This document shows, piece after piece, positions 1 to 64,000 of a stretch of DNA of 64,000 nt. The translations under genes and the position numbers were made by a program. A model generated the notes under the pieces. That model worked only from the letters and a program-made list of their open reading frames with translations, was not told where the DNA came from and did not search any database. The stretch comes from an uncultured Candidatus Saccharibacteria bacterium (lineage in GTDB: Bacteria > Patescibacteriota > Doudnabacteria > UBA920 > 2-01-FULL-46-14). The DNA lies in assembly GCA_964360335.1 (NCBI GenBank), contig CAYHVH010000001.1:23426-87425 (forward strand). The letters are read 5' to 3'. How positions within the stretch are numbered: the first letter of the stretch is position 1; every line of letters starts with the position of its first letter.

Positions 1-46
1 GATTTCACTAAATTTTTAACTTCAATGACGTTATTCATACTTGTTC

Positions 47-132
47 TGTCATCCCGGCCAAGCCTGCCCCGTACTTGATACGGGGAGCCGGGATCCAGGA
101 AGTATGGATTCCGGATCAAGCCCGGAATGACA
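47..132. repeat. Family-B palindromic repeat, copy 1 (TGTCATCCCGGCC...GCCCGGAATGACA), overlapping the 3' end of the upstream ORF
   Basis: Terminal inverted repeat TGTCATCCCGG / CCGGAATGACA encloses a CCCCGTACTTGATACGGGG hairpin. Closely similar to copies at 48299-48324 and 49281-49325. Confidence 0.6.
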
Positions 133-481
133 ACTTGCGCGGTTTGGTTATATTTGGCTCCTTATCATATTTCGGTAAAACTATTTCCTTTATTTTTCCA
201 GACGGCCATTCGGCCACGGGAATACCTAAAGCATAGGCCAAAGCATTGGCTATGGCCACTCCGGTGCGCGTGGCAGAAAACGCCCCCGGGCCAGGATTAA
301 CGAGAATCTTAGTTAGCGCGGCGAGTTTAACTTTTTTCTTGCGCAAAAACTTCTCCAGTTCTGGAAGCAAGTTTTCCGAAAGACCTTCTACTGATTTTTC
401 CAGCCGAGCTAAAGTTTTCTGGTTTTCCAGAAGTGCAAGCGCCAAACGGCCCGATTGCGTTGTATCAATTAATAAATTCAT
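116..481 (-). CDS. Short TsaB/YeaZ-like protein (Kae1/TsaD-family inactive homolog), 121 aa
   Basis: N-terminus MNLLIDTTQSGRLALAL and a PGPGAFSATRTG motif resemble TsaB. The 3' end overlaps repeat copy B1, so the stop is likely supplied by the element. Confidence 0.4.
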   Translation of the reverse strand: MNLLIDTTQSGRLALALLENQKTLARLEKSVEGLSENLLPELEKFLRKKKVKLAALTKILVNPGPGAFSATRTGVAIANALAYALGIPVAEWPSGKIKEIVLPKYDKEPNITKPRKLSFRA

Positions 482-496
482 CCTATCTACTCACTA

Positions 497-1876
497 CTAT
501 CTACTAACTCCTAACTTTTTAAGTTCTTCCCTTGCCACCTCCCGCTCGTCCCAAGGCAGCTCCACACCGTCCACATTCAAGCTTTGCTCGTGCCCCTTGC
601 CCGTGATGGCCACCAAATCACCGCTTTTGGCTTGGTTGAGGGCAAATCTGATAGCTTCGCGGCGATCAGGGATGATAAACAAATCAGTATTAAGGCGCTT
701 GTTTTTTACGCCGGACGCAATTTCTTGGCAGATTTTCTCGGCTGGTTCCGACCGATTGTCCTCTCGGGTTAAAACTATGGAGTTGGCAAACTCGTCGGCG
801 GCGCTTCCCATCAGCGGCCGCTTGGTCGAATCACGCTCGCCGGCGGCGCCAAACACCATAATAATGCTGCCCGAAACTTTCGGCCGTAAAAACGACAGCA
901 ACTCTCGCAAGCCGTTCGGCGTATGAGCAAAATCCACCAGGACCAAAAAAGGCGCTTTGGTTTCCAAAAACTCCATCCGGCCGGAAACGGTTTTTATCTG
1001 ACTAAGCCCCTTTTGAATACTGGCCACTGGAATTTTGTAAGCTGTAGCTACGGCAATGGCCGCCAAGGCATTTTTGACATTAAACTGGCCGGGAAGGCTC
1101 AACTCTATGGGAAAGCCGCCTGCTGGAGTATGAACTGAGAGCTTGCTTCCTTCCAAACTTTCATTGATGTCGCTGGCCCAAATCTGTGCCCGACTACTGA
1201 AGCCGTAAGTAAGCAACCTCTCCTTTAATTCCTCCCCATCGCTTGGGGAGGAAGATCGGAAGGAAAGACCATCACCAGGAGACCCGCCTTCGGCAAGCTT
1301 CGGACGGGCAGGTGGGGAGAGGGGGAGAGAGGTCGAAATTAATTTCAATAGTTGTTCATAACTTTTATCCTCTCGGTTCAAAACCGCGTATTTCACATTT
1401 TTAAACACTTTTGCTTTTGCCCGCAAATACTCCCCATAAGTTTTATGATAATCCAAATGCTCGTGGGTGACATTGGTAATGACCGCCGTTTCAAAGGTAA
1501 TTCCCCATGTCCGGTATTGGTCTAAGGCGTGGGAGGTGACTTCCAAAACCGCGTACTGGGAGCCGGCTTTGACCATTTGCTGAAGCAGCCGTTGCAACAA
1601 AAAGGAGCTGGGCGTGGTGGTATGCAGGCCGGTGTCAAGCGCTTGTCGCCCGATCTGCGCATTAATTGTCGAGAGAAAAGACACTGGCAGCCCTGCGGCT
1701 TTCAAGATGCTCGCTACGAGATTAACCGTCGTGGTTTTGCCGTCAGTACCAGTGACCCCGATGACATGCAGTTTGCGGGACGGGAAGCCATAGATAAAAT
1801 TCGCGAGGATGGCTCCCGCGAGGTGGTAGTAATTGATAAGTTTTTGACCTAAAAATTTACGTAAAAAGTTTTTCAT
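497..1876 (-). CDS. murE: UDP-N-acetylmuramoyl-tripeptide synthetase (Mur ligase, MurE-like) carrying an in-frame repeat insertion
   Basis: P-loop GVTGTDGKTTT, Mur ligase middle and C-terminal domains, and a REDNRSEP motif (DNPR-like). 459 aa including a roughly 41-aa insert. Confidence 0.75.
   Translation of the reverse strand: MKNFLRKFLGQKLINYYHLAGAILANFIYGFPSRKLHVIGVTGTDGKTTTVNLVASILKAAGLPVSFLSTINAQIGRQALDTGLHTTTPSSFLLQRLLQQMVKAGSQYAVLEVTSHALDQYRTWGITFETAVITNVTHEHLDYHKTYGEYLRAKAKVFKNVKYAVLNREDKSYEQLLKLISTSLPLSPPARPKLAEGGSPGDGLSFRSSSPSDGEELKERLLTYGFSSRAQIWASDINESLEGSKLSVHTPAGGFPIELSLPGQFNVKNALAAIAVATAYKIPVASIQKGLSQIKTVSGRMEFLETKAPFLVLVDFAHTPNGLRELLSFLRPKVSGSIIMVFGAAGERDSTKRPLMGSAADEFANSIVLTREDNRSEPAEKICQEIASGVKNKRLNTDLFIIPDRREAIRFALNQAKSGDLVAITGKGHEQSLNVDGVELPWDEREVAREELKKLGVSR
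1213..1335. repeat. Family-A palindromic element inside murE, in frame (~123 bp)
   Basis: GCAACCTCTCC...CTCCCCATCGCTTGGGGAGG...GGAGAGAGGTCGAA. Encodes the loop SPGDGLSFRSSSPSDGEELKERLL. About 85% identical to the copy at 5981. Confidence 0.7.
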
Positions 1877-2008
1877 GAAACTTCCCTCCTCCCCAGGCGC
1901 CCGGCCTTCGTAGCCACTTCGGCGGAGTAGGCTGGGGAGGAGAAGGAGGAGAGGTCGAACTGTGGATCCTTGTATGCAACCTCTCTCCAGCTCTCCCCTC
2001 GCCAGGGG
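1872..2008. repeat. Family-A element, intergenic (murE start / ruvA stop), two units
   Basis: CCTCCTCCCCAGGCG...GGCTGGGGAGGAG...GGAGAGGTCGAAC and GCAACCTCTCTCCAGCTCTCCCCTCGCCAGGGGAGAGAG. Confidence 0.65.
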
Positions 2009-2021
2009 AGAGAGTTAAGCG

Positions 2022-2606
2022 TTATTGTTTCGCCAAAAGCCGCAACGCTTCCCGAATCCTTTCCTCGGAAGAGCTGAGGTTTTTCGGAATCTCCGCCAAA
2101 GCCTGCCGCGCCTCGGACCGGCTATAACCGAGCGCCAGCAAAACGTCCAGCACGTCGGCATGGGCTTTGGAGAGTTCGCGCAAGTCCTCTTCTTTGCCGC
2201 CCAAGTCCTCGCTGATCTTGTCTTTGAGCTCGACGATGAGCCGCTCGGCGGTCTTGCGGCCAATCCCCGAAACTTTGGTAAAAACGGCGGGGTCCTCATT
2301 AACAATTCCGGATTTGATCATCGCCAAGTCCGCCAGCGACATCACGGACAAAGCGAGCTTCGGTCCCACGCCCGAGACCGTGAGCAAGAGTTCAAAAAAC
2401 TCGAGCTCCGCAGTGCTGGTAAAACCATAAAGTGCGAGCTGGTCTTCGCGAACATGAGTATGAATATACAGCGAAAGTTTTTTGCCAACCTCCGAGGTCA
2501 AAGAAAGCTGGGGAATGACAAAAACTTTGTAGCCGACATAGTCGGTCGCCAGGATAATGTAGTTTTTGCGGATGGCTTTAACGGTGCCGGAGAGATAGCC
2601 GATCAT
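2022..2606 (-). CDS. ruvA: Holliday junction DNA helicase RuvA
   Basis: 194 aa. OB-fold N-terminus MIGYLSGTV, HhH motifs (LLTVSGVGPKLA, FTKVSGIGRKTAERL) and a C-terminal RuvB-binding domain. Confidence 0.85.
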   Translation of the reverse strand: MIGYLSGTVKAIRKNYIILATDYVGYKVFVIPQLSLTSEVGKKLSLYIHTHVREDQLALYGFTSTAELEFFELLLTVSGVGPKLALSVMSLADLAMIKSGIVNEDPAVFTKVSGIGRKTAERLIVELKDKISEDLGGKEEDLRELSKAHADVLDVLLALGYSRSEARQALAEIPKNLSSSEERIREALRLLAKQ

Positions 2607-2686
2607 GCAGGTATTATGCCTATTGAATAAGTTTTTTTCAATCTGCTAAAATGAAAGTTGACCCTGTCTAATCTAATGCTAATGCT

Positions 2687-2785
2687 GCCCTCTCCAGGCG
2701 TGGAGAGGGACTAAGGGAGAGGTCGCATTTGCGACATAATAAACGACCTCTCTTCCGGCCTCTCCCCACGCCTGGGGAGAGGAGA
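2687..2785. repeat. Family-A element, intergenic (ruvA / uvrB), two half-units; its 3' end GGAGAGGAGAAG lies at the Shine-Dalgarno position for uvrB
   Basis: CTCTCCAGGCGTGGAGAGGGACTAAGGGAGAGGTCGC ... CGACCTCTCTTCCGGCCTCTCCCCACGCCTGGGGAGAGGAGAAG, followed by the uvrB ATG at 2794. Confidence 0.65.
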
Positions 2786-2793
2786 AGTAGCTT

Positions 2794-4785
2794 ATGCAGA
2801 AATTCAAACTCGTCTCAAAATTTCAACCCGCGGGCGACCAACCCCAAGCGATTGAAAAACTCGTGGCTGGCATCAAAAAAGGCCATAATTTTCAAACCCT
2901 CCTGGGCGTTACCGGCAGCGGCAAGACTTTTACCATGGCCAACGTGATCCAGGAAATCCAAAAACCCACGCTGGTGATTTCCCATAACAAAACTTTGACT
3001 GCCCAGCTCGCCTCGGAATTCCAGGAATTTTTCCCGCAAAACGCCGTGCACTATTTCGTTTCCTATTACGACTACTACCAACCCGAGGCATATATTCCCC
3101 GCACTGACACTTATATTGAAAAAGAAACCGATATTAATGAGGAAATTGATAGGTTGCGAAATGCGGCCACCATGTCTTTACTGACCCGCAAAGACGTCCT
3201 GATTGTCGCCTCGGTATCCTGCATTTACGGCCTCGGCAACCCCAGCAACTATTTGGATTTGAGTCTGCTCCTCGAAACCGGCAAACCCTACAAGCGGGAA
3301 AAGCTTTTGCGGCGAATAGTGGATCTGCAGTACCTGCGCAATGACTTGGAACTGCGCCGAGGGACTTTCCGCTTGCGCGGCGACGTCTTGGAAATTGTGC
3401 CGGCGCACGAGGACCGAGTATTAAGATTGGACTTTTTTGGCGACACTCTGGAAAAAATCACGGAGTTCGAGGCGCTCACCGGCGAGGACGAAACAAAGCA
3501 CGACTCCTACCGCCTGTTTCCGGCCAAGCACTTCATCACCCCACACGACAAACTGCTTTTGGCCGCCGACAACATCCGCCAGGAACTGCGGGAGAGACTG
3601 CAGTATTTCAAAAGCCGCAATCTCCTTCTCGAAGCCCAGCGCATCGAACAGCGCACGAATTTCGACCTTGAGATGATGCTCGAGACCGGCTACGTCAACG
3701 GGATTGAAAATTACTCGCGACAGTTAGATTTCCGCAAACCGGGGGAACCACCCTCCACCCTCCTTGACTATTTTCCCGACGACTTTCTGTTGTTTATTGA
3801 CGAATCGCACATGACCGTGCCGCAAATTCGCGGGATGTATGAGGGAGATCACTCCCGCAAAAAAAACCTGGTCGACTACGGCTTTCGGCTGCCTTCGGCT
3901 CTGGACAACCGGCCTCTGAAATTTTCCGAGTTTTTGAAGAAAGTTGGCCGGGCGGTTTTTGTCTCGGCGACTCCGGCAGAATACGAAATCAACAAGTCCC
4001 GCCAAATCGTAGAACAGCTCGTGCGCCCGACGGGGCTCTTGGACCCGGAGGTTGAGGTCCGTCCAACCCGCCACCAGATTGACGACCTGCTCGAGGAGAT
4101 TCGGAAGCGCACCGACCAGGCCCAGCGCGTATTGGTAACGACTCTGACCAAAAAAATGGCCGAGGAACTCTCTGAGTACCTCAAGGAAATTGGGGTGAAG
4201 ACTCACTATCTGCACTCGGACATTGACACCTTTGAGCGCCTCGAGATCCTGCGCGATCTGCGCCTCGGAGTTTACGATGTAGTGGTGGGGATTAACCTTT
4301 TGCGGGAGGGCTTGGATCTGCCGGAAGTCTCCCTGATAGCGATCTTGGACGCTGACAAAGAAGGATACTTGCGCTCAAAAACCGCACTACTGCAGGTGAT
4401 GGGCCGCGCCGCGCGACATTTAGACGGCCACATCATCATGTACGCTGACCGCGTGACTGGCTCGATGCGCTCCGCCATGGACGAAGTCCAAAGACGCCGC
4501 AAAATCCAGGAGGAGTATAACCGGCGTCACGGCATTACCCCGCAGAGTATTATCAAAGAGGTCCGGGAAAGCCGTTTGGCGGGGGCAAAAATCGCTCCTG
4601 CAGAACAAAAAACTGAAATCGATTACGCCAAGCTCGACAAAAAAGAACTAAGATATTACCTTGAGGAGCTCAAAGACCGCATGGATTTGGCCTCAAAAAA
4701 TCTGGAATTTGAAAAAGCCGCCGCGCTAAGAGACGAGATCATCGAAATAAATAAAAGCCTCAAACGGACGAGGCATAAAGTTTGA
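2794..4785 (+). CDS. uvrB: Excinuclease ABC subunit B
   Basis: 663 aa. Walker A GVTGSGKT, helicase motifs, a UvrB interaction domain and a C-terminal UVR domain ([14 protein letters not shown]). Confidence 0.95.
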
Positions 4786-4850
4786 GCGATCCGAATGATC
4801 CTAATTTTCATCCGAATGTTCCAAATCAGGTAGATTGGGATCGCTTTTTT
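4786..4850 (+). terminator. Hairpin plus T-run after uvrB
   Basis: GCGATCC...GGATCGC stem followed by TTTTTTAT. Sits between convergent uvrB and rpsT. Confidence 0.45.
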
Positions 4851-5109
4851 ATATTTTCGCTATCGCCTGACTAAGCCGAGATTTCAATCGCGCGGCTTTG
4901 TTTTTGTGAATGACGTGCTTTTTCCAAGCCTTGTCGATTTGTTTGTAGGCAAGACTTAAGGCTTTGACCGCTTCTTCTTTCTTTTTCGCGGCCACGGCCT
5001 GGCGAACAGACTTTACCGCATCCTTGTACTTCCCAATAGTCACTAGGTTAATCGTCCGTCTGCGACGGCTCTGTCTCATCGCCTTGGCTGCAGATCGCGT
5101 AATCGGCAT
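4849..5109 (-). CDS. rpsT: 30S ribosomal protein S20
   Basis: MPITRSAAKAMRQSRRRRTINL...; 86 aa from an internal ATG. The longer 110-aa ORF has an implausible hydrophobic leader. Confidence 0.85.
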   Translation of the reverse strand: MPITRSAAKAMRQSRRRRTINLVTIGKYKDAVKSVRQAVAAKKKEEAVKALSLAYKQIDKAWKKHVIHKNKAARLKSRLSQAIAKI

Positions 5110-5177
5110 GATAGTAAAAAAATAAAATTCAAACGTTAAATGACGTAGCGTTACATTAGCAAAAAAGGGAAACCCGG

Positions 5178-6410
5178 TCAACCCCGGAACAGCTTGTAAA
5201 GTTTAAACAGCGCGTAAAATGCCCGATTCAAAACCAGATCCCGGGCGCCGACACCGTAGACTTCCTTGCCCGTCACTCCGGCCGTGACATACCGGGTTTT
5301 GAACCGGGTAATCCCAGCCCAAGGATGGTCTGGTTCGTTCGGCGGGGCGACGCCCCACAAATCATACCATTTTTTGCCGCGTTGTCTGCTTAATTTGATT
5401 GCTTCCCAAAGGACAAGGCTTGGAGCATTGGCGGTTCGCTCTTTGGCAGAAGAAGCCGCGTACAAATAAGTTCCGGAATCACCGAAAAGCATAATGACGG
5501 CGGCAGCCAGGATTTCGCCTTGATATTCGCCGACCAGAAGCTCGGCGTGGGGTGCAAGCGACCTCTCCTTTGGTCCCTCCCCACGCCTGGGGAGGGAAGA
5601 AGAAAATAAAGCTTCTACTTGCGGAGTATTTGACCCCTCCTCAACCCTCCCCTCCTGCCCGTCCGGCAGGCGGGCGTCAGGAGAGGGAGTCATGAAGATA
5701 TCACGGAATTTCATGAATCGCTCGCGCGGCCAAGATACAATCCCGTCTCGTTTGGTGGTTTCCTCCAAAAGCTTCAAGAAAATTTCAAAAGCCCCTTTGT
5801 CTTGAGTCGCTACTCGCACTTTTACTCCCCTGCGCTGGGCGAGGCGGATATTGTAGCGGGATTTTTCGTGCATATTCTCCAAGAGTTCTTCCTCGCTTCT
5901 GCTTAAATCCACCAAAATCGTGCGAGCTGGCTCCATCTGCCGAAGCAAAATCTCGGGCTTTCTGAAACCCAGACCTGCAAGCGACCTCTCCTTCAACTCC
6001 TCCCCATCGCCTGGGGAGGAAGAGACAGAAGGATGCGGCGGATTAATTCTCGCCAAAACGGATTTTTCCTGCCGGCCGATTTCTTTGATTTTTTCTATCA
6101 AGGCCTGCATACCCCCTCTCCACTCTCCCCCTAAGTTAGGGGGAGAAAAAGAGGGGGTACCGCCCAATTCATGATTCGTAATTCTTGATTCGTCGAAAAT
6201 CGGTCCCTTCGGCACTTCCAAATAAGTTCTGCCAAACGGCAGCCTTTTTATTACGACTTGCGCTAAAAGCTGGTTCTGGATATCGAAGCGATAAACTTTG
6301 TGGCCGAGAGCGGCTTGAAACTGCCCCCATTGCCAGGACTGGAGGAAAGAGGAAGGAGAAGAGTTCCTGGCTACAAATTCATTCCAATTATCTTTAGAAA
6401 GTAGATTCAT
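5178..6410 (-). CDS. FemAB-family peptidoglycan aminoacyltransferase (lipid II amino-acid transferase-like) carrying two in-frame repeat insertions
   Basis: FemAB/FemX-like N-terminus (SSFLQSWQWGQF) and C-terminal GNAT-like fold. 410 aa including inserts. Confidence 0.65.
   Translation of the reverse strand: MNLLSKDNWNEFVARNSSPSSFLQSWQWGQFQAALGHKVYRFDIQNQLLAQVVIKRLPFGRTYLEVPKGPIFDESRITNHELGGTPSFSPPNLGGEWRGGMQALIEKIKEIGRQEKSVLARINPPHPSVSSSPGDGEELKERSLAGLGFRKPEILLRQMEPARTILVDLSRSEEELLENMHEKSRYNIRLAQRRGVKVRVATQDKGAFEIFLKLLEETTKRDGIVSWPRERFMKFRDIFMTPSPDARLPDGQEGRVEEGSNTPQVEALFSSSLPRRGEGPKERSLAPHAELLVGEYQGEILAAAVIMLFGDSGTYLYAASSAKERTANAPSLVLWEAIKLSRQRGKKWYDLWGVAPPNEPDHPWAGITRFKTRYVTAGVTGKEVYGVGARDLVLNRAFYALFKLYKLFRG
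5566..5690. repeat. Family-A element, in frame in the FemAB-like gene (unit 1)
   Basis: GCGACCTCTCCTTTGGTCCCTCCCCACGCCTGGGGAGGGAAGAAG... Encodes ...SLPRRGEGPKERSLAP... Confidence 0.65.
5981..6160. repeat. Family-A element(s), in frame in the FemAB-like gene (unit 2 plus a nested palindrome)
   Basis: GCGACCTCTCCTTCAACTCCTCCCCATCGCCTGGGGAGGAAGAGACAGAAGG (encodes SPGDGEELKERSLAG) and CCCCCTCTCCACTCTCCCCCTAAGTTAGGGGGAGAAAAAGAGGGGG (encodes GTPSFSPPNLGGEWRGG). Confidence 0.65.
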
Positions 6411-6501
6411 AATTATACGCTCGCCATTCTGGAGTCCCGCCCTCTGGCGGGACGATAGAATCCTAGAGATCCTTCCCCCTCGACTACGCTCGGGGTCAGG
6501 A

Positions 6502-9276
6502 TTACACGGCTTGCCGTGTCATCTCTTCCCAATTATCGCCGAACTTGGCTTCCACGACGAGGGGAACTTTGAGTTTATAAATATTCTGCATGATTTTGGT
6601 AATTTTTCCGGCATAGTCATCAACTTTCTTTTCGGCTATTTCAAACACCAGCTCATCGTGAACCTGTAAGAGCAACCGGCAATCCTCGCGAGACGTCAAA
6701 TTTTCCTCCGCCAGTTTGTTCATCGCCAGTTTGATAATATCCGCCGAAAGCGATTGAAACGGCATGTTGATGGCCGCTCGTTCAGCAGCGGCGCGAACTG
6801 GCCACTGCGAAGAATTAATCTCGGGGAGATACCGGAGTCGCCCGAGTTCGTTTTTGACGTAGCCCGAGCGGCGCGTTTCCCCAACTATTTCCTCAAGGTA
6901 GTGAGTCAAGCTGTGATAGGTTTCGAAATATTTATCGATAAAATCTTGGGCTTCGCCTTGGGACACTCCTTTGATCCGGCTCTTGAGACCATAAGCGGAA
7001 AGGCCGTAGAGTACCCCGAAATTTATGGTCTTGGCATCTCGGCGCATTTCCGGGGTAATTTCGACCTCTCCTCCAGCTCCTCCCCTCGCCAGGGGAGAAG
7101 GGAGGGATTGAAAAATCTCGCGAGCTGTTGCTTCGTGAATGTCGCCGCCTTCGTGAAAAACTTTAATCATTTTCTCGTCGCCCGACAAATGGGCGGCCAG
7201 ACGAAGCTCAATCTGGGAGTAGTCCACGGACAGCAATTTATACCCTGTTTCGGCAACGAACGCCCCGCGGATTTTTCGACCAAACTCGGTGCGGATCGGA
7301 ATGTTCTGGAGATTCGGTTCGCTGGAGGACAATCGCCCGGTGGCAGTAACTGTCTGGTTAAAACTTGTGTGTAGCCGCCGCGTTTGAGGACTAACCAAAT
7401 CCGGCAAGGCATCTAGATAAGTATTTTTAAGTTTCGTTAATTCCCGCCATTCCGATATCAAATCAATAATCGGATGCAATCCTTTGAGCTTCTCGAGTTC
7501 CGTGGCCGCCGTGGACAGGCCGGTTTTGCCTTTTTTGAGCTCCTCGGTGGGAATCCCCAATTTCTCAAATAATATCTGTTTTAGCTGGATCGGGCTGCCG
7601 ATGTTAAATCTCTCGCCCGAAAGCCGGTAAATCTTCTGTTCGAGTTTCGAAATCTCCGCCGTGGCCTCGGCCGACAACTCCTTCAAGCACGACGGATTGA
7701 CCTTTACTCCCCAGCGTTCCATTTCCGCCAAAACTCTCACCAGCGGCATTTCGATCTCATAAAAAATTTTCTCTAAATCTTTACTTCTTAGCTCTTTTTC
7801 CAGTTTTTGTTTTAGCCGGAAAGTGTAGTCCACATCCTCGCAACAGTAAGCCGCGACCTCTCGGACCGGCACTTCGGCCATGCTAATCTCTTTTTTGCCT
7901 TCGCCAATCAAACTTTTAATCGGGGTTTTCCGGAAGCCAAACTCGGTAAAACTTAGGGTGTCCAAATCGAAATTCCGCGCCCCGGGGTTTAAAAGATAGG
8001 CGGCAATCATCGTGTCAAAAAACTCTCCTCCCAAAATCACTCCGGCCTTTTGCAAAATCAAATAATCATACTTGAGATTATGGCCGATTTTCAGAACTTC
8101 CGGATTCTGCAAAATTTCCGTGAGGGCCGGGGAAATCATCGCCGCCGGCAGGTAAAAGGCCCGGTTTTCTTGCCACGCCAACCCGAGGCCGAGAAGCTCA
8201 GCCTGCATCGGGTGAACCGAGGTCGTTTCGGTATCAATAGCGATTTGTTTCTGCCTCTCAAGCTCAGTAATGATGCTTTGGAATTTTTTCGGCGTATCAA
8301 GGAGCTGATAGTCAAATTCCTCCTCGCCCCCTCTGCTCCCTCGAGCTCTACTTAGGGCAGGCTCATGAGGGGAGTGGGGGATGTCAGTCTTTGGCAGTTT
8401 ATCCAAAAGTGAACGGAACTCCAGCTCCTGAAAAAGTTTAAAAACTTTCTGTTCATCATAAGCCAGAAGCCGGGCCTGGGTTAAATCCAGTTTCACCGGG
8501 AGGTTTTTGACGATTGTTGCCAATTTTTTGGAAATTTCCGCATCCGCCCGGTGTTCCAGAAGCAGTCGAGCGACGCGCGGCTTGAGCGCCGAGTGGTCTT
8601 TGCCGACTAAATATTTATAAATTCCTTCCAAGGTCTTAAATTTTTGCAGGAGCTCGGTCGCGGTTTTTTCCCCGATGCCTTTGACCCCGGGAATGTTATC
8701 CGAAGGATCACCGCGCAGGGCTTTAAAATCTAGAAGTTCCTCGGGTCTGAGGCCATATCGCTCCCGAACCGCCCCCACGTCATAAAGTTTGGTTTCGGTC
8801 AAGCCTTGCTTAGGAGCATAGACTTTCACCCGTTCGTCTACTAATTGCAGGGTGTCCAAATCCCCGGTTAAAATCACAGTATCCAAATCTTCCTGCTTCC
8901 GGGCTTTTTCGGCCAGAGTGCCAATCAAATCATCAGCTTCATAACTTTCCAGTTCATAGACTGGAAGATTAAAAGCTCTGACCAATTCTTTGACGCGGGG
9001 AATTTGCTCATAAAGTTCGGCGGGGGCTTTAATTCTTGTTGCCTTATAAGGCTCATAAATTTTTTCCCGGAAAGTTGGCGCCGGAAAGTCAAACGTCACT
9101 GCCACGTACTCGGGCCGCAGTTCTTTGAGGGCTTTCAAAAACAACAGGGCAAAACCGTAAACGCCGTTTACTGGCTCGCCCTTTTTGGTGGACAGGTGAG
9201 GAATCGCGTGAAAGCCGCGGTGGACCAAAGCATTGCCGTCTACCAATAATAAAACTGGTTTATCTTTGCTGGACAT
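6502..9276 (-). CDS. polA: DNA polymerase I
   Basis: 924 aa. 5'-3' exonuclease, 3'-5' exonuclease-like and polymerase domains (motif RRDAKTINFGVLYG, and the motif-C region SQIELRLAAHLSGDE). Two in-frame repeat insertions. Confidence 0.95.
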   Translation of the reverse strand: MSSKDKPVLLLVDGNALVHRGFHAIPHLSTKKGEPVNGVYGFALLFLKALKELRPEYVAVTFDFPAPTFREKIYEPYKATRIKAPAELYEQIPRVKELVRAFNLPVYELESYEADDLIGTLAEKARKQEDLDTVILTGDLDTLQLVDERVKVYAPKQGLTETKLYDVGAVRERYGLRPEELLDFKALRGDPSDNIPGVKGIGEKTATELLQKFKTLEGIYKYLVGKDHSALKPRVARLLLEHRADAEISKKLATIVKNLPVKLDLTQARLLAYDEQKVFKLFQELEFRSLLDKLPKTDIPHSPHEPALSRARGSRGGEEEFDYQLLDTPKKFQSIITELERQKQIAIDTETTSVHPMQAELLGLGLAWQENRAFYLPAAMISPALTEILQNPEVLKIGHNLKYDYLILQKAGVILGGEFFDTMIAAYLLNPGARNFDLDTLSFTEFGFRKTPIKSLIGEGKKEISMAEVPVREVAAYCCEDVDYTFRLKQKLEKELRSKDLEKIFYEIEMPLVRVLAEMERWGVKVNPSCLKELSAEATAEISKLEQKIYRLSGERFNIGSPIQLKQILFEKLGIPTEELKKGKTGLSTAATELEKLKGLHPIIDLISEWRELTKLKNTYLDALPDLVSPQTRRLHTSFNQTVTATGRLSSSEPNLQNIPIRTEFGRKIRGAFVAETGYKLLSVDYSQIELRLAAHLSGDEKMIKVFHEGGDIHEATAREIFQSLPSPLARGGAGGEVEITPEMRRDAKTINFGVLYGLSAYGLKSRIKGVSQGEAQDFIDKYFETYHSLTHYLEEIVGETRRSGYVKNELGRLRYLPEINSSQWPVRAAAERAAINMPFQSLSADIIKLAMNKLAEENLTSREDCRLLLQVHDELVFEIAEKKVDDYAGKITKIMQNIYKLKVPLVVEAKFGDNWEEMTRQAV
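7061..7106. repeat. Family-A element in frame in the polA fingers region
   Basis: TCGACCTCTCCTCCAGCTCCTCCCCTCGCCAGGGGAGAAGGGAGGG. Encodes SLPSPLARGGAGGEVE immediately upstream of the RRxxKxxNFG O-helix. Confidence 0.65.
8318..8385. repeat. Degenerate family-A-like palindromic insert in the polA interdomain linker
   Basis: CCCCCTCTGCTCCCTCGAGC...GAGGGGAGTGGGGG. Encodes HSPHEPALSRARGSRGGEEE. Confidence 0.4.
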
Positions 9277-9379
9277 ATCTTCATGCTATCAAAAAATCGC
9301 CCCCAAGGCGACAGCTGGAAATTTCCAATTTCTAAACAACCTCCAAATCCCAACGACCAAAATTAGAAATTTTTTTGAA

Positions 9380-11050
9380 CTATTCCTCCGTCACCCGCCA
9401 GACTTCAGGGAGATCGGTAATTCCCTCCAAGGCCTTCAAGATCCCGTCCTGCTGCATAGTCAGCATCCCGGATGCGACCGCCGCTTTTTTGATTTCCAGA
9501 GTCGAGGCCTGTTGAAAAATCAGGCTTTCGATTTTTTCGTCCACGGCAAAGACCTCAAAGGCCCCGATGCGGCCCCGGTAGCCCAAATCATGGCACTCCG
9601 GACAGCCTCTGCTATGATAAAAAATTAGGTGCTCTGGTACGGTTACCGCCGCCTGGGGAGGAATTCGGGAAAGGGCAAGTTTAACCTGCTGCAGTTCCTC
9701 ACTACCGGGCCGGTAGGGCTCCTTGCAGTGCGGACAAATTTTCCGCAACAAGCGCTGGGCAATCAGGGCATTCAGAGCGGGAGCTAAGGTTACCGGCTTT
9801 ACTCCCAAATCCAAGAGCCGGGGAATGGCCCCAGCCGCGTCATTGGTATGCAGGGTGGAGAGCACGACATGGCCGGTCAGGGCGGCTTGGCTCGCGGTTT
9901 CGGCCGTTTCGTAATCGCGGATTTCTCCAACCATGACAATATCAGGATCCTGCCGGAGAATCGACCGCAGACCACTGGCAAAATCTACGCCGCTCGTGTG
10001 GTCAATCGGCGTCTGAACGATACCCTCCAACTGGTACTCCACCGGATCCTCCAGGGTAATAATTTTCACTCCGGGTTTGTTGAGGTGATTTAAAAAGGAA
10101 TATAAGGTCGTGGTTTTCCCCGAACCAGTCGGCCCGGTCGTCAAAGTCATGCCGTTGGGTTTTTTTAGTTCATGATTCACCACCTTCAGAGCCTGACCGT
10201 GCAACCCCAGTTTTTCGATGTCCAAGCCCACCTCCTGCATCCCCAAAATTCTCATCACTACAGACTCGCCGTGCGCCGAGGGCAACACCGAAACCCGAAT
10301 TTCCAAATTTCGCTCCGGCAACTTCACGGTAAATCTGCCGTCTTGGGCGACCGCCGTGACGTTAAGCTTCAGATTCGACAAAAGTTTGATCCGGGAAAGC
10401 AAAGAGTGTTGCAGACCGAGTGGAAAATCCAAAATTTCCGCCAATACCCCGTCCACCCGAAACCGGACCTTGAGTTGAGTTTTTTCCGGCTCGAGATGGA
10501 CATCCGAGGCCCGCATGATGATAGCCGCGCCAAGCATCAAGCCCACAAGCTCACTCGCAGAAATCGAGAGCAGGGATTCCCCCAAAGTCGGCAGGGCCTT
10601 GAATTTCTCCAGGACTTCCCGGCCGAGGGTTACCGCGACCTCGTGTTTGAGCGACAAAAAGGCGGGCAGAATTTTCTTGTACTGTTGCAGAGCGGCCGCG
10701 AGGGCCGTGCGCGCAACCAAATAAATCTGAACTTGGAATTTCCGCTTGGCCAATTGGGCGAGCAGAAGCTTGAGGCTCGGGTTTTGCGGTTCGGTAATTG
10801 CAACCTTCAGGAGCAAGCCGTCTTTGAAGAATGGCACGGCCGCGGCGGCAACGGCTTGTTCATACGGCACCAAATCCAAAGCCTCCTCGTCAATTGGTAG
10901 GCCCATGAGGTCAAAATATGGAAGAGAAAGAGCGGCGGCACGCCGTTGCGCTTCCTGCTCCTCGAACTTCCGATTGAGATCAGTGAAAACCCGCTGTACT
11001 CCCGCCCCGCCGTCCGGGGCCGGGACGTGTTTGCCTACTCCCGGAGCCAT
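9380..11050 (-). CDS. Type II secretion / type IV pilus assembly ATPase (GspE/PilB family)
   Basis: 556 aa. Walker A GPTGSGKTTT, GspE N-terminal domain, and a C-terminal CxxC...CxxC zinc motif (CPHC...CPEC). Confidence 0.85.
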   Translation of the reverse strand: MAPGVGKHVPAPDGGAGVQRVFTDLNRKFEEQEAQRRAAALSLPYFDLMGLPIDEEALDLVPYEQAVAAAAVPFFKDGLLLKVAITEPQNPSLKLLLAQLAKRKFQVQIYLVARTALAAALQQYKKILPAFLSLKHEVAVTLGREVLEKFKALPTLGESLLSISASELVGLMLGAAIIMRASDVHLEPEKTQLKVRFRVDGVLAEILDFPLGLQHSLLSRIKLLSNLKLNVTAVAQDGRFTVKLPERNLEIRVSVLPSAHGESVVMRILGMQEVGLDIEKLGLHGQALKVVNHELKKPNGMTLTTGPTGSGKTTTLYSFLNHLNKPGVKIITLEDPVEYQLEGIVQTPIDHTSGVDFASGLRSILRQDPDIVMVGEIRDYETAETASQAALTGHVVLSTLHTNDAAGAIPRLLDLGVKPVTLAPALNALIAQRLLRKICPHCKEPYRPGSEELQQVKLALSRIPPQAAVTVPEHLIFYHSRGCPECHDLGYRGRIGAFEVFAVDEKIESLIFQQASTLEIKKAAVASGMLTMQQDGILKALEGITDLPEVWRVTEE

Positions 11051-11113
11051 TTTTTGTTTCCCGCTTAACGCTAACGCTTAAGTCAGTATAGCGAAAAAAA
11101 CAGGAATACCCAA

Positions 11114-12286
11114 CTAGACCACGATTTGCGCCCGGAGTTTCTGCAATTTTTCCAGGACGTCTTTCTCCACCTCCAAGAGGCTTTGCCCCTGAACCCGGAA
11201 GGTGCCAAGCGAGCCGTTGAGCATTTGGCCGGCGAGAGCGGCCGTAACCACCTGGGCCTTGATGCTGGGATGGAGATGAAAATAGCCGACGATCTCCTGT
11301 CCGTTGACTTCTGCCAAAAACAAAATGATTTTTCGTCCCGCCAAGTTCGCCACCAGCTCCTTCATCACGCCGTAAATATCGTCCGGACTGGCGCCCGCCT
11401 TCTCTAAATCGGTAGCGGTCACCAAAGAATAGGTCAAACCCAATTCTTCTACCTCGCGCACCCGCGCCAAGGCGCGTCCCCAAAGTTTGAGAAGGGAAAT
11501 GTTCTTGGTCTTGTAGAGTTCCCGGATAATCTCCTGGTGCTTGCCGCCCTGGGCGATGAGGTTACTGGCCTTCAAAAAGGCCCGGGGGGTAGTTTTGACA
11601 TGCTGAAAACTGTTGGTCTCCACAATGATGCCGGTCAAAAGATTTGTGGCGATTGCCTCGTCAATCAAGCCAGCTTCGAAATTCTCCAGCAAACTCACTA
11701 AAATCTCCGAGGTGGCGGTCGCCGTCAAATCCACCAGATTGATCTCCCCATAATGCTCGTTGTTGGGGTGGTGATCGATGTTGATAATGGCCGTTTCAAA
11801 AAACAGGTCAGTGTTTTTCTCGTAGATCTGGCCCAAGTGCTCCAGAGAAGGGGTATCCAAAGTGACAATCAAATCATAAGGAAATTTTGCGTTGCGGAAA
11901 GAGACATCCTGGGGCGTAAACTTGCCGTCTTTCGGTTTCAGAAAAATATCCACCCGCTCAGGTTCCACCTCGTAGGAAAGCTCGTCCAGATGCGCGGCGG
12001 TGGTCTTTAAGGAAATAACAAAGCTTTGGAAAACCTGGAGATCTTTTTTAAGCTCTTCGATACCGGACAGAAAACCAAAAGGACTCAAATTGCTGGCCGC
12101 ACAAACAATCTCCGGGTTCTTTTCCAATTTTTTAAAAAAAGCAAATAAGGCCAAACCCGCTCCTAAGGCGTCGCCGTTGGGGTTCTGCGGCAAAGCCAGG
12201 AGGATCCGGTTTGCTTTGCCAATCGCGTCAATGACTTGTTTTTCGATTTGTTCTACCACAGTTGTTCTGTCATAAAAAATCGTCAA
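11114..12286 (-). CDS. DHH/DHHA1-family phosphoesterase (NrnA-like nanoRNase / pAp phosphatase)
   Basis: 390 aa. DHH motif (NIDHHPNNE) and a C-terminal DHHA1 domain. Confidence 0.7.
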   Translation of the reverse strand: MTIFYDRTTVVEQIEKQVIDAIGKANRILLALPQNPNGDALGAGLALFAFFKKLEKNPEIVCAASNLSPFGFLSGIEELKKDLQVFQSFVISLKTTAAHLDELSYEVEPERVDIFLKPKDGKFTPQDVSFRNAKFPYDLIVTLDTPSLEHLGQIYEKNTDLFFETAIINIDHHPNNEHYGEINLVDLTATATSEILVSLLENFEAGLIDEAIATNLLTGIIVETNSFQHVKTTPRAFLKASNLIAQGGKHQEIIRELYKTKNISLLKLWGRALARVREVEELGLTYSLVTATDLEKAGASPDDIYGVMKELVANLAGRKIILFLAEVNGQEIVGYFHLHPSIKAQVVTAALAGQMLNGSLGTFRVQGQSLLEVEKDVLEKLQKLRAQIVV

Positions 12287-12415
12287 TCCTGATAACTTTC
12301 GCGGAAAAATTCCGAAAGAGTTATCGGATTACTATAGATTAAGCGATTTGGGTCGTCAAGTGGTGTGGATAGCTTTGTGGATTTCTGCTAAGATTAGCCC
12401 ACTGAAAGCCAAAAA

Positions 12416-12844
12416 ATGATTAAGATTGTTTCCCGGTCAGAGAGAGAAACCAGGAGTTTGGCTCAAGACTTGGCCCGCCGCCTGAAAGGTGGGGAAATTC
12501 TTACCCTTCAGGGACCCTTAGGGAGCGGCAAGACCTGCTTTGTTAAAGGCCTCGCCCAGGGCTTGGGGATTAAAACCCGGATCATGAGTCCGACCTTTGT
12601 CCTGATGCGGTCCTACCACTTCGGAAAAAAGAAAGAGCGGGTGTTCTACCACTTTGATCTTTACCGGCTCAAAAAGTCCGGGGAGCTCCTAGAACTGGGA
12701 TTCCCAGATGTCCTCCGGAATCCGCAGAGCATTATCGCCATCGAGTGGCCCGAAAAAACTCGCAGACTGTTGCCCCCTTGGGTTATCCGGCTAAACTTTG
12801 CCCATGGTCGGCATCCCCGGGAAAGGATTATTCGCATATGGTAA
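12416..12844 (+). CDS. tsaE: tRNA threonylcarbamoyladenosine biosynthesis protein TsaE
   Basis: 142 aa. P-loop GPLGSGKT and the YjeE-family motif. Confidence 0.85.
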   Translation: MIKIVSRSERETRSLAQDLARRLKGGEILTLQGPLGSGKTCFVKGLAQGLGIKTRIMSPTFVLMRSYHFGKKKERVFYHFDLYRLKKSGELLELGFPDVLRNPQSIIAIEWPEKTRRLLPPWVIRLNFAHGRHPRERIIRIW

Positions 12845-14169
12845 AAAAAATCCTTATTCTTCTGCTGCTATTTTTGTTCACCGAGGTTACCGCGGTCGCG
12901 GTCGTGCTTAGAAACTTTGGCCCGCAGCGACAATTCTTTATCCCAAAACCCCAGAGCGAATATGACAATCCGGAGGGGAACCAAAGTCTCGAATCTTCCT
13001 GGCCGGAAAGCTTAAACCTGGTTGCGGCCGGGAAAACCTGGCGCCTGCCAAAATCTCAACTTCAGACTTGGCGGCAGCCTTCGGGCACGCTCCGCCTGCA
13101 CCAGGTCGTGCTCTCCTCCCTCACTACCTACTTCTACCGCCAAACTGCAACGGCCCATCCCTGGACGAGTTATGATTTTTTTGCTACGGTCAAAGGCCTG
13201 GAGCTAAGTGAGGGGGCTCTGGGAACCTATCTCGTGGACCGAGCGAACGAGATTAATCGCTCCCCGGAAGAGCCGAGGCTGAAGATTGAAGATAACCGGG
13301 CCACGGTTTTCGTCCCCCCCCAAACCGGACAAAACCTCGATCTCTTGGCGACTCGCCGAAAGTTGGCTGCGGCTTTGCTGACTGGAGTCGGAGCGGTATC
13401 TCTACCTGTCCTGGTCCAAGAGCCGCAAACTAACTTGGGAGATTTAAATTCCCTGGGAATCAAAACACTGCTGGCGCGGGGCCAAACGGACTTTTCCGGC
13501 TCGTCTCCCTCCCGGATCCAAAACATCAAGGTCGGCGCTGCGCGTTTCCAAGGTTTGCTCATCAAGCCAGGCGAAGAATTTTCGTTTAACGCTCGGCTAG
13601 GCCCGATTGATGCCGCCCACGGCTATTTGCCGGAGCTCGTGATCAAACCGGAAGGTACTGTGCCGGAATTCGGCGGCGGCTTGTGCCAAGTCTCTTCCAC
13701 GGCGTTCCGGGCCGCTTTCTTTACGGGGCTGCCGATTACCGAGCGCCGCAATCATTCTTATCCGGTACGCTACTACGAGTGGCTGGGCGACGACCAGCCA
13801 CGGGCGGTGGGACTGGACGCGACCATTTACCCGGGCTACCAGGATCTGAAGTTCACGAACGATACCCCCGGCACGATCCTGGTCTGGACAAAAATCGAAA
13901 GCAATCGGCTGTACTTTGATTTCTACGGGACTACCGACGGCCGGGAGGTCCTTGTGGACGGACCGCATCCTTATGACCGCCAACTCGACGGAGCCGTTAA
14001 ATCCACGGTCACCCGCACCGTGATTCATCCCAACCAGGAACCGCAAAAGTTAATTCTTAATTCCCGCTATGTCTCGCCCAACAAATATCCACGGGTCTAC
14101 GAATATCCAAAGCCCGCCACTCCCACCTCCACCGCCGTCTCCCTCCCGGCCGAGACCATTACCAATTAA
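12838..14169 (+). CDS. VanW-family protein (membrane-anchored)
   Basis: ATG at 12838 overlaps the tsaE stop. N-terminal TM helix, then VanW domain (FGGGLCQVSSTAFRAAFFTGLP). Confidence 0.7.
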   Translation: MVKKILILLLLFLFTEVTAVAVVLRNFGPQRQFFIPKPQSEYDNPEGNQSLESSWPESLNLVAAGKTWRLPKSQLQTWRQPSGTLRLHQVVLSSLTTYFYRQTATAHPWTSYDFFATVKGLELSEGALGTYLVDRANEINRSPEEPRLKIEDNRATVFVPPQTGQNLDLLATRRKLAAALLTGVGAVSLPVLVQEPQTNLGDLNSLGIKTLLARGQTDFSGSSPSRIQNIKVGAARFQGLLIKPGEEFSFNARLGPIDAAHGYLPELVIKPEGTVPEFGGGLCQVSSTAFRAAFFTGLPITERRNHSYPVRYYEWLGDDQPRAVGLDATIYPGYQDLKFTNDTPGTILVWTKIESNRLYFDFYGTTDGREVLVDGPHPYDRQLDGAVKSTVTRTVIHPNQEPQKLILNSRYVSPNKYPRVYEYPKPATPTSTAVSLPAETITN

Positions 14170-14181
14170 CTTCTAAAAAAC

Positions 14182-15663
14182 ATGAAAATTTCAGTTATCT
14201 CTAAACCTTTAGAAAAACTCTCTGCCGAGCTCTTGGTGACTTTTGCCGTCGAGGACAAACTCCTGCCTGAAGAAAAACTGGCGGACCGCTTCTTGGCTGG
14301 CCGGGTGGCGAAGCTTCGCCAGTCCAAAGATTTTCACGGCGAGGCCAACCAAACTCGTTTAATTTTTGCTACGGGGTCAACCCCGCGCATCCTCTTGGTC
14401 GGCCTCGGTAAACAAAAGGTCTTGACTCTCGAAACCATCCGGGAAGCCGCGGCTGCCGCCGGGAGTGAGCTCAAACGCCTACCGGTGAAGCACGCGGCCT
14501 TTCTTCTCCCGAGCTTGCCTAGCCTCTCCCCCCAGACTCTGGCCCAAGCGGTGACGGAAACCGTTCTCCTCGCTAACTACGAATTTCCTTATTACAAGCG
14601 GCCTGGCAAGGACCGCGCCAAGCTCGAGAATCTGGAACTAGTCACTGCTCCCAAAGATGTCGCTCGCGTCAAGGCCGGAAGTATCACTGGCCAAATTCTG
14701 GCAGAAGCGATAATGGCCGTGCGCGATTTGGGCAACCACCCCAGCAATGTTGCCACTCCCACTCATCTCGCGGAGCATGCTAAGCGAATCGCCAAGGGTA
14801 ACAAAAACCTCAAGGTAAAAATTTTGCACCGGCCAGAAATCAAAAAAGAAAATATGGGAGCGCTCCTGGCTGTTTCGCAAGGCTCGGACGAGGAGCCGAA
14901 GTTTATCATTTTAGAGTATCACGGCCGCGGCGACGGCCCGAGAGTAGTCCTCGTCGGCAAGGGCATCACCTTTGACAGCGGTGGAATTTCTCTCAAGCCA
15001 GGGGAAAAAATGGAAGAGATGAAATATGACATGGCTGGGGCGGCCACCGTGATGGGGGTCATAAAAGCCGCCTGCGAACTCGGACTCCCTCTTAACCTGG
15101 TGGGGCTCATTCCGGCCACCGAAAACCTGCCCTCTGGTAAAGCCAGCCGGCCAGGAGATATTGTCAAAAGTCGCTCGGGCAAGACCATTGAAATCATCAG
15201 TACGGATGCGGAGGGTCGGCTGGTGCTCTCAGATGCTCTGGACTATGCCAAAAAATACAAACCTGATTTGGTGATTGACTTTGCGACTTTGACGGGTGCC
15301 ATTGTGGTAGCCCTGGGCGATGATTTGATAGGGGCGTTTACCAACCGGGAGCGGTTTGTCCCCCAGCTCAAAGCGGCGGCCGAGGCGACCGGGGAGCCGC
15401 TATGGCCCATGCCGCTTTATCGAGGATACGAAGAATTTATCAAAAGCGACTTTGCCGATATTCGCAATCTTGGCAGCACAACTAAGTACGGCGATGCCAT
15501 CAACGCCGCGCTGTTCCTGCAAAACTTCGTGGACTATCCGTGGATTCACCTGGACATTGCCGGGGTCGCCTGGACGACGCGCGAAAAACCCTACCGGCCG
15601 AAAGGTGCCACCGGCACTGGCTTGCGCCTCGCGATTGAATTTCTGAAAAATTTTAGGAAATAA
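14182..15663 (+). CDS. pepA: Leucyl aminopeptidase (M17 family)
   Basis: 493 aa. M17 catalytic motifs (VGKGITFDSGGISLKP, NTDAEGRL). Confidence 0.9.
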   Translation: MKISVISKPLEKLSAELLVTFAVEDKLLPEEKLADRFLAGRVAKLRQSKDFHGEANQTRLIFATGSTPRILLVGLGKQKVLTLETIREAAAAAGSELKRLPVKHAAFLLPSLPSLSPQTLAQAVTETVLLANYEFPYYKRPGKDRAKLENLELVTAPKDVARVKAGSITGQILAEAIMAVRDLGNHPSNVATPTHLAEHAKRIAKGNKNLKVKILHRPEIKKENMGALLAVSQGSDEEPKFIILEYHGRGDGPRVVLVGKGITFDSGGISLKPGEKMEEMKYDMAGAATVMGVIKAACELGLPLNLVGLIPATENLPSGKASRPGDIVKSRSGKTIEIISTDAEGRLVLSDALDYAKKYKPDLVIDFATLTGAIVVALGDDLIGAFTNRERFVPQLKAAAEATGEPLWPMPLYRGYEEFIKSDFADIRNLGSTTKYGDAINAALFLQNFVDYPWIHLDIAGVAWTTREKPYRPKGATGTGLRLAIEFLKNFRK

Positions 15664-15698
15664 CGGCCAAATCAAACTAATCTCCAAATTTCCTTTCG

Positions 15699-15726
15699 TA
15701 AAATACCCGCCATGGCGGGTATTTTA
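15699..15726 (+). terminator. Perfect palindrome TACCCGCCATGGCGGGTA flanked by A/T runs; a bidirectional intrinsic terminator after pepA
   Basis: AAAATACCCGCCATGGCGGGTATTTTAC. Confidence 0.6.
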
Positions 15727-15802
15727 CAACATAAGTCCATATTGTCTACGTTTTTATGTAATTACATAATGTTGTAGACAAGCGAATTTAGCAAAAAGTA
15801 AA

Positions 15803-15838
15803 AAAGGAGACAGACTACAACGCGGTCTGTCAGCGCTT
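15803..15838 (-). repeat. 36-bp hairpin repeat copy 1 (AAAAAGGAGACAGACTACAACGCGGTCTGTCAGCGCT); terminator of the minus-strand RibA-like gene
   Basis: Identical copy at 17683-17717. On the minus strand it reads GACAGACCGCGTTGTAGTCTGTC then TCCTTTTT. Confidence 0.7.
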
Positions 15839-15846
15839 CTTTGGGG

Positions 15847-16731
15847 CTACCCCGGCCAATCAGAGTAATCCCAGCCATCTGCAAGGGGAAGGTGTATGTT
15901 GTGTCCGTGGAGAGATTTTGTCGAAAGCTCAAGTCTGTTAAAGTCATTAACTTCTGCCTGAAGGGGCACCCATTGTACTGCAAATCCTTCTTGCTTGAGG
16001 CGGTTGATTTTCCGAGGGTTATTCGTGGCGGCAATCAGACCGATTTTTGTGATATCGAAGTGTTTGAGGATTACCATCTGATCTTCCAGCTCGTCCCACT
16101 CCGGACGGCTGGAAATTCTGACAAACGGCTCCCACCAGCGGTCTATCTTGGCCGGGTCGGGGTCAAGGCCTTTTCGAATGGCGACTATTTCCGCCATTGT
16201 ATCAATCAGCGCGTGGTTCCTCGGCCCCAGTCCTTTTCCAACATGATGCAGAGCGAGAATAATCATCCCGGGGTGACCTTCTCCCCAGCTGTTGGAAACC
16301 CGCTGCTTTGCCATCTCGAACTGATCACCGCAATCACACGTTACCGCCCCTTCAACAATGCCATTAAGGCACATCGATTGGAGACGAACGACTACTGCCT
16401 CGGTTTGGAGGCTGCTGTCATTCCCCAGCCAAAGCACCCGATATTCCCGCTCTGGATGATAACAATAACCAGCGATTTCCGGTGGCTGGCTGTCCCTTTT
16501 CGCAACGTCTGACCCTCCCCAAAAACGGAAATGGGCCTTATTGAACAAGACCGCCCTTTCCTCACGACCCCCCAAGCGGCCGAGCGACCACCATTTCCGA
16601 TGACTTTCTGATCGTCGCAACCGCAACCACTCGTGATAGGGCCCAATCATCTCGAAGCCTTGCTCTTGGTTGGTCACAATACCCTCTAGCTTACCCCAAA
16701 AATCCTGACTGCCCCCCTTATTGTCACTCAT
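15847..16731 (-). CDS. GTP cyclohydrolase II (RibA)-family protein with an N-terminal extension
   Basis: 294 aa. VRLQSMCLNG...CDCGDQFE matches the RibA zinc site (HSECLTG...CDCGFQ). GMIILALHHVGKGLG matches GILLYHRQEGRNIG. AATNNPRKINRLKQEGF matches LTNNPKKVEILTEAG. Confidence 0.6.
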   Translation of the reverse strand: MSDNKGGSQDFWGKLEGIVTNQEQGFEMIGPYHEWLRLRRSESHRKWWSLGRLGGREERAVLFNKAHFRFWGGSDVAKRDSQPPEIAGYCYHPEREYRVLWLGNDSSLQTEAVVVRLQSMCLNGIVEGAVTCDCGDQFEMAKQRVSNSWGEGHPGMIILALHHVGKGLGPRNHALIDTMAEIVAIRKGLDPDPAKIDRWWEPFVRISSRPEWDELEDQMVILKHFDITKIGLIAATNNPRKINRLKQEGFAVQWVPLQAEVNDFNRLELSTKSLHGHNIHLPLADGWDYSDWPG

Positions 16732-16829
16732 TGGGTGTCCTCCTTAATGATTTCGAACATTCGATTCTAGCTGAAACTTACAAACTAGTCAATATTAACC
16801 GACTTCTCAATCTTTTAAACATCAAGTGT

Positions 16830-16885
16830 TGACTTATTTTAGCCAAAAATCTATACTATAATTGTTGTCGGATATTACCGACAAT
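16830..16885 (+). promoter_or_regulatory. Sigma-70-like promoter (TTGACT-N17-TATACT) followed by a 20-bp palindromic operator TTGTCGGATATTACCGACAA overlapping the TrmB start; related half-site at ~16772-16790
   Basis: Read directly from the sequence. The second site CTAGTCAATATTAACCGACT shares the ATATTA(A)CCGAC core. Confidence 0.5.
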
Positions 16886-17653
16886 ATAACGGAAAGCTCC
16901 TACATGCCCCTTGAAATAGATTTGAAACAATTTGGTTTTGACGAGAAAAAAGCCAGGATTTACCTGGCAGTCTTAGAGCTGGGTGAGGCAAAAGCAGCCG
17001 AGGTTGCCAAAAAGTCCGGGATAGAAAGACCAACGTGTTATGACATTTTAAATAAACTGGTCCAAGATGGACTTATTAGCTTCTTCGATAAAAGAGGAGT
17101 CAAGCATTTCGTGGCCGAGGACCCAGAAAAAATCCAAGTCCGGCTCGCAGAAAAAGAAAGGGCTCTTAATCAATTATTGCCGGAATTAAAATCGGTTTAT
17201 AATAGCCTAAAAACAAAACCCAAAATCAAATTCTTTGAAGGCCTTGCGGGAATTAAAACAATCCTGGAAGACACGCTTACTCCCCACGATAAACAGCTCT
17301 TGGGCATTTTATCAATGCGGGATCTCTATGAAATTCCGGGGAAAGAATTTATGGACAACTATGTTAAGAGGAGAATTGAAGCAAAAGTTAAACTCCGGGT
17401 TATTCGGTCAAGGATTAAAGAGGTTGGGGAGACTTGGCCTACTAATCCAAAAGAATACCGAGAATTGCGCTACGCTCCGGAAAAATTATCCTTCCCCGTA
17501 ACAATCTACATTTATGATAATAAGGTTGGAATAATCGGCACCAAAAAAGAAAACTTCGGCATGCTCATTGAGTCAGAGGAATTTTTTGAAACCTTCAAGA
17601 ATCTATTCGAAGTTTTGTGGCTCGTATCAAAAGCTGGGCCGACAAAAGATTAA
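16862..17653 (+). CDS. TrmB-family transcriptional regulator (winged-HTH)
   Basis: N-terminal TrmB HTH (GFDEKKARIYLAVLELGEAKAAEVAKKSGIERPTCYDILNKL). The real start may be the internal Met (MPLEID). AT-rich gene. Confidence 0.7.
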   Translation: MLSDITDNITESSYMPLEIDLKQFGFDEKKARIYLAVLELGEAKAAEVAKKSGIERPTCYDILNKLVQDGLISFFDKRGVKHFVAEDPEKIQVRLAEKERALNQLLPELKSVYNSLKTKPKIKFFEGLAGIKTILEDTLTPHDKQLLGILSMRDLYEIPGKEFMDNYVKRRIEAKVKLRVIRSRIKEVGETWPTNPKEYRELRYAPEKLSFPVTIYIYDNKVGIIGTKKENFGMLIESEEFFETFKNLFEVLWLVSKAGPTKD

Positions 17654-17682
17654 ATTTTCTGGACTAGGAAAAGGGGATAAAA

Positions 17683-17717
17683 AGGAGACAGACTACAACG
17701 CGGTCTGTCAGCGCTAA
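17683..17717 (-). repeat. 36-bp hairpin repeat copy 2; terminator of the minus-strand OMP-like gene
   Basis: Identical to 15803-15838. On the minus strand the hairpin is followed by TCCTTTTTAT. Confidence 0.7.
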
Positions 17718-18295
17718 AAACGAACAGTGGTGATGACGTAGGTCCGGAAGAAACGCGGCTCGCCTTGGTTGCGGAAATGGTAAGTCCCAGTTACCCAAAG
17801 GGTAACAGGACCTCGGTTTACGAGCCGAAAGCTGAGTCGCGAGCCACCGCCGTAGGAATCACGCCCACGCTTGTGAAGGTTTTCCGTCTCCACCCCAATC
17901 TTCCATCTGTCGCTTAACCGATAGTCAAATATGACGACTTCGGAAAAACTCCTGCGACTGGAAACGGGATACAACTCAAGGTAGAGATTGGCGCGTTTGC
18001 CGAAATCCCGGTTGAAACGGAAATTGAGCTGCCACTGGTGTCCCTTGGTGCTCCACTGCCGCTGGACGAGTGTCTCGAGCCACCAGTTATTGCGCTTGTA
18101 TCCCAGTCCGCCGAAGAGGTTGATGTTGTCTGGCTGCGCCTGCCGTACATTGCCAATCATCCACCCTGCAAGAAACCAGTTCTCGCCCAGCTTTTTGGTG
18201 ATATGCACTGGCGTCCGCAACTGAACAACATGATCCTGGGCCAAGAGGGGAGAGCCAAAAAGAAGAGCGAGTATCAGCAGCGTTGCTTTGCCCAT
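17714..18295 (-). CDS. Secreted beta-barrel-like protein (OmpW/OMP-beta-barrel-like), 193 aa
   Basis: Signal peptide MGKATLLILALLFGSPLLAQ, alternating amphipathic beta-strand pattern, and a C-terminal aromatic residue (..TTVRF). Confidence 0.4.
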   Translation of the reverse strand: MGKATLLILALLFGSPLLAQDHVVQLRTPVHITKKLGENWFLAGWMIGNVRQAQPDNINLFGGLGYKRNNWWLETLVQRQWSTKGHQWQLNFRFNRDFGKRANLYLELYPVSSRRSFSEVVIFDYRLSDRWKIGVETENLHKRGRDSYGGGSRLSFRLVNRGPVTLWVTGTYHFRNQGEPRFFRTYVITTVRF

Positions 18296-18395
18296 TATTC
18301 CTCCTTGACTTAACCTTTGACAGATTAAGGGGGGAGCATATATTATCTATATGGAGTGGTCAATACCACCACGAGGTGATAATTAACACCACAAA

Positions 18396-19148
18396 ATGTA
18401 TCAAGAAACGTTTGAGAGCTTAGGTTTAAGCCCCAATGAAGCGAAAATCTACGAAGCCCTGGTGGAAAAAGGGGAGTCCTCGGTAAGCGGGGTGGCGGTT
18501 GCTGCAGGCGTGCACCGCCGCAATGCCTACGATGCCATTCGGCGCCTCATTGATAAGGGCCTGTGCTTTGAAATCTTTTCTTCTGGAGAAAATCGATACA
18601 ATGCGGTCGATCCGGATAAACTCACTGAACTTGTGGCCGAGAGGCAGCAAAAATTAGAAAGTATTCTTCCGGAGCTAAAAAAGAAGTTTACCAAACGCAT
18701 TGCCCCCGAGGAAGCCTACATTTACCGGGGGTACGAGGGCCAAAAAAATATCTGGCGCGATTTGCTGCGGGTCGGGGGCGAGAGCTACGTGGTGGGGGCA
18801 AAAGGCGGATGGTTTGAGCCGAACTTGCAGGCAAGCCGTATCGAATTTTTCAAAGAAGCCAACCGAAAAAAAATCAAATTCTTTCAGCTTTTCGACCATG
18901 AAATAAAAATTCAATTTCCGCGGTTCGTCAAAGACTATCCCGGGACGCTTAAATCTCGGTATTTGCCCAAGGAATACTCCACTAATTCGCTGATTCATGT
19001 CTTTGGGGACTACTTCATTACCTATACGGGCTTGGAACTTATGAGGCTAAGTGAAAAAACAGTATTTTTTGTGATCAAAAGCCGCGACCTCGCGGAAAGC
19101 TACCGGACCTGGTTTTGGTACATGTGGGAACAATCTTCGGAAAAGTAG
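18396..19148 (+). CDS. TrmB-family transcriptional regulator (second paralog)
   Basis: N-terminal HTH (LGLSPNEAKIYEALVEKGESSVSGVAVAAGVHRRNAYDAIRRLIDKGL). Upstream TTGACA-N16-TATATT and palindromes GTGGTCAATACCAC / GGTGATAATTAACACC. Confidence 0.7.
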   Translation: MYQETFESLGLSPNEAKIYEALVEKGESSVSGVAVAAGVHRRNAYDAIRRLIDKGLCFEIFSSGENRYNAVDPDKLTELVAERQQKLESILPELKKKFTKRIAPEEAYIYRGYEGQKNIWRDLLRVGGESYVVGAKGGWFEPNLQASRIEFFKEANRKKIKFFQLFDHEIKIQFPRFVKDYPGTLKSRYLPKEYSTNSLIHVFGDYFITYTGLELMRLSEKTVFFVIKSRDLAESYRTWFWYMWEQSSEK

Positions 19149-19222
19149 CCCTTCGACCCAGCCTTCGCTAAAGCTTCGGCGGGCAGGCAAGCCTGGGGGT
19201 AATATGCTAAAATGAAACCGCG

Positions 19223-20251
19223 ATGATTAACAAAACCTCCAAACCAAAAAGCCGGGTGGTGACGGCCAAAGAGGAGGTCGCGGACCGCGAGCTGGATTTA
19301 ACGCTGCGGCCGAAAACGCTCGAAGAATACATCGGCCAGAAAAAAATCAAAGAACACCTGGCGATTTTTTTGGGGGCGGCGAAAAAACGCAAGGAGCCGA
19401 TGGAACACGTTCTGGTCTACGGCTCCCCGGGCTTGGGCAAAACCACGCTCGCCCACGTGCTGGCGAAAGAAATGGGAGTGGCCATCAAGGTCACTTCAGG
19501 GCCAGCCATCGAACGAGCCGGGGATTTGGCCAGCCTGCTAACCAATCTCCAGGATCATGACGTTCTGTTTATCGACGAAGTCCACCGCTTGCCCCGGGTG
19601 GTCGAAGAAATTCTCTATCCGGCCATGGAAGACTTTCGGTTTGACATTATCTTGGGCAAGGGGCCCGGGGCGCGCTCGGTCAGGCTAGAGCTGCCGCGCT
19701 TCACCATCATCGGGGCGACGACCCGCATCGGCCTGATTTCTGCCCCCCTGCGCGACCGGTTCGGCGTGACTTTGAAACTCGATTACTACGAACCGCAGGA
19801 AATCGAACAAATTATCGCCCGGTCGGCCAAAATTTTGGCCATTAAAATTGCGGAGGGCGCGATTCGGGAGATCGGCCACCGCGCCCGCTTTACGCCCCGC
19901 ATCGCCAACCGGCTCTTGCGTCGCGTCCGAGATTTTGCCCAAATGCGCGGCGACGGAACGATTACTGAAGATTTGGCCAACACTGCTCTGGAACTTTTAG
20001 AGGTGGACGCTTTGGGTTTGGATCGCAACGACCGACAATTTCTCCTGGCGCTGATTGAAAAGTTTCACGGCGGGCCGGTCGGCTTGGGCTCCCTGGCGGC
20101 CGCTACCAGTGAAGAAGAGGATACCATTGCCGATGTCTACGAGCCATATCTGCTAAGATTGGGGATGCTGTCCCGCACTGCCAAAGGGCGAATGGCCACC
20201 CCGAAAGCCTACAATCACCTCGGCCGGAAACCGGAGCGTTCCCTACTATGA
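19223..20251 (+). CDS. ruvB: Holliday junction branch migration ATPase RuvB
   Basis: 342 aa. AAA+ motifs: Walker [10 protein letters not shown] and Walker B FIDEVHRL. Confidence 0.95.
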
Positions 20252-20454
20252 TCAAACTCCTAGCAGAAATCCTTTTTTACGCCTTGATGCTCCTCCTGGC
20301 GGTTTACAGCGCCGTCATGATTTACGTCTTATTGCGGTTCGGGGAATCAAAGATTTTCGGTTTCGTCCTGTCGGCGTTTTATTTCCTTTTGATGGTTAGT
20401 TTTTACGCCGCGGCTTCCGTGCAGTTTGAAAATCTCCCATTTCCCGAAATATGA
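20248..20454 (+). CDS. Small two-TM membrane protein
   Basis: 68 aa, hydrophobic, translationally coupled to neighbours by ATGA overlaps. Confidence 0.35.
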
Positions 20455-21014
20455 GTAAATTTCTCGCGAAGCGAAAATATCTCTTTCCCGGCCAGCAGGC
20501 CCAAGAAAAGATTTATCTGGTCACCCGGCGACACTGGATCGTACTTATGAAAGAGGTTGCCGTCTGGCTGTTGTTTGTGGCAATTCTCCTGGTGGCCGAT
20601 AATTTCCTAACGCCGCGGTTTCCGATTCTGAACGAGTCCCCTTATGCCCAAATCTTGGGTCTCCTCAAAACGGTTTATATGATGTTTCTGCTGGCTGCCC
20701 TGTTTTCCATCTGGATTTTGTACTACCTCAACTACCAAGTCGTTACGAACGAGCGAATTGTCGACGTCACCCAAACCAACCTCTTGCACCACACCACTTC
20801 CGAATTTCACTTAAGCCGGACCCAAGATGTCACGGCCGAGATCCGAGGAATTTTTGGAAACTTTTTCAACTACGGAAACGTCTATGTTCAGACGGCAGGG
20901 GAGACGGTCCGGTTTGAATTTGACCGCGTTCCCAATCCCCATCAGGTCGAAAAATTAATCCTCGACCTCTACGAGCGCCTGCCGGACAGCCAAAAGCGCC
21001 CAAAGGAATGGTAA
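20451..21014 (+). CDS. Membrane protein with a bacterial PH (bPH_2 / YdbS-YdbT-like) domain
   Basis: 187 aa. Two TM helices followed by a PH-like domain (KIYLVTRRHW...TNERIVDVTQ). Confidence 0.5.
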   Translation: MSKFLAKRKYLFPGQQAQEKIYLVTRRHWIVLMKEVAVWLLFVAILLVADNFLTPRFPILNESPYAQILGLLKTVYMMFLLAALFSIWILYYLNYQVVTNERIVDVTQTNLLHHTTSEFHLSRTQDVTAEIRGIFGNFFNYGNVYVQTAGETVRFEFDRVPNPHQVEKLILDLYERLPDSQKRPKEW

Positions 21015-21442
21015 GGAGAACCACAGTTGCGGTTTCGGGGGGCTTTGATCCCGTGCATAGCGGGCACATCAGTCTGTTTCGCGAAGCCAAAAAGCTTGGG
21101 GACCGTTTGGTCGTGATTTTGAACAACGACCATTGGCTAAAGAAAAAGAAGGGATATGTGTTTATGCCACAGAAAGACCGAGAGGCGGTTCTCCGGGCCA
21201 TCAGGTATGTCGATGACGTCAAAGTTACCGCTCATCCCAAAAATTCCGACGACATATCGGTCTGCCAGATACTCAAGCGACTCCGGCCCAATATTTTCGC
21301 CAACGGGGGAGATCGCCTGCCCAGCAATATTCCGGAATATGACCTCTGCGAAAAACTGGGAATCAAAATGGTTTTCAAGGTTGGCGGGGAAAAAGCGCAA
21401 AGTTCCAGCGAACTTGTGAGGCAAGTAAGAAGCCGCAAATAA
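21008..21442 (+). CDS. Cytidylyl/adenylyl-transferase (HIGH-motif nucleotidyltransferase; RfaE-domain-II / TagD-like)
   Basis: 144 aa. GGFDPVHSGH signature. Confidence 0.65.
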   Translation: MVRRTTVAVSGGFDPVHSGHISLFREAKKLGDRLVVILNNDHWLKKKKGYVFMPQKDREAVLRAIRYVDDVKVTAHPKNSDDISVCQILKRLRPNIFANGGDRLPSNIPEYDLCEKLGIKMVFKVGGEKAQSSSELVRQVRSRK

Positions 21443-22858
21443 ATGTCTCTCGGACGCCGGATCTTTTATAACACCATCGCACAAACCCTCGGCAAAGCCG
21501 GGGCGATTGTTATTGGGCTTGTTACCATTGCTTTCTTAAGTCGCTACCTTCAGGAATCTGGCTTCGGGCAGTATGCCACCGTGATTGCTTTCTTGGGTTT
21601 TTTTGTGGTCCTGGCCGATCTGGGGCTTTACTTATATGTGGTCAGGGAAATTAGTAAGCCCGAAACCAACCACCCAAAAATTTTAAGCAACGCTTTGGGC
21701 TTAAGACTGGTGGCCTCGCTCGTGGCACTGGTCATCGGGGCGATAATTGCTCTCCTCTTTCCTTATGACCCGCTGGTCAAAAAGACCATGTTCGTGGGGA
21801 TTGGAGCCTTTTTATTCGCCTCCCTGAATCAGTCCTTAATCGGCGTTTTTCAAAAACATCTCGTCCAGCATCTAGTAGTCTTCTCCGAAACGGTTGGGCG
21901 GGCGGTTAATCTCCTCTTGGTCTATCTTTTTATCCGAGCTTCCCTGTCGCTTCCTTTTTTTGTTTTGGCCCTGCTTTTGGCCAACGCCGTAATTTTTTCG
22001 CTGACGCTCAAGTTTGCGCGCCGTTATGAGTATTTTGGGATTGCTTTTGATCTAGAATTTTGGAAAAAAATCTTGGCGGCCACCTGGCCCCTCATCTTCT
22101 CGGTCGTTTTGAATCTTCTTTACTTCAAGGCCGATACCATCATTCTTTCGATATTCCACCCCCAAGCCGTGGTCGGGATCTATAGCCTGCCCTATAAAAT
22201 TTTGGAGGGGTTGCTGGCTTTCCCGGCGATGTTTGTGGGATTGATCATGCCATTGCTCTCGTCTTCCGCTTTTGTCGACTGGAAAAAGTTTCAATATTAC
22301 CTCCAGCGCGCCTTTGATGCTCTAGCTTTGATGGCCACTCTAGTCGTGGTAGTAACCCTCTTTTTTGCTCACGAGATAGTTGATCTTCTTAGAGGAGAAC
22401 AACCCTATCTTGATTCTCCAGCTCTCTTACAAATTCTCATTTTGCCTGCCGCGACCATCTTTTTAGGCACACTCTTCGGCTACGCGGTTGTGGCCGTAAA
22501 TCAGCAAAAAGCCATGATTAAAGGGTACTTGTTGGGGGCGATTGTTGGTTTAATCTTATATTTTGCTTTCATCCCTCAATTTGGCTATTGGGGAGCGGCT
22601 TGGGGCACGGTCGTTACCGAAATTGTGGTCGCCAGTTTTGCCTATTTCTTGGTGAAAAAATCAGTGGGTCGGGGGCTCTCCTGGCAAATTCTCGGGCGCA
22701 CCGTCCCGGCAGTCCTTCTGATGATCTTATTTTTCTATTTTGTGTCCATCCAGTGGCTTCTGGAAATTGGGCTGGGTTTCTTTATTTATGTGCTGGGGCT
22801 CATGCTCTTCCGGGCCATACCCTATTCCTTCGTCCGAGAGCTTTTGTTCCGCAAATGA
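21443..22858 (+). CDS. Polysaccharide biosynthesis / export flippase (Wzx/MOP superfamily)
   Basis: 471 aa with roughly 12-14 TM helices; N-terminus RIFYNTIAQTLGKAG. Confidence 0.7.
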   Translation: MSLGRRIFYNTIAQTLGKAGAIVIGLVTIAFLSRYLQESGFGQYATVIAFLGFFVVLADLGLYLYVVREISKPETNHPKILSNALGLRLVASLVALVIGAIIALLFPYDPLVKKTMFVGIGAFLFASLNQSLIGVFQKHLVQHLVVFSETVGRAVNLLLVYLFIRASLSLPFFVLALLLANAVIFSLTLKFARRYEYFGIAFDLEFWKKILAATWPLIFSVVLNLLYFKADTIILSIFHPQAVVGIYSLPYKILEGLLAFPAMFVGLIMPLLSSSAFVDWKKFQYYLQRAFDALALMATLVVVVTLFFAHEIVDLLRGEQPYLDSPALLQILILPAATIFLGTLFGYAVVAVNQQKAMIKGYLLGAIVGLILYFAFIPQFGYWGAAWGTVVTEIVVASFAYFLVKKSVGRGLSWQILGRTVPAVLLMILFFYFVSIQWLLEIGLGFFIYVLGLMLFRAIPYSFVRELLFRK

Positions 22859-23997
22859 AAATTTATTTTTTTAAATTCCCCCTGGGAGCTTCGCTCGGCG
22901 GAGCAGAATTCCATTCCTTGCAACTGGCCGAATATTTCCAAAGGCAAGGGCATGAAGTTCAGCTCTTTAGTTCGGACCGCCGGCTGTTCCGGCTCTTCGA
23001 ACAGCGCCGCTTGCCAAGAAGACGATTATTCGTGGGCTACGAGCCGACCAGCAAACCTGCCCTGCTGCTTTGGCCGCTAACTTACTTTCTGGCCAAACGA
23101 AAATTCCTAAAAATTCTGGCGGCTGTCCCAAACGGCAGCGTGTTCCTTTTTCAGAGTTTAACCGAAAAATTGATTCTGACCGGCCCTGCCCTCAAACACG
23201 GGGTAAAAATTTTCTGGCTTGAGCATAAAATCCCGGGCCGCTGGCTTTGGCAAAACCCCCTAAAATTCTGGTATCTTAAGTTGTCAAGACTGGTTCAGTT
23301 GGTGACTGTGTCGAATTTTGCCAAGCAAGAATTTATTAAACTCGGTGTCCCTGCAAAGAATATTCAAATAATCTACCCCGGCATAAAAACGGGCGGCCTT
23401 GAGCGACCGCCTTTTACCCGCTCCTACACCATCGGCCTTTTGTCGCGGCTCGAACCCGAGAAGGGAATATTAGATTTTCTGCAAATCCTTGGCCCTTATC
23501 TCAAAAAACGCCCGAATTGGCAAGTCCTGGTTGCCGGAACGGGAAGTCAGAATTCCCAAATCCAGAAACTCATTACCGAAACTGCTCTGACAAACCAAGT
23601 CCGACTCTTTGGGTTTGTATCCTCTTTAGACGACTTTTTCTCCCAAATTGCGGTTTTGGTTTATCCCTCCCTTGTCCCCGAATCTTTTGGCCTAAGTATC
23701 GCCCAGGCTCAAGGGCGGGGTATTCCAGTGGTCGCCTCGAGCCGCGGGGCCTTGTCGGAAAGTGTCACGCATCAAAAAACTGGCTTTCTGGTAGAGCCGG
23801 GGAGTCCTGGGCAGTGGGTGGCCTATCTCGAAAAACTAACAAACCCTAAAATCTACCAAGAGATGTCGGCACAAGCCAGGCTGGCCGCGGTAAACTTTGC
23901 CGAAGAGAAAATGTTCACCGCTTTCCACAAACTTTTTTTTCCAGCTAAAATCGGTAAATCACTCGCTTCACCGCTTGGTGGCCGACAGTCTGATTGA
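22855..23997 (+). CDS. Glycosyltransferase family 1
   Basis: Starts MKIYFFKFPLG; the ATG overlaps the flippase stop (ATGA). C-terminal GT1 motif (ESFGLSIAQAQGRGIPVVAS). Confidence 0.75.
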   Translation: MKIYFFKFPLGASLGGAEFHSLQLAEYFQRQGHEVQLFSSDRRLFRLFEQRRLPRRRLFVGYEPTSKPALLLWPLTYFLAKRKFLKILAAVPNGSVFLFQSLTEKLILTGPALKHGVKIFWLEHKIPGRWLWQNPLKFWYLKLSRLVQLVTVSNFAKQEFIKLGVPAKNIQIIYPGIKTGGLERPPFTRSYTIGLLSRLEPEKGILDFLQILGPYLKKRPNWQVLVAGTGSQNSQIQKLITETALTNQVRLFGFVSSLDDFFSQIAVLVYPSLVPESFGLSIAQAQGRGIPVVASSRGALSESVTHQKTGFLVEPGSPGQWVAYLEKLTNPKIYQEMSAQARLAAVNFAEEKMFTAFHKLFFPAKIGKSLASPLGGRQSD

Positions 23998-24235
23998 TGA
24001 CCTTCAGAATTTTTGCCTCATGGAGCCGGAGTTCATTGGCCATCACGGCGCTTCGGGTTTTGACGGTGAGGGTTTTTTTCTGGAGACTGACTGGCCTGAT
24101 CGCCTCGGATTCGGGGATCAAATTTTTTATTTCCGCCCGATAGAGATCGAAAATTCGCACGATTTCCAGCTGCCGCGAAAGCTCGTCTTTGCGGCTGAAT
24201 TTGCCCTGGAGCGTTTCCCCTAATTTTTTAAACAT
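23945..24235 (-). CDS. DUF721 (DciA-like) protein downstream of recF
   Basis: 96 aa. Conserved position after recF in the dnaA-dnaN-recF cluster. Confidence 0.55.
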   Translation of the reverse strand: MFKKLGETLQGKFSRKDELSRQLEIVRIFDLYRAEIKNLIPESEAIRPVSLQKKTLTVKTRSAVMANELRLHEAKILKVINQTVGHQAVKRVIYRF

Positions 24236-25358
24236 TTATCGCGGTCGAAGTTACTGCTCCCTGATTGACGGCATAGACCTGCGCCCTTTTCGGCAAAAAA
24301 TCCTGAACCTCTTCGAGATGAATAGTAGTGAGAAATACCTGTTTCAGGATGGACAAAAAGCCGGTTAATTTTTTCTGGTGCTCAAAATCAAACTCGGAAA
24401 AGATATCATCCAAAAGCATGATTGGGGATTCTCCGGTTTGCTCCTCCAGATATTGCTTTTCCGTAAACTTTAGCGCCAGGGTCAAGCTCCGCATCTGCCC
24501 ACGAGAAACAAACCCAACCACGTCCTTGCCCTGAAGCAGGGTCGCAAAGTCATCGCGGTGCGGCCCGAGAAGAGTGGTACCGCGCTGCCGTTCGGTTTGG
24601 CGCAAACTGCGAAGCTTTTCGAGAAATTCCTGCTTGTTCACCGCTCCAGACATACGATAAACAAACTTCACTTCCGTAAGTTCGGGGGATAGGGAAGCGA
24701 TAATGGCGGGAAGGGAAGCGTTCAAATATTTTAAGAGGTTGTCTCGGTGCTGACAGATGAGGCTGCCAAACTCCGCCAATTTTTCATCCCAAATGTCCAT
24801 CTCTGGAAGCCCGAGTTTTTCATCATCGATACGCTCCCGGCCTTGACCGGAAATCTTTTGCCAGAGCTCATTGCGCTGCCGTAAACTTTTTTCATACTGC
24901 TGTTGAGCATATCGATATTGCCGAGTACCGAGCGACAGGGTTTCGCTTAGAAACCGCCGCCGGTTGCTAGGGGACCGCGTTAAGATATTCAAGTCCTGGG
25001 GCACGAAACTGACAATGGGCAGGATCCCGGCATACTTGCTGCGCGGTGTTTCTTGGCCATTAACTTTGAGTTTGTAAATTGGCCGTGTCTCTCTATATTC
25101 TGCGTAAACCTCCTGAACGACCGGTTCCCGGTTTTCCAACTCTATTTTTGCGCGCAAAAAATTTCGCCCTTCCAAAAACAACTGCCCAAATTTGCTTTCG
25201 GGAAACTTTCGCAGCGTGCTCCCGAAATATATACCCTCCAAAAAATTGGTTTTTCCGGCACCATTCGGCCCCGTTAAAACTACAAAGCCCTGATCGAGAT
25301 GCAAATCAAGGCTTTGAAAGTTTCGAAAGTTTTGGAATAGGAGCCGGGCAATATGCAT
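24228..25358 (-). CDS. recF: DNA replication and repair protein RecF
   Basis: 376 aa. Walker A GPNGAGKTN and the SMC-like signature. Confidence 0.9.
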   Translation of the reverse strand: MHIARLLFQNFRNFQSLDLHLDQGFVVLTGPNGAGKTNFLEGIYFGSTLRKFPESKFGQLFLEGRNFLRAKIELENREPVVQEVYAEYRETRPIYKLKVNGQETPRSKYAGILPIVSFVPQDLNILTRSPSNRRRFLSETLSLGTRQYRYAQQQYEKSLRQRNELWQKISGQGRERIDDEKLGLPEMDIWDEKLAEFGSLICQHRDNLLKYLNASLPAIIASLSPELTEVKFVYRMSGAVNKQEFLEKLRSLRQTERQRGTTLLGPHRDDFATLLQGKDVVGFVSRGQMRSLTLALKFTEKQYLEEQTGESPIMLLDDIFSEFDFEHQKKLTGFLSILKQVFLTTIHLEEVQDFLPKRAQVYAVNQGAVTSTAINV

Positions 25359-25360
25359 TT

Positions 25361-26455
25361 TCAGATCTTGATCGGCATGACGATATAGAGGTAGTTGTCC
25401 CTCCCTGCCGGTACCAAGGCCGCAGGAGACGAAGAGTTGATGACTCTTAAAGAAACCTGCTCGTCTGGTAAATTATTCAGGCACTCCAGGAGATAGCGGT
25501 AGTTGAAAACTGCCGCATTTTTTTCGCCCGTTAATTCCCCGAACAGGCGAATTTCGCTCCCTCCCACCTGGACCGCTTGGGACTTGATTACCACCTGCTT
25601 CCCTGGCGGATTGAGTTCCAGCTCAATGTTGTTGGTGTCCCCGGCGAAAAGGCTTGCCGCCTTCAAAGCCTGTACAAATTCGCCCCGCTTGAGCTCTGCC
25701 TGGGTTGTGAAGTTTTGAGGGACTATCTGTTTGTAATCTGGATACTGGCCCTCGATCAGACGCGAAATAAGTTCAACCTCCTCGGTTCTCAAACAAATTT
25801 GCCCTTCCTTGAGAAAGACCTCGATTGTTCCCTCCCCCATGCTTCTACTTGCTTCATTGACGGCGCGGGTTGGGACAATCACCTGGCGGTTGCTACCCAC
25901 CTCTTCCCCAAGTGGGATTTTTACTTCTGCCAAGCGGTAGCGGTCGGTGGTAGCCAGGGTTAGCCCTTTCCCCTCAAAACTAAACAACACCCCAGAAATT
26001 TCCGGCTGGGTTTCGGAAAAGGCCGCGGCAAATCCTACCTCCCCAACTCCTTCCCGAAGCGCTTTCCCTGAGAGTTTGGTATAAACCCCGCCTTCCCCCC
26101 CGGGAATGAGGGGAAAGTCTTCTACCCCCAAGCCGTTGATATGAGTTTTGGCGTTTTCCCCTTCCAGCAACAGGTCGGTTTTTTCTGTGGAGATAGTGAG
26201 CTTTTCCGTTAGCAAATTAGCCACGAGTTCGTTGAGTAATTTCGCCGGTACCGTAAGCTCCCCGTCTTCTACTACTTTCCCCCCCACCCAAGTATTAACC
26301 GCCATCTCTAGATTTGTGGTGGTGAGTTTGAGGCGACCCTTCTCTGTGCGGAGCAAAATATTGTTGAGAATGGGTAGGGCGTTCCCTCCCCCAATAATCC
26401 GCGAGCAGATCTGTAAGCCAGCATTGAGGTTTTTTTTTGTACACTGCATTTTCAT
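25361..26455 (-). CDS. dnaN: DNA polymerase III beta sliding clamp
   Basis: 364 aa, three-domain clamp architecture, immediately downstream of dnaA. Confidence 0.9.
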   Translation of the reverse strand: MKMQCTKKNLNAGLQICSRIIGGGNALPILNNILLRTEKGRLKLTTTNLEMAVNTWVGGKVVEDGELTVPAKLLNELVANLLTEKLTISTEKTDLLLEGENAKTHINGLGVEDFPLIPGGEGGVYTKLSGKALREGVGEVGFAAAFSETQPEISGVLFSFEGKGLTLATTDRYRLAEVKIPLGEEVGSNRQVIVPTRAVNEASRSMGEGTIEVFLKEGQICLRTEEVELISRLIEGQYPDYKQIVPQNFTTQAELKRGEFVQALKAASLFAGDTNNIELELNPPGKQVVIKSQAVQVGGSEIRLFGELTGEKNAAVFNYRYLLECLNNLPDEQVSLRVINSSSPAALVPAGRDNYLYIVMPIKI

Positions 26456-26499
26456 AAAAGTGATTGTTTCTAAAGAAGAAGTTTTAGTAAGGAGTAATT

Positions 26500-26660
26500 A
26501 TAGTAATTGCTGGGGGAATGTGGGAAAGGGGGAGATTCTGCTGCTAGCGCCCGTCCCCAGTTCGCGGCCGGTGGGGAAGGTGGTGACAGGGGTGGGGAGA
26601 GATTGGGGGGGAAGGAAACAAGGACAGGATCTTTCCCCCAATCCCCCCACAGTTAATCCA
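26500..26660. repeat. G-run-rich palindromic spacer between dnaA and dnaN (GGGGA/TCCCC hairpins), possibly related to family A
   Basis: GATTGGGGGGGAAGG...CTTTCCCCCAATCCCCCC (roughly 13-bp stem), plus GTCCCCAG...GGTGGGGAAGG and GGGGTGGGGAGAG. Confidence 0.4.
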
Positions 26661-28017
26661 TATAGATTCGGTTGGTAATCAGGCTTATTTCATGTTTGAG
26701 GGCTTCCTTTTCCTTTCCTACCCTTTGGACTTTGTCAATGGCGTGGATGACTGTGGTGTGGTCGCGCCCGCCGAAAATTTCCCCTATCATCGGTAGACTG
26801 GTCTCGAGTTCTTTCCTGATAATATACATCGCCACCTGGCGGGGGAGGACGTACTCTTTTTTGCGGGATTGTTTGACGAGGTCGTCAATTGTCACATTGT
26901 AGAAGTCCGCCACGACCTCCATAATTTTTTTTGCCGAGGCCATCCGTTTTTTTGGAGGGAAAACAATGTTGGCAAGGATATTTTTCACCTTGTCCAAGGT
27001 TGGGGAGGTGTTGTTGAGCTGACAAAAAACCATCAGGCGGTTAAGCGAGCCCTCGAGTTCGCGAATGTTAGTCTCCACGGTTTGGGCAATATACTCAAGC
27101 ACCCCTGGCCCAACATCGTAACCTCGCTCTTTGGCTTTTGAGCGCAAGATTGCAAGCCGAGTTTCGAAGTCCGGCGGCTGGACGTCTGCAATCATCCCCC
27201 ATTCAAAGCGGGAAACCAGCCGCTCTTCAATGGCAGGGATTTCCTTTGGTAAACGGTCCGAAGATAGCACTATTTGTTTGTTGATTTGATGTAAGGCGTT
27301 GAAGGTGTGAAAAAATTCTTCCTGGGTTTGTTCCTTGCCTGCCAAAAATTGTACGTCATCGATGAGGAGGACGTCTACCCCCCGATAGAGATTTTTAAAA
27401 GTTTCCCCTTTGTTGTAGCGAACCGCTTGAATGAATTCATTGGTAAATTTTTCCGTGGTGACATACAAAACTTGCTTGGCCACCCCACTATTTAAAAAAT
27501 CATTCCCGATCGCCTGCAGGAGGTGGGTTTTTCCCAGACCGACCCCGCCGTAAATGAACAACGGGTTGTAAGCCCTTCCCGGATTTTTGGTTACTCCCTG
27601 AGCGGCGGCAACGGCCAATTCGTTGTTGCCACCAACAATAAAGTTCAAGAAAGTGTATTTTGGGTTAAGCCCCGTGCTGAGGGAGGAAGACTTGACGGTT
27701 GGGGTATGTTCGGGCGAAGCGGGAAGTGACACAATCCTGGGAGGAGGTTCGGCCGCCCGGCGGTTATAGCCACCGGTAATTTGGTATTCGATTTGTTTGA
27801 TTTCGGGGTTAACAGCGCGGATAGCCCGCAGAATTGCCTGATGGAACTTGTTCATCAGCCATTCTTTGGTAAAGGCGTTGGGCACACCAATAACCACTTT
27901 TCCCGAACTTTGTTCCAAAATTGCGGTGTTTTTAAACCAGGTGGTGAAGCTCGCCTTGGACAGGGAGAGCTCAAGGTTTCCCAGAACCGCCTGCCAGATT
28001 TGTTTAGTGGAGTTCAC
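26653..28017 (-). CDS. dnaA: Chromosomal replication initiator DnaA
   Basis: AAA+ motifs (GGVGLGKTHLL, LIDDVQF) and a C-terminal DnaA-box-binding domain. The real N-terminus (IWQAVLGNLELSLSKASFTTWF) implies a GTG start near 28017. The longer ORF extension to 28233 is rejected. Confidence 0.85.
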   Translation of the reverse strand: MNSTKQIWQAVLGNLELSLSKASFTTWFKNTAILEQSSGKVVIGVPNAFTKEWLMNKFHQAILRAIRAVNPEIKQIEYQITGGYNRRAAEPPPRIVSLPASPEHTPTVKSSSLSTGLNPKYTFLNFIVGGNNELAVAAAQGVTKNPGRAYNPLFIYGGVGLGKTHLLQAIGNDFLNSGVAKQVLYVTTEKFTNEFIQAVRYNKGETFKNLYRGVDVLLIDDVQFLAGKEQTQEEFFHTFNALHQINKQIVLSSDRLPKEIPAIEERLVSRFEWGMIADVQPPDFETRLAILRSKAKERGYDVGPGVLEYIAQTVETNIRELEGSLNRLMVFCQLNNTSPTLDKVKNILANIVFPPKKRMASAKKIMEVVADFYNVTIDDLVKQSRKKEYVLPRQVAMYIIRKELETSLPMIGEIFGGRDHTTVIHAIDKVQRVGKEKEALKHEISLITNRIYMD

Positions 28018-28211
28018 TTTTGTACCCCATTCTTTTTGCTTATGTTTTTCCCTTGCTGCTATTCTAACAGAATGGTTATCAACATGTAAAATAATAGGAA
28101 ATCCCCAGGAATAAGCCAAAAAAAGGATTGTATGTGGATAGGGTGTGTAAAACCAGTGCATCAAATTTTTGAATTGGCCAAATTCGATTTGGGAAGGTAT
28201 AATTAGAAAAG
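28018..28211. promoter_or_regulatory. AT-rich dnaA/rpmH divergent intergenic region with DnaA-box-like 9-mers (candidate oriC / dnaA promoter)
   Basis: TTATCAACA and TGTGGATAG are each one mismatch from the TTATCCACA box. The region is AT-rich. Confidence 0.4.
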
Positions 28212-37781: not shown

Positions 37782-38768
37782 CTAGCGGGTTACGCTAAGC
37801 TTTGCGGTTTCGCTAAAACCAGCGCCTTTGGTCTCAAAACCAAAAATTTTTATCTCGTATTCGCCCGGCTCTTTGGGCGCCGAGAACCGAAACTGAAAAG
37901 GCGCGCTCCGGTCCAAGAGGTCTAAGTTTGGCATCACGAGCTTGACGCTCACAAGTTCAATGCCCGCTACCGGCCGGACCTCCAGAGTTACTTCCTCGGT
38001 GGGGTAAAACGGCTTTTTGCTTAGGTCGGTAACCAGCAAGACACCGCCGGCCGGCCGGCTGCTGAGCCCCTTGATAAGTGAATCTTGGCTGATGATGAGG
38101 TCGGCCGGCAGCCGGTTTTCCGAAGACACAACCTGGAGGCCTTGCTTCAGAGTTCCGAGGTTCGTTTCCAACAAAAAGGACAGCGAATAGTGCAAGGCCG
38201 GCTCGCCCAAAGGAGTATAGAGGTAGGGCTCATTGGTTTTGGGATCACGGGGGAGGGCAACCAGCAATTCCTGATCTACGAGTGTGGTCAGGCTTTGGGG
38301 GTAGAATTTATTAGTTTCATAGTAACTCTCCAGGGCAGTTTGGAGATTTTGGACAGCAACGATTCTTTGCCGGTCGCGGATCCCTTCCGGTTGTTCCTGG
38401 GCCGGAGTTTGATTTTGGGTTGCGTTCGCAGGCGGCTTTAGAGTTTGGGTGGCCGCCGGCGGCAAGTCATTCTTTTTTTGGAAGAATTTTTGGTAGGTAA
38501 GGAGCCCGCCATAACCAAGGATAGGAAGAGCGATTAAAATTACCAAAACCGTAATTAAGGGTTTGCCATATTTGCCCAAAAAGCCGCCGGCTTTTGGCAG
38601 ATTCCCCGTGAGTGCTTCCTCTGGGGCGAGCATCTCGACTTCGAAAATTGCTTGCTCAATTTCCGTTTCCTGCCAGCCAGCCGCCCGCAAGGCCTGCCGG
38701 ATTTGCTCTTCCGGAAAACCCGCGGCCAAGTTTTGTTTGATGTATTTAAGGAGTATTTGCTCGGGCAT
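37782..38768 (-). CDS. Hypothetical single-pass membrane protein with a cytoplasmic N-terminal domain and an extracellular C-terminal domain
   Basis: 328 aa, TM at roughly residues 70-92, Q/P-rich linker, no recognisable catalytic motif. Confidence 0.45.
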   Translation of the reverse strand: MPEQILLKYIKQNLAAGFPEEQIRQALRAAGWQETEIEQAIFEVEMLAPEEALTGNLPKAGGFLGKYGKPLITVLVILIALPILGYGGLLTYQKFFQKKNDLPPAATQTLKPPANATQNQTPAQEQPEGIRDRQRIVAVQNLQTALESYYETNKFYPQSLTTLVDQELLVALPRDPKTNEPYLYTPLGEPALHYSLSFLLETNLGTLKQGLQVVSSENRLPADLIISQDSLIKGLSSRPAGGVLLVTDLSKKPFYPTEEVTLEVRPVAGIELVSVKLVMPNLDLLDRSAPFQFRFSAPKEPGEYEIKIFGFETKGAGFSETAKLSVTR

Positions 38769-38786
38769 ATTGGGAAGCGCTTAGCT

Positions 38787-38862
38787 TGGTGGGCCAGGAT
38801 GGATTCGAACCATCGACCCCGGCTTTATAAGAGCCGTGCTCTAACCGCTGAGCTACTGGCCC
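38787..38862 (-). tRNA. tRNA-Ile with anticodon UAU (CCA encoded)
   Basis: GGGCCAGTAGCTCAGCGGTTAGAGCACGGCTCTTATAAAGCCGGGGTCGATGGTTCGAATCCATCCTGGCCCACCA. Clean cloverleaf. Anticodon loop is CTTATAA. Overall similarity to tRNA-Ile. Confidence 0.75.
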
Positions 38863-38883
38863 TGGCTTATTTTACCATAAACT

Positions 38884-41391
38884 TCAAACAATTGCGGCAG
38901 AGGCCACACTATCGCCTGGCTCCAGTTTGATGACCCTCACCCCTTGGGTTGCCCGGCCTAAGGTCGAGACTGGCCCTAGGGCGGTGCGCAAAGTCTGGCC
39001 GGTTTTGGAGATGACTACCAGATCGGCTTCTTTGGCGCGGCTGACAATATGCATTACCATGATTCGCCCGGTTTTTTTGGTAAGGTTCATGGTTTTGATC
39101 CCGGAACCGCCTCGGTGCTGGATTTTGTATTCCTGTAGCGGTGTTTTTTTACCTAAGCCCAGTTCCGAGATGACCAGCACCTGGAGATTTTTGGACTCCT
39201 GCCGCTTCTCAATCACATCCAGACTCATTACTTCATCGTTTTTCTTTAAGCGAATGCCCCGCACGCCGCTGGCCGCCCGGCCCATGGGTCGGACGTCAGT
39301 CTCTCTGAACCGGATGGCTTGCCCCCCGCCGGTAGTAATCATAATTTCGTCCGTTCCCGAGGTGAGCATGACCCATTTTAGTTCGTCGTCTTTCCGAAGT
39401 TTGATAGCAATTAGCCCAGAGCGACGGACCTTGACAAACTCTGCCACCGTGGTTTTCTTCACGGTGCCAAATCTGGTACCCATGAGGAGGTATTTGTATT
39501 TGGTTCGCTCGCCTTTACCGAAAGTCAGCACCGCGGTGGCGGCTTCCTGTGGACCTAACTCCAGAAAATTCACCAGGGCTTGCCCCTTGGCGATGCGCGA
39601 GGCCTCGGGGAGTTCGTAAACCTTGGTCTGAAACACCCGGCCCCGGTTGGTGAAAAACAGGATGTCGTCATGGGTCTCGGCAGAAAGCAATTTGTTAACC
39701 ACATCCTGTTCTTTGGTGGTAATGCCGATCACGCCTTTTCCGCCGCGCCCCTGCTTGCGGTAGGTGTCGGGCGGCAGACGTTTGACGTACCCGGACTTGG
39801 TCACGACGATAATCGCTTCCTCGTTGGCAATCAAATCTTCCACCTTGAATTCCCCGACCGCCTGTTTAATCATCTGGGTGCGGCGTAAATCTCCGTATTT
39901 TTCTTTGAGTTCCGCCAGTTCCCGTTTGATGACGGCGTCGATTTTTTTGGGCGAGCGCAAAAGTTCTTCTAGTTCTTTGACGAGCACGCGTTTTTCTTTG
40001 AGTTCCTCCTCGACTCTCCGGCGTTCCAGCCCGGCTAAAGCCTGAAGTTTCATTTCCAAAATGGCGGTGGCTTGTTTTTCCGACAGCTTGAACTTTTTTT
40101 GCAGCTCCCGGTGGGCCTGCTCTTTGGTATCGGCTTGTTTGATGGTTTTGATAACCGCATCGATGTGATCCAGGGCAATCTTTAGCCCTTCCAGGATGTG
40201 GGCCCGGTCCTCGGCTTTGGTGAGGTCAAATTGGGTGCGGCGGGTGACGACCTTGCGGCGGTGGGCGATATAAGCTTCCAGAATCATCTTCAGGTTTAAA
40301 ATCCGCGGCTCAATGCCGTCTACCAAGGCGAGCATGTTGAGGTGGAAGGTGTCCTGCAGCTGGGTATATTTGAAGAGCTGGTTTAAGACCTTATTCGACA
40401 GGGCGTCTTTTTTGAGTTCCACGACGATGCGTACCCCCTCTTTGTCGGATTCGTCCCGTAAGTTTTTAACCCCCTCAATTTTTTTATCCCGGATGAGTTC
40501 CGCAAACTTTTCCAAAAGTGAGGCCTTGTTGACTCGATAGGGGATTTCCGTGATTAAAATTTGATAAGCGCCGTCCCGACTCTCCACAATTTCGGTTTTG
40601 GCCCGCACCGTGACGCTGCCTTTGCCGGTGGCATAGGCGCTTTGGATGGCGTTCCAGTCGTAGATAATGCCGCCGGTCGGAAAGTCCGGGCCCAACACAA
40701 AATTCATCAGGTCCTCGCTGGTGAGCTTCGGGTCGTCAATCAGGGCGGCCGTGGCTTCCACAATTTCTTTGAGGTTGTGCGGCGGGATGTCGGTCGCCAT
40801 CCCCACCGCAATTCCCAAGGTGCCGTTCAGCAGGAGGTTGGGGAGTTTGGCTGGCAGTACTGTCGGTTCCTTTTTGGTGGCATCGTAGTTGTCCATCCAG
40901 TCAACCGTGTTTTTTTCAAGGTCGGCGAGGAGTTCCAAAGACAGAGGAGCCAGCCGGCATTCCGAATAGCGCATGGCCGCCGGTGCATCCCCGTCCAGAG
41001 AACCAAAGTTACCCTGCCCGTCCACTAGGGGATAGCGCATTGCAAAGTCCTGGGCCAGTCTGACGAGCGAATCGTAGACTGCCACGTCTCCGTGCGGGTG
41101 ATATTTTCCCAAAACTTCCCCGACCACGGTGGCTGATTTGCGGTAGCGACCGCCGGCGTTTAGGCCGAGTTCGCTCATGGCAAAGAGCACGCGCCGGTGC
41201 ACGGGTTTCAAGCCGTCGCGCACATCGGGTAGCGCGCGCGACACAATTACGCTCATCGCGTAGTCCAGGTAGGACTCCCTCATTTCTTCTTCAATTACCC
41301 GCGGTTTGACATAGCCAATTTCCCGACCCGTGGGGGGATTGTCGGCAGGCGGGGATTGACCGGTGGATTTTTTTAGCTTCGGTTTTTTCAT
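38884..41391 (-). CDS. gyrA: DNA gyrase subunit A
   Basis: 835 aa. Active-site region ([10 protein letters not shown]), QRDR-like segment, and C-terminal beta-pinwheel repeats. Confidence 0.95.
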
Positions 41392-41398
41392 AAACTAC

Positions 41399-41629
41399 CT
41401 AAGGCTGGGTCTGCTGCGGAATGATATTTTTCAGATTTTTTAAATTTTCCCAGACCGGCGCCAGTTTGTTTGGCTCACTGGCGGCTGGGGGTTTGCGAAA
41501 CTGGAGAGTCAAAATCCAAAACCCGAGGAGGAGAATTGCGGCGGTAATGGCCACTCGGCGCAAAAGTTTAAGCTTTTCCTCATAGGGTCGGTTTTGCAGC
41601 GCGATCAGTTTTTTACGCAGCCAGTTCAT
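41399..41629 (-). CDS. Small single-TM protein
   Basis: 76 aa with a central hydrophobic helix. Confidence 0.35.
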   Translation of the reverse strand: MNWLRKKLIALQNRPYEEKLKLLRRVAITAAILLLGFWILTLQFRKPPAASEPNKLAPVWENLKNLKNIIPQQTQP

Positions 41630-41635
41630 CTCAAA

Positions 41636-42313
41636 TCAGCGTTGCGGCGAAAGGACGACCACCTGGGTGGTTTCGCCAAGCTCCTGGAGGTTTGATTTTT
41701 TCAAAGTCAATTTTTCCTGCGCCGTTTCTTTGGCGGAGCCGATTTCTTTTAAGAAGTGTTCGACCTTGTCCTGGGGCAGGAGCAGGCCTTTTTGCGCGTA
41801 ATGCAAGGGGATGACGAGGTGAGGTTCGATCTGGTTAACGATCGTGACTGCTTCTTCGGCATCACAAACGGTTTTGCCCCCCACGGGGATGAGCAGGATG
41901 TCTATCTCGCCGAGTTCTTCAAGTTGCGAATCAGTCAGCTCCTTTTGTTTAAGGCTTCCCAAGAATCCCAGACGGATATCTTCCATCCGTACCGCGTAAA
42001 TCGTGGTAAAATCAAAGCCATTATCGTTATGTTTGGGATCGCCGGTCGCCGCCACGCCGTGGATAAACAAGCCCCTGACGTCCAATTCTCCCGGCCCGTC
42101 CGCAACAAAAATTTTATCTCCGCCGAGAGACGTCAGGTTGTTGTAGGCCGGGTTTTTAATATTGGAAACCACTGCGATATCGGTCTGCATCCGGGGGGGA
42201 GTGAGGCCTACGCTTTTGGAAAAAGGATCGGTGACGACGGTCAGATTGCCGGACGAGATTTTGCAGCAGGAAAGGCCAAACCAAGTGATTACCATAGGAT
42301 AATTATATCGCAA
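41636..42313 (-). CDS. MBL-fold metallo-hydrolase
   Basis: 225 aa. Histidine/aspartate motif region typical of metallo-beta-lactamase-fold proteins. Confidence 0.7.
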   Translation of the reverse strand: MRYNYPMVITWFGLSCCKISSGNLTVVTDPFSKSVGLTPPRMQTDIAVVSNIKNPAYNNLTSLGGDKIFVADGPGELDVRGLFIHGVAATGDPKHNDNGFDFTTIYAVRMEDIRLGFLGSLKQKELTDSQLEELGEIDILLIPVGGKTVCDAEEAVTIVNQIEPHLVIPLHYAQKGLLLPQDKVEHFLKEIGSAKETAQEKLTLKKSNLQELGETTQVVVLSPQR

Positions 42314-42462
42314 GACTTGATTTTTTTCCAGGTGTTTGCTAGGCTAAGCTGGCCAGAAAAATCAAAGATTCCGGACGAGCTTTTAAGCCACAATTTGAAG
42401 TTTTAACCCTTAACCCTTGTTTTAGGCAGTTTGCGGATACCATCAGGGTATCCGTTTAAAAT

Positions 42463-43632
42463 ATGAGCGAGACTTTGCAATCCATGAACGATTTGCTGGC
42501 CGCCACCGCGGCTGGTAAGCTCCGGATTTTACAGGAAGGCGACGTGATCAAAGGCCGCATTTTGAGCGTGGGTAAAAACGAGGTTTATGTGGATGTCGAA
42601 GGAGTCGGCATCGGCGTGGTGCGGGGCCGGGAGCTGTATGACGATGAACAAATTCTCTCCTCGCTGCAAGCCGGTAGTGAGGTTTACGCTTCGGTCATTG
42701 ATATTGAAAACAAAGAAGGCAATATCGAACTGTCATTCCGCAAAGCCGGCCAGGAACGGGTCTGGCAGGCGCTTCGGGAGAAGCTTTTGAATAAAGAAGT
42801 GGTCACGACCAAGATTTTAGAGGCGAATAAGGGCGGCCTGATGGTAAAAATCAACAACGTCCTCGGTTTTTTGCCGGTTTCCCAGCTAGCACCTTCGCAC
42901 TATCCCCGGGTGGAGGATGGGGACAAAAATAAAATTTTAAGCGTTTTGCGCAGCTTCGTCGGGCAAGATTTTCCGGTCCGGATTATTACGGCCGAGCCGC
43001 AGGGGGAAAAGTTGATTGTCTCGGAACGGGCGGTTATTGAGGAAGAGTTGCTGAAAAAGATCGGCAAGCTCACCGTCGGTTCAGTGGTGGAGGGAGCGGT
43101 CACGGGAGTCGTCGATTTCGGCGCGTTTGTGAAGTTTGATGACGAGCTGGAAGGCCTGGCTCATATTTCCGAGCTTGCGTGGCAGCGGATTGAGGATCCC
43201 AAAGACATCGTTAAAGTCGGGGATAAAGTCAAAGCGCAAATCATCGCCATTGAAAATGACCGGATCAGTCTCTCCCTGAAGCGGCTCCTCAAGGATCCGT
43301 GGGAAGATGCCGTAAAAAAGTACCAGATTGGGCAGGTCATTAAAGGCAAGGTTTTGAAACTTGCCCCCTTTGGCGCTTTTGTGGAGCTCGATCCGGACAT
43401 TCACGGGCTCGCCCACTTGGGGGAGCTCTCCGAGGAAAAAATTGCTGACCCGAGCGCCGTCTTGAAGGAAGGAGAAGAGCGAGAGTTCAAAATCATCTCC
43501 ATCGAGCCGCAGGAGCACCGCTTAGGCCTCTCGCTCAAGGCTTTAAAAAGCGGGGGCAAAACCCCGGAGTCGCCGGAGCCGGCAGCAGCCGAGGCCAGTC
43601 CCGCGCCGTCGTCAGCCGAAACACCGGTTTAG
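42463..43632 (+). CDS. rpsA: 30S ribosomal protein S1 (four S1 domains)
   Basis: Repeated S1 OB-fold domains (GxV.G.V..I...G.FV). Confidence 0.85.
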   Translation: MSETLQSMNDLLAATAAGKLRILQEGDVIKGRILSVGKNEVYVDVEGVGIGVVRGRELYDDEQILSSLQAGSEVYASVIDIENKEGNIELSFRKAGQERVWQALREKLLNKEVVTTKILEANKGGLMVKINNVLGFLPVSQLAPSHYPRVEDGDKNKILSVLRSFVGQDFPVRIITAEPQGEKLIVSERAVIEEELLKKIGKLTVGSVVEGAVTGVVDFGAFVKFDDELEGLAHISELAWQRIEDPKDIVKVGDKVKAQIIAIENDRISLSLKRLLKDPWEDAVKKYQIGQVIKGKVLKLAPFGAFVELDPDIHGLAHLGELSEEKIADPSAVLKEGEEREFKIISIEPQEHRLGLSLKALKSGGKTPESPEPAAAEASPAPSSAETPV

Positions 43633-43840
43633 GGTTTTAGTAACGAAATTTCGCGCGAGCTAATAAAGCTCCCCAGCCTGAAGGCTGGTATATTCCTTGA
43701 GCCTCTGGCTCTGCGGAATACGTCGCCGCATCGGCATTCGCCGATTCATTGCGGCTCCCGGAGCTGTGTTATCCCCTCCGCTTCGCTCCGGGCTTGGCTT
43801 CATCTCCGCGCTTGAAAGCGCGGAGTATTCGCCTAAGGGA

Positions 43841-43893
43841 TAATAAAAAAGCCCGAGAAGGGGTTTTCCGTTGCCGCCCTGCCTTCTCCGGGA
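43841..43893 (-). terminator. Intrinsic terminator of the minus-strand CBS gene
   Basis: On the minus strand: CCCGGAGAAGGCAGGGCGGCAACGGAAAACCCCTTCTCGGGC followed by TTTTTTATTAT. Confidence 0.5.
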
Positions 43894-43894
43894 T

Positions 43895-44572
43895 TTAGAG
43901 GATACGAATGCGAATGATTACCGCTAACGATATTATTATTCCAATGACCAGAAAAGCAATCAGAGCGAAGTACCAAAATCGCGCCCGAGCTTGGCTGACC
44001 ACCACGTATTTCTTTTCCACCTCCTCGATGAGTTTGGGAATTTCGGTTTCCTCAGTCAGAGACGGACGAGGTTTGATCGGCTCCAGTGGATTGGTAAGAG
44101 ATTTGAGGATGTCGTATTTGGAAACCACCCCGACTAAGGTTTTAAAGTCATCAACTACCGGCAGCAGATCTTCATGGCGAAGTAAAAAGGCCTCTGCCGC
44201 TTTTTCCAAGCTGGTATTGGATACCAGGTACAGCGGCTCGCGGTTCATCACGTCGGAGGCTTTGAGTTTGTACAGGGCTTTGAGTTTTTTGTCTACCGTC
44301 GTGAGGTCTTCTCCGTGGATCATGTGGAGATTAGCCAGCAGATTGATCGCGGTCGGCAAATAGATGCCTTTGGAATCCAGGAGTTCTTTCATGGTAATCA
44401 TTCCCCGTAATTTGCCATCTTTGTCCACTACCGGCACGCCGTTAAAATTTTTCTCGAGCATAGCCTTGGCCACGTCCAAAACATTGTCCTCGGCCTGGGC
44501 CGCCAGGATTTTCGTGGTCATAATCTCTTTGACTTGGATTTCCGAGAGACCTTTGGGCATTGCTAAGCACAT
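43895..44572 (-). CDS. CBS-pair domain protein with a C-terminal TM anchor
   Basis: Two CBS motifs and a C-terminal hydrophobic helix. Confidence 0.7.
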   Translation of the reverse strand: MCLAMPKGLSEIQVKEIMTTKILAAQAEDNVLDVAKAMLEKNFNGVPVVDKDGKLRGMITMKELLDSKGIYLPTAINLLANLHMIHGEDLTTVDKKLKALYKLKASDVMNREPLYLVSNTSLEKAAEAFLLRHEDLLPVVDDFKTLVGVVSKYDILKSLTNPLEPIKPRPSLTEETEIPKLIEEVEKKYVVVSQARARFWYFALIAFLVIGIIISLAVIIRIRIL

Positions 44573-44737
44573 TATATAGTGTTGCCCTCACCACCCGCAA
44601 ACTTTATAATTATCCTGCTGGCCTGGTAGCTCGTACCTTCGGTAGATGCCCCGCAGGGGCACAAGTGGCCCCGAAGAACAGCATAGCTCTGTCTACGGGG
44701 TAAATAAGGGAGCGGTCTGCTGCCCGCCACAGCCTGA

Positions 44738-44808
44738 GGCGTGATGGCCGAGTAGTTAGGCAGAGGTCTGCAAAACCTCTCACACGGGTGCAAATCCCGT
44801 TCACGCCT
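44738..44808 (+). tRNA. tRNA-Cys (GCA)
   Basis: GGCGTGA/TCACGCC acceptor, anticodon loop CTGCAAA, discriminator U. The D-arm and T-loop (TGCAAAT) are somewhat atypical. Confidence 0.6.
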
Positions 44809-44878
44809 GAGGCGATGGCAGGCGGGCAAAACCGCTTGACAACAGGTGCGATTCCCGTCCGGCCTTTTAGTGGAACGA

Positions 44879-44966
44879 GCCGAGGTGGTGAAACCGGCAG
44901 ACACTAGGGACTTAAAATCCCTTGGGGGAATACCCCGTGCGGGTTCGAATCCCGCCCTCGGCACCA
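44879..44966 (+). tRNA. tRNA-Leu (UAA), type II with a long variable arm; CCA encoded
   Basis: GCCGAGG...CCTCGGC acceptor, anticodon loop CTTAAAA, variable hairpin GGGGGAATACCCC, T-arm GCGGGTTCGAATCCCGC. Confidence 0.85.
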
Positions 44967-45053
44967 GATGAGAGTTCCCCAGAACCGGGTTTTTTTAGGA
45001 AATCCGTGACCCGAAAGGGATTGAGGATTTAGCCTCTGACGTATTATTTTTTT

Positions 45054-45383
45054 ATGTCAATTGCAATTACTTTTGAAGAATTTAAAAAATTAGACCTGCG
45101 TATCGCGCTTGTGGTTGAAGCGACTCCGGTGGAGGGCTCGGAAAAACTCGTAAAACTCAAAATCGACACCGGCGACGGCGAGCGGCTACTTGTGGCGGGC
45201 ATTGCGCAATATTATGCTCCCGAAGAATTGGTCGGCCGTCGCATTGTGCTGGTGGCAAACTTGGAACCGAAAATTTTCATGGGCGTTGAAAGCCAGGGGA
45301 TGTTGCTCGCGGCCGAAGGCCCCGAGGGGCCGGTGCTTTTAATGCCGGATCGCGAAGTTCCGCCCGGTTCCCGAATCCGCTAG
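45054..45383 (+). CDS. tRNA-binding domain protein (CsaA/Trbp111-like, Myf domain)
   Basis: LDLRIALVVEATPVEGSEKLVKLKIDTGDGERLLVAGIAQYY. Confidence 0.75.
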   Translation: MSIAITFEEFKKLDLRIALVVEATPVEGSEKLVKLKIDTGDGERLLVAGIAQYYAPEELVGRRIVLVANLEPKIFMGVESQGMLLAAEGPEGPVLLMPDREVPPGSRIR

Positions 45384-45393
45384 GCGCCACACT

Positions 45394-45422
45394 TGACGAA
45401 AAGTCCAAAATCAGGTAAGATA
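45394..45422 (+). promoter_or_regulatory. Sigma-70-like promoter TTGACG-N17-TAAGAT driving a ~170-nt structured leader that ends in a GCAGGTTTCGCCACCTG plus T6 terminator/attenuator
   Basis: Read directly. The leader contains a TCCCGACTTGTCGGGA hairpin and a CGCGTC...GACGCG helix. Confidence 0.5.
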
Positions 45423-45590
45423 GAGTGCTAACTAAATAATGTGAGCTGTGAAGCGCGTCGAATTGGTCACCTTCCCGACTTGTCGGGATAAGACGCGTGG
45501 AGCTTTAGGGTGAAACCGGCACTCGTATTTTGCAGAGCAGGTTTCGCCACCTGTTTTTTAGTTAGCGCAACAACCAAACAGGAGGCGAAG

Positions 45591-46145
45591 ATGTGGTGGA
45601 AAAAACCGCGGTGGTTTTTCACAGGGTTATACTTGGTATTCGTTGAGGTCTTTATTCACGGCCGGGATGTCCGCGAGGGGTATTCTAAAGATATTCTGTC
45701 CGGACTTTATAATCAGCGGGCTATTCTAGAACTTGCAGTTCGAGCATTAGCGGATGCTAGGCGCGTCGGCAAATGGCTTGCGGTCGTGCACATTGATCTT
45801 GATCACTTCAAAGCCTACAATGACCAGTTTGGTCATTTACGGGGCAACGAAGTGATTCGGCAGTTTGGTCGAATCTTGACTTCTGGCTTGCGGCCGACGG
45901 ATTGGGCTGGCAGATTTGGCGGAGACGAATTTCTGCTGATTCTCCCCGGCGCCGATCCTTATGAGGCCAGCTGTGTAGTACAGAGGCTTAAGCAACTTGG
46001 TCCTCAAATTCCCTTCAGCTTTGGGGTACACAGTGAGCTTGTGATGCGAGGAAGCCAAGTCACGCTCGAGCATTTTATCGAGCGGGCAGACCAAGAAATG
46101 TACGCTCATAAACGGTCCAAGCAACAATTCGCAGTCCAAGTGTAA
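45591..46145 (+). CDS. GGDEF-domain diguanylate cyclase (single N-terminal TM helix)
   Basis: RFGGDEFLLIL active-site motif. AGGAGG SD precedes the ATG at about 45591. Confidence 0.8.
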   Translation: MWWKKPRWFFTGLYLVFVEVFIHGRDVREGYSKDILSGLYNQRAILELAVRALADARRVGKWLAVVHIDLDHFKAYNDQFGHLRGNEVIRQFGRILTSGLRPTDWAGRFGGDEFLLILPGADPYEASCVVQRLKQLGPQIPFSFGVHSELVMRGSQVTLEHFIERADQEMYAHKRSKQQFAVQV

Positions 46146-46212
46146 GTGGTCTTCCGGCCGGAAAGGTGCAAACCTTTCCGGCCGCGTTTTTTTTCGATAT
46201 AATTGCAATACT

Positions 46213-48270
46213 ATGGCTGACCTTGTGAAACTCAAAGAACTCGCCAGGCTCGTTCGTTACTATATTCTGGTCTCGACCACGGCCGCGGGGTCCGGGCACC
46301 CAACATCTTCGCTGTCTGGCGTGGAACTGATGACGGCATTGATGTTTGGCGGCTATTTTCGCTTTGACTTGAATCGTCTGGGATACGCAAACAATGACCG
46401 GCTGATTTTCTCCAAAGGCCATGCCTCGCCCCTCTTCTATGCGCTGTGGGCAGCGGCTGGCGCGCTGACGGAAAAAGAGCTTTTGACTTTGCGCAAATTT
46501 GGCAGCCCTTTGGAGGGGCATCCTACCCCGGCATTTCCCTATACCGAAGCGGCGACAGGCTCTTTGGGACAAGGGTTGTCAATTGGCGTGGGCATGGCCC
46601 TTAATGCCAAGCTTGACCGGCTTCCCTATCGCACTTATGTGCTTTTGGGGGACAGTGAAATGGCCGAGGGCTCGCAATGGGAGGCGATTCAGCTCGCCGC
46701 GTACTATAAACTTGATAATTTGGTCGGCGTTCTCGATGTCAATCGTTTGGGTCAACGAGGGCAGACGATTTACGGGCATGATATTAAAGCTTATCAGAAA
46801 CGCATCGCGGCGTTCGGGTGGAAGACTATAGTCGTGAATGGGCATAATTTGAATGAGATTTTGAAAGCGTACAAACAGGCGACCCCCTCTTCATCTCCCC
46901 CTATCCCGTTTGACGGGACAGGGGGAGAAAAGAGAGGGGGTGGAAGGCCGGTGATGATCATTGCCAAAACCATTAAAGGTAAAGGAGTTTCATTTATCGA
47001 AAACAAAGAAGGCTGGCATGGGAAGGCGCTTTCCCCGGAGGATTTGAGGAAGGCACTACGAGAATTGGGGAAAGTCGACAAGAAGATGCGAGGAGAGATG
47101 GCAAAGCCGGAGAGAATTAGTAGACCGGAGACAGTAGATAGTAGATCGGAAAGCAAAGAAAAAATTAATTACAAAATCGGAGAAGAGGCGGCAACAAGGA
47201 AGGCTTACGGTAACGCCCTAGTCAGGATTTATCCGAAGTTTCCGAATATCGTAGTCCTCGACGCCGAGGTTTCCAATTCAACTTACGCGGAGATATTCAA
47301 GGAAAAATATCCGGACCGGTTTTTGGAGATGTTTGTGGCGGAGCAGAATATGGTGGGTGCGGCTCTTGGTCTTTCGCGGCGCGGCAAGATCCCGTTTGTT
47401 TCGACCTTTGCCGCGTTCCTGACGCGCGCTTTTGACCAAATCCGAATGAGCCAGTATTCGGCCGCCAACATCAAGTTTGTGGGCTCGCACGCCGGGGTGT
47501 CCATCGGCGAGGACGGGCCGTCGCAGATGGGCCTCGAGGATTTGGCAATGTTTCGCAGTATTTTAGGAAGCGTGGTTTTGTATCCTTCGGATGCGGTTTC
47601 AACCGATAAGCTTGTGGAAGCGGCAGCTAAGCACAAAGGCATTGTCTATATCAGAACAACGCGAATGGAAACCCCGGTGCTTTATTCCCCGGGGCAGGAG
47701 TTCAAAATCGGCGGGAGTAAAGTTTTGCGCCATAGCCGGAAAGACGTGGCGACAGTGCTGGCGGCCGGGATAACATTGCATGAAGCGTTGGCCGCTTATG
47801 AAGAACTCAAGAAGCAAGGGGTTTTGATTCGGGTGATTGACTTGTACAGCATCAAACCGATTGATAAAAAGACATTGACGCAGGCTGCCAAAGAAACGGG
47901 AGCGATAATCACGGTCGAGGACCATTATCCCGAGGGCGGGATTGGGGAAGCGATTAGAAGCGCTCTTTCTGACCTCCCTCCCCAAAGCATGGGGAGGGAT
48001 AAAGGGAGAGGTTTTCCGCCAGCCCGCCCCGCTTCGCTTGGCGAGGCCGGGGAGGCGGATCCGCCTTGGGCAGAGAAACTCCCTGGTAAAACCGACCTCT
48101 CTCCTTCTCTCCCCATCACCTGGGGAGAGGGTAGGATTATCTCTTTAGCGGTGCGCAAAATGCCGCGAAGCGGCAAACCGCAGGAGCTTTTGGATTATGA
48201 AGAGATATCGCGCGATGCTATTATTAAGGAAGTAAAGAGAATTGTTTCTAAATCGTCACCTCGAATTTAA
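46213..48270 (+). CDS. tkt: Transketolase (full length) carrying 2-3 in-frame repeat insertions
   Basis: ThDP-binding motifs (GHPTPAF..., LLGDSEMAEGSQWEA), pyrimidine-binding and C-terminal domains. 685 aa. Confidence 0.9.
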   Translation: MADLVKLKELARLVRYYILVSTTAAGSGHPTSSLSGVELMTALMFGGYFRFDLNRLGYANNDRLIFSKGHASPLFYALWAAAGALTEKELLTLRKFGSPLEGHPTPAFPYTEAATGSLGQGLSIGVGMALNAKLDRLPYRTYVLLGDSEMAEGSQWEAIQLAAYYKLDNLVGVLDVNRLGQRGQTIYGHDIKAYQKRIAAFGWKTIVVNGHNLNEILKAYKQATPSSSPPIPFDGTGGEKRGGGRPVMIIAKTIKGKGVSFIENKEGWHGKALSPEDLRKALRELGKVDKKMRGEMAKPERISRPETVDSRSESKEKINYKIGEEAATRKAYGNALVRIYPKFPNIVVLDAEVSNSTYAEIFKEKYPDRFLEMFVAEQNMVGAALGLSRRGKIPFVSTFAAFLTRAFDQIRMSQYSAANIKFVGSHAGVSIGEDGPSQMGLEDLAMFRSILGSVVLYPSDAVSTDKLVEAAAKHKGIVYIRTTRMETPVLYSPGQEFKIGGSKVLRHSRKDVATVLAAGITLHEALAAYEELKKQGVLIRVIDLYSIKPIDKKTLTQAAKETGAIITVEDHYPEGGIGEAIRSALSDLPPQSMGRDKGRGFPPARPASLGEAGEADPPWAEKLPGKTDLSPSLPITWGEGRIISLAVRKMPRSGKPQELLDYEEISRDAIIKEVKRIVSKSSPRI
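46880..46945. repeat. Family-A-type nested palindrome in frame in tkt
   Basis: CGACCCCCTCTTCATCTCCCCCTATCCCGTTTGACGGGACAGGGGGAGAAAAGAGAGGGGGTGG. Encodes TPSSSPPIPFDGTGGEKRGGG. Confidence 0.65.
47970..48140. repeat. Composite family-A insertion (three palindromic units, ~171 bp) in frame in the tkt C-terminal domain
   Basis: TGACCTCCCTCCCCAAAGCATGGGGAGGGATAAAGGGAGAGG ... GGCGGATCCGCC ... CCGACCTCTCTCCTTCTCTCCCCATCACCTGGGGAGAGGG. Encodes a 57-aa loop. Confidence 0.7.
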
Positions 48271-48298
48271 TTCGGGAACCAGGATTAAAACTTCTGGA

Positions 48299-48324
48299 TT
48301 CCCCGATTAAATCGGGGAATGACA
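48299..48324. repeat. Family-B repeat, copy 2 (partial: TTCCCCGATTAAATCGGGGAATGACA) upstream of glpX
   Basis: Shares the ...CGGGGAATGACA terminus with copies at 47-132 and 49281-49325. Confidence 0.5.
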
Positions 48325-48328
48325 AAGA

Positions 48329-49279
48329 ATGCAAATGGATCGAAATTTGGCTTTAGAATTTGTGCGCGTCACCGAAGCGGCGGCAATTGCCGCCTCCTCC
48401 TGGATTGGCCGCGGCGACAAAAACGCCGCTGATCAGGCCGCGGTTGACGAGATGCGCGCGCGGTTCAACCAGATTGATTTTGCCGGTACGATCGTTATCG
48501 GCGAGGGAGCCAAGGACGAAGCTCCGGAGCTTTACACCGGCGAGAAAGTCGGCACCGGCAAAGGCCCGGAAATGGATCTGGCCGTTGATCCTCTGGAAGC
48601 CACGGACAGTGTGGCCCACGGCCGCTACAACGCGATTTCCGTGATTGTCGCCGGGCCCAAAGGGTCACTCCTTTCTGCGCCGGATACTTATATGAATAAA
48701 CTGGCCGTAGGCAAAGCCGCTGCTAAAGTCGTGGATTTGGATTTTCCCGTAAAACAGAATATTGAGCGCGTGGCCAAGTCCTTGGGCAAAGACATTGGGG
48801 AAATTACGGTCGTGGTTTTGGACCGCGAGCGGCATGAGGGGTTGATCAAGGAAATTCGCGCTGCCGGCGCGCGGGTGCGCACCATCACTGACGGCGACGT
48901 GGCGGGCGCTATCGCTCCGTGCCTGCCCGAGTCGGGGATCGATATGCTTTTGGGAATTGGCGCCTCGACAGAAGCAGTGCTCGCCGCCGCGGCCATGAAA
49001 ATCCTGGGCGGCGAGCTTTTCTGCCGGTTTGCGCCTAAGAATGAGAAAGATCAGAAAGCAATTTTGGAGGCCGGGATCAAAGATCTAAATAAAGTCTACT
49101 CTGCTGAGGACTTGGCAAAGGGCAAGCAGTTAACCTTTACTGCCACGGGCGTGATTGACGGGCCGCTTTTAGAGGGAGTGCGGTTTGCGAAGCACCGCAT
49201 CATCACCCATTCGGTCGTGATGCGCGGGTCGTCTGGTACAATACGGTACATCACCACTCATCATCATACTACTAAGTAA
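48329..49279 (+). CDS. glpX: Fructose-1,6-bisphosphatase class II (GlpX)
   Basis: 316 aa. GlpX N-terminal signature (RVTEAAAIA..GRGDKNAAD.AAV). Confidence 0.85.
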   Translation: MQMDRNLALEFVRVTEAAAIAASSWIGRGDKNAADQAAVDEMRARFNQIDFAGTIVIGEGAKDEAPELYTGEKVGTGKGPEMDLAVDPLEATDSVAHGRYNAISVIVAGPKGSLLSAPDTYMNKLAVGKAAAKVVDLDFPVKQNIERVAKSLGKDIGEITVVVLDRERHEGLIKEIRAAGARVRTITDGDVAGAIAPCLPESGIDMLLGIGASTEAVLAAAAMKILGGELFCRFAPKNEKDQKAILEAGIKDLNKVYSAEDLAKGKQLTFTATGVIDGPLLEGVRFAKHRIITHSVVMRGSSGTIRYITTHHHTTK

Positions 49280-49280
49280 T

Positions 49281-49325
49281 TGTCATTCCGGCCAAAGTTT
49301 ACCCCGCACTTGATGCGGAATGACA
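49281..49325. repeat. Family-B repeat, copy 3 (TGTCATTCCGGCCAAAGTTTACCCCGCACTTGATGCGGAATGACA)
   Basis: Near-identical to the 5' half of copy 1, plus the terminal inverted repeat. Confidence 0.6.
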
Positions 49326-49369
49326 GGCAGGTACAAGTAAGTATTAATTACGTAATTAAATAAGTATTT

Positions 49370-50284
49370 ATGAAAAACTTAGGCTATAGTAAACCGCTTT
49401 TCATCCTTGCTTTTGATCACCGCTCGTCCTTTTTTAAGATGTTCGGCTACAAAGAGCCGCTGACCGCGGAGCAGGCTAGAGAAATTAGCGAGGCTAAGTG
49501 GCTGGTCTATGAGGGGTTTAAACAGGCCGTGGCCAAAGACTTTCCGCCGAAAGAAAACGCGGGAGTGTTGGTGGATGAACAGTTTGGGAAAAAGGTACAC
49601 CGTGAGGCTCAACCCGCCGGTTATTTGACGCTTTTGACTCAAGAGAAAAGCGGGCAAGATGAGTTTGACTTTGAGTATGGCGAACAGTTTGCCGAGCATA
49701 TTGAAAATCTTAAACCCAGATTTGCCAAGGTCCTGATTCGCTACAACCCGGAAAGTGATAAAGAGATGAATTTAAGGCAGCGAGAAAGGCTTAAGATTTT
49801 GAGTGGCTGGTGCCATGAGAAAGGTTACAAGTTTTTGATAGAGCCACTCATTCCGGCGACAGAGCAACAGCTTGCCGGGGTCGGAGGGGACCAGGCGCGT
49901 TATGATAACGAACTAAGGCCCGGGCTAATGGTCAAAATGATAGCCGAGCTGCAGGCAGGTGGAGTGGAGCCGGATATCTGGAAGATTGAAGGCCTTGAGG
50001 ATCCGAAACATTACGAAGAGGTGGTGCGCCAAGCCCGGACCGGCGGCCGGGGAGGAGTCTCGGCCGTGGTTTTGGGTCGCGGCGCGGATGCCGCGCAGGT
50101 GGAGAAATGGCTCAAGGCCGGAGCGAAAGTGAAAGGGATTATCGGGTTTGCCATCGGCCGGACGATTTTCTGGGAACCACTCTTGTCGTGGAAAGAGGGG
50201 AAGACGAGTCGAGAGGAAACCGTCAGGAAGATCGCGGAGAATTATAAACATTTTTACAAGGTGTTTGTTAGTAGCACAAAATAG
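49370..50284 (+). CDS. Class I aldolase of the DeoC/LacD superfamily (DUF2090-type; putative fructose-bisphosphate aldolase)
   Basis: 304 aa. FILAFDHRSSF N-terminal motif typical of LacD/DUF2090 TIM-barrel aldolases. Sits between glpX and tal. Confidence 0.6.
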   Translation: MKNLGYSKPLFILAFDHRSSFFKMFGYKEPLTAEQAREISEAKWLVYEGFKQAVAKDFPPKENAGVLVDEQFGKKVHREAQPAGYLTLLTQEKSGQDEFDFEYGEQFAEHIENLKPRFAKVLIRYNPESDKEMNLRQRERLKILSGWCHEKGYKFLIEPLIPATEQQLAGVGGDQARYDNELRPGLMVKMIAELQAGGVEPDIWKIEGLEDPKHYEEVVRQARTGGRGGVSAVVLGRGADAAQVEKWLKAGAKVKGIIGFAIGRTIFWEPLLSWKEGKTSREETVRKIAENYKHFYKVFVSSTK

Positions 50285-50297
50285 TCTGAACCAGAAG

Positions 50298-50921
50298 TTG
50301 ATAGAGAATATTCACAAGTGTTTGCGTACGGTGGTTTCCCAATTTTATTACCGTCCATTTTTGTTTTTTAACGAAATCGGTTTTCATACTTACTGCTACG
50401 CAGTTTTCTATCGCAACCCCGTTTTCGCTAAACTTTTTACAACCCGTGACGGCAAAAACACCAACCTTATCCACCCTGAGTACGGTTCAATAAAAACTAA
50501 AATCGGCGGGAAGGGCAGGGCTTGGTATGATTTAGTTATCCTTAATCCCCGGTTCGTACAAGACAACGATCTTGAAAGAGTCGCCAACAATTATGGAACA
50601 GCGACGAGTTATAAACCGGATGACCTAATGGCGGTTCTAGAATTTAAGTACCTTAGATCTTCTTCTAAAGAATACGTTAGGCAACTGCAAAAAGATTATC
50701 ATTCCTTATCTAACGCTGTTGAAGCACTGAACAAATATATGATTGTTTTTGCCGATGTTAAAAGTCCTTTTGATTATTTTTCGGGTATGCAGTGGGACGA
50801 CCACACAAAACTCGTTTATACGGTTGTTGATTTTAGTCAAATTGGACGAAAGCAGATCAAAGTGCTTATTAAGCCTGATAATTTCTTAAAATTACCGGGA
50901 CAGTGGCTGGCGACGGTCTAA
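50298..50921 (+). CDS. Hypothetical protein in an AT-rich segment; start uncertain (TTG/GTG candidates, or internal ATG near 50628); possible PD-ExK-like motif
   Basis: Marked drop in GC. ...KPDDLMAVLEFKYL... is a PD-(D/E)xK-like pattern. Otherwise no recognisable family. Confidence 0.3.
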   Translation: MIENIHKCLRTVVSQFYYRPFLFFNEIGFHTYCYAVFYRNPVFAKLFTTRDGKNTNLIHPEYGSIKTKIGGKGRAWYDLVILNPRFVQDNDLERVANNYGTATSYKPDDLMAVLEFKYLRSSSKEYVRQLQKDYHSLSNAVEALNKYMIVFADVKSPFDYFSGMQWDDHTKLVYTVVDFSQIGRKQIKVLIKPDNFLKLPGQWLATV

Positions 50922-50930
50922 AAATGCCAT

Positions 50931-51827
50931 ATGAGGCCCTCAAATTTAAAAACCCGCATCTTTCTTGACTCTGGGGATCCGAACGAAACGCGTGAAGTCA
51001 TAAAGTTTCTCGGGTTTTTGGACGGTCAGACGACTAATCCCAGCTTAATTGCCAAGAACCCGGAAACGACCGGCAAGAAATTTTCCCAAAAAGAGATTTT
51101 GGAATTTTATAAAAAAGTCGTGGTTGAGGTTTCCGCTCTGATCCCCGCCGGTTCCGTATCAGTTGAGGTTTACGCTGACCCTTCGACAAGCTCAGGGGAT
51201 ATGTTAGAACAAGGTCGAGATTTTTTTTCTTGGATTCCAAACGCACACATCAAATTTCCGACAACCAAAGAGGGCCTGAAGGCCGCTGAAATTGCCGTTA
51301 AAGAAGGCATGCGCGTCAATTTGACTTTGTGCTTTTCCCAGGAGCAGGCGGCGGCCGTGTACGCGGCAACGAGGGGAGCAAAAAAAGGGCAGGTCTTTGT
51401 TTCGCCGTTTGTCGGGCGGCTGGATGATCGGGGGGAGAACGGGATGCAGCTCGTTGAGAATATTATCAAAATGTATCGGGCGGGAGACGGGCATGTGGAG
51501 GTGCTGACCGCGAGCGTACGGAATCTCAATCATTTGCAGTACGCAATTCAGCTCGGTTCCGACATCCTGACCGCGCTGTTGAAGGTTTTGAAGGAGTGGG
51601 CCGACTCCAATTTCCCTCCCCAGGCGTGGAGAGCCCCCTTCTCTATCCCTCCCCAGGCGAGGGGAGGGATTAAGGGAGAGGTCGAAACGGCAAAGGAGTT
51701 GAAGCCAATACCCTACCGCGAGGTTTCTCTTGACAATCCCTGGCAGGACTACGACATTCGTCATGAGCTGACCGACGTCGGCATTGAAAAGTTTGCCGCG
51801 GATTGGAACGCGCTTATCAAGCCATAA
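50931..51827 (+). CDS. tal: Transaldolase / fructose-6-phosphate aldolase family (TalC/MipB-type) with an in-frame repeat insertion
   Basis: DSGDPNE..., FPTTKEGLKAAE..., NLTLCFS motifs. 298 aa. Confidence 0.85.
   Translation: MRPSNLKTRIFLDSGDPNETREVIKFLGFLDGQTTNPSLIAKNPETTGKKFSQKEILEFYKKVVVEVSALIPAGSVSVEVYADPSTSSGDMLEQGRDFFSWIPNAHIKFPTTKEGLKAAEIAVKEGMRVNLTLCFSQEQAAAVYAATRGAKKGQVFVSPFVGRLDDRGENGMQLVENIIKMYRAGDGHVEVLTASVRNLNHLQYAIQLGSDILTALLKVLKEWADSNFPPQAWRAPFSIPPQARGGIKGEVETAKELKPIPYREVSLDNPWQDYDIRHELTDVGIEKFAADWNALIKP
51611..51685. repeat. Family-A element in frame in tal
   Basis: ...CCCTCCCCAGGCGTGGAGAG...CCCTCCCCAGGCGAGGGGAGGGATTAAGGGAGAGGTCGAA. Encodes FPPQAWRAPFSIPPQARGGIKGEVE. Confidence 0.7.
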
Positions 51828-51857
51828 AATAATATTCTTCGAACGGTATTTAACAAT

Positions 51858-52916
51858 ATGATGCGCGACGCGATTCTCAGTTTTCCGAAGCAGTTCCGGT
51901 TCGTCCCGAAGGTGGAAAACGGGCCGGTGAAAAAATACAAAAAATACATTGTCGCCGGCATGGGCGGTTCGCACCTCGCCGCGGATATTTTGAAGACTTT
52001 AAAACCGGAATTGGATATCATCGTACATAGTGATTACGGATTGCCGGCTTTTCTCGACCCCTCCCGGCCTTCGGCCACCCTCCCCTCGTCAGGAGAGGGG
52101 GGAAGTAAGGAAAAACGTCTGGAGAGGCGAATTTCGCAAACTTTGCTCATCGCGAGTTCCTATTCGGGTAATACTGAAGAGACACTGGATGCATTTGAAC
52201 AAGCAAGAAGTAAAGGAATCGCAGTGGCGGCGATTGCGGTTGGCGGCAAGCTTCTGGAACTGGCCAAGCAGTATCAAACTCCTTATGTTCAGATGCCGGA
52301 TACGGGGATTCAGCCCCGTTCGGCCCTGGGCTTCAATTTGCGAGCGCTTCTGAAAATCATGAAGCAAGGCGAGCTCCTCAGGCAGAGCCGGGAGCTGGCT
52401 AAAAGTTTGCAGCCTAAGAATATCGAGGAAAAAGGCCGAGCGCTCGCGCAAAAGCTAAAGAGTCGGATGCCGGTAATTTACGCGTCGCAAAAAAACTATT
52501 CGCTCGCCTATAACTGGAAAATCAAATTTAACGAGACGGGCAAAATCCCGACCTTTTACAATATTTTTCCGGAACTGAATCACAACGAGATGTCCGGATT
52601 TTCCGCCGCAGGCGGACCCGCCTCTGGCGGGGACGCACCCGATCCTAAAAGTTTGTCAGAAAAATTTTATTTTCTCTTTTTGCATGACAGCAGCGATCAC
52701 CCGCAAATCCAAAAGCGAATGGACGCAACCGCGAAACTTTATCGGGAGCGCGGTTTGCCAGTGGAAATTTTACCGATTCAGGGGGAGAACGCCATGCACA
52801 AAATCTTCTCCTCACTGGTCCTTGCCGACTGGGCGGCACTTTACACGGCCGAGGGATATGGGTTTGAGGCCGAACGGGTGCCGATGGTGGAGGAGTTCAA
52901 GAAACTGATTAAGTGA
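51858..52916 (+). CDS. Bifunctional phosphoglucose/phosphomannose isomerase (archaeal-type SIS-domain PGI/PMI) with an in-frame repeat insertion
   Basis: Two SIS domains (VAGMGGSHLAADIL...; ...LIASSYSGNTEETL). 352 aa. Confidence 0.7.
   Translation: MMRDAILSFPKQFRFVPKVENGPVKKYKKYIVAGMGGSHLAADILKTLKPELDIIVHSDYGLPAFLDPSRPSATLPSSGEGGSKEKRLERRISQTLLIASSYSGNTEETLDAFEQARSKGIAVAAIAVGGKLLELAKQYQTPYVQMPDTGIQPRSALGFNLRALLKIMKQGELLRQSRELAKSLQPKNIEEKGRALAQKLKSRMPVIYASQKNYSLAYNWKIKFNETGKIPTFYNIFPELNHNEMSGFSAAGGPASGGDAPDPKSLSEKFYFLFLHDSSDHPQIQKRMDATAKLYRERGLPVEILPIQGENAMHKIFSSLVLADWAALYTAEGYGFEAERVPMVEEFKKLIK
52054..52110. repeat. Family-A-like palindrome in frame in the PGI/PMI gene
   Basis: CTCGACCCCTCCCGGCCTTCGGCCACCCTCCCCTCGTCAGGAGAGGGGGGAAG. 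Encodes DPSRPSATLPSSGEGGSKE. Confidence 0.6.
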
Positions 52917-52927
52917 CGGAAGTGCAT

Positions 52928-54607
52928 ATGAAAAAGTTTAACCTTGTCGTGTTCGGAACCTTGGTTGTCGTCGGGGCAATTTGGATAACGCTCAATTATT
53001 TACCCCAGCTCGTCGGTTTCATCAAGGGCATTCGGCCGGTCATCACCCCACCGCCGCGGGATATCAGCCGCCCCGGGGTCAATGATACTGACTTGCCTTT
53101 GAACCTGCCGGATAATTTCGGTATCTCGATTTTCGCTTCGGGAGTTGAGGGCGCGCGCGTCTTGACCTGGGACCCAATGGGGCGGCTGCTGGTTTCCCTG
53201 ACGAGCGAAGGCCGGGTGGTCGCTTTGCCGGACGAAAACGTTGACCATAAAGCCGATAAGGTGCTGGTGGTTACGGAGGGACTCAATCGGCCGCATGGCT
53301 TGGCCATGGACTGCGAGGGTAATGCGGCGGTCCAACAATGTAAGCTCTACATCGGCGAAACGAATCAAGTCAGTGTTTTTGATTATAACCAGAGCGAAGC
53401 TCGCGTCACTAATAAAAGAAAGTTAGTCGATTTGCCCTCCGGGGGAGGACATTTCACGAGAACTATTGCCTTTGGCCCGGACCAGAGGCTGTATGTGTCC
53501 ATCGGCTCGTCCTGCAATGTCTGCAACGAATCAGACGACCGCCGGGCCAAGATTTTCTCGATGAACAAGGACAGCAGCGATTTCCGCGAGTATGCGCGTG
53601 GGCTGCGAAACGCCGTATTTTTCACGTGGAGCTATGTGGACGGACGGATGTGGGCCACGGAAATGGGCCGTGATCATTTGGGCGACGACTTGCCGCCGGA
53701 TGAAATCAACCTTATCCGGGAAGGAGGGAATTACGGCTGGCCGACTTGCTACGGCAAAAACATTCACGATACCGATTTTGATAAAAATACCTACATTCGC
53801 AATCCTTGTGAGGAGCCGACGGAAACCGGCAGCCATGTTGATCTTCCCGCGCACTCCGCGCCTTTGGGGCTGGCTTTTGTTCCGGAAGAGGGCTGGCCCG
53901 AGGAGTATTGGTACGATTTGATTGTCGCTTACCACGGTTCGTGGAATAGAAGCGAGCCCACGGGCTACAAACTGGTGCGCGTCAAACTCGATGCCCAAGG
54001 AAATTACGAAGGGACGGAGGACTTCATTACCGGTTGGCTGGAAGGGGGTACAGCGCTGGGGCGGCCGGTGGACGTACTCATCCAGCCGGGGGGCGTGATG
54101 TATGTTTCGGACGACAAAGCCGGGGTAGTTTATCGCGTGACCTATGGGCATGATATTAGTACTCAAAGCTTCGAAGACTGCCTGGCCGCCGGCTACCCGG
54201 TAATGGAATCGTATCCGCGCCAGTGTCGGCTGCCTAGTGGAAAAACTCTAGTCGAGGACATCGGTAACGAGCTCGAGAAACAGGATTTGATTCGGATTAG
54301 CACCCCGCGGCCGAATCAAGAAGTCAAGAGCCCGCTTCTGATCGAGGGAGAAGCGCGCGGCACTTGGTTTTTCGAGGCGTCTTTTCCCGTGAGGCTTCTG
54401 GATGAAGAAGGAAAGGAGATTGCGATTGGGATCGCCCAAGCGCAAGGGGAGTGGATGACCGAAGAGTTTGTGCCGTTTGCGTTGAGTTTGAATTTTTCTA
54501 AGCCGGGAACCGCGAAAGGGACGTTGGTTTTGGAGAAAGATAATCCCTCTGGTCTCCCGGCAAATGCCGATGAATTACGGATTCCCGTGCGGTTCCAACC
54601 CCAATGA
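52928..54607 (+). CDS. PQQ-dependent sugar (glucose/sorbosone) dehydrogenase-like beta-propeller with an N-terminal TM anchor and a C-terminal Gmad2-type Ig-like domain
   Basis: GSDH-family motifs (GLNRPHGLA, LYVSIGSSCNVC, REGGNYGWPTCYG). The track start at 52913 is GTG; the ATG at 52928 (MKKFNL) is more likely. Confidence 0.65.
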   Translation: MKKFNLVVFGTLVVVGAIWITLNYLPQLVGFIKGIRPVITPPPRDISRPGVNDTDLPLNLPDNFGISIFASGVEGARVLTWDPMGRLLVSLTSEGRVVALPDENVDHKADKVLVVTEGLNRPHGLAMDCEGNAAVQQCKLYIGETNQVSVFDYNQSEARVTNKRKLVDLPSGGGHFTRTIAFGPDQRLYVSIGSSCNVCNESDDRRAKIFSMNKDSSDFREYARGLRNAVFFTWSYVDGRMWATEMGRDHLGDDLPPDEINLIREGGNYGWPTCYGKNIHDTDFDKNTYIRNPCEEPTETGSHVDLPAHSAPLGLAFVPEEGWPEEYWYDLIVAYHGSWNRSEPTGYKLVRVKLDAQGNYEGTEDFITGWLEGGTALGRPVDVLIQPGGVMYVSDDKAGVVYRVTYGHDISTQSFEDCLAAGYPVMESYPRQCRLPSGKTLVEDIGNELEKQDLIRISTPRPNQEVKSPLLIEGEARGTWFFEASFPVRLLDEEGKEIAIGIAQAQGEWMTEEFVPFALSLNFSKPGTAKGTLVLEKDNPSGLPANADELRIPVRFQPQ

Positions 54608-54876
54608 AAAGGTTCATTTATATAATCGCTTTTACGTTTTTGGGGATTCTCGTGCAGTTTATGCTGCACGCCATCCTGGAGATTTGGTATCTGCAATATC
54701 TCTTGGCGGATTTTCCAAAGTTTGGCTTCGGGCTTTCCTGGCAGCAGTGGTTTATCATTCATCACTTGAGCGCAATTGTTCTGTTCTTTGCCGGTCTGCT
54801 GTTCGGTTTTTGGCAGGGCATGTATTGGTGGGAACAAATTTACGTACGGCACCGTTACAGTAAAAAATCTTCTTGA
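54604..54876 (+). CDS. Small three-TM membrane protein
   Basis: 90 aa, hydrophobic, overlaps the upstream stop (ATGA). Confidence 0.35.
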   Translation: MKRFIYIIAFTFLGILVQFMLHAILEIWYLQYLLADFPKFGFGLSWQQWFIIHHLSAIVLFFAGLLFGFWQGMYWWEQIYVRHRYSKKSS

Positions 54877-54886
54877 AGGAGGGTAC

Positions 54887-54915
54887 TTGACAAACTTCCG
54901 GGGGCGGGTAAGATA
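54887..54915 (+). promoter_or_regulatory. Candidate rpoB promoter TTGACA-N17-AAGATA
   Basis: Read directly. An AGGAGG SD follows at roughly 54980. Confidence 0.4.
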
Positions 54916-54992
54916 GGAGTATGGACAATAGGGGAATATGGTAGAGCCATTAATTTGGCCCTCTTTGCTTTTGTAGCAAAGGAGGTATTTTT

Positions 54993-57900
54993 ATGTCATC
55001 TAAAAAAAGCCAAACCGCCAATTTACCCATCAGGAAGAGCGTTACTGCCAAGCGCAACCGCTTTACGGCTACGACGGAAGTGGTGGAACTGCCGAATTTG
55101 ATCGAGATTCAAACCCAGTCCTACCGCTGGTTTTTTGAAAAAGGTTTGAAAGAGCTTTTTGAAGAGGTCAGCCCGGTCAAAGATTTTACGGGCAAAAATT
55201 TAGAGCTGCATTTCGGACAATACTTTTTGGACAAACCGAAATTTACCGAACTTGTGGCCAAGGAGCGCAATACGACCTACGAGGCGCCGCTTTACGTTCA
55301 AGTGAAACTCTTGAACAAGGCCAAGAACAAAACCAAAACCCAGGATGTTTACCTGGGCGATTTTCCGTTAATGACCAACCGCGGCACGTTTGTGATTAAC
55401 GGGGTGGAACGGGTAGTGGTCTCGCAGCTCATTAAATCGCCGGGAGTATTTTTCAGCGCGGTTTATGGCCGCGGCCGCAACTACTATGGCGCCAAGGTCA
55501 TCCCCAATCGGGGAGCGTGGTTGGAACTTGACACTGATCTCAACGGCGTGATTGGCGTGAAAATTGACCGCAAGCGCCGAATTCCGATTACCGCGCTGCT
55601 GCGGGTTTTCGGCCTTTCGGCAGACGAAGACATTCTGGCGGCGTTTGCGGATGTTGATACCAACCCCGATCTTAAATACCTGCAAAATACTTTGGAGAAA
55701 GATCTCTCCAAAAACGCCGATGAAGGGTTCAAAGAGGTTTATAAAAGAATCCGGCCGGGGGATCTGGCCACCGTAGACAACGCGCGGTCCCTGATCGAAG
55801 CCATGTTTTTTAACTTTGACCGTTATGACCTCTCTTTGGTCGGCCGCTACAAGTTCAACCAGCGGCTCGGAGTCAAAGGACGCTCAGACCGGATTTTGAC
55901 CCGCGAAGATTTGGTGGCAGTGGTCCGGGAGATTGTCCGCTTGAACAACTCCCAGGAGCCGCCGGATGACATCGATCATTTAGCGAATCGCCGAGTGCGG
56001 GCGGTGGGGGAGCTCATTCAGACAAAGTTTCGGGTGGGTTTGGCACGGATGAGCCGAATCGGCAAAGACCGAATGAGTCTGGCGGATTTGGAAACGGTCA
56101 TGCCGGCCCAGCTCATCCACGTCCGGCCGATTGTGGCGGTGATGCAGGAGTTCTTTTCTTCTTCCCAGCTTTCGCAATTTATGGATCAGACTAATCCTTT
56201 GGCCGAGCTTGAGCACAAACGGCGGCTGTCCGCGATGGGCCCCGGCGGGCTGTCGCGGGAACGGGCCGGTTTTGAGGTGCGCGATGTCCACCGGTCGCAT
56301 TACGGACGGCTCTGCCCGATTACCACGCCGGAAGGCCCGAACATTGGGCTAGTGGCCCATTTGGCATCCTATGCACGGATTAACGAATTTGGCTTTCTTG
56401 AAACTCCTTACCGGAAGGTGATCAAAGAAGGAGAGAGGCGGCGGGTAACCAATGACATTGTTTATTTAGATGCTTACGAAGAGGGACAGTATATCATTGC
56501 CCAGGCCAACACCAGAACAGACGAACAGGGTTATTTTTTGGAAGAGCGAGTTTCCGTGAGAGTCCACGGCGAGCCTTCTCTGGCCCCGACCTCCGAGATT
56601 GACTATATGGAAGTTTCTCCCAAACAGATTGTCTCGATTACTACTTCCTTGATTCCTTTTTTGGAACACGATGACGCCAACCGGGCGCTAATGGGCAGTA
56701 ACATGCAGCGGCAAGCCGTCCCCTGTATCCGGCCCCAAGCCCCGCTGGTGGGGACGGGGGTGGAAGAAAAAGCCGCTTTTGATTCGGGCCAGATTATAGT
56801 TTGCGACGCATCGGGAACGGTGACTTCAGTAACCGGCGAGAAAATTGTGGTGACCGGCGAGGACGGGACCAAACGGGAATATCTTTTAAAGAAGTTTTTG
56901 CGTTCAAATACCAGTACTAGTATCAATCAAAAACCGATTGTCCGGCGGGGCGAGAAGGTCGTCCGGGGCCAGGCTTTGGCGGATGGGCCGGCGACCGCTT
57001 CGGGTGAACTGGCTTTGGGACAAAACCTTCTGGTGGCGTTTATGTCTTGGGGCGGCTATAACTACGAAGATGCGGTGATTATTTCCTCGCGCGTCGTCCA
57101 GGACGATCGGTTTAGCTCGATTCATATCGAGGATTTCAAGGTTGACGTCCGGGATACTAAATTGGGCCCGGAGATTGTGACCCGGGATATCCCGAATGTC
57201 GGAGAGGAAAAATTGAAAGATTTGGATGAAAACGGGGTTGTCCGCATCGGTGCCCAAGTCAAGGCCGGCGATATTTTGGTCGGCAAGATTACTCCCAAAG
57301 GGGAAACAGATCTCACGGCCGAGGAAAAACTTTTACGTGTGATCTTCGGCGAAAAAGCCCGCGACGTCAAGGACACCTCTTTGACTTTACCCCATGGGGA
57401 ATACGGCAAAGTCGTCAACATCCGGGAATTTTCCCGGGAGCGAGGGGACAAATTGCCCTCCGGCGTAATTCGCTCCATCCAAGTTTCGGTGGCCGTAGTG
57501 CGGAGAATTTCCATGGGCGACAAGATGGCGGGGCGGCACGGGAACAAGGGTGTGATTTCCACCATCGTGCCGGCAGAGGATATGCCGTTTATGGCTGACG
57601 GAATGTCCGTGGACATCATTCTCAATCCGCTGGGGGTGGCCTCGCGCATGAATCTGGGACAAATTTTAGAAACCCACCTGGGGTTAGCCGCCCATAAACT
57701 GGGATATCAAGTCGTCAGCCCCGCGCTCGACGGAGTGCCGGAGGCAGTCATCAAGCAGGAGCTTATAAGGGCGGGCTACACGCCAGACGGCAAAGTGATT
57801 TTGTATGATGGGAAAACGGGAATGCCCTTCGCCGAGAAAGTTACGGTGGGTTATATCTACATGATGAAATTGCACCACCTTGTGGACGATAAAATGCACG

Positions 57901-58292
57901 CCCGTTCGACCGGCCCATATTCGCTCATTACCCAGCAACCGCTGGGCGGGAAAGCGCAGTTTGGGGGTCAGCGATTTGGCGAGATGGAAGTCTGGGCCTT
58001 GGAGGGTTACGGGGCGGCGCATACCTTGCAGGAAATGTTGACAATCAAATCGGATGACGTGGTCGGCCGATCCAGGACTTACGAGTCTATTGTTAAAGGG
58101 GAACCAATTAAAACCCCGAACATTCCTGAATCTTTCCGGGTTTTGGTTAAAGAGCTGCAGTCTCTGTGTCTGGATGTCAATCTGGTGGGCGAAGAACAAA
58201 AGCCGGACACGGAAGGGGAAGTGCAAGAGCTGGTTGCTCCGGTTTCCGAGGAGCGAGAGAAAAAGCGGGAAAAAACCCCAGCCGAAGCCTAG
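54993..58292 (+). CDS. rpoB: DNA-directed RNA polymerase subunit beta
   Basis: 1099 aa; conserved beta-subunit blocks throughout. Confidence 0.97.
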
Positions 58293-58305
58293 GATCAACC
58301 AAAAG

Positions 58306-61300
58306 ATGTTTCAAAAAACTTCGGAATTCAAAGCCGTCCAAGTGAAACTCGCTTCCCCCGAGCAGATTTTGAATTGGTCTTATGGTGAGGTAACCAAGCC
58401 GGAAACGATTAATTATCGAACCCAGCGTCCGGAAAAGGACGGCTTGTTTGATGAGAAAATTTTCGGGCCGGTCAAGGACTGGGAGTGTTATTGCGGGAAA
58501 TATAAACGGATTCGTTACAAAGGTATCATTTGCGACAAATGCGGCGTGGAAGTAACCCGCGCCCAGGTGCGGCGGGAACGGATGGGGCACATCAAACTGG
58601 CCGTACCGGTGGCCCATATTTGGTTTTTGCGCGGTGTGCCTTCGCGCCTGGGCTTGATTTTGAACCTCTCCGTCCAAGATTTGGAAAAAGTTATTTATTT
58701 CGCCTCTTATATTATCACCGAGGTCAAGGAAGACGCGCGGGCGGAAACATTGAACCAGATTGAAAAAGAATTCAAACTCAAGAAAAAGGAAATCGAGGGG
58801 CGTTACGAGAAGCTTTTCTCGAAGGCCAAGGGGGCAAAGCCTCCGACTGGGGCCGACCAGGAAGTTTGGGGCGCCCAGGTCGAAACCGAAATTGTGAAGC
58901 TTCGGGAAAACCAGCAGCACGAAGTTGTGGCCTTGGAGAAAATTCGCGATTTGGCCCGCTCGGAACTTAAAAGTCTCAAAAAGCTGCAGGTGATTTCTGA
59001 ACTAGAATACCGGGATTTGTCTCTGAAATACGGACCGGTTTTCAAAGCCAGCATTGGCGCCGAGGCGATTTGGCAGACTGTCAAAGACCTCGATTTGGAA
59101 AAACTGGTTCAGGAATTGGAGCAGGAATTGGGCAGAGCAGAGGGGGCAATAAGGCGGAAGATTATCAAACGTTTGAAGCTTGGGAAATCCTTATTGAAGG
59201 GTGGCATGCGGCCGGAATGGACGCTGATCACCGTTTTGCCGGTGATTCCTCCTGATCTAAGACCCATGGTCCAGTTGGATGGCGGCCGGTTTGCCGCTTC
59301 AGATTTAAATGATCTCTACCGCCGGGTCATCAATCGGAACAATCGTCTGAAACGGCTTTTAGAGATCAACGCTCCCGAAGTTATTACCCGCAATGAAAAA
59401 CGAATGTTGCAGGAAGCGGTGGATGCGCTAATTGACAATTCCATCCGGCACGGCAAGGAGGTTACTGCCTCCACCGGCCAGCGCCGAAAACTCCGCTCGC
59501 TGGCGGACATGCTCAAAGGCAAGCAGGGACGGTTCCGCCAGAATTTGCTTGGGAAAAGGGTGGATTATTCCGGGCGCTCGGTAATCGTGGTCGGGCCGGA
59601 GTTGAAACTCCATCAGTGCGGCTTGCCGAAACGCATGGCTTTGGAATTATTCAAACCGTTCGTGATTTCCAAACTGATTGCCCGCGAGTATGCCCACAAT
59701 GTCCGGTCCGCCAACCGACTGATTGAGCAGCAGCGTTCGGAAGTCTATGATATTTTGGAGGAGGTCACCAAAGACCATTATGTCCTTTTAAATCGCGCCC
59801 CGACCTTGCACCGCCTCGGCTTTCAAGCATTTCAGCCGGTGTTGATTGAGGGCAAAGCCATCCAGATTCATCCCATGGTCTGCCAGGCTTTCAATGCCGA
59901 TTTTGACGGAGACCAGATGGCGGTTCACGTGCCTTTAACCTCCCAAGCCCAGCAGGAAGCTAGGGAGCTCATGGTTTCTTCTCATAACTTACTGAAGCCG
60001 GCTTCGGGGGAGCCGATTATGACTCCCGATAAGGACGTGGTACTCGGTTGCTATTACATTACCTATTTTCGGATCGGGGCCTTGGGAGAAAACAAGATTT
60101 TTAGCGACGAACAGGAAGCCATTCTGGCTTATCAGTCCGGGGCCGTGTCGATTAATGCCAAGATCAAGGCCCGGATTCAGGGGAAGCTTTTAGAAACCTG
60201 TGTCGGGCGGATTTTGTTCAACCAGCTTCTTCCTCAAGAGCTCCAGTTTGTTAACGAGGTCACGGACAAGAAGCGGTTACGCCAGGTGGTGCGGGAGTGC
60301 TACCGCAATTTTGGTACGGAGCGCACAGCGGTTTTGATTGATGAGATTAAAAAGATTGGTTTTTCCCACCTTACCCAGTCAGGGTTGTCGTGGGGGATGG
60401 ATGATTTGCGGGTGCCGGTGATCAAACAGAAATTACTCCAAAGCGCCGACGAGGCCGTACAGCGGACCTACGAGCAGTATCAGGAGGGGCTACTGACCAA
60501 CGCGGAACGCTATAACCGGGTGGTCGAGATTTGGGCCGAAGTTCGAGACAAGATCACCGACGAAGTTACGAAGTCCCTCGACCAATACGGACCAGTTTAT
60601 TCGATGGTCGTTTCCGGCGCGCGCGGTTCCCTGTCGCAGGTTTCGCAGATGACCGGGATGAAAGGTTTGGTCGTCAATCCGGCCGGCGACGTCATTGAGC
60701 TGCCGGTCCGGGACAGCTTCAAAGAGGGTTTGAGCATTTTGGAATACTTTATTTCTACACACGGTTCGCGCAAAGGGATGAGCGATACGGCCTTGCGGAC
60801 TGCAGACGCCGGTTATCTCACTCGCCGGTTGGTGGATGTGGCGCAGGACGTGGTGGTCAACGAAGAAGATTGCGGCACGAAGTCCAGCATTGTAATTAAT
60901 CGCCAAGCGACGGCACAGATGGGAAAGACCGTGACCGAGCGGCTTTTCGGGCGAGTGTTGGCTCGGGATGTAGTTCACCCCCAGAGCCGCAAGACCTTGG
61001 CGAAACGCGGCCAGATTATCGATGATGTTTTGTCCCGGGATTTGGACAAGAGCGGGGCGGAAGAAATCTTGGTTCGTTCCGTACTGCATTGCACCCTGAA
61101 GCGGGGGGTTTGCATCAACTGTTATGGTTTTGATCTGGGTTACAACCGACCCGTGGAGCTGGGTGCGGCAGTAGGGATTATTGCGGCTCAGGCCATTGGG
61201 GAGCCGGGAACGCAATTGACTATGAGAACCTTCCATACCGGAGGAGTCGCTGGGTTGGACATCACTCAGGGTTTACCGCGGGTTGAGGAGCTATTCGAGG

Positions 61301-62205
61301 CGCGGGAACCCAAAGGGCAGGCGGTCGTTTCGGAAATCGACGGGCTCGTCTACACGTCGCGGCCGAATTCCAAGGAGCTCGTCATTCGGATCGAGGCCGA
61401 GGATTTGCAAAAAGACGAATATCTCTTGCCGCCGGGGAAACTGCCCCAGATTACCGATGGCGAGAAAGTCAAAAAGGGAGAGCCGATTTTGCTCGACCAA
61501 GAGGGCCAGACTTTAAAGGCCAAAAATTCCGGAGTTGCAAAGCTGGAAACCGGCCCAGACGGCCAAAAAAAGCTGGTGGTGATCCGGGAGTCGGAAAATT
61601 TCCGCGAATACGTGGTGTCCTCAGCCGTTACGCTACTTCTGAAGGATGGGGATTTGGTTGCCAAGGGGCAGCAGCTAACCGAGGGTAATCTCAATTTGCA
61701 TCAGATTATGCAGTTGCGCGGGATTGAAGCCTGTCAGAATTATGTTATCCGCGAAGTGCAGAATATTTATTCGTCGCAAGGACAGAATATTGCCGATAAA
61801 CACATCGAGATTATCGTTCGCCAGATATTTTCGAAGCTGCGGATTGTTGACCCCGGCGATTCCGAGTATTTGGTCGGCGATATTGATGACCGGCTGCGCT
61901 TGGATGAGATGAATAAAGAAATCGGCAAGCGGGGCGGCCGGAAAGCCCAGACCGAACAGTTGCTTTTGGGAATTACCAAAGCTTCACTGAATACCGAGTC
62001 TTTCCTGGCGGCCGCTTCTTTTCAGGAAACAACCCGGGTCCTGATTGAAGCCGCGGTCACCGCAAAAACCGATTATCTGCGGGGCTTAAAGGAAAACGTA
62101 ATTATTGGGAAACTGATTCCCGCCGGTACCGGTTTTAGCAAAGAGCGCTTGGTCAACCTGACGGAGCAGGTTACCCCCGCGAGTGAGCTGATGGCCGAAG
62201 AATAA
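58306..62205 (+). CDS. rpoC: DNA-directed RNA polymerase subunit beta'
   Basis: Starts MFQKTSEFKAVQVKLASPEQI. Zn finger CGKYKRIRYKGIICDKCGVEV and the NADFDGD catalytic motif. The track ORF's 5' extension into rpoB is rejected. Confidence 0.97.
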   Translation: MFQKTSEFKAVQVKLASPEQILNWSYGEVTKPETINYRTQRPEKDGLFDEKIFGPVKDWECYCGKYKRIRYKGIICDKCGVEVTRAQVRRERMGHIKLAVPVAHIWFLRGVPSRLGLILNLSVQDLEKVIYFASYIITEVKEDARAETLNQIEKEFKLKKKEIEGRYEKLFSKAKGAKPPTGADQEVWGAQVETEIVKLRENQQHEVVALEKIRDLARSELKSLKKLQVISELEYRDLSLKYGPVFKASIGAEAIWQTVKDLDLEKLVQELEQELGRAEGAIRRKIIKRLKLGKSLLKGGMRPEWTLITVLPVIPPDLRPMVQLDGGRFAASDLNDLYRRVINRNNRLKRLLEINAPEVITRNEKRMLQEAVDALIDNSIRHGKEVTASTGQRRKLRSLADMLKGKQGRFRQNLLGKRVDYSGRSVIVVGPELKLHQCGLPKRMALELFKPFVISKLIAREYAHNVRSANRLIEQQRSEVYDILEEVTKDHYVLLNRAPTLHRLGFQAFQPVLIEGKAIQIHPMVCQAFNADFDGDQMAVHVPLTSQAQQEARELMVSSHNLLKPASGEPIMTPDKDVVLGCYYITYFRIGALGENKIFSDEQEAILAYQSGAVSINAKIKARIQGKLLETCVGRILFNQLLPQELQFVNEVTDKKRLRQVVRECYRNFGTERTAVLIDEIKKIGFSHLTQSGLSWGMDDLRVPVIKQKLLQSADEAVQRTYEQYQEGLLTNAERYNRVVEIWAEVRDKITDEVTKSLDQYGPVYSMVVSGARGSLSQVSQMTGMKGLVVNPAGDVIELPVRDSFKEGLSILEYFISTHGSRKGMSDTALRTADAGYLTRRLVDVAQDVVVNEEDCGTKSSIVINRQATAQMGKTVTERLFGRVLARDVVHPQSRKTLAKRGQIIDDVLSRDLDKSGAEEILVRSVLHCTLKRGVCINCYGFDLGYNRPVELGAAVGIIAAQAIGEPGTQLTMRTFHTGGVAGLDITQGLPRVEELFEAREPKGQAVVSEIDGLVYTSRPNSKELVIRIEAEDLQKDEYLLPPGKLPQITDGEKVKKGEPILLDQEGQTLKAKNSGVAKLETGPDGQKKLVVIRESENFREYVVSSAVTLLLKDGDLVAKGQQLTEGNLNLHQIMQLRGIEACQNYVIREVQNIYSSQGQNIADKHIEIIVRQIFSKLRIVDPGDSEYLVGDIDDRLRLDEMNKEIGKRGGRKAQTEQLLLGITKASLNTESFLAAASFQETTRVLIEAAVTAKTDYLRGLKENVIIGKLIPAGTGFSKERLVNLTEQVTPASELMAEE

Positions 62206-62282
62206 ATTCGGTCAGCGCCAGCCCTAATTGACTTTCCTCTAAAAGCCTCTGCCAGTCCGCTTTTTCTAAAATCCGGTTCCAT

Positions 62283-64000
62283 TTATCTTAGTTGCTGAAG
62301 TTTGGCCTCGAGTTTTTCCTGGCGGTCTTTTAGAACTTCAAAGTCGGCCCTAATTTTCGCCACGACTTCGGCGGGGGCTTTCTCGAGGAAGTCTTTTTTC
62401 TTAAGTTGCGCGTTCAACTTTTCCGCCACGACAGCCGTTTCCTCGAGCTCCTTTTCGGTTAAATGCTCTTCTTTTTGAGGATCAAAGTCAGGGATAATGA
62501 GGTAAACGCGGGTGTTCTCCCAGAGAAAGTAAGGCATTTTTTTATCTCCGGGTATTGCCTCAAAGTTTACCTTAACTCTGGCGAGTTTTTCGATGTTCGG
62601 TACTTGCTCCGCAAGCCACAGCTCGGGTTTCGGGTCGGCAACGTAACAGGCAAAAATTTCGGCCGGCTCCTGGCGGTATTCGCTGCGTAAATTGCGCAGC
62701 CCCGTAATTAGTGCCTGTAACATTGAGAATTTTGCGATTGCCTGCCCGCCCAAATTTCTTTTGGAAGTTGGGGCGGGTGAAGGATATTCCTGAATCATTA
62801 GCAATTCTTTGGAGAACTGCGACCAGAGGTGTTCGGTCACAAACGGGATGAAAGGGTGCCAGAGTTTGAGTAACTGTGGGAGGATGTAGAGCAAAACCTC
62901 CTGTTTGTTTTTTTCAATTTTACTGATTTCCAAATACCAGTCCGCAAATTTATTCCAGGTAAAGTCTAGCAGGAGTTCGCCGGCCTGGCCATATTGGTAG
63001 CTGTTGAAATTTTTCTGAACCTTGGCTATCAAATTCTGCAGTTCGGCGAGGATCCACTGGTCAGAGAGGGTTTGGGATTTTAACATTTCCTTCTCCCCGG
63101 CTTTAAGAGGCGGCTTCCGGACATCAGTTGCGTAAGACAAAATGAAGCGGGAGATGTTCCAAAGCTTATTGACGAAGTTTCGATAGTTCTGGATTTTTTC
63201 CTCGGAGATTTTGGTATCGTTTCCCGGAGTGGTACCGAGAATCAGAGAAAGCCGTAGCGCATCAGTGCCGTAGTTTTCAATTATTTCCAGGGGATTTACG
63301 GCATTCCCTCTGGACTTGCTCATCTTTTTTCCCTCGAAGTCCCGCACTAAGCCGTGGAGGTATACGTGCCGGAAAGGGACATCTTCCAGGACGAAGCCGG
63401 TCATGATAATCATCCGCGCGACCCAAAAAAACAAAATATCATAGCCGGTTTCGAGGATGCTGGTCGGGTGGAAGATTTTCAGGTCCTCGGTCTCCTTCGG
63501 CCAGCCGAGCGTGGAAAAAGTCCAGAGACTACTGGAGAACCACGTATCCAGGGTATCGGGGTCTTGGCTAAGTTTGGTAGAGCGGCATTGCGGGCAAAGG
63601 GTGGGCGTTTCAACCTCGACGATTGTTTGTTGGCATTCTTCGCAATACCATACCGGAATGCGGTGGCCGAACCAGATTTGTCGGCTGATATTCCAGTCCC
63701 GCAGATTTTCCATCCAATTCAAGTAGACTTTGACAAATCGCTCGGGGATGATCTTAATCGCCCCGCTGTTGACGGCGGCCGTGGCAATTTCTTTGAGGGA
63801 GGCCTGTTCATTTATTTGTAGCAGCTTACGAAAATTTTGATTTTTGATATTTAATTTTTGATTTACATTTATGAACCACTGTTTGGAAATAAGGGGTTCC
63901 ACTATTGTGGCGCAGCGGTAACAAAAACCGACATTGTGGGTGATATCCTCGGTTTTCTGCAGGAAGCCGCCGTCAGTCAAGGCCTTGGTGATTTTTTCCC
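62283..64000 (-). CDS. valS: Valyl-tRNA synthetase, C-terminal part (gene continues beyond the window)
   Basis: KMSKS (KKMSKSRGN), anticodon-binding domain, and a C-terminal coiled coil. Confidence 0.9.
   Translation of the reverse strand, partial: EKITKALTDGGFLQKTEDITHNVGFCYRCATIVEPLISKQWFINVNQKLNIKNQNFRKLLQINEQASLKEIATAAVNSGAIKIIPERFVKVYLNWMENLRDWNISRQIWFGHRIPVWYCEECQQTIVEVETPTLCPQCRSTKLSQDPDTLDTWFSSSLWTFSTLGWPKETEDLKIFHPTSILETGYDILFFWVARMIIMTGFVLEDVPFRHVYLHGLVRDFEGKKMSKSRGNAVNPLEIIENYGTDALRLSLILGTTPGNDTKISEEKIQNYRNFVNKLWNISRFILSYATDVRKPPLKAGEKEMLKSQTLSDQWILAELQNLIAKVQKNFNSYQYGQAGELLLDFTWNKFADWYLEISKIEKNKQEVLLYILPQLLKLWHPFIPFVTEHLWSQFSKELLMIQEYPSPAPTSKRNLGGQAIAKFSMLQALITGLRNLRSEYRQEPAEIFACYVADPKPELWLAEQVPNIEKLARVKVNFEAIPGDKKMPYFLWENTRVYLIIPDFDPQKEEHLTEKELEETAVVAEKLNAQLKKKDFLEKAPAEVVAKIRADFEVLKDRQEKLEAKLQQLR

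Follow-up and report, generated by a model that had tools for sequence, protein, structure and literature searches.

The DNA analysed here, called the window, is a 64-kb stretch from a groundwater bacterium of the Patescibacteria. It contains an intact polA gene on the reverse strand, encoding a DNA polymerase I of 924 residues. The same PolA protein is also present in ERZ1292627. The gene has the following features.

6502..9276 (-): polA, DNA polymerase I, 924 aa, intact (ORF list, Pfam, PDB and 31-sequence alignments)
7009..7053 (-): codons of fingers helix O, residues 742-756, directly downstream of the insert (AlphaFold2, Taq alignment)
7061..7103 (+, model orientation): repeat copy of ~43 nt, antisense to polA (nhmmer E 6.8e-10, repeat families, inverted pairs, empty ortholog sites)
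7062..7071 (+): conserved unpaired element tail CGACCTCTCC in the polA copy (alignment of copies)
7077..7100 (+): hairpin of the polA copy, CTCCTCCCCT / cgcc / AGGGGAGAAG, 10-bp stem with one mismatch (hairpin extraction)
7114..7140 (-): codons of fingers helix N, residues 713-721, directly upstream of the insert (AlphaFold2, Taq alignment)
8317..8376 (-): linker HSPHEPALSRARGSRGGEEE, residues 301-320, hypervariable, predicted disordered (AlphaFold2, similarity and fold tests, homolog linker lengths)

PolA consists of a 5'-3' exonuclease, a 3'-5' exonuclease and a family A polymerase domain (DNA_pol_A), in that order, covered by the Pfam domains PF02739, PF01367, PF01612 and PF00476 (E 1e-28 to 3e-142). 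Its full-length matches in the PDB are Taq and 6vde, and it was further aligned to Klenow and Bst. The polymerase motifs are D685, R745, K749, F753, Y757 and H873-D874-E875. By alignment, D685, R745, K749, F753, Y757, D874 and E875 correspond to Taq D610, R659, K663, F667, Y671, D785 and E786, and all seven are invariant in 31 PolA homologs. The 3'-5' exonuclease motifs are D348/E350, D404 and Y477/D481. Judged from the sequence, by domain order and catalytic residues, 6502-9276 is a family A DNA polymerase I, and its catalytic motifs are all intact despite an insert in the fingers.

The insert had been placed just before the O-helix, at 7061-7106, by a sequence-only reading of this DNA; these positions are within 1 nt of nt 7060-7107, which encode the peptide. 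On the gene strand the peptide is SLPSPLARGGAGGEVE, PolA residues 724-739 (S724-E739). It lies between the fingers helices N and O, falls between Taq P650/R651 and E652 in the alignment and ends five residues before R745. Alignment to Taq and Klenow bears out the proposed position directly upstream of R745/K749/F753/Y757, with a net gain of 11 residues compared with Taq and, in the same segment, of about 12 compared with Klenow and Bst. H714, within helix N upstream of the insert, aligns with Taq H639. Taq R659 and H639 are triphosphate ligands in the Klentaq structures. AlphaFold2 modeled residues 725-736 as coil with pLDDT<50 and the flanking helices 713-721 and 742-756 with pLDDT of about 86-91. 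The insert is thus predicted to be a disordered surface loop compatible with the fold. If the open frame is translated through the insert, as assumed here, tryptic peptides of the insert-bearing PolA would be EIFQSLPSPLAR and GGAGGEVEITPEMR.

That the insert is a copy of a repeated element, as had also been proposed, is borne out by an nhmmer match at E 6.8e-10 in the 64-kb window and by empty sites in orthologs at 69-72% identity. Eight other copies were found at E<=1e-10. The polA copy matches other copies in blastn-short searches at E 2e-6 to 2e-4, and a repeat search of the window assigned the region to repeat families D2/D3/D8 and to inverted pairs I7/I9/I19. Its DNA folds at -11.9 kcal/mol (z = -1.9 against shuffles). 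The element is ~43 nt long and consists of the tail CGACCTCTCC, a spacer of ~7 nt, a GC stem of 9-10 bp and a loop of 4-6 nt. The stems differ between copies while the pairing stays perfect (TTCCTCCCCA/TGGGGAGGAA, CCTCTCCCCA/TGGGGAGAGG, CCCTCTCCA/TGGAGAGGG and CTCTCCCCT/AGGGGAGAG), pointing to compensatory changes in the element.

The 64 kb contain nine strong copies (nhmmer E<=7e-10, polA included), six weaker ones and related hairpin variants. This is a density of about one repeat per 4-5 kb, mostly intragenic: 12-13 of the ~17 element copies lie inside genes, in frame with open frames, in a window with a coding fraction of 0.88. The copies and variants outside polA are as follows.

1214..1256 (+): copy in frame in a Mur ligase gene (497-1876, -) (nhmmer E 5e-12, Pfam)
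1933-1957 (-) and 1977-2013 (+): intergenic inverted doublet of weaker copies with tails facing, REPIN-like (nhmmer E 0.13 and 9e-5; I19, D3)
2684-2725 (-) and 2744-2786 (+): intergenic inverted doublet of strong copies 18 nt apart, REPIN-like (nhmmer E 1e-11 and 9e-11; I5)
5559..5601 (+): in-frame FemAB copy (SSLPRRGEGPKERSLA) that orthologs lack (nhmmer E 4e-14, FemAB alignment)
5629..5690 (+): in-frame FemAB variant that shares the tail but has a longer hairpin (inverted pair I11, fold z = -2.5, FemAB alignment)
5982..6024 (+): in-frame FemAB copy (SSSPGDGEELKERSLA) that orthologs lack (nhmmer E 7e-11, FemAB alignment)
6108..6162 (strand not assigned): nested double hairpin belonging to another type of repeat, in-frame in FemAB (GGTPSFSPPNLGGEWRGGM) and missing from the orthologs (DNA fold of -20 kcal/mol with z = -6.4; FemAB alignment)
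36173..36215 (+): copy in frame in ruvC (35765-36283, -), antisense to the gene (nhmmer E 2e-13, Pfam RuvC)
47973..48013 (-): copy in frame in transketolase (46213-48270, +) (nhmmer E 4e-11, Pfam)
48093-48130: weaker second transketolase copy (nhmmer E 3e-4)
51611-51633: partial transaldolase copy (nhmmer E 5e-4)
51644..51684 (-): copy in frame in transaldolase (50931-51827, +) (nhmmer E 9e-13, Pfam)
52078..52104 (+): weak copy in frame in a PGI-like gene (51858-52916, +) (nhmmer E 0.005, D8, Pfam)

With its four inserts, FemAB is about 65-78 aa longer than its orthologs in the alignment. All of the strong intragenic copies (7/7) are oriented the same way relative to the host gene; three weaker copies in the window are opposite to theirs. 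Stop codons were considered as the cause of this bias and rejected: the GC-rich variant has all six frames open, and the TAA-containing variant, read from the consensus, loses one frame per orientation. Replication direction was likewise set aside. The ruvC copy, to the right of oriC, follows the direction of the gene and not of the replichore, a single informative case and too few to settle the point. No mobilising enzyme or transposase was seen among the 32 ORFs scanned with Pfam across the 64 kb. Rfam searches of the whole window with gathering thresholds, and of 1100-7200 with a cutoff of E<=1, gave only three tRNAs and chance microRNA matches, so the element is not a curated RNA family.

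The element is not restricted to this genome. The CGACCTCTCC tail recurs in >120 cross-phylum loci, and the exact core pattern was found in >120 loci compared with about 0.05 expected by a uniform-composition estimate. Genes of cyanobacteria, a Bacteroidetes MAG and Saccharibacteria also contain the element in frame, with most copies oriented alike. Of the 43 copies in low-GC loci, 24 fall within ORFs of 200 aa or more, and 20 of these 24 share an orientation. The cross-phylum host ORFs are real genes whose functions are unrelated. When the ORFs within 2 kb of 129 cross-phylum copies were clustered for a recurrent mobilising gene, no cluster exceeded five loci and none was transposase-like. 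Literature searches on the nucleotide strings, on the encoded peptides and on CPR/Patescibacteria with REP found no description of this family. A broader reading would be that near-identical ~35-45-nt elements of the form GACCTCTCC-N7-CCTCCCC-loop-GGGGAGG, in Patescibacteria, Chloroflexota, Cyanobacteria, Armatimonadota, Bipolaricaulota and others, make up one repeat family, undescribed in the searchable literature, that crosses phyla and colonises coding sequences in a preferred orientation to the host gene. This is speculative and rather improbable. If true, it would point to a shared transcription-coupled ssDNA mechanism or to a function at the mRNA level, and the element would continually reshape surface loops in essential enzymes, among them the Pol I fingers.

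The history of the polA insert could be followed across homologs. P0002, P0008, P0010 and other orthologs at 69-72% identity have an empty site (F-x6-VTPEM), and empty sites are also seen at the nucleotide level in L004, L005 and L128. The spacing from the helix N histidine to the RR of helix O (H-to-RR) varies from 10 to 32 residues across 118 PolA homologs; it is 19-20 in 107 of them and 30-32 only in four element carriers. Because ~70%-identity orthologs have the empty site and the long spacing is confined to carriers, the segment before the O-helix is an insertion and not an ancestral loop. Between the window and L003, none of the 10 identical-residue codons inside the insert differ, compared with 329/644 gene-wide (p = 8e-4), and still 6/16 insert residues differ. 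Among carriers the peptide differs at 6-10/16 residues and the nucleotides are conserved. With no synonymous change in the insert and the rest of the gene saturated, the insert therefore evolves as DNA, not as protein. PolA homologs bear element-like peptides at four hot spots. The net gain in polA is 33 nt, less than the 43 nt conserved in the element, and neither a target-site duplication nor defined ends are readable when filled and empty sites are compared; the insertion event itself is thus left unreconstructed.

Three genomes whose PolA is only ~70-75% identical carry the insert, which the closest relatives of these carriers lack. On the NJ tree the carriers are not monophyletic (an exclusive clade in 0/200 bootstraps), and the carrier P0004 groups at 93% with the insert-free P0010. 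A single ancestral insertion into polA was thus left unsupported by the NJ bootstraps, and the history needs repeated gains or precise losses. In PolA of P0033, at 54% identity, another hairpin variant occupies the N-O loop; this loop was hit independently in relatives. The three inserts and that of P0033 may accordingly all be independent landings, the N-O loop codons being an integration hot spot. We regard this as possible but somewhat doubtful. The scattered carriers, the cleanly empty site of P0010 beside P0004, the different variant in P0033 and the lack of synonymous divergence between the window and L003, as if the copies were younger than the genes, speak for it. On the other side, the three copies share the spacer TCCA(G/T)CT, missing from most other window copies, as would be expected if they descend from one insertion and were later lost precisely or recombined; the deep NJ branches are short, and the empty sites have no common DNA motif.

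A second, degenerate copy had been proposed at 8318-8385, between the exonuclease domains. This claim did not survive: the segment has no similarity to the repeat and no excess of palindromy, and the linker is hypervariable in all homologs. There was no nhmmer match to the repeat at E<=10 and no blastn-short match to any element copy. The DNA folds no better than its shuffles (z = -0.56; 54/200 shuffles fold as well). Smith-Waterman alignment to the family consensus was equalled by 135-148 of 500 shuffles, and alignment to a real linker copy of a relative by 102 of 500. At 27 residues the linker is within the range of 17-42 found in 31 homologs, and AlphaFold2 gave pLDDT<50 for residues 300-318. 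On sequence grounds 8317-8376 appears to be an ordinary hypervariable linker, not demonstrably an element copy. That it is a very old copy, decayed past recognition, is unlikely. Its composition is element-like, a C/T-rich half followed by a G/A-rich half that encode a Pro/Ser...Gly/Glu peptide; a copy can still be recognised in this linker in the relative P0010 (L128 2403-2451, E 7e-5), and the linkers of P0024, P0026 and P0027 contain PSP..GEG-like strings. Against this, all four tests of similarity and structure are at chance (nhmmer, blastn-short, fold z-score and Smith-Waterman), and the length is normal.

Very probably, the polA insert is an in-frame copy of a REP/RPE-like selfish repeat tolerated in a surface loop. 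A small, GC-rich, non-coding and 'selfish' hairpin repeat would have spread through the genome of its Patescibacteria (CPR) host, genes included. Intragenic copies would persist only where the reading frame is kept, only outside the frame that reads the TAA of the element, and only in surface loops able to accommodate a flexible peptide rich in Pro, Ser, Gly and Glu. In PolA the tolerant place would be the loop joining the fingers helices N and O; the polymerase would remain intact and the extra 11 residues would form a disordered loop, most likely near-neutral. The most likely mode of spread is mobilisation in trans, an unlinked enzyme acting on the hairpin as single-stranded DNA, by analogy with REP/REPIN-RAYT. 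Insertions of this kind are known, and the one in polA is probably harmless.

The insertion had been called unexpected and able to alter fidelity or processivity. What remains of this is the location, a loop adjoining the triphosphate-binding end of helix O. The idea is weakened because roughly a dozen in-frame copies occur in housekeeping genes of the window, because the insert is predicted disordered (pLDDT<50, 725-736), because N-O loop spacing is already 10-32 residues among 118 homologs and the loop was independently hit in P0033, and because published work already describes REPs within DNA polymerase I and other repair genes (PMC3733652). In its stronger form, the insert would be a lineage-specific adaptive loop tuning dNTP access, fingers closing, fidelity or a protein contact. 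Its end five residues before R745 and its place after H714, both aligned to triphosphate ligands, would suit such a role, as would its retention in three genomes with PolA only ~70-75% identical and the speculation of Di Nocera et al. that REPs in repair genes may modify activity (PMC3733652). However, a disordered peptide that differs at 6-10 of 16 positions over conserved nucleotides, is missing from the carriers' nearest relatives, lies in a loop of variable length (10-32 residues) and has the same element as counterpart in unrelated metabolic enzymes makes adaptation highly improbable, and nothing here argues for a kinetic effect of the loop. Selection could instead act on the nucleic acid, the repeat being an mRNA hairpin whose SD-like G-rich tail paces translation, a protein-binding site or an uptake sequence. 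The hairpin maintained by compensatory changes, the strong orientation bias (7/7 strong copies here, 20/24 cross-phylum), the ruvC copy that tracks its gene and not the replichore, and the nearly identical sequence in several phyla favor a signal. It is nevertheless very unlikely, since no Rfam family matches, positions within proteins are not conserved between orthologs, the hosts are functionally unrelated, presence and absence vary among close relatives, and three weaker window copies are oppositely oriented.

For polA itself the selfish-repeat reading has little importance; the gene is a further case of an essential enzyme tolerating a loop encoded by selfish DNA beside a catalytic helix. 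The N-O loop would be a natural insertion-tolerant site in the fingers of family A polymerases and could serve engineering. The cross-phylum spread of the element is more interesting than the polA insert. CPR genomes are small and thought to be streamlined. If the pattern seen here is genome-wide, it bears on how hairpin repeats move without a linked transposase, on inflated protein lengths and spurious 'low-complexity' regions in the annotation of MAGs, and on alignment-based CPR phylogenomics, where the inserts would be homoplastic.

Among known systems, MITEs were rejected. These are about 100-400 bp long and have the terminal inverted repeats of a parent IS and a target-site duplication, whereas the element is ~43 nt long with a single internal hairpin and no duplication at filled compared with empty sites. 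The RPEs, attributed to Ogata et al. (2000, 2002), are reportedly palindromic repeats in frame in many Rickettsia housekeeping genes, said to be translated as extra surface loops with function kept and to vary in presence between related species. The element resembles them as a palindromic repeat in frame in genes and absent from orthologs (polA, FemAB), and in the predicted surface or loop position of the insert. It differs in that RPEs are confined to Rickettsia and are mostly about 100-150 nt, whereas the element is ~43 nt, GC-rich and in a CPR host, with near-identical relatives in several phyla; it is set apart from RPEs by description. The SDRs of Nostoc (Elhai et al. 2008) are reportedly shorter than 50 nt (21-27 nt) and apparently mobile, some of them intragenic, without a linked transposase. 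Compared by description only, the element is like them in its very small size, in lying partly in genes and in having no linked transposase, but at ~43 nt it is longer than their 21-27 nt. The element family was also found in Nostoc.

The REP/REPIN-RAYT system (Bertels & Rainey 2011, PMC3116915; Nunvar 2010, PMC2817692) is similar in that the repeat is a short imperfect palindrome (a 20-40 nt criterion) in many copies with stems kept by compensatory change. No RAYT (Y1 HUH transposase) was found in the 64-kb window or in the neighbourhood of 120 related loci. Di Nocera et al. (2013, PMC3733652), where RPEs are also mentioned, reported REPs inside DNA polymerase I, uvrABCD, recBCD and dnaE and argued that they sit in linkers or loops. 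Those REPs are likewise short hairpin repeats inside ORFs, but they are tagged by a GTAG or CGTC tetranucleotide beside the stem and are mostly extragenic (PMC3733652). Alignments of the element copies have no GTAG or CGTC next to the stem. Here, in contrast, an unpaired CGACCTCTCC lies 7 nt from the stem, and the repeat is not predominantly extragenic, with 12-13 of the ~17 window copies inside ORFs. The two intergenic inverted doublets (1933-2013 and 2684-2786) are REPIN-like, whereas most copies are singletons inside genes.

The DNA polymerase I of the window carries an insertion directly ahead of helix O. The gene and the two segments considered are:

6502-9276, minus strand: polA, DNA polymerase I, 924 aa (ORF call)
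7060-7107, minus strand, in polA: insert before helix O, SLPSPLARGGAGGEVE, residues 724-739 (Taq alignment)
8317-8376, minus strand, in polA: linker segment HSPHEPALSRARGSRGGEEE, residues 301-320, between the exonuclease domains

The Pfam domains are the 5'-3' exonuclease (N and SAM-fold), the 3'-5' exonuclease and DNA_pol_A. PolA can be aligned over its full length to Taq, Klenow and Bst Pol I. It retains the residues for polymerisation (D685, R745, K749, F753, Y757 and H873-D874-E875) and for proofreading (D348/E350, D404 and Y477/D481), none of which varies among 31 homologs. The nearest named homologs are Patescibacteria (CPR) proteins, and a Hainich groundwater metagenome contig encodes an identical PolA.

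The insertion that the sequence-only reading placed just before helix O is real. Alignment to Taq, Klenow and Bst located the insert between helices N and O. Its Taq counterpart in the HMMER alignment is 'mfg-vpr---------e-avdplmrraak', a net gain of 11 residues placed between Taq P650/R651 and E652 and ending 5 residues ahead of R745 (Taq R659); Klenow and Bst have the same shortfall across the segment. The AlphaFold2 model (mean pLDDT 86) consists here of helix 713-721 (helix N, from H714, Taq H639), a coil, and helix 742-756 (helix O), with residues 725-736 forming one of only five PolA segments with pLDDT <50. At the DNA level the insert belongs to a dispersed repeat family (7061-7103, profile E 6.8e-10). 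The cause is clear: a REP/RPE-like element is tolerated in the loop between helices N and O, with Pol I intact. That the insert alters polymerase function is possible, though unsupported.

In a repeat search of the window, several families emerged that overlap one another and centre on CGACCTCTCC...CCTCCCC-loop-GGGGAGG. Nine window copies were made into a profile, which recovered all nine at E 4e-14 to 7e-10 and found six further, weaker matches; an Rfam search of the window gave no family matching the element. A copy is made up of an unpaired tail, which is conserved, a spacer of 7 nt and a 9-10 bp stem with a 4-6 nt loop. The stem sequence varies among copies while pairing stays complete, so the changes are compensatory. 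Related arrangements are:

1301-1337 and 5629-5690: longer-stem variants with the same tail (DNA folds)
1933-2013 and 2684-2786, both strands: REPIN-like intergenic inverted doublets (profile search and inverted pairs)

The doublets lie on either side of a 201-aa ORF (2025-2630), which, like the 328-aa ORF at 37782-38768, had no Pfam match at E<=1e-4/1e-5.

Counting variants, the window has ~17 copies, of which 12-13 are intragenic and leave the reading frame open: Mur ligase (2), FemAB (4), PolA (1), RuvC (1), transketolase (2), transaldolase (2) and a PGI-like protein (1). The strong intragenic copies are all antisense to the model orientation (7/7), and the mRNA order is therefore hairpin, then GGGAGAGGTCG; with weaker window copies included the tally is 9 to 3. 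The strong copies are read in two frames, as ..LPRRGEGxKERS.. or ..PPQARGGxxGEV.., and the third frame holds TAA. The FemAB-family gene (5178-6410) encodes 410 aa vs 332-345 aa in three syntenic orthologs, and alignment with these showed the excess of ~65-78 aa to be exactly the element blocks. Its four separate hairpin-repeat blocks make it the most densely occupied host of the window. An unrelated nested double hairpin at 6108-6162, ACCCCCTCT..TCTCCCCCTAAnTTAGGGGGAGA..AGAGGGGGT (DNA fold -20 kcal/mol, z = -6.4), is read in FemAB as GGTPSFSPPNLGGEWRGGM; no second copy was seen elsewhere in the window.

The origin region allows orientation relative to the gene and to the replication fork to be compared:

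24228-25358, minus strand: recF
25361-26455, minus strand: dnaN
26653-28233, minus strand: dnaA
28931-29623, plus strand: yidC

The minimum of the cumulative GC skew falls within the span of these genes, which places oriC probably in the gap at 28.3-28.9 kb. To the right of oriC, the copy at 36173-36215 in the minus-strand gene ruvC is nevertheless antisense to its host; in this one informative case, orientation goes with the gene and not with the fork. Elsewhere, the 37-nt sequence AAAAAGGAGACAGACTACAACGCGGTCTGTCAGCGCT, with a small hairpin in it, is repeated directly and without mismatch at 15801-15837 and 17679-17715. Between the two copies lie a GTP cyclohydrolase II-like gene (15847-16731) and a TrmB-family regulator (16862-17653); the repeats could be two terminators or mark the boundaries of a small cassette.

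Among 31 aligned homologs the long N-O loop is found only in the window protein and in two relatives, P0004 and P0005; others at the same 69-72% identity have F-x6-VTPEM there. Both relatives' inserts are recognisable element copies in DNA (locus L001, 12238-12281, E 8e-6; locus L003, 5232-5272, E 5e-9), and three relatives' polA loci, L004, L005 and L128, have clean empty sites. Between the DIH histidine and the helix O RR, 107 of 118 homologs have a spacing of 19-20, 5 one of 10-11 and 4 one of 30-32. A fourth long-loop protein, P0033 (54% identity; L127, about 3720-3757), has another hairpin variant in this loop, CCTCTCCC-TCT-GGGAGAGG, then GGGTGAGGGT; its insertion is an independent event. 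Directly downstream of polA, L001 (12838-13857), L003 (5850-6848) and L128 (4466-5485) have a Fic/RhuM-domain gene, whereas the window, L004 and L005 have FemAB.

The three carriers formed an exclusive clade in 0/200 bootstraps of an NJ tree, which grouped P0004 with the insert-free P0010 (encoded on L128) at 93%; the insert history therefore involves either repeated gains or precise losses. The spacer TCCA(G/T)CT common to the three polA copies argues for common descent. Between the window and L003, 329/644 same-residue codons differ gene-wide vs 0/10 inside the insert (p = 8e-4), where 6/16 residues differ. The other two carrier comparisons, not independent of this one, run in the same direction (1/6 and 3/10 codons). 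Since silent codons are unchanged while residues differ, the insert is conserved as nucleotides, not as peptide. The pattern fits a DNA element kept by hairpin constraint, inter-copy conversion or recent arrival, and argues against a selected protein loop.

A degenerate copy had also been claimed in the exonuclease linker, and this did not hold up: profile, blastn-short, fold and alignment tests were all at chance. No match was found by nhmmer at E<=10, nor by blastn-short to any element copy (the O-helix copy matches several at E 2e-6 to 2e-4). The segment folds no better than shuffles (z = -0.56), and its local alignment to the element consensus, on either strand, was equalled by 135-148/500 shuffles. 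In various homologs element-like peptides follow window residues 225, 299-304 and 380-383, and the P0010 linker has a significant sense-oriented copy (L128, 2403-2451, E 7e-5); alignment of the window segment to that copy was equalled by 102/500 shuffles. The linker is 27 residues long in the window vs 17-42 in homologs, hypervariable in every one, and predicted disordered by AlphaFold2. That the segment is an ancient, decayed copy is unlikely; no feature sets it apart from ordinary linker.

The exact pattern GACCTCTCC-N7-CCTCCCC-N4-6-GGGGAGG matched at least 120 DNA stretches in one-genome-per-species contigs, against ~0.05 expected by our estimate under uniform base composition. Among the matches listed are Chloroflexota, Armatimonadota, Nostocales and Oscillatoriales (some of them isolates), Bipolaricaulota, Fraserbacteria, Saccharibacteria, Doudnabacteria and a few others. 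More than one copy occurs in several genomes, some of which have tandem arrays. ORF calls are reliable at loci <56% GC; of the 43 copies there among the matches listed, 24 lie within ORFs >=200 aa, 20 of the 24 in the window orientation (p = 0.0015), coding PPLxGEGLGERS or PSPxRGGxxGEV. Pfam scans showed 9/10 host ORFs to be bona fide genes; hosts include methyltransferase, pseudouridine synthase, HsdR, Eco57I-like methylase, STAND NTPase, UbiD and Fpg. No recurrent gene adjoins the copies among the matches listed. Two further arrangements occur at L014, L035, L039, L085, L108, L102 and other contig loci. In cyanobacteria the element is often joined to a second hairpin module, CTCCCCCTTCCCT-loop-AGGGAAGGGGG, which makes the in-frame inserts longer, as in LTPLPPFP..REGG..PPLAGEGLGERS. 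In some Oscillatoria and Anaerolineae contigs the units stand in tandem with a period of 42-77 nt. The cross-phylum distribution and the orientation bias in coding sequences are the most interesting lead, beyond the polA finding itself.

Rickettsia RPEs are characterised by palindromic repeats lying in frame within housekeeping genes; from these RPEs the element differs in size, host and breadth. No paper on the element in CPR or by its sequence was found; the Nostoc small dispersed repeats of Elhai 2008 may overlap with it. Intragenic REPs are described in several phyla, in DNA polymerase I, uvrABCD, recBCD and dnaE among others, with both neutrality and possible mutator effects discussed (Di Nocera et al. 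2013, PMC3733652). Given this precedent and the other copies in the window, the polA insertion, called unexpected in the sequence-only reading, is neither unique nor especially surprising. Unlike the GTAG/CGTC REPs of PMC3733652, the element has no tag and no visible RAYT, and in the window it is mostly intragenic.

Follow-up and report, generated by a model that had tools for sequence, protein, structure and literature searches.

The pepA-ruvB interval

The DNA analysed here, a window of 64 kb from an uncultured groundwater bacterium, contains at about 8 kb from dnaA an islet of 3.5 kb lodged between two housekeeping genes: on the left pepA (14182-15663, plus strand), which encodes an M17 leucyl aminopeptidase (PF00883 at 404 bits, and PF02789), and on the right ruvB (19223-20251, plus strand; RuvB_N, AAA_lid_4 and RuvB_C). 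Two minus-strand genes lie in the islet, each divergent from a gene of the TrmB family; this arrangement, reported by the initial annotation, is confirmed by the presence of PF01978 in both plus-strand partners (16904-17653 and 18396-19148).

The first pair associates a RibA-like gene (15847-16731, minus strand, 294 aa) and TrmB1. The RibA-like protein has the GTP-cyclohydrolase-II fold and is not a RibA equivalog: it matches PF00925 (GTP_cyclohydro2) at 37.3 bits, where the cut-off is 23.3, and it stays far below the cut-offs of the NCBIfam RibA equivalog models (56.2 bits vs 148, and 53.9 vs 205.85). The Cys triad of its Zn site, C121, C132 and C134, aligns with the CxxxxxxxxxxCDC of the RibA structures 4rl4, 4i14 and 2bz0, and the protein carries an N-terminal extension of 100 aa. 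It is nearly an orphan, with one close homologue found (62% identity); it is also 30% identical to the product of a GCHII-like gene that adjoins a TrmB1 homologue in L095. TrmB1 (16904-17653, plus strand, 249 aa, with an alternative TTG start at 16862) is a TrmB/TrmBL2-like winged-helix regulator (PF01978 at 57.0 bits, gathering cut-off 25.6) and belongs to a large family: 259 matches at E<1e-20, with 49-65% identity among the 120 matches listed, the few named sources being CPR lineages. The profile of this family matches TrmB (3qph) and TrmBL2 (5bpd) in the PDB, reaching residues 11-155 only of TrmBL2. Between the two genes, a promoter scan delimits a divergent control region (16764-16884) with a predicted RibA-side promoter on the minus strand (-35 at 16792-16787, -10 at 16769-16764), a predicted TrmB1 promoter on the plus strand (16829-16857) and a putative palindromic operator, TTGTCGGATATTACCGACAA (16865-16884). 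The -35/-10 boxes and the putative operator are conserved in the relative L010, and the distant TrmB1 homologues of L094 and L095 display a similar promoter/operator.

The second pair associates an OMP-like gene (17714-18295, minus strand, 193 aa) and TrmB2 (18396-19148, plus strand, 250 aa; PF01978 at 54.7 bits, gathering cut-off 25.6). The OMP-like protein, beta-rich, has a signal peptide and ends in -RF, thus with a C-terminal Phe. It matches nothing in Pfam, NCBIfam or the PDB, even when a 43-sequence profile is used for Pfam and the PDB; its family is small and uncharacterised (72 cluster representatives among 1.84 billion), and its AF2 model is all-beta but unreliable (pLDDT 39). The control region of this pair (18296-18395) comprises a predicted TrmB2 promoter (18317-18346, plus strand), a predicted OMP-side promoter (minus strand, -35 at 18363-18358) and two GGTG-N8/9-CACC boxes (18356-18392). 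In both TrmBs, no Pfam match extends past residue ~88 and the C-terminal sugar-binding effector domain of TrmB/TrmBL1 was not found; against the NCBIfam equivalog models for TrmB, TrmBL1 and TrmBL2 they score 16-40 bits, for cut-offs of 500-650. The islet would be made up of two self-contained regulatory modules, each pairing a winged-helix regulator of the TrmB/TrmBL2 type with a cargo gene transcribed divergently from it; both genes of a module use one short control region with predicted back-to-back sigma-70-like promoters and predicted palindromic operators.

The islet had been described as compositionally mixed, with an AT-rich TrmB gene and a GC-richer OMP-like gene. Compared with 55 ORFs of the window, TrmB1 is indeed AT-rich (GC 40.4%, z = -2.7; GC3 43%, z = -2.2); it is the only outlier, the three other islet genes, OMP-like included, being ordinary. 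The composition of the RibA-like gene is native-like and that of TrmB1 is not, an unexpected difference if both had recently been imported as one unit. A shared mobile origin was also proposed. As a classic mobile island, this does not hold: no integrase, transposase, tyrosine or serine recombinase and no flanking tRNA was found within ~15 kb of the islet, and the islet matches no plasmid or phage DNA. Gene lists and Pfam, which covered 0.5-48 kb of the window except for some short ORFs at 28-31 kb, reveal housekeeping genes only and no integron integrase. A classical genomic island was considered and rejected: direct repeats are present, the adjacent tRNA and the integrase are absent, and TrmB1 alone is atypical.

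A repeated hairpin at the end of the cargo genes

The 37-mer AAAAAGGAGACAGACTACAACGCGGTCTGTCAGCGCT occurs exactly twice in the window, at 15801-15837 (DR1) and 17679-17715 (DR2), as a direct repeat on the plus strand, the copies being 1878 bp apart. The initial annotation had rightly seen an exact repeat, although it gave it 36 nt and coordinates 2-4 nt off; it also suggested a search for further copies, which finds only these two in 64 kb, none being added when up to 3 mismatches are allowed. No dinucleotide shuffle out of 100 yielded two matches. The same junctions recur in several separate assemblies of the Hainich well H51: contigs L001/L003 and L002 contain DR1 as well as DR2, and L004-L006 also contain the DR2 junction. 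This rules out an assembly artefact as the source of the arrangement.

Read on the minus strand, the repeat is AGCGCTGACAGACCGCGTTGTAGTCTGTCTCCTTTTT: a stem of 7 bp, four of them G-C, a loop of 9 nt and a U-tract, with a stability of -10.5 kcal/mol (z = -3.0). The stem is followed by UCCUUUUU, in which a UCC spacer precedes the U-tract; in the relatives L009 and L012, an unbroken U7-8 directly follows the stem. A simple consensus terminator scan did not call the window hairpins because it limits the loop to 8 nt. As previously noticed, each copy sits 3' of a minus-strand gene: DR1 (61.5 bits with model R1) begins 9 nt past the TAG stop of the RibA-like gene, and DR2, which lies 26 nt from the stop codon of TrmB1, overlaps the TAG that ends the OMP-like gene. 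The former reading of both copies as terminators of these genes agrees with our own, as far as their anatomy indicates. Across genomes, the hairpin lies 0-23 nt from the stop codon, on the coding strand, at all six sites.

Identical terminators had further been taken as the sign of a recent duplication. A tandem duplication of one TrmB plus cargo module would explain two exact 37-nt copies at 1878 bp and the common architecture of both modules. However, TrmB1 and TrmB2 are 23% identical, the RibA-like and OMP-like cargoes are unrelated, the identity breaks off at the edges of the 37-mer with no similarity beyond, and the TrmB2 module stands alone in L009 and L012. These observations refute a recent module duplication, which we regard as highly improbable.

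Two other palindromes are found near DR1. One (15700-15726, AAAATACCCGCCATGGCGGGTATTTTA) appears, on reading, to be pepA's own terminator, and differs from the 37-mer. The other is an AT-rich inverted repeat of 40 bp, TTGTCTAC-N24-GTAGACAA with the inner core TTATGTAATTACATAA (15742-15781), present in one copy only in the window. In L010, where the RibA-like gene, the hairpin and this palindrome are carried by a 1.2-kb contig, a block of ~100 nt comprising the palindrome and the hairpin is ~94% identical to that of the window; the adjoining coding sequence is 62-65% identical at the protein level.

Conservation of the hairpin and of its position

The comparison with relatives, another suggestion of the initial annotation, supports its claim that the islet is accessory and interrupts housekeeping genes. 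The order TsaE-VanW-PepA is kept in L009, L012 and the outgroup L018, and the content of the interval changes each time. In L018, a single 78-aa ORF separates pepA from ruvB. In L009, pepA is followed by the hairpin, an OMP-like gene (61% identity), a 48-aa ORF, TrmB2 and ruvB; in L012, by the hairpin, an unrelated 134-aa gene, TrmB2 and ruvB. L014, whose contig stops before ruvB, has after pepA an antitoxin-like ORF, an ORF read by eye as PIN-like and a putative reverse transcriptase. TrmB2 is 79% conserved in L009 and L012, and its control region is conserved there through the RBS and ATG of the cargo, which differs beyond. The TrmB2 slot, from regulator, promoter and RBS to hairpin, is common to three of the four relatives with the cargo swapped. 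The window additionally has a RibA-like/TrmB1 unit whose limits coincide exactly with DR1 and DR2; this unit is missing from L009 and L012 and does not adjoin pepA in L014. The compared lineages are roughly equidistant. The unit may have been gained in the lineage of the window or lost elsewhere.

The hairpin of the relatives is identical to that of the window at 30-36 of the 37 positions. Among five distinct versions (six sites in five genomes), 27 of 37 positions are invariant, the consensus being AGCGCTGACAGACCGC-N6-GTCTGTY followed by a T-run; the edges are sharp and the flanks unrelated on both sides. By contrast with this conservation, identity falls to 33-51% at the four-fold degenerate sites of the adjacent genes, which are saturated. 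A hairpin maintained at an orthologous position despite saturated synonymous sites is a conserved element, not a recent scar, so that identical copies do not indicate recency, as had been thought. A single match was found in 185,579 species genomes, in the distant "Saccharibacteria" MAG L011, whose Mur ligase is just 31% identical to that of the window; there again the element closes a gene whose divergent neighbour encodes a TrmB-like regulator with a putative operator, TTGTCG..CGACAA.

This distribution bears on the possibility that the hairpin is a selfish mini-repeat of the REP/MITE type that inserted independently 3' of several genes and also acts as terminator. A short, palindromic, extragenic element with sharp boundaries and unrelated flanks has the expected aspect, and a different family of dispersed palindromic repeats is indeed present in this genome. 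Against this, only two copies exist in 64 kb, both confined to the TrmB modules; none was found outside TrmB modules in 847 kb of compared loci, TrmB-like modules accompany the element in every case, and the element occupies orthologous positions in the window, L009 and L012, in agreement with descent and not with repeated insertion. We find this origin quite unlikely.

Conservation at the sequence level is not expected of ordinary terminators. No covariation was detected in the stem among the five variants, so structure alone does not explain the constraint; this implies some sequence-specific partner or process acting on the hairpin. One candidate would be a bound factor, recognising either an RNA motif of the 3'-UTR or a DNA site, for example to control the stability or termination of the cargo mRNA, or as an auxiliary site for a TrmB-like protein. 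The 5' AGCGCT and the first three bases of the loop (CGC) are invariant in all five variants, and the AGCGCU could pair with the CGC of the loop in an H-type pseudoknot. Moreover the element goes with three different TrmB paralogues, and the block conserved in L010 extends to the 40-bp palindrome, in which the outer half-sites (TTGTC/GACAA) are similar to the putative TrmB1 operator. On the other hand, the lack of covariation gives no structural support, Rfam holds no match to the hairpin, and three types of TrmB with different operators are not compatible with a module-specific regulator explaining one common hairpin. We consider a bound factor rather unlikely as the reason of the conservation.

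The process could also be recombination. The hairpin would then be a site comparable to attC, dif or lox, with 7-bp arms around an asymmetric 9-bp spacer, where TrmB/cargo cassettes would be integrated, excised and exchanged by a recombinase whose gene lies elsewhere, a cassette system previously undescribed in CPR. The window would hold two stacked cassettes, the direct copies representing attL and attR of an integrated RibA-like/TrmB1 cassette of 1.84 kb. The limits of the presence/absence unit, precisely at the two direct copies, the exchange of cargo between a conserved 5' region and a conserved hairpin, the conservation in sequence without covariation and the occurrence in a genome as distant as L011 all point in this direction. 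However, no tyrosine/serine recombinase or transposase lies within ~15 kb, no empty-site or circle junction appears among eight H51 contigs, every copy has the T-run and the gene-end position of terminators, the attC R'/R'' core motifs are lacking, and the cassettes bring their own promoters and regulators. We hold each part of this reading, i.e. the site, the cassette system and the stacked cassettes, to be unlikely.

Altogether, the data are probably best accounted for by a recombination hot spot in which TrmB-regulated cargo modules have, at their 3' edge, a terminator under sequence constraint. The cargo transcript would end at the 37-nt hairpin and its U-tract, most likely an intrinsic terminator insulating the neighbours: judging from its anatomy, DR1 would halt RibA-like transcription before its antisense entry into pepA, and DR2 would halt OMP-like transcription before its antisense entry into TrmB1. 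The comparison of related CPR genomes shows that the hairpin lies at the 3' edge of TrmB-regulated cargo and is not a duplication scar. The pepA-ruvB gap would be a hot spot where the TrmB2 slot is kept and the cargo exchanged, and the RibA-like/TrmB1 pair an additional unit of 1878 bp, whose presence/absence limits are the two hairpin copies, most likely added by recombination, homology-driven or site-specific, at the shared hairpin.

CPR bacteria (Patescibacteria) have tiny genomes, and their regulation and gain of accessory genes are little known. The islet would offer a concrete hot spot near the replication-origin region, in which small self-regulated modules are exchanged between lineages, together with a large and well-conserved TrmBL2-like regulator family in which the promoter/operator is conserved and the divergent partners vary. 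The unusually sequence-constrained, terminator-like hairpin that travels with the modules could be used as a marker when searching for such modules. If it is a recombination site, it would reveal a new cassette mechanism; if merely a terminator, the islet is tidy but ordinary.

Comparison with known systems

Like Rho-independent terminators, the element is a hairpin then a U-tract at 23 nt or less from the stop, between convergent or antisense-prone genes. Unlike them, one hairpin sequence closes unrelated genes, and it is the sequence as well as the structure that hardly varies, even between genomes with saturated synonymous sites. The islet TrmBs share with TrmB, TrmBL1 and TrmBL2 of Thermococcales the N-terminal PF01978 winged helix, a size of ~250 aa like that of TrmBL2, and predicted palindromic operators overlapping the promoters; they differ in being bacterial (CPR) and in the sugar-binding C-terminal domain, which was not detected.

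REP/BIME palindromes are also short, just 3' of genes, with sharp edges, and can act as terminator or stabiliser; unlike them, the present element has two copies in 64 kb, found only at TrmB modules, and a RAYT-type transposase was not seen. Integron cassettes, including the chromosomal arrays of near-identical attC, similarly line up units in tandem, with variable cargo and, at the end of each, a conserved repeat able to form a hairpin, and the islet cargo is likewise exchanged at a fixed slot. At the opposite, no integrase was found, the element has neither the R''/L''...L'/R' architecture nor a GTTRRRY core, it measures 37 nt whereas attC sites span 57-141 nt, its hairpin has a terminator-like T-run, and the islet units are not promoterless, having their own regulator and promoters. 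Finally, although the islet is very small (3.5 kb) and without integrase or tRNA, it resembles chromosomal integration hot spots: the core flanks, TsaE-VanW-PepA and RuvB, are conserved, the genes of the interval are lineage-specific, and one relative (L014) carries there a toxin-antitoxin-like pair and a putative reverse transcriptase.

Two TrmB modules closed by the same hairpin

The interval between pepA and ruvB holds two modules, each made of a minus-strand cargo gene and a divergent plus-strand TrmB regulator: the RibA-like gene (15847-16731(-)) with TrmB1 (16904-17653(+)), and the OMP-like gene (17714-18295(-)) with TrmB2 (18396-19148(+)). A string search of the window places two exact copies of a 37-mer on the plus strand, one at 15801-15837 and one at 17679-17715; two matches were reproduced in none of 100 shuffles, and no third copy occurs in the window even at three mismatches. 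The exact two-copy repeat of the initial annotation is thus real, with a length of 37 nt instead of 36 and coordinates moved by 2-4 nt. In minus-strand reading it is AGCGCTGACAGACCGCGTTGTAGTCTGTCTCCTTTTT, where a 7-bp stem (GACAGAC/GTCTGTC) closes a loop of 9 nt and a U-tract follows (-10.5 kcal/mol, z = -3.0). Read this way, copy 1 starts 9 nt past the TAG of the RibA-like ORF and copy 2 overlaps the TAG of the OMP-like ORF. Both copies are present on contigs from Hainich groundwater well H51 (L001/L003 and L002), and the copy 2 junction is found again on L004-L006; the recurrence of these junctions in several separate H51 assemblies excludes an assembly artefact. From its form and position, we propose that the hairpin terminates the cargo transcripts and so would insulate pepA and TrmB1 against antisense read-through.

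Identical terminators had been taken as the mark of a recent duplication or of a shared mobile origin of the two modules. The recent duplication does not hold: TrmB1 and TrmB2 are only 23% identical, the cargo genes are unrelated, and the identity between the modules breaks off sharply where the 37-mer ends. The identical terminators reflect a conserved module-boundary element, not the trace of a fresh event. The mixed composition also proposed for the islet is limited, in the GC/GC3 profile, to TrmB1, the sole outlier (GC 40.4%, z = -2.7; GC3 43%); the three other genes of the islet have an ordinary composition.

The pepA-ruvB interval is a variable hot spot

The two cargo genes, both near-orphans, and PepA served as queries to obtain relatives, and the window proteins were placed in them by tblastn. 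On the C-terminal domain of PepA, the window and the loci L009, L012 and L014 are roughly equidistant (74-81% identity), and L018 stands as an outgroup (58-60%). The gap after pepA contains a single 78-aa ORF in the outgroup; the hairpin, an unrelated 134-aa gene and TrmB2 (79%) in L012; the hairpin, an OMP-like gene (61%), a 48-aa ORF and TrmB2 (79%) in L009; and the RibA-like/TrmB1 unit, the OMP-like gene and TrmB2 in the window. The 134-aa gene of L012 is indeed foreign to the OMP-like family (hhalign probability 0.2%). In L014 (924-2548) the gap starts with an antitoxin-like ORF, a second ORF judged PIN-like by eye and, on the opposite strand, a putative reverse transcriptase gene with a YADD motif, and the contig stops before ruvB; from this gene content, the gap would attract other accessory elements too. 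Such differing contents make the pepA-ruvB interval a variable hot spot, and the reading of this region as an accessory islet is borne out. In this uncultured CPR-type bacterium the islet lies about 8 kb from dnaA-dnaN-recF.

The TrmB2 module is common to three lineages (window, L009 and L012). Its control region is kept in all three through the RBS and ATG of the cargo, and the cargo differs past the ATG, so that the module works like a slot in which both the 5' end and the 3' hairpin are conserved. In L009 the first place in this slot is taken by a hydrophobic ORF of 48 aa (9771-9917) that has its own start, and the OMP-like gene comes after it; the window's OMP-like gene begins directly at the conserved RBS and ATG.

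The RibA-like/TrmB1 unit is an extra segment of 1878 bp whose limits are exactly the two hairpin copies; an empty site would read OMP-like gene, hairpin, ACTTTTTGCTAAAT. This extra module was probably added by recombination at the common hairpin. No recombinase, transposase or tRNA was found within about 15 kb of the islet, and module 1 had no BLASTN match in plasmid and phage DNA.

Conservation of the hairpin element

The element is known from six sites in five genomes (the two window copies, L009, L010, L011 and L012). They represent five distinct 37-nt versions, with 27 invariant positions that include the whole of AGCGCTGACAGACCGC in the motif AGCGCTGACAGACCGC-N6-GTCTGT. The edges are sharp, with unrelated flanks on both sides. 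In relatives, 30-36 of the 37 positions are identical to the window copy, and the four-fold degenerate sites of adjacent genes are only 33-51% identical, i.e. saturated. The stem displays no covariation, with a single G-C to G-U change; for want of variation, the covariation/pseudoknot test neither supports nor contradicts the structure. The absence of covariation in a conserved stem points to a constraint on the sequence. This constraint could possibly reflect a recombination site, which would agree with the limits of the extra segment, or a bound RNA or DNA motif; a REP-like element is possible as well. Some of these three readings could hold together with the explanation by a terminator and module boundary.

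A scan of 185,579 species genomes, the window's own genome not being among them, returned one match, L011. This MAG, labelled 'Saccharibacteria', is distant from the window (Mur ligase 31% identical, GC 41%); even here the element stands at the end of a gene (312 aa) whose divergent neighbour is a TrmB-like regulator, with TTGTCG..CGACA as operator. Covariance modelling detected neither diverged nor further copies in 847 kb (window and fetched loci). The scan of viral contigs for the element gave a single match, GCGCTGACAGACCGCGACATAGTCTGTCT at 2059-2095 of L092 (IMGVR_UViG_3300046804_001651). This look-alike lacks both a T-run and a TrmB neighbour, reaches only 33 bits with the hairpin covariance model R1, and is probably coincidental.

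In L010, a block of about 100 nt is conserved at about 94% identity, despite RibA-like proteins only 62-65% identical. Beyond a 14-nt linker, it spans a 40-bp AT-rich palindrome that has hairpin copy 1 on one side and the pepA terminator on the other (window 15742-15781; L010 1143-1182). The window has no second copy of this palindrome, TTGTCTAC-N24-GTAGACAA with the perfect inner core TTATGTAATTACATAA, and its conservation in L010 is about 95%. The outer half-sites are similar to TTGTC..GACAA, the TrmB1 operator, and both strands carry promoter-like hexamers that overlap the palindrome. It had no match in viral contigs, and no Rfam family was found for the hairpin or the palindrome, either at gathering thresholds over the whole window or at permissive E-values over the islet. 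TrmB1 homologues were screened for a longer contig of the L010 organism (SRR22387843), and none of them matches the N-terminus encoded in L010.

TrmB regulators and their operators

Both plus-strand genes of the islet encode proteins of about 250 aa with the PF01978 TrmB winged helix, and the TrmB1-family profile matches TrmB (3qph) and TrmBL2 (5bpd) of P. furiosus. The family is large (259 matches at E<1e-20, the 120 matches listed being 49-65% identical to TrmB1); its members are mostly unnamed, and the few source names given are CPR lineages. A promoter, TTGACTnATnnTAGCCAAnA...TATAAT, is conserved in the family, with an operator TTGTnG...CGACAA just downstream of the -10 box (window 16829-16884; L011 ~2505-2560; L094 ~5940-6000; L095 ~5935-6000, the last two being loci of distant TrmB1 homologues). 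Promoter and operator are kept across distant CPR lineages where the proteins are only 33-62% identical. This conservation suggests, at the level of sequence, a widely shared autoregulatory design; through such palindromic operators, the TrmB regulators would repress divergent promoter pairs. The hairpin and the TrmB1-family operators in L094 and L095 have the 8-mer TTGTAGTC in common, a post hoc observation that was given no weight.

The divergent partners differ within the family, and those in L095 and L096 are two examples among others. In L095 (2621-6738) the gene pointing away from the TrmB1 homologue (62%) opens an apparent operon of GTP-cyclohydrolase-II-like (GCHII-like), aldehyde dehydrogenase and asparagine-synthase-like (AsnS-like) genes; the AsnS-like gene of L096, also divergent from a TrmB1 homologue, lies at the position matching this operon. 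Such an arrangement hints at an uncharacterised nucleotide-derived pathway under TrmB1-type control. A literature search for TrmB in CPR/Patescibacteria returned nothing. PADLOC gave only generic winged-helix matches and no known defence family, so the islet is not a known defence system.

Cargo genes

The RibA-like ORF has a GTP-cyclohydrolase-II fold (PF00925, 37.3 bits), and its zinc-binding Cys triad aligns with solved RibA structures. Its score is far under the RibA equivalog cut-offs, it carries an N-terminal extension of 100 aa, and a single close homologue was found (62% identity); identity to the GCHII-like protein of L095 is 30%. The product of the OMP-like ORF, 193 aa long, has a signal peptide and a C-terminal -RF and is without match in Pfam, NCBIfam or PDB even with a 43-sequence profile; among 1.84 billion cluster representatives, its family accounts for 72. 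For both cargo proteins, AlphaFold modelling from alignments of 2 sequences gave models too poor to use (pLDDT 39 and 31).

Other features and comparison with known systems

A second palindromic repeat family of about 45 nt, unrelated to the hairpin, is present in the window: CGACCTCTCC...CTCCCCAyGCCTGGGGAGGGA, in at least 14 copies and both orientations (1211-1255, 1301-1337, 1934-2010, 2688-2785, 5556-5665, 5979-6025, 7059-7097, 36170-36214, 47977-48115 and 51600-51687). Several copies lie in frame within housekeeping ORFs (Mur ligase, FemAB, PolA, RuvC and others), where they encode, for instance, SSSPSDGEELKERLL or SSLPRRGEGIRERSN; in L009, PolA lacks the 10-aa insert at the position of the repeat. 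ARAGORN also predicts at 38787-38862 a tRNA-Ile with anticodon TAT (UAU), uncommon in bacteria. By its insertion in protein genes, the second repeat family resembles Rickettsia palindromic elements; a search of a paper collection gave none that links elements of this type with CPR.

The islet itself adds a further example to known categories, namely small variable islets, regulators of the TrmB type and repeats that look like terminators. Its one curious feature is the sequence-invariant hairpin travelling with TrmB modules across distant CPR lineages.

Follow-up and report, generated by a model that had tools for sequence, protein, structure and literature searches.

Two genes that face away from each other raise the question asked here: does the gene at 15847-16731, whose product resembles GTP cyclohydrolase II (RibA), serve the first step of riboflavin synthesis, or has it taken up a different, regulated job? 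The window is the whole stretch of DNA that was analysed, 64 kb long. The features of the locus are given below, where L001 is the 1.2-kb Logan contig that carries P0002, the sole close homologue of the enzyme.

15847..16731, minus strand: enzyme gene, GTP cyclohydrolase II superfamily, divergent, 294 aa (ORF call and PF00925)
16904..17653, plus strand: gene for a TrmB-family winged-helix regulator, 249 aa (PF01978; start MPLE(I/T)DL kept in L001)
16764..16792, minus strand: enzyme promoter, sigma-70-type, TTGACT-17 nt-TAGAAT (consensus scan 10/12; -35 box in a block kept in L001)
16829..16857, plus strand: TrmB promoter, sigma-70-type, TTGACT-17 nt-TATACT (consensus scan 10/12; kept in L001)
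16865..16884, no strand: putative TrmB operator, a perfect palindrome of 20 nt, TTGTCGG-ATATTA-CCGACAA (TTGTCGGATATTACCGACAA), lying between the TrmB -10 box and start codon
16788..16803, no strand: second operator-like site, GTCAATATTAACCGAC (GTC-N10-GAC), over the -35 box of the enzyme promoter, read from the sequence
15698..15727, no strand: perfect palindrome with 15-nt arms, GTAAAATACCCGCCATGGCGGGTATTTTAC, between the convergent pepA and the enzyme gene (inverted-repeat search)

The ORF list of the window places the enzyme gene at exactly these boundaries on the minus strand. There is a strong ribosome binding site (AAGGAGGA, spaced 6 nt from the ATG), which is kept in P0002. The base composition of the gene is that of the genome. 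The identical protein was found on contigs from 0.1-µm filter fractions of the Hainich groundwater well H51. At Hainich, on average about 68% (54-79%) of the 0.1-µm fractions consists of Candidatus Patescibacteria (CPR; PMC8672522). Together with the relatives, this sample suggests that the DNA comes from a CPR bacterium.

The search with PF00925 (GTP_cyclohydro2) that the preliminary description had recommended gave 37.3 bits over residues 99-252, above the gathering score of 23.3, and this is the sole Pfam match of the protein. The RibA zinc site and the downstream blocks, which had been described as conserved, were all seen: the zinc motif is complete (C121-x2-G124-x7-C132-D-C134-G), and GKGLG, TNNPRK and K..GH are present. 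CX2GX7CXC is the zinc motif of the GTP cyclohydrolase II family (PMC10366380). In our alignment the zinc columns hold Cys in 146-147 of the best 148 representatives from an exhaustive search of 1.84 billion clusters, the set used for all column counts given here. The enzyme also has the alpha/beta fold of RibA. Every curated NCBIfam RibA model failed, with 45-56 bits against cut-offs of 148-764; TIGR00505, for example, gave 53.9 against a cut-off of 205.85, and NF001591 gave 56.2 against 148. Of the original label, a RibA-family protein, lone membership of the GTP cyclohydrolase II superfamily stands, while the identification as a RibA enzyme falls with the curated models and with the two Asp residues described next.

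The sequence of E. coli RibA, which is 100% identical to PDB 2bz0, served as the residue ruler in three alignments. The enzyme retains R49, S52, C54, C65, D66, C67, Q70, G93 and G97 of RibA, and also T149-N-N-P, K154 and the C-terminal K..GH. The replacements are numerous. H51, E53, T56 and D58 correspond to Q118, M120, N123 and I125, and E92, R94, K101 and N118 to V164, K166, H173 and F203. These eight positions form a RibA-type signature, defined here by alignment and not taken from a published definition, and the enzyme carries Q, M, N, I, V, K, H and F there. Several of H51, E53, D58, E92 and K101 would bind the triphosphate and Mg2+ in RibA. Two further replacements are read from the alignments, in which Tyr105 appears as Asp177 and Arg128 as Asp213; the Asp213 column adjoins an insertion, and the three independent alignments concur on it. 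The Arg128 column holds Arg in 144 of the 148 best representatives and the Tyr105 column Tyr in 122, with Met in seven, and in both columns Asp occurs in two sequences only, the enzyme and P0002. Tyr105 reportedly forms a hydrogen bond with the zinc-bound water and is needed for ring opening and formate release, a finding attributed to Ren et al. in 2005. Arg128 makes contact with the alpha-phosphate, and it has been proposed as the nucleophile in the release of pyrophosphate (PMC10366380).

These replacements bear on function. Since Asp seems to stand in place of both Arg128 and Tyr105, and the near-invariant H51, E53, D58, E92 and K101 are all replaced, another GTP-derived pathway, which the preliminary description had offered for this enzyme, is doubtful too, and GTP was probably the wrong substrate to propose. 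The gene is very probably no riboflavin gene. The earlier observation that it stands without other riboflavin genes was confirmed for the 64-kb window, where none was found and an FMN riboswitch is likewise absent, and no rib gene was detected in ten related loci.

The protein had also been credited with an extra N-terminal domain of about 90 aa, and this has to be withdrawn. The AlphaFold model (mean pLDDT 79.7, pTM 0.81) contains confident strands at 26-38, 59-70, 95-102 and 113-120. The N-terminal strands align with those of RibA and of all members of the clade described below, so that residues 26-38, 59-70 and 95-102 are, by alignments and model alike, the ordinary N-terminal strands of GTP cyclohydrolase II. 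The additions to the fold are a leader of about 25 aa and insertions at 39-58 and 71-94. Both insertions have low model confidence; the first is partly missing from P0002, and the second is nevertheless 71% identical between the enzyme and P0002. Relative to RibA, the Tyr105 helix is also followed by about 9-13 inserted aa. Residues 1-85 found no match among 1.84 billion representatives.

The enzyme is rare. A word-indexed search of 5.8 billion proteins returned the enzyme itself and P0002 (268 aa, 62% identical) and no other close homologue, and in the exhaustive search of 1.84 billion representatives every further match was at E 3e-24 or weaker. The two genes are under purifying selection, with dN 0.24 and saturated dS, an estimate that, like the phylogenetic footprint of the intergenic region, comes from this one pair. 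Identity is unevenly distributed, reaching 85% in the zinc motif, 93% in residues 154-181 (which include D177) and 82% in the TNNP block, against 59% overall. Identity is thus concentrated in the blocks of the RibA active site, which is the pattern of a functional pocket and not of decay.

Profile searches placed the enzyme beside a group that we delimit here as the 'GKG/His' clade, a name that refers to R94K and K101H. It consists of PF00925 proteins of 205-235 aa with R94K, K101H, T56W and N118Y/F, found in CPR bacteria, archaea and other organisms (for example P0194, P0154, P0159, P0166-P0173 and P0201), and all of its members score under the RibA cut-offs. P0194 belongs to Candidatus Jacksonbacteria RIFOXYA2_FULL_44_7, is labelled 'hypothetical protein' by NCBI and falls in a subgroup in which Tyr105 has become Asn. 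The enzyme has the clade markers R94K (K166), K101H (H173) and an aromatic residue at N118 (F203), and is without two other traits of the clade, Arg128 (Asp213 in the alignments) and Trp at the T56 position (Asn123). In a neighbour-joining tree the enzyme/P0002 pair sits on a long branch within the non-RibA clade in 100 of 100 bootstraps, and within the Tyr105 to Asn subgroup in 70 of 100. Judged from the sequences, the enzyme is the most derived branch, an offshoot of the 'GKG/His' clade.

Gene contexts in the clade were found to recur. P0194 has a divergent TrmB gene and its enzyme gene is monocistronic. P0154 also has a divergent TrmB gene, and downstream of its enzyme gene come the genes for a binding protein of the NMT1 type, then for permease and ATPase. 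The divergent gene of P0201 and of the archaeal P0159 encodes a double winged-helix regulator of 328-329 aa. P0170, P0167 and P0173 each close an operon that also encodes an SBP_bac_3 binding protein together with permease and ATPase, a RidA-like gene coming next in one of them, and P0153 adjoins xanthine-dehydrogenase-like subunits. By locus, the window, L001, L004 and L012-15 have a divergent TrmB gene, L008 and L016-18 a double winged-helix regulator, and L004, L006, L007 and L009 an ABC-importer operon. The transporter binding proteins of these operons match generic families only, below the cut-offs, and reading a substrate from the transporters was dropped for this reason. No paper was found in the literature on the 'GKG/His' clade, on GTP cyclohydrolase II in CPR bacteria or on its link to TrmB.

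Two of these loci have contents worth recording. In L007 (6141-7818) the genes after the GTP cyclohydrolase II-like gene of the ABC-importer operon are RidA/RutC-like and haem-oxygenase-like (PF14518, weak), and in L004 (8001-11301) the gene for a binding protein of the NMT1/SsuA type comes after it; these importer contexts hint at uptake and processing of a heterocycle. L004 also contains two REP-like GC-rich hairpins, ATTCCCGACTTGATCGGGAAT and TTCCCGCTTTCGCGGGAA, at 7691-7770, between its TrmB and enzyme genes.

The pairing with a TrmB regulator, proposed in the preliminary description, was corroborated. The neighbour gene scores 57 bits with PF01978 against a threshold of 25.6, and it is divergent from the enzyme gene and upstream of it. 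The same divergent gene, with the start MPLETDLEQFGF, is present on the contig of P0002, and more distant relatives have similar regulators. The start codon is conserved in L001, and the true start is therefore the ATG at 16904 and not the TTG at 16862. Over its full length the protein is 30% identical to the TrmB protein adjacent to P0154, and 23% identical to its own paralogue 1.5 kb away.

The intergenic region contains the enzyme and TrmB promoters back-to-back, together with the two candidate operators. The palindrome TTGTCGGATATTACCGACAA covers the TrmB transcription start, occurs only once in the window, was matched in 0 of 100 shuffles and recurs in L001 with one difference at a central base; the palindromic operator suggested earlier is thus upheld as a putative site. 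The right half of the second site, ACCGAC, is identical to the right half of the main palindrome. In L001 this second site reads GTCAATGCTAACCGAC, inside an intergenic region that is otherwise poorly conserved, and belongs to the kept block GTCAAT(AT/GC)TAACCGAC. The TTGTC..GACAA operator is absent from L004 and L012, where different palindromes occur, and its sequence is therefore specific to the enzyme/P0002 pair. On the other side of the enzyme gene, the palindrome GTAAAATACCCGCCATGGCGGGTATTTTAC is probably a bidirectional terminator, and if so the enzyme gene would be monocistronic. The idea of a lone, regulated accessory function thus gains a conserved gene pair, back-to-back promoters and conserved sites, from which regulation of this two-gene unit is predicted.

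Several other observations were made around the regulator genes. Just 3' of the enzyme stop codon there is an imperfect palindrome of 40 nt, TTGTCTACGTTTTTATGTAATTACATAATGTTGTAGACAA (15742-15781), whose ends (TTGTC...GACAA) resemble those of the TrmB operator. The TrmB gene (16904-17653) has a G+C content of 0.40, and 0.42 at third codon positions, against about 0.52 and 0.6 in its neighbours, which could reflect recent acquisition or a different selective regime. A second TrmB-family gene (18396-19148, 250 aa) lies 1.5 kb from the first, with a palindrome, GGTGATAATTAACACC, at 18375-18390 and a strong promoter of its own, TTGACA-16 nt-TATATT, at 18317-18344. Between the two paralogues, on the minus strand, is an ORF of 193 aa (17714-18295) with the signal peptide MGKATLLILALLFGSPLLAQ and the ending ...TVRF. 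No Pfam, NCBIfam or PADLOC match was found for it, and its appearance is that of a small protein, secreted or beta-barrel-like, which would be unexpected in a CPR cell presumed to have a single membrane. An ORF of 193 aa also precedes P0153, but the two are unrelated, and the ORF was rejected as a conserved partner. A defence-system reading of the locus was rejected as well, since neither the enzyme nor the 193-aa neighbour has a PADLOC match and the TrmB genes are matched only through a generic helix-turn-helix.

The gene content of the window includes dnaA, dnaN, recF, dciA, cell-wall genes, a sugar-phosphate cluster and several TrmB paralogues. The genes dnaA, dnaN, recF and dciA form a cluster of the replication-origin type (24228-28233), and the cumulative GC skew has its minimum at about 24-30 kb. 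The sugar-phosphate cluster is compact (46213-52916) and encodes a transketolase, a GlpX fructose-1,6-bisphosphatase, an aldolase of the DUF2090/DeoC type, a transaldolase and a phosphoglucose isomerase of the bacterial type. On the plus strand, rpoC (58054-62205) is not preceded by rpoB; upstream of it (55368-57649) the opposite strand carries four small ORFs, none of which matched a family.

We propose that the locus encodes a zinc-dependent hydrolase controlled by TrmB, in which the GTP cyclohydrolase II fold has been re-tooled for a new chemistry or substrate and no longer carries out the RibA reaction; we put the probability of this reading at about 0.5. The enzyme would bind zinc in its active site and would have lost the conversion of GTP to DARPP, formate and pyrophosphate. 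If it is catalytically competent, its most likely reaction is ring opening or amide cleavage of a nucleotide-like or other N-heterocyclic metabolite, and the substrate is probably not a nucleoside triphosphate. TrmB is predicted to bind two sites, the palindrome where its own transcript starts and the related sequence at the enzyme -35 box, and may repress both genes, its own and that of the enzyme, until a small-molecule signal releases it. A broader proposal, tentative and with the odds against it, is that the 'GKG/His' clade as a whole comprises unrecognised zinc-dependent ring-opening or deformylating enzymes whose substrate, in CPR bacteria and small archaea, would be a nucleotide, nucleobase or vitamin-like heterocycle obtained by salvage, with the Asp/Asp state marking a further new activity switched on by a metabolite-sensing TrmB.

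The loss of both residues regarded as key in RibA would also suit a protein without catalysis, in which zinc is kept for structure and which binds a small molecule or nucleotide, perhaps together with TrmB. Such a pseudoenzyme is unlikely, because the three zinc cysteines, R116, S119, Q137, the GKG loop and TNNP are all kept and are the parts most conserved between the homologues. The substituted Asp residues, as aligned, sit within highly conserved blocks, and for this reason the pocket looks re-tooled and not decaying. The intact zinc site could activate water, and this leads to another alternative, namely that part of the RibA chemistry persists on a guanine nucleotide, either as ring opening without deformylation, in the manner of GTP cyclohydrolase III, or on GMP or guanosine, substrates without a pyrophosphate to release. 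Asn occupies the Tyr105 position in the nearest subgroup and Met does so in the seven representatives counted above; paralogues of Streptomyces coelicolor with Tyr replaced by Met are said, in work attributed to Spoonamore et al. in 2006, to stop at the formamido product. CPR bacteria, moreover, live on salvaged nucleotides. Partial chemistry is nonetheless quite unlikely, as Arg128 and most of the presumed triphosphate binders (H51, E53, D58, E92 and K101) are gone and no downstream gene that would use the product lies nearby.

Two more conventional identities are each very improbable. The enzyme could be a highly diverged RibA of the organism itself, its partner rib genes being encoded at other sites of the genome; some bacteria, E. 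coli among them, have a ribA gene that stands alone, and Pfam and the automatic JGI annotation name the relatives 'GTP cyclohydrolase II'. This is opposed by scores of 54-56 bits against cut-offs of 148-206, by Asp at both Arg128 and Tyr105, by 64 kb without an FMN riboswitch or rib gene, by the ten related loci without a rib gene and by NCBI's label for the Jacksonbacteria relative. The second identity is a UTP cyclohydrolase of the Urc1/UrcA type, acting in pyrimidine breakdown; the best full-length structural match of the enzyme is UTP cyclohydrolase (7eev/7ej3). Only structural coverage is higher for 7eev: the clade profile A3, which includes the enzyme, is closer to RibA, with E 4e-33 to 2bz0 against about 1e-6 to 7eev. 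PF12471 (GTP_CH_N) is absent from the enzyme, for which there is no second Pfam match at E up to 0.1, and the window was found to contain neither a urea amidolyase nor a uracil phosphoribosyltransferase gene. The His, Glu, Tyr and Arg of 7eev are missing, and TNNP, which 7eev has lost, is kept. These comparisons leave the TrmB-controlled hydrolase as our preferred reading.

The locus is in the first place an annotation warning, as automatic annotation ('GTP cyclohydrolII / RibA') would assign the opening step of the riboflavin pathway to reduced CPR genomes in error. It also belongs to a graded series, from RibA to the R94K/K101H clade, to the Tyr to Asn subgroup and to the Asp/Asp pair. The GTP cyclohydrolase II fold has already been recruited once to a new substrate, in UTP cyclohydrolase. 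The pairing with a regulator, and the importers in the relatives, suggest a conditional function in salvage or catabolism. With one enzyme, one predicted repressor and two candidate operators, the system is compact and testable, and it is a manageable starting point towards a new activity in the metabolism of CPR bacteria. The enzyme is probably an uncommon variant of the GTP cyclohydrolase II fold with a different, regulated job.

Among known systems, the neighbour regulator resembles the TrmB family in its N-terminal winged helix and in the palindrome at its own promoter. It falls far short of all the curated models of archaeal TrmB, TrmBL1 and TrmBL2, and differs from curated archaeal TrmB in being bacterial, in its size of about 250 aa and in having no adjoining sugar-transport genes. 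The X-domain of RibBX (PDB 6mnz) is fused to RibB and presumably lacks the zinc cysteines, which the enzyme has. UTP cyclohydrolase, of the URC pathway of pyrimidine degradation (Zhang et al., ACS Catal 2021, ref. 14 of PMC12507026), is a precedent of a GTP cyclohydrolase II homologue taken over for another nucleotide substrate; 7eev has 425 aa and a large N-terminal domain, against 294 aa in the enzyme. RibA itself (EC 3.5.4.25; PDB 2bz0, 4rl4) is about 20-25% identical to the enzyme, which differs from it in the leader, the N-terminal insertions, the regulator partner and the lack of rib genes alongside. The 'GKG/His' clade shares with the enzyme R94K, K101H, N118F/Y and the divergent TrmB or winged-helix arrangement, and the Asn subgroup also shares the insertion after the Tyr105 helix. 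Its members are shorter, at 205-235 aa, and differ in having Arg128 and, at the T56 position, Trp; most of them have Tyr105 and the nearest subgroup Asn, where the alignments give the enzyme Asp at both key positions. The enzyme is 28-36% identical to these clade members and, unlike them, carries N-terminal insertions.

Follow-up and report, generated by a model that had tools for sequence, protein, structure and literature searches.

A conserved pair of candidate operators at the divergent promoters of a TrmB-like regulator gene in Patescibacteria

A palindrome placed directly behind a promoter raises the question of whether it is an operator and, if so, which protein reads it and which genes it controls. 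We addressed this question for a 64,000-nt stretch of Patescibacteria DNA (the window), in which a gene for a TrmB-like regulator and a gene for a GTP cyclohydrolase II-like protein point away from each other. Patescibacteria (CPR) are uncultured bacteria with tiny genomes and few transcription factors, and we know of essentially no regulatory sites that have been defined in them. A literature search for TrmB in Patescibacteria or CPR brought up no publication that connects the two, and a search for bacterial or CPR TrmB regulators returned nothing relevant. Our analysis leads us to propose, with a probability of roughly 0.7, that the regulator binds two sites (O1 and O2) in the region between the genes, and that it represses both its own gene and the divergent neighbor. 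Repression of a regulator's own gene together with a divergent neighbor is a textbook mechanism. The mechanism is ordinary, and what is new is its mapping in a poorly known bacterial group.

Two predicted divergent promoters and two related dyad sites

The intergenic region between the two genes is 172 bp long. On the plus strand lies the regulator gene (249 aa, 16904-17653), identified by Pfam (PF01978), gene call P0001, AlphaFold and Foldseek; on the minus strand lies the gene for the 294-aa GTP cyclohydrolase II-like protein (15847-16731), identified by PF00925. Upstream of the regulator gene, a consensus scan predicts a promoter (P_trmB) composed of a −35 hexamer TTGACT (16829-16834, plus strand) and a −10 hexamer TATACT (16852-16857, plus strand), which are separated by a 17-nt spacer and match the consensus at 10 of 12 positions. 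TTGAC stands at a constant distance from O1 in most orthologous loci, and TATAnT is in register in the orthologues. The usual 7-nt distance to the −10 box predicts a transcription start at about 16864.

The candidate operator O1, TTGTCGGATATTACCGACAA (TTGTCGG-ATATTA-CCGACAA; 16865-16884), was recognized by an inverted-repeat search together with its conservation and matrix score. It is a perfect palindrome with 7-bp arms of 100% complementarity and a 6-nt spacer (7-6-7); its core, GTCGG-N6-CCGAC, occupies 16867-16882 and its 24-nt matrix match 16863-16886. Starting 7-8 nt past the −10 box, O1 spans about +1 to +21 of the predicted transcript, and its register relative to the −10 box is maintained in orthologues. 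All elements that a preliminary description of this DNA had listed here (TTGACT-N17-TATACT followed by a palindrome with 7-bp arms) are thus present where it had placed them. It had also let the palindrome overlap both the transcription and the translation start. The former overlap stands as a prediction; the latter does not, as the ATG at 16904 lies 20 nt past the palindrome. A TTG at 16862 is only the first in-frame start codon of the open reading frame; the true start is ATG 16904, a choice backed by P0001, a gene call with an identical 249-aa product, and by an alignment of the N-termini of 30 homologues.

The second candidate operator, O2, is CTAGTCAATATTAACCGACT (16785-16804; core 16788-16803), recognized by its matrix score and, from a comparison of the consensus sequences, as an inverted copy of O1. 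A related site upstream had been noted at a distance of about 75 bp, and it starts 80 bp from the start of the palindrome. It had been described as sharing a core with O1. The relationship is real, but the match is better when O2 is inverted: its reverse complement, GTCGG-N7-TGAC, aligns with GTCGG-N7-CGAC of O1 with no indel. Among orthologous loci, the O2 consensus reads TTGTCAATAATTTCCGACAA; it equals the O1 consensus in reverse complement, except that CGAC has become TGAC. Because of this single base change, O2 doubles as the −35 element, TTGAC(T/A), of a predicted divergent promoter (P_div). P_div reads TTGACT-17-TAGAAT on the minus strand, with its −35 hexamer at 16787-16792 inside O2 and its −10 hexamer at 16764-16769. 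Both hexamers were located by consensus scan and comparison of orthologous loci; like P_trmB, P_div matches the consensus at 10 of 12 positions, and its transcription start is predicted near 16757. In nearly all orthologous loci, O2 contains a minus-strand −35 element with a good −10 element about 17 nt away, which bears out the earlier claim that the two sites are arranged around a divergent promoter. The conserved −35 and −10 elements also support the existence of sigma-70-type promoters in Patescibacteria.

A further conserved element, TTAGCCAA (16839-16846, plus strand), lies in the spacer of P_trmB and pairs with the −35 hexamer as an imperfect dyad, TTGACT-N6-AGCCAA. The exact dyad occurs in the window and in nine orthologous loci, at the P_trmB promoter only, and it could be the site of another factor.

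Conservation of the sites beside the regulator gene

Taken by itself, the O1 palindrome is not significant because such repeats arise by chance about once per kb. The window contains 135 perfect inverted repeats with 7-bp arms and loops of up to 10 nt, as compared with 60 +/- 10 in dinucleotide shuffles, and GTCGG-N6-CCGAC with up to one mismatch is no more frequent in the window than expected by chance. These numbers would suit a reading in which a palindrome and its partial copy are accidents of AT-rich intergenic DNA. The significance of O1 comes instead from comparison across genomes.

Among 35 orthologous Patescibacteria/CPR loci, whose regulator proteins are 35-62% identical, the O1 motif follows the conserved promoter in 27, and it does so in one additional locus (L117). 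These loci belong to Kerfeld-, Uhr-, Magasanik- and Jacksonbacteria and other lineages, uncultured groundwater bacteria. Their O1 consensus is TGTyGTCGGAAAnnnnCGACAA, with the dyad GTCG-N8-CGAC. The −35 and −10 elements, O1 and O2 are in register in about 27 loci of distant CPR lineages, and O1 keeps its register in the 27 loci although the remaining intergenic DNA cannot be aligned. A recognizable O1 is absent from 8 of the 35 loci; in three further orthologous loci it lies 160-225 nt from the ATG. The contigs of the closest relatives (P0002 and P0004, 63-65% identity) break off, or are interrupted by repeat hairpins, immediately ahead of the gene and were uninformative.

We scored the window with position matrices built from the orthologous loci only (leave-one-out, with the window left out) and took as a null the maxima from 100 shuffles of the 64-kb window. 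O1 scored 30.9 bits against shuffle maxima with a mean of 12.1 and a highest value of 18.6. For O2 the score was 21.0 bits (shuffle maxima: mean 14.7, highest 22.0), and O2 ranked first among 128,000 window positions. All other matches in the window reached at most 14 bits, which is shuffle level, and the three best of them fall within ORFs or at ORF edges. With an in-register motif in 27 loci and a score of this size for O1, the chance explanation is effectively refuted.

Recurrence of the motif upstream of other genes had been suggested as a way to define a regulon, and its absence, together with a lack of binding, as a refutation. The scan showed no recurrence, either in the window or in the DNA flanking the 35 orthologous loci: over these 344 kb, strong sites occur solely in front of the regulator gene, whatever its neighbors. 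In 27 of the 35 loci and in L117, the site is co-inherited with the regulator gene independently of the neighboring genes. Autoregulation, which the preliminary description had proposed, is a natural inference from this distribution. A metagenome scan for TGTCGTCGGAAANNNNNCGACRA gave 77 matches, against about 60 expected by chance on a rough estimate, and none lay near a trmB homologue; judged by their flanking sequences, the matches are mostly in GC-rich DNA.

As O1 lies at the 5′ end of the predicted transcript, it might act mainly as RNA, forming a stem-loop that stabilizes the mRNA or modulates translation. The predicted 5′ UTR in the window does fold into an 8-bp hairpin (−12.6 kcal/mol, z = −3.3); across the orthologues, paired cells make up 81.5%, with T-A/C-G covariation at one pair. 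However, it is the bases that are conserved and not the pairing. The core pairs are invariant, unilateral changes such as CGAC to CGTC are uncompensated, and O1 hairpin energies range from 0 to −11 kcal/mol, with 6 of 27 weaker than −3. Dyad-symmetric covariation is also expected of a dimeric DNA binder. Moreover, O2 repeats the motif at a position that precedes both predicted transcription starts, which argues for recognition at the DNA level. An RNA hairpin as the main function is disfavored on these grounds, and we regard it as very unlikely. Between 15600 and 18500, Rfam (E up to 1) yielded just two rsmX matches, both at chance level and outside the region, and no Rfam match supports a riboswitch (e.g. 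FMN) upstream of the GTP cyclohydrolase II-like gene. Cumulatively, the comparative data indicate that O1 and O2 are most likely protein-binding sites kept in front of the regulator gene.

The TrmB-like regulator protein

The N-terminal part of the regulator (residues 7-74) matches PF01978 (TrmB) with an E value of 1.5e-15 and 57.2 bits against a cutoff of 25.6, and only this winged helix-turn-helix (wHTH) matches TrmB. A profile of 30 homologues finds P. furiosus TrmB (3qph, 3.6e-06) and TrmBL2 (8e-05). Y46-D47 of the regulator align with Y50-D51 of P. furiosus TrmB (family 'tvYDil' versus 'rVYDti' in 3qph), which are DNA-binding residues of that protein (PMC4158304); many orthologues have H-E in place of Y-D. 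The AlphaFold model has a pLDDT of 88.5 and a long helix at residues 74-104, and its relative domain placement is uncertain because the pTM is only 0.56. In Foldseek, the model matches TrmBL2 (5bpd/5box/5bqt) over its full length at an E value of 1e-13 and TrmB (3qph) at 1e-10, and its C-terminal half also matches the PLD fold of Nuc/NucT. The overall TrmB/TrmBL2 fold, in which a long dimerization helix is followed by a PLD-like domain, is thus found in the model, which assigns to the regulator a TrmBL2 architecture: a wHTH, a long coiled-coil helix and a PLD-like C-terminal domain.

TrmB regulators had been called typically sugar-responsive. The Pfam search gave no match to the sugar-binding effector domain PF11495 in the regulator; as the sugar-binding subdomain is lacking and only the wHTH matches TrmB, sugar sensing is unsupported, and we rejected it. 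The NCBIfam equivalog models for TrmB, TrmBL1 and halobacterial TrmB reach 19-40 bits, at the N-terminus only, against cutoffs of 500-650, and the TrmBL2 equivalog (NF041141) reaches 16.5 bits against a cutoff of 530.

Characterized TrmB-family proteins bind palindromic inverted repeats, several of them autoregulate, and they repress from sites at or downstream of a promoter (PMC4158304). TrmBL1 of P. furiosus, Tgr of T. kodakarensis and TrmB VNG1451C of H. salinarum have the same TrmB wHTH with a Tyr-Asp pair, and they autoregulate or bind their own promoter (PMC4158304), as is proposed here. They differ from the present regulator in being 340-360 aa long with PF11495, as opposed to 249 aa without it, and in working with TBP/TFB machinery on large regulons, as opposed to bacterial −35/−10 promoters and sites seen, in the 344 kb, only at the regulator's own locus. 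Their motifs, TATCAC-N5-GTGATA and TACT-N7-8-GAGTA (PMC4158304), are unrelated in sequence to GTCG-N8-CGAC. TrmB of P. furiosus/T. litoralis, from the trehalose/maltose operon, is a dimeric wHTH repressor with the palindrome TACT-N3-AGTA, and its site overlaps the promoter and start region of a cluster including its own gene (PMC4158304). In contrast to the present case, it has a sugar-controlled C-terminus and a single operator rather than an inverted operator pair straddling a divergent promoter. Among structures, TrmBL2 (PF0496/TK0471) gives the best match over the full length (Foldseek E of about 1e-13); it resembles the regulator in size (about 260 aa), in its wHTH, long helix and PLD-like C-terminus, and in having no sugar-binding subdomain. 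TrmBL2 binds coding and intergenic DNA non-specifically and coats it (PMC4158304), which is a point against our proposal, whereas the regulator, which is only 16-19% identical to it, seems linked to one specific dyad conserved ahead of its gene. A protein of TrmBL2 architecture would here be associated with a specific operator, in contrast to the archaeal TrmBL2, known as a non-specific chromatin protein.

That the sites are conserved beside the regulator gene is no proof of binding by its product, and it is compatible with another binder. The sites might be operators of a different factor, either the paralogue TrmB2 or a global regulator, with the regulator gene as a target only. Two or more TrmB-like paralogues do lie no more than 1.5 kb apart in the genome, and the additional conserved spacer dyad hints at more than one factor. 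Paralogues, however, carry different palindromes of their own at the same position; that of TrmB2 is GTGG-N6-CCAC, kept in four lineages. In addition, the O1/O2 motif occurs only before this regulator gene family in the 344 kb (36 genomes), with no second target, and Moranbacteria orthologues change recognition helix and dyad together (SRQNTYDVL with TGTCAA-N7-TTGACA). No correlation was seen in the orthologues between the Y-D or H-E pair of the recognition helix and operator variants. We consider a different binder quite unlikely.

Proposed regulation and the neighboring genes

From the sequence elements, their deep in-register conservation and the fold of the protein, we infer the binder, the direction of regulation, cooperativity and the signal as follows. 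The 172-bp intergenic region would control transcription in both directions through two operators of the 249-aa TrmB-like wHTH protein, a dimer of which would read the dyad GTCG-N8-CGAC. A dimer on O1 would block open-complex formation or promoter escape, resulting in negative autoregulation, and occupancy of O2 would exclude sigma from the −35 element of P_div and so repress the divergent gene. O1 and O2 may act jointly, whether by means of a protein bridge or loop or by virtue of a fixed geometry with respect to RNA polymerase. The second, inverted copy of the site lies mostly 67, 78-79 or 88-90 bp upstream of O1 (about 79-80 in the window), and joint action is suggested because these spacings, drawn from phylogenetically related sequences and not from independent observations, fall mainly into classes 11 bp apart. 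The C-terminal PLD-like domain presumably senses an effector other than sugar. The layout recalls TetR/tetA and many MarR- and LysR-type pairs, in which a regulator gene diverges from its target and dyad operators that overlap one promoter's start site and the other's −35 element let one protein control both. Here the family is a TrmB-type wHTH, and the divergent target is variable whereas the regulator and both operators are conserved. The concrete operator consensus and the two-site divergent layout, which is conserved across several CPR classes, are open to direct tests that use recombinant protein and synthetic DNA, with no need for culture.

The same protein and sites could also work with O2 as a positive element. 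As the center of O2 falls near −38.5 relative to P_div and near −68.5 relative to P_trmB, the site is also compatible with class II-like activation of P_div or class I-like activation of P_trmB, with O1 repressing at higher concentration in a dual switch. O2 is in helical register with the −35 element of P_trmB (centers about 31, 42 and 53 bp apart, or 3, 4 and 5 turns, in the three spacing classes), and members of the archaeal TrmB family activate from sites upstream of a promoter and repress from downstream ones (PMC4158304). By contrast, one half-site of O2 is itself the −35 element of P_div, where sigma region 4 and the regulator are unlikely to be accommodated together, and both promoters, at 10 of 12 consensus positions, have no obvious need for an activator. 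Activation through O2 is unlikely in our view, and repression from both sites is the reading that we retain.

The presumed second target, acting through O2 and P_div, is the GTP cyclohydrolase II-like gene. Its product, a diverged GTP cyclohydrolase II-like protein, matches PF00925 with 37 bits against a cutoff of 23.3, and scores from the NCBIfam RibA models fall far short of the cutoffs. The gene had been put forward as the controlled neighbor. A RibA-like gene is the divergent neighbor only in the window, L024 and L117; at other loci the neighbor encodes a radical-SAM enzyme, a haem-oxygenase-like or TENA-like protein, a receiver-like protein or an unknown protein. We accordingly rejected the RibA-like gene as a conserved partner. 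In the window, the RibA-like/trmB pair is flanked by a 37-nt perfect direct repeat.

Alternatively, O1 and O2 might delimit, as inverted repeats, an invertible promoter segment or a small mobile element: the two copies, each of about 20 bp and inverted relative to each other, enclose a promoter-bearing segment of about 60 bp, and the gene pair is bounded by the direct repeat. Yet the promoter is directed at trmB in 27 of 27 loci, no recombinase adjoins, and a segment of about 60 bp is very short for site-specific inversion. The divergent gene has a promoter of its own, with O2 as its −35 element, and the repeats are conserved at one gene across distant lineages, unlike those of a mobile element. 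Inversion is extremely unlikely on this evidence.

A broader and doubtful extension of the operator reading, which we offer as improbable in its entirety, is that the regulator, its promoter and O1/O2 form a conserved, portable bidirectional module with lineage-specific cargo, a cofactor-sensing PLD domain and cooperative looping between the phased operators. On the sensing side, the PLD domain would respond to a nucleotide- or cofactor-derived metabolite. Within this same doubtful extension, the module appears to have arrived in the window as a 1.9-kb cassette bounded by the 37-nt repeat. Several of the neighbor genes, which this extension takes as cargo, would have products that use GTP or take part in making cofactors of the pterin, folate or flavin type, namely GTP cyclohydrolase II, MoaA/viperin-like radical-SAM enzymes and CADD/TENA-like di-iron enzymes.

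Promoter, palindromes and their conservation

We confirmed by a sequence check all elements of the promoter and palindrome put forward in the preliminary description. The promoter of the TrmB-like regulator gene (P_trmB) consists of a −35 TTGACT (16829-16834) and a −10 TATACT (16852-16857) on the plus strand, separated by a 17-nt spacer and giving 10/12 matches in a consensus scan. Seven nucleotides after TATACT lies the predicted operator O1, TTGTCGG-ATATTA-CCGACAA (16865-16884), a perfect inverted repeat (I10) with 7-bp arms and a 6-nt spacer. The second predicted operator, O2 (CTAGTCAATATTAACCGACT, 16785-16804), contains the −35 hexamer of a minus-strand promoter (P_div, TTGACT-17-TAGAAT, 16792..16764) found by the consensus scan. 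The proposed divergent promoter with two related sites is upheld by comparison with other genomes. An ORF tool began the downstream ORF at a TTG (16862) inside the palindrome. The true start is ATG 16904, where a gene call of identical sequence (P0001, 249 aa) begins and which 30 homologues, aligned at their N-termini, also support. Therefore, O1 overlaps the predicted transcription start (~16864), and not the translation start as had also been claimed.

Considered by itself, the O1 palindrome is weak evidence, because perfect inverted repeats with 7-bp arms arise about once per kb in shuffled sequence and its core pattern sits at chance level. The window has 135 such repeats (loops ≤10 nt) versus 60 ± 10 in dinucleotide shuffles, and GTCGG-N6-CCGAC with one mismatch shows no enrichment in the window. 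We fetched 37 genome loci with relatives, 35 of which include the gene start and encode proteins 35-62% identical to the window's regulator. Their upstream regions carry the same element at the same place. An iterative 24-nt O1 matrix (consensus TGTCGTCGGAAATTATCGACAAAA) exceeded 19 bits in 27 loci; in most of them the gap between match and ATG is 0-28 nt, and in L004, L006 and L013 the site begins 159-224 nt upstream of it with extra sequence intervening. Positions 12 and 13 of the motif flank its dyad axis, and its core is GTCG-N8-CGAC, plus an asymmetric GGAAA. When loci were aligned on the site, TTGACT preceded the matrix start by an interval that stayed at about 34 nt, and a TATAnT box ended 5-6 nt before that start. 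This constant register indicates that the predicted promoter and operator are conserved as a single unit. With a matrix built without the window, O1 scored 30.9 bits against shuffle maxima averaging 12.1 (highest 18.6); together with the recurrence of the element in register upstream of orthologues, this refutes the idea that the sites are chance features.

A conserved element in the P_trmB spacer, TTAGCCAA (16839-16846), forms with the −35 an imperfect dyad, TTGACT-N6-AGCCAA, that includes the −35 itself. Within the fetched DNA the exact pattern is confined to the window and nine orthologous loci, and the element may be an additional protein site.

The second site and the divergent gene

A second upstream element is likewise conserved among the loci. 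Read on the opposite strand, its consensus, TTGTCAATAATTTCCGACAA, equals that of O1 but for one CGAC to TGAC change. As this change creates TTGACA on the minus strand, followed after some 17 nt by a good −10 in almost every locus, O2 is predicted to be an inverted operator copy that also supplies a conserved divergent promoter with its −35. The window's O2 ranked first in a whole-window scan with a leave-one-out O2 matrix, at 21.0 bits versus shuffle maxima with a mean of 14.7 and a highest value of 22.0. Core to core, the O1-O2 distance in 27 loci is 90 bp in 12, 88-89 bp in two, 87 bp in one, 77-79 bp in five (the window, at 79, among them) and 67 bp in one, with 97, 98, 108, 124, 125 and 145 bp once each. 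The main classes lie about 11 bp apart, close to one helical turn, which suggests a phase constraint, although the loci are related and this is no statistical proof. It is unlikely that O1 and O2 are repeats of an invertible promoter or mobile element, for their orientation is the same in 27 loci, the segment is just ~60 bp, and a recombinase is absent nearby.

The product of the divergent, RibA-like gene (15847-16731, minus strand) resembles GTP cyclohydrolase II (37 bits in Pfam) but is diverged, and it scores far under the cutoffs of NCBIfam RibA models. Its proposed role as the regulator's specific partner was not upheld, since the neighbour varies: only L024 and L117 share a divergent GTP cyclohydrolase II gene with the window, and in L117 it comes first in an operon that also includes aldehyde dehydrogenase and Asn-synthase-like genes. 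Elsewhere we found radical-SAM enzymes (4 loci; weakly similar to MoaA and viperin, below NCBIfam cutoffs), haem-oxygenase-like or TENA-like proteins (2 loci; one of the former weakly similar to CADD, also below cutoff), weak receiver-like proteins (2 loci) and a permease (1 locus). At many loci the neighbour belongs to no known family. Taken with GTP cyclohydrolase II, the weak similarities to MoaA, viperin and CADD give only a hint of GTP- or cofactor-related chemistry.

The regulator and its predicted action

By membership the regulator is a TrmB-family winged-helix protein (PF01978, 1.5e-15), with no other Pfam or NCBIfam match. Its AlphaFold model (pLDDT 88.5) matched TrmBL2 over the full length (E about 1e-13) and TrmB 3qph (1e-10) in Foldseek, and its C-terminal half has a PLD/Nuc-like fold. 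The modelled protein has the architecture of TrmBL2 and lacks the sugar-binding subdomain. Sugar-sensing TrmB equivalogs of NCBIfam scored 19-40 bits against cutoffs of 500-650, and the expectation that such regulators are typically sugar-responsive is not supported for this one. Membership in the sugar-sensing TrmB/TrmBL1 subfamily was ruled out because the effector domain is absent, and the TrmBL2 equivalog was also rejected as its identity. Y46-D47 aligns with Y50-D51 of P. furiosus TrmB, which are DNA-binding residues (PMC4158304). The homologues come from Patescibacteria/CPR genomes (Kerfeld-, Uhr-, Magasanik-, Jackson- and Moranbacteria), and the window sequence matches Hainich groundwater contigs.

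What binds the sites? Strong O1 matches occur only at this position in 344 kb (window and 35 loci), with no further site in the 64-kb window, and a metagenome pattern scan for regulon sites gave matches no more than consistent with chance. Recurrence upstream of other genes, as the preliminary description envisaged, was therefore not found in the DNA covered. This exclusivity points to the adjacent TrmB-like protein as the binder and disfavours another transcription factor acting at O1 and O2. Two further observations point the same way: Moranbacteria orthologues have changed recognition helix and dyad together, and TrmB-like paralogues bear different palindromes of their own where O1 would be. 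Such palindromes lie just before the start of other paralogues in L016 (ACGACG-AAAC-CGTCGT, about 2290-2310), L028 (TGTCC-AAATTAT-GGACA, about 5989-6005) and L003 (GTAAGT-AACTA-ACTTAC, about 6531-6547), suggesting a general pattern of one paralogue, one dyad across CPR genomes.

Alternatively, the palindrome might act as an RNA hairpin in the 5' UTR, and in the window this hairpin is stable (−12.6 kcal/mol, z = −3.3). Among orthologues, however, its energy varies between 0 and −11 kcal/mol, the pairs of the core stay constant and do not covary, unilateral changes go without compensation, and there is no Rfam family match. O2, moreover, carries the same motif yet sits upstream of both predicted transcription starts. 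We thus disfavour this explanation.

In the best-supported reading of the locus, the regulator represses its own gene and has two operators. O1 would span about +1 to +21 of the regulator's own transcript, where a bound dimer would block initiation or promoter escape. O2 would overlie the P_div −35, with its centre near −38.5 (predicted start ~16757), and a dimer there would exclude sigma; use of O2 for activation is a live variant of this model. Archaeal TrmB-family proteins bind palindromes, repressing from sites at or after the promoter and activating from upstream ones, and several autoregulate (PMC4158304). The placement of O1 and O2 fits this position rule, and the predicted function resembles that of classical divergent-promoter autoregulators and archaeal TrmB-family repressors. 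In its apparent sequence specificity the regulator is the reverse of TrmBL2. The mechanism itself is ordinary. A literature search on Patescibacteria turned up no paper about regulators of the TrmB type, and the locus offers a useful, well-defined cis-element for an uncultured phylum, tractable by experiment.

The TrmB2 paralogue and repeats around the locus

TrmB2, a second TrmB-like paralogue (250 aa, 18396-19148), belongs to a family far more conserved in CPR, with 70-79% identity among Microgenomates, Doudna-, Brenner- and Kerfeldbacteria and 970 matches at E<1e-20. Its promoter (TTGACA-16-TATATT, starting at 18317) is followed by dyads GTGGTCAATACCAC (18356-18369) and GGTGATAATTAACACC (18375-18390), kept in four lineages. 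Its conserved divergent partner is a 193-aa ORF (ORF193, 17714-18295, minus strand) with no match in Pfam or NCBIfam and an N-terminus that reads like a signal peptide; in L121-L124 the corresponding place is taken by proteins of 190-197 aa.

The window has just two copies of AAAAAGGAGACAGACTACAACGCGGTCTGTCAGCGCT, a perfect direct repeat of 37 nt, at 15801-15837 and 17679-17715. Each copy forms on the minus strand a hairpin and T-run directly past the stop of a minus-strand gene, namely the RibA-like gene and ORF193. The copies, 1878 bp apart, enclose exactly the RibA-like/trmB pair. As Doudnabacteria locus L123 has the order M17 ... ORF197/TrmB2 ... RuvB with the pair absent, the bracketed pair may be an inserted cassette. 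Past the M17 aminopeptidase gene lies a 30-bp perfect palindrome, GTAAAATACCCGCCATGGCGGGTATTTTAC (15698-15727), probably a bidirectional terminator, adjoined by a 40-bp palindrome (82% complementary, 15742-15781) centred on TTATGTAATTACATAA.

Much of the window's inverted-repeat excess over shuffles comes from dispersed GC-rich hairpins, (C)CTCCCC-N4-10-GGGGAG(G), for example at 1230-1252, 1991-2012, 2688-2709, 2759-2782, 5574-5597, 5998-6020, 7080-7097, 36188-36211, 47976-47998, 48107-48129 and 51646-51669. They could be REP- or MITE-like elements or terminators; the relative L115 has a similar hairpin between promoter and gene. Among the chance matches of the metagenome scan, an element recurred in contigs L049, L051, L052, L054, L108 and L114: TTGACA...TAATAG and, about 30 nt on, a palindrome with 9-bp arms, TGTCGTCGG-AAAA-CCGACGACA. 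It shares a half-site with the O1 motif at a different spacing, has no trmB homologue near, and may be an unrelated regulator's site or an RNA hairpin.

Follow-up and report, generated by a model that had tools for sequence, protein, structure and literature searches.

Among the classic weak points of the genetic code is the need to keep AUA (isoleucine) apart from AUG (methionine), for which lysidine is the textbook bacterial answer. In most bacteria AUA is read by a dedicated minor tRNA, tRNA-Ile2(CAU), carrying the lysidine made by TilS, an enzyme regarded as nearly universal and essential and as a drug target. Exceptions are on record. Nine species in three clades have been described without tilS, along with 371 distinct TAT tRNA sequences in metagenomes (PMC3575796), and by 2014 tRNA-Ile(TAT) genes had been catalogued in 19 bacterial species (PMC4013482). 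In 2026 tRNA-Ile(UAU) was still termed a 'rare case' (bioRxiv 10.64898/2026.02.03.703510). The gene described here lies in a 64-kb window, which is the whole stretch of DNA analysed, from a deep uncultured lineage that joins these exceptions. Like canonical tRNA-Ile2(CAU), it encodes a dedicated minor tRNA for AUA, with C4-G69, U12-A23 and A73 in common. Unlike it, the gene has T at position 34 and therefore offers no cytidine for lysidine; TilS is not needed, and lysidine cannot serve IleRS as an identity element.

The closest described system is that of Mycoplasma mobile, which was shown to combine an unmodified U34 in its tRNA-Ile2(UAU) with an IleRS carrying Arg865 and a ribosome that rejects AUG (Taniguchi et al. 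2013, PMC3575796). As in M. mobile, the genome is reduced, keeps AUA as isoleucine and encodes a TAT anticodon in a tRNA of Ile type, likely without tRNA-Ile2(CAU) and TilS. Unlike M. mobile, the host belongs to the Patescibacteria and not to the Tenericutes, the origin is independent, and the UAU trait seems common to whole classes rather than to a single species. The kind of system is thus already known, its assignment to Doudnabacteria and the CPR is new, and there is a hint, also new, that UAU decoding is the rule in several CPR classes.

Other systems share parts of this arrangement. Bifidobacterium and Neorickettsia have tRNA-Ile(TAT) without tilS, as proposed here, although theirs is accompanied by a eukaryote-type IleRS2 (PMC3575796). 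TAT tRNA-Ile genes are also found in Lactobacillus casei, Lactobacillus plantarum, Cyanothece PCC 7424 and Ferrimonas balearica; these four keep TilS and lysidine (PMC3575796), whereas the tRNA counts of the complete Doudnabacteria genome argue against a third CAU tRNA. In Bacillus subtilis, the G34U suppressor of a tilS deletion in tRNA-Ile1 demonstrates that an isoleucine tRNA with U34 can sustain AUA decoding without TilS (Fabret 2011; Kohrer 2014, PMC3919564). That suppressor arose in the laboratory by mutation of the major GAU tRNA, whereas the Doudnabacteria gene is natural and separately conserved. The eukaryotic cytoplasmic tRNA-Ile(UAU) carries pseudouridine at positions 34 and 36, and an intron is needed for this pseudouridylation. 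It has the reading of AUA by UAU in common with the Doudnabacteria gene, which is intronless and has bacterial features.

Taken as a whole, the best explanation of the locus, with a probability of about 0.75, is a functional tRNA-Ile(UAU) that is most probably the sole decoder of AUA and replaces the tRNA-Ile2(CAU)/TilS system.

The tRNA gene and its genomic setting

The features on which the analysis draws are as follows.

38787 to 38862, minus strand: tRNA-Ile(UAU) gene (ARAGORN, Rfam RF00005, fold, orthologues with covariation)
38825 to 38831, minus strand: anticodon loop CUUAUAA, tRNA positions 32-38 (direct reading; C32-U33-U34-A35-U36-A37 invariant in 10 CPR orthologues)
38884 to 41391, minus strand: gyrA, 835 aa (NCBIfam PRK05560, 1133.9 bits)
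37782 to 38768, minus strand: gene for a conserved hypothetical protein, 328 aa (translation; synteny in loci L001, L002, L005 and L027)
116 to 481, minus strand: TsaB-like gene, PF00814, 121 aa (Pfam annotation of an identical gene on Hainich contig L176)

The tRNA gene had originally been predicted from the letters of the sequence as a clean cloverleaf with a UAU anticodon, its strand unstated. ARAGORN returns a tRNA-Ile with anticodon tat at exactly 38787-38862 on the minus strand, and Rfam model RF00005 matches positions 38790-38862 of the same strand with 74.4 bits (E=2e-14; gathering score 29). Written 5'-3', the RNA is GGGCCAGUAGCUCAGCGGUUAGAGCACGGCUCUUAUAAAGCCGGGGUCGAUGGUUCGAAUCCAUCCUGGCCCACCA, 76 nt long, with A73 as discriminator and CCA encoded in the gene. 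A 7-bp acceptor stem is followed by U8 and A9, a 4-bp D stem, a 5-bp anticodon stem closing the 7-nt loop CUUAUAA, a variable loop of 5 nt, and a 5-bp T stem with the loop UUCGAAU. Taken straight from the sequence, the lengths of all arms and loops are canonical, in keeping with the predicted cloverleaf. The anticodon UAU occupies window positions 38827-38829, where the plus strand reads ATA.

The minimum free energy of the RNA is -33.5 kcal/mol (z = -3.6), and none of 200 shuffled sequences was as stable. The fold of minimum energy recovers the acceptor, D and anticodon arms, while its T-arm pairing departs from the canonical T stem; the canonical T stem is accepted because it is backed by covariation in relatives. 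The Rfam E-value, together with conservation and covariation in relatives, excludes a chance origin of the gene.

The tRNA gene begins 21 nt past the stop codon of gyrA, on the same strand, and the 328-aa open reading frame begins 18 nt downstream of the tRNA. As no sigma-70-like promoter was found in the spacer between gyrA and the tRNA, co-transcription is likely, and the tRNA probably shares a transcript with gyrA. Elsewhere in the window ARAGORN reports just two tRNA genes, for Cys(GCA) and Leu(UAA), at around 44.7-45.0 kb.

A functional tie between the tRNA and the 328-aa protein was considered and rejected: the protein has a membrane-anchored look and no nucleic-acid or modification domain. 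It has no NCBIfam match, and its one match, to UBA, is below threshold.

The window covers a chromosomal replication-origin region, with dnaA, dnaN, recF, yidC and jag, and further holds polA, uvrB, ruvA/B/C, tyrS, rpsA and murE. Its host is a member of Candidatus Doudnabacteria, within the CPR/Patescibacteria. Among species-representative genomes, the closest relatives of its GyrA are found in Candidatus Doudnabacteria metagenome-assembled genomes (MAGs), at 78-84% identity, and the same GyrA is encoded exactly on Hainich groundwater contigs from the 0.1-um filter fraction.

Probable AUA decoders in complete relatives

Per-amino-acid tRNA counts for 95 complete Patescibacteria genomes are available from a 2026 study of tRNA introns (PMC13011429, Supplementary Table 2), which mentions neither UAU nor lysidine. 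The counts come from tRNAscan-SE and ARAGORN and are given without anticodons. ARAGORN labels each CAU tRNA 'Met', while the tRNAscan-SE 'Ile' count omits Ile2(CAU); the latter follows from the Saccharimonadia, where tRNAscan-SE gives one Ile and one Met tRNA versus three Met tRNAs by ARAGORN. Re-read in this way, the genomes divide as follows.

One non-CAU Ile tRNA (50 genomes): two or fewer CAU tRNAs in 0, three or more in 50
Two or more non-CAU Ile tRNAs (45 genomes): two or fewer CAU tRNAs in 40, three or more in 5

Initiator and elongator methionine need two CAU tRNAs, and there is therefore no room for Ile2(CAU) in the 40 genomes of the second row. These include the sole complete Doudnabacteria genome, GCA_016699995.1, with three Ile tRNAs by tRNAscan-SE (two by ARAGORN) and two CAU tRNAs. 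By class, the two patterns are distributed as listed here.

At least two Ile and at most two CAU tRNAs, all tabulated genomes of the class: Dojkabacteria 7/7, Microgenomatia 12/12, Doudnabacteria 1/1
The same pattern, one genome each: WWE3, UBA1384
The same pattern, part of the class: Paceibacteria 14/20, ABY1 2/4, Gracilibacteria 2/5
Classical pattern: Saccharimonadia 34/36, JAEDAM01 7/7, Kazan-3B-28

Across the 95 genomes, the count of non-CAU Ile tRNAs complements that of CAU tRNAs almost perfectly, and the division follows class, a pattern on which PMC13011429 is silent. We infer that the second Ile tRNA in these genomes has the anticodon UAU, which is backed by UAU genes in Doudnabacteria, Parcubacteria and Nealsonbacteria loci. 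From the counts in complete relatives, the host of the window would lack tRNA-Ile2(CAU), at odds of roughly two to one. Without that tRNA there is no use for TilS, and it is fairly likely that the genome lacks TilS and that tRNA-Ile(UAU) alone decodes AUA in it.

The main alternative is that tilS and tRNA-Ile2(CAU) are retained, with the UAU tRNA as an additional and possibly minor reader of AUA. Bacteria with both systems are known (PMC3575796), and for this reason the loss of tilS, one of two consequences that the original prediction had drawn from the anticodon, does not follow from a UAU tRNA alone. Among annotated bacterial genomes, moreover, about 98% are reported to have tilS (PMC12514573). 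Within the phylum itself the counts of both systems coexist, in that five of the 45 genomes with at least two Ile tRNAs have three CAU tRNAs. The other 40 of these 45, however, have no more than two, and in the complete Doudnabacteria genome both CAU tRNAs are needed for methionine. In addition, an invariant anticodon and purifying selection with compensatory changes across distant CPR lineages, described below, fit an essential gene better than a spare. Two decoders side by side are therefore an unlikely arrangement in this host, if one that deserves some weight.

Direct searches for the genes concerned covered several sets of sequence. In the 64-kb window, Pfam and NCBIfam searches of about 40 open reading frames and an ARAGORN scan found no tilS, ileS or CAU tRNA, and none was found in about 7.5 kb added to its left. 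The PP-loop motif SGGxDS was absent from the window and from 680 kb of fetched DNA. In 1.35 Mb, made up of 616 kb of gyrA loci and 725 kb of metagenome contigs with tRNA-Ile(tat), phmmer searches with E. coli queries found neither TilS nor IleRS and returned ValRS and LeuRS only, the sole class-Ia synthetases there; nor did the fetched loci contain a tRNA-Ile2(CAU). With the essential IleRS absent from this sample too, the lack of TilS in it is uninformative. A TilS profile search of a collection of 5.8 billion proteins used the N-domains of the E. coli, Geobacillus and Aquifex enzymes as queries; its best 120 matches were all relatives of the queries, those with a named source coming from Enterobacteria, Vibrio or Aquificae.

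Conservation of the gene

Six related genomes (L003, L005, L006, L007, L016 and L027) have a tRNA-Ile(tat) gene immediately behind gyrA, and the same gyrA-tRNA synteny is seen on L001 and L002. Outside the Doudnabacteria, tRNA-Ile(tat) is also present in the Parcubacteria MAG L018 and the Nealsonbacteria MAG L024, where it adjoins tRNA-Val(GAC).

Ten CPR sequences of the tRNA, nine of them distinct, were aligned. No variation is seen in the anticodon loop CTTATA, the D stem or the T loop, while compensatory substitutions are found in the acceptor, anticodon and T stems, with both sides changed in 13 of 21 pairs. Paired cells make up 99.5% in this alignment, and its covariation score of 0.708 compares with 0.169 for shuffles and no more than 0.13 when the partners are slid. 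All 129 homologues collected have T at position 34. Because the anticodon loop is invariant and the stems carry compensatory changes, the tRNA gene is taken to be functional. On this evidence it is no pseudogene and no recent mutant of a CAT gene, and selection constrains the anticodon itself strictly.

A gene that does not work (a pseudogene, a tRNA of a phage or mobile element, or a tRNA of other identity with a miscalled anticodon) is highly improbable in light of these data. The idea draws on the occurrence of tRNA-Ile(tat) in phage-like metagenome tRNA arrays (L106, L110, L111 and L166). The gene in the window is instead a single tRNA flanked by gyrA and a conserved gene of the chromosome, within the origin region that holds dnaA, dnaN and recF; its synteny is kept in six related genomes, its four stems are intact and carry compensatory substitutions, and a 7-nt loop with U33 and A37 fixes the position of the anticodon. 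Another identity and a pseudogene, the two outcomes that would have overturned the original prediction, were thus not found. A phage or mobile-element tRNA was ruled out separately, as the gene stands alone, with no array, prophage or island, and is syntenic in relatives.

The phage-like arrays themselves hold 19-32 tRNA genes each and resemble the tRNA clusters of large phages. Two of the four also carry tRNA-Ile(gat) and CAU tRNAs.

The position of the gene varies. In the Doudnabacteria MAG MFEF01000028 (L005, 5691-5767), the orthologous tRNA-Ile(tat) occupies the same spacer, between gyrA and a 327-aa open reading frame, on the opposite strand, which is a small local inversion. Pairs of tRNA-Ile(tat) and tRNA-Val(gac) recur on CPR-like contigs, namely L018 (1685-1842), L024 (145-303), L076, L081, L124, L127 and L156, and suggest that the tRNA-Val(gac) neighbourhood is an older, different genomic home of the gene. 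More distant Doudnabacteria loci (L008-L015, L019, L023, L047 and L048) have no tRNA after gyrA. The position is therefore not uniform within the class, and perhaps the UAU system itself is not uniform either.

Isoleucine identity and the meaning of AUA

The identity elements of E. coli IleRS were reportedly listed by Nureki et al. in 1994. The tRNA has these elements: the CPR alignment shows A73, U12-A23 and A37 without exception, and C4-G69 in eight of the nine distinct sequences. Compared with 254 other tRNAs from the fetched loci, the window tRNA is most similar to tRNA-Ile(GAU), with Val, Met and Ala behind. A BLAST comparison of the tRNA with E. coli genomes and phages was dropped as a test of identity, its matches being spread over many isotypes.

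The codon read by this anticodon is used about 5-6 times in every 1000. In the set of open reading frames from the window, AUA accounts for 111 of 18,784 codons (5.9 per 1000), or 9.4% of isoleucine codons; a subset of 20 well-annotated genes gives 5.0 per 1000. Several genes, namely gyrA (38884-41391), rpsA (42463-43632), pilB (9380-11050), ruvB (19223-20251) and yebC (36422-37138), contain no AUA at all, which is consistent with avoidance of the codon.

The meaning of AUA was assessed by a codon-site comparison of ten window genes with their homologues in the fetched genomes, in which ATA codons of the homologues were ignored. Residues aligned with each class of codon in the window were distributed as follows.

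ATA sites: Ile 51%, Val 18%, Met 1.5% (2/135 cells)
ATT and ATC sites: Ile 54-58%, Val about 20%, Met about 4%
ATG sites: Ile 6.4%, Val 7.1%, Met 57%

Since AUA sites align with isoleucine and valine and not with methionine, AUA is read as isoleucine. Individual positions agree. For example, the conserved isoleucine of the DnaA motif KQIVLSSDR is encoded by AUA, and this residue is isoleucine in the DnaA structures of B. subtilis and Aquifex. In Pol I, the AUA codons fall where the Bacillus fragment has isoleucine and valine.

AUA means methionine in mitochondria, and changes of the code are already familiar from CPR lineages, with UGA reassigned in Gracilibacteria/Absconditabacteria. Such general precedents are all that speaks for a reassignment here, in which tRNA(UAU) would be charged with methionine and AUA would mean Met as in many mitochondria; this has a negligible chance of being correct and was rejected, given a profile at AUA sites that is indistinguishable from that of ATT and ATC and far from that of ATG, AUA codons at conserved isoleucine positions of DnaA and Pol I, and a tRNA body nearest to tRNA-Ile(GAU) rather than to tRNA-Met.

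ARAGORN, Rfam, conservation, the invariant anticodon, the Ile-like body and the alignment of AUA sites together confirm the central claim of the original prediction, that a tRNA-Ile with a UAU anticodon is encoded in this genome. That the gene is functional and decodes AUA as isoleucine is very probable.

Proposed mechanism

The tRNA would be made as part of a gyrA co-transcript and released from it by RNase P and 3'-processing enzymes. Charged with isoleucine, it would read AUA through a plain Watson-Crick pair between U34 and A. As most probably the only AUA decoder, it would substitute for tRNA-Ile2(CAU) and TilS in the manner of Mycoplasma mobile.

Two steps of this scheme would call for adaptation elsewhere in the cell. 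The first is charging. For an IleRS of the E. coli type, a UAU tRNA is a substrate about 100-fold poorer than the lysidine form (PMC3575796), and the host IleRS must therefore tolerate U34. By analogy, it may carry Arg or Lys instead of the Trp905 of E. coli, or it may be a type-2 enzyme. The former corresponds to M. mobile, whose Arg865 stands where E. coli has Trp905, and the latter is the charging solution of Bifidobacterium and Neorickettsia (PMC3575796).

The second is discrimination against AUG. Left unmodified, a UAU anticodon reads AUG on the ribosomes of E. coli but not on those of M. mobile (PMC3575796); therefore either a property of the decoding centre, with competition from tRNA-Met, or a modification of U34 is needed. 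By analogy again, misreading of AUG by U-G wobble could be curbed in the host by the ribosome, by tRNA-Met competition or by U34 modification.

A37 is the expected site of t6A, which would be used by IleRS. The TsaB-like gene at the left end of the window is part of the t6A37 pathway, whose substrates are ANN-reading tRNAs including tRNA-Ile, and by inference it would serve tRNA-Ile(UAU) as well.

Distribution and significance

A scan of metagenomes with a 28-base pattern specific for this type of UAU tRNA-Ile found it on at least 120 contigs, several of them from the Hainich 0.1-um fraction and several of them phage-like arrays. The gene had been described as known from a few reduced genomes such as some mycoplasmas. 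The mycoplasma part of this statement holds, whereas 'few' understates a tRNA that is found on at least 120 metagenome contigs and is seemingly the rule in several Patescibacteria classes. In the literature collection searched, no paper was found to link CPR/Patescibacteria with AUA decoding, lysidine or TilS.

The chances are about even that UAU decoding is the standard AUA system in a large part of the Patescibacteria, with tRNA-Ile2(CAU) and TilS lost there. On this phylum-wide reading, the classes concerned would be Doudnabacteria, Microgenomatia, Dojkabacteria, WWE3, UBA1384, most Paceibacteria, and part of ABY1 and Gracilibacteria. Saccharimonadia and Absconditabacteria would then retain tRNA-Ile2(CAU)/TilS.

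Considered by itself, this one gene is a solid but unsurprising case of a described phenomenon; replacement across the phylum, if confirmed, would be weightier. The gene and the re-read tRNA counts suggest that a sizeable share of bacterial diversity lives without lysidine. If so, organisms with pared-down ribosomes and few modification enzymes would need their own way of keeping U34 from reading AUG, and either an adaptation of IleRS and ribosome unlike that of M. mobile or an undescribed modification of U34 could serve. How a plain U34 is kept from AUG could then be tested in another lineage, independent of the first and with a minimal ribosome. There are also practical consequences. Annotation pipelines expect an Ile2(CAU) tRNA, and marker-gene sets that use TilS would be affected. 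The bac120 marker set of genome taxonomy is probably one of these.

Further observations on the window and related loci

Between 24228 and 30104, the minus strand carries recF, dnaN and dnaA, and the plus strand yidC and jag/KhpB. An intergenic candidate for oriC lies at 28234-28930, and the cumulative GC skew has its minimum at about 24-30 kb of the window. Farther along, at 54993-62205 on the plus strand, two long overlapping open reading frames of 1099 and 1383 aa are unannotated; the 1383-aa product has no exact copy among public assemblies.

In eight MAGs (L003, L004, L007, L010, L016, L017, L021 and L049), GyrA is 59-82% identical to that of the window and synteny is shared. These MAGs are labelled 'Candidatus Saccharibacteria', 'Methylomirabilota', 'Verrucomicrobiia' or 'Gammaproteobacteria', and such odd labels on MAGs with a Doudnabacteria-type GyrA are probably due to taxonomic mislabelling or bin contamination in public records. 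In two Doudnabacteria loci, L013 (5609-9033) and L019 (4554-8150), the GyrA match takes up about 3.4-3.6 kb rather than 2.5 kb, which suggests an insertion, for example an intein.
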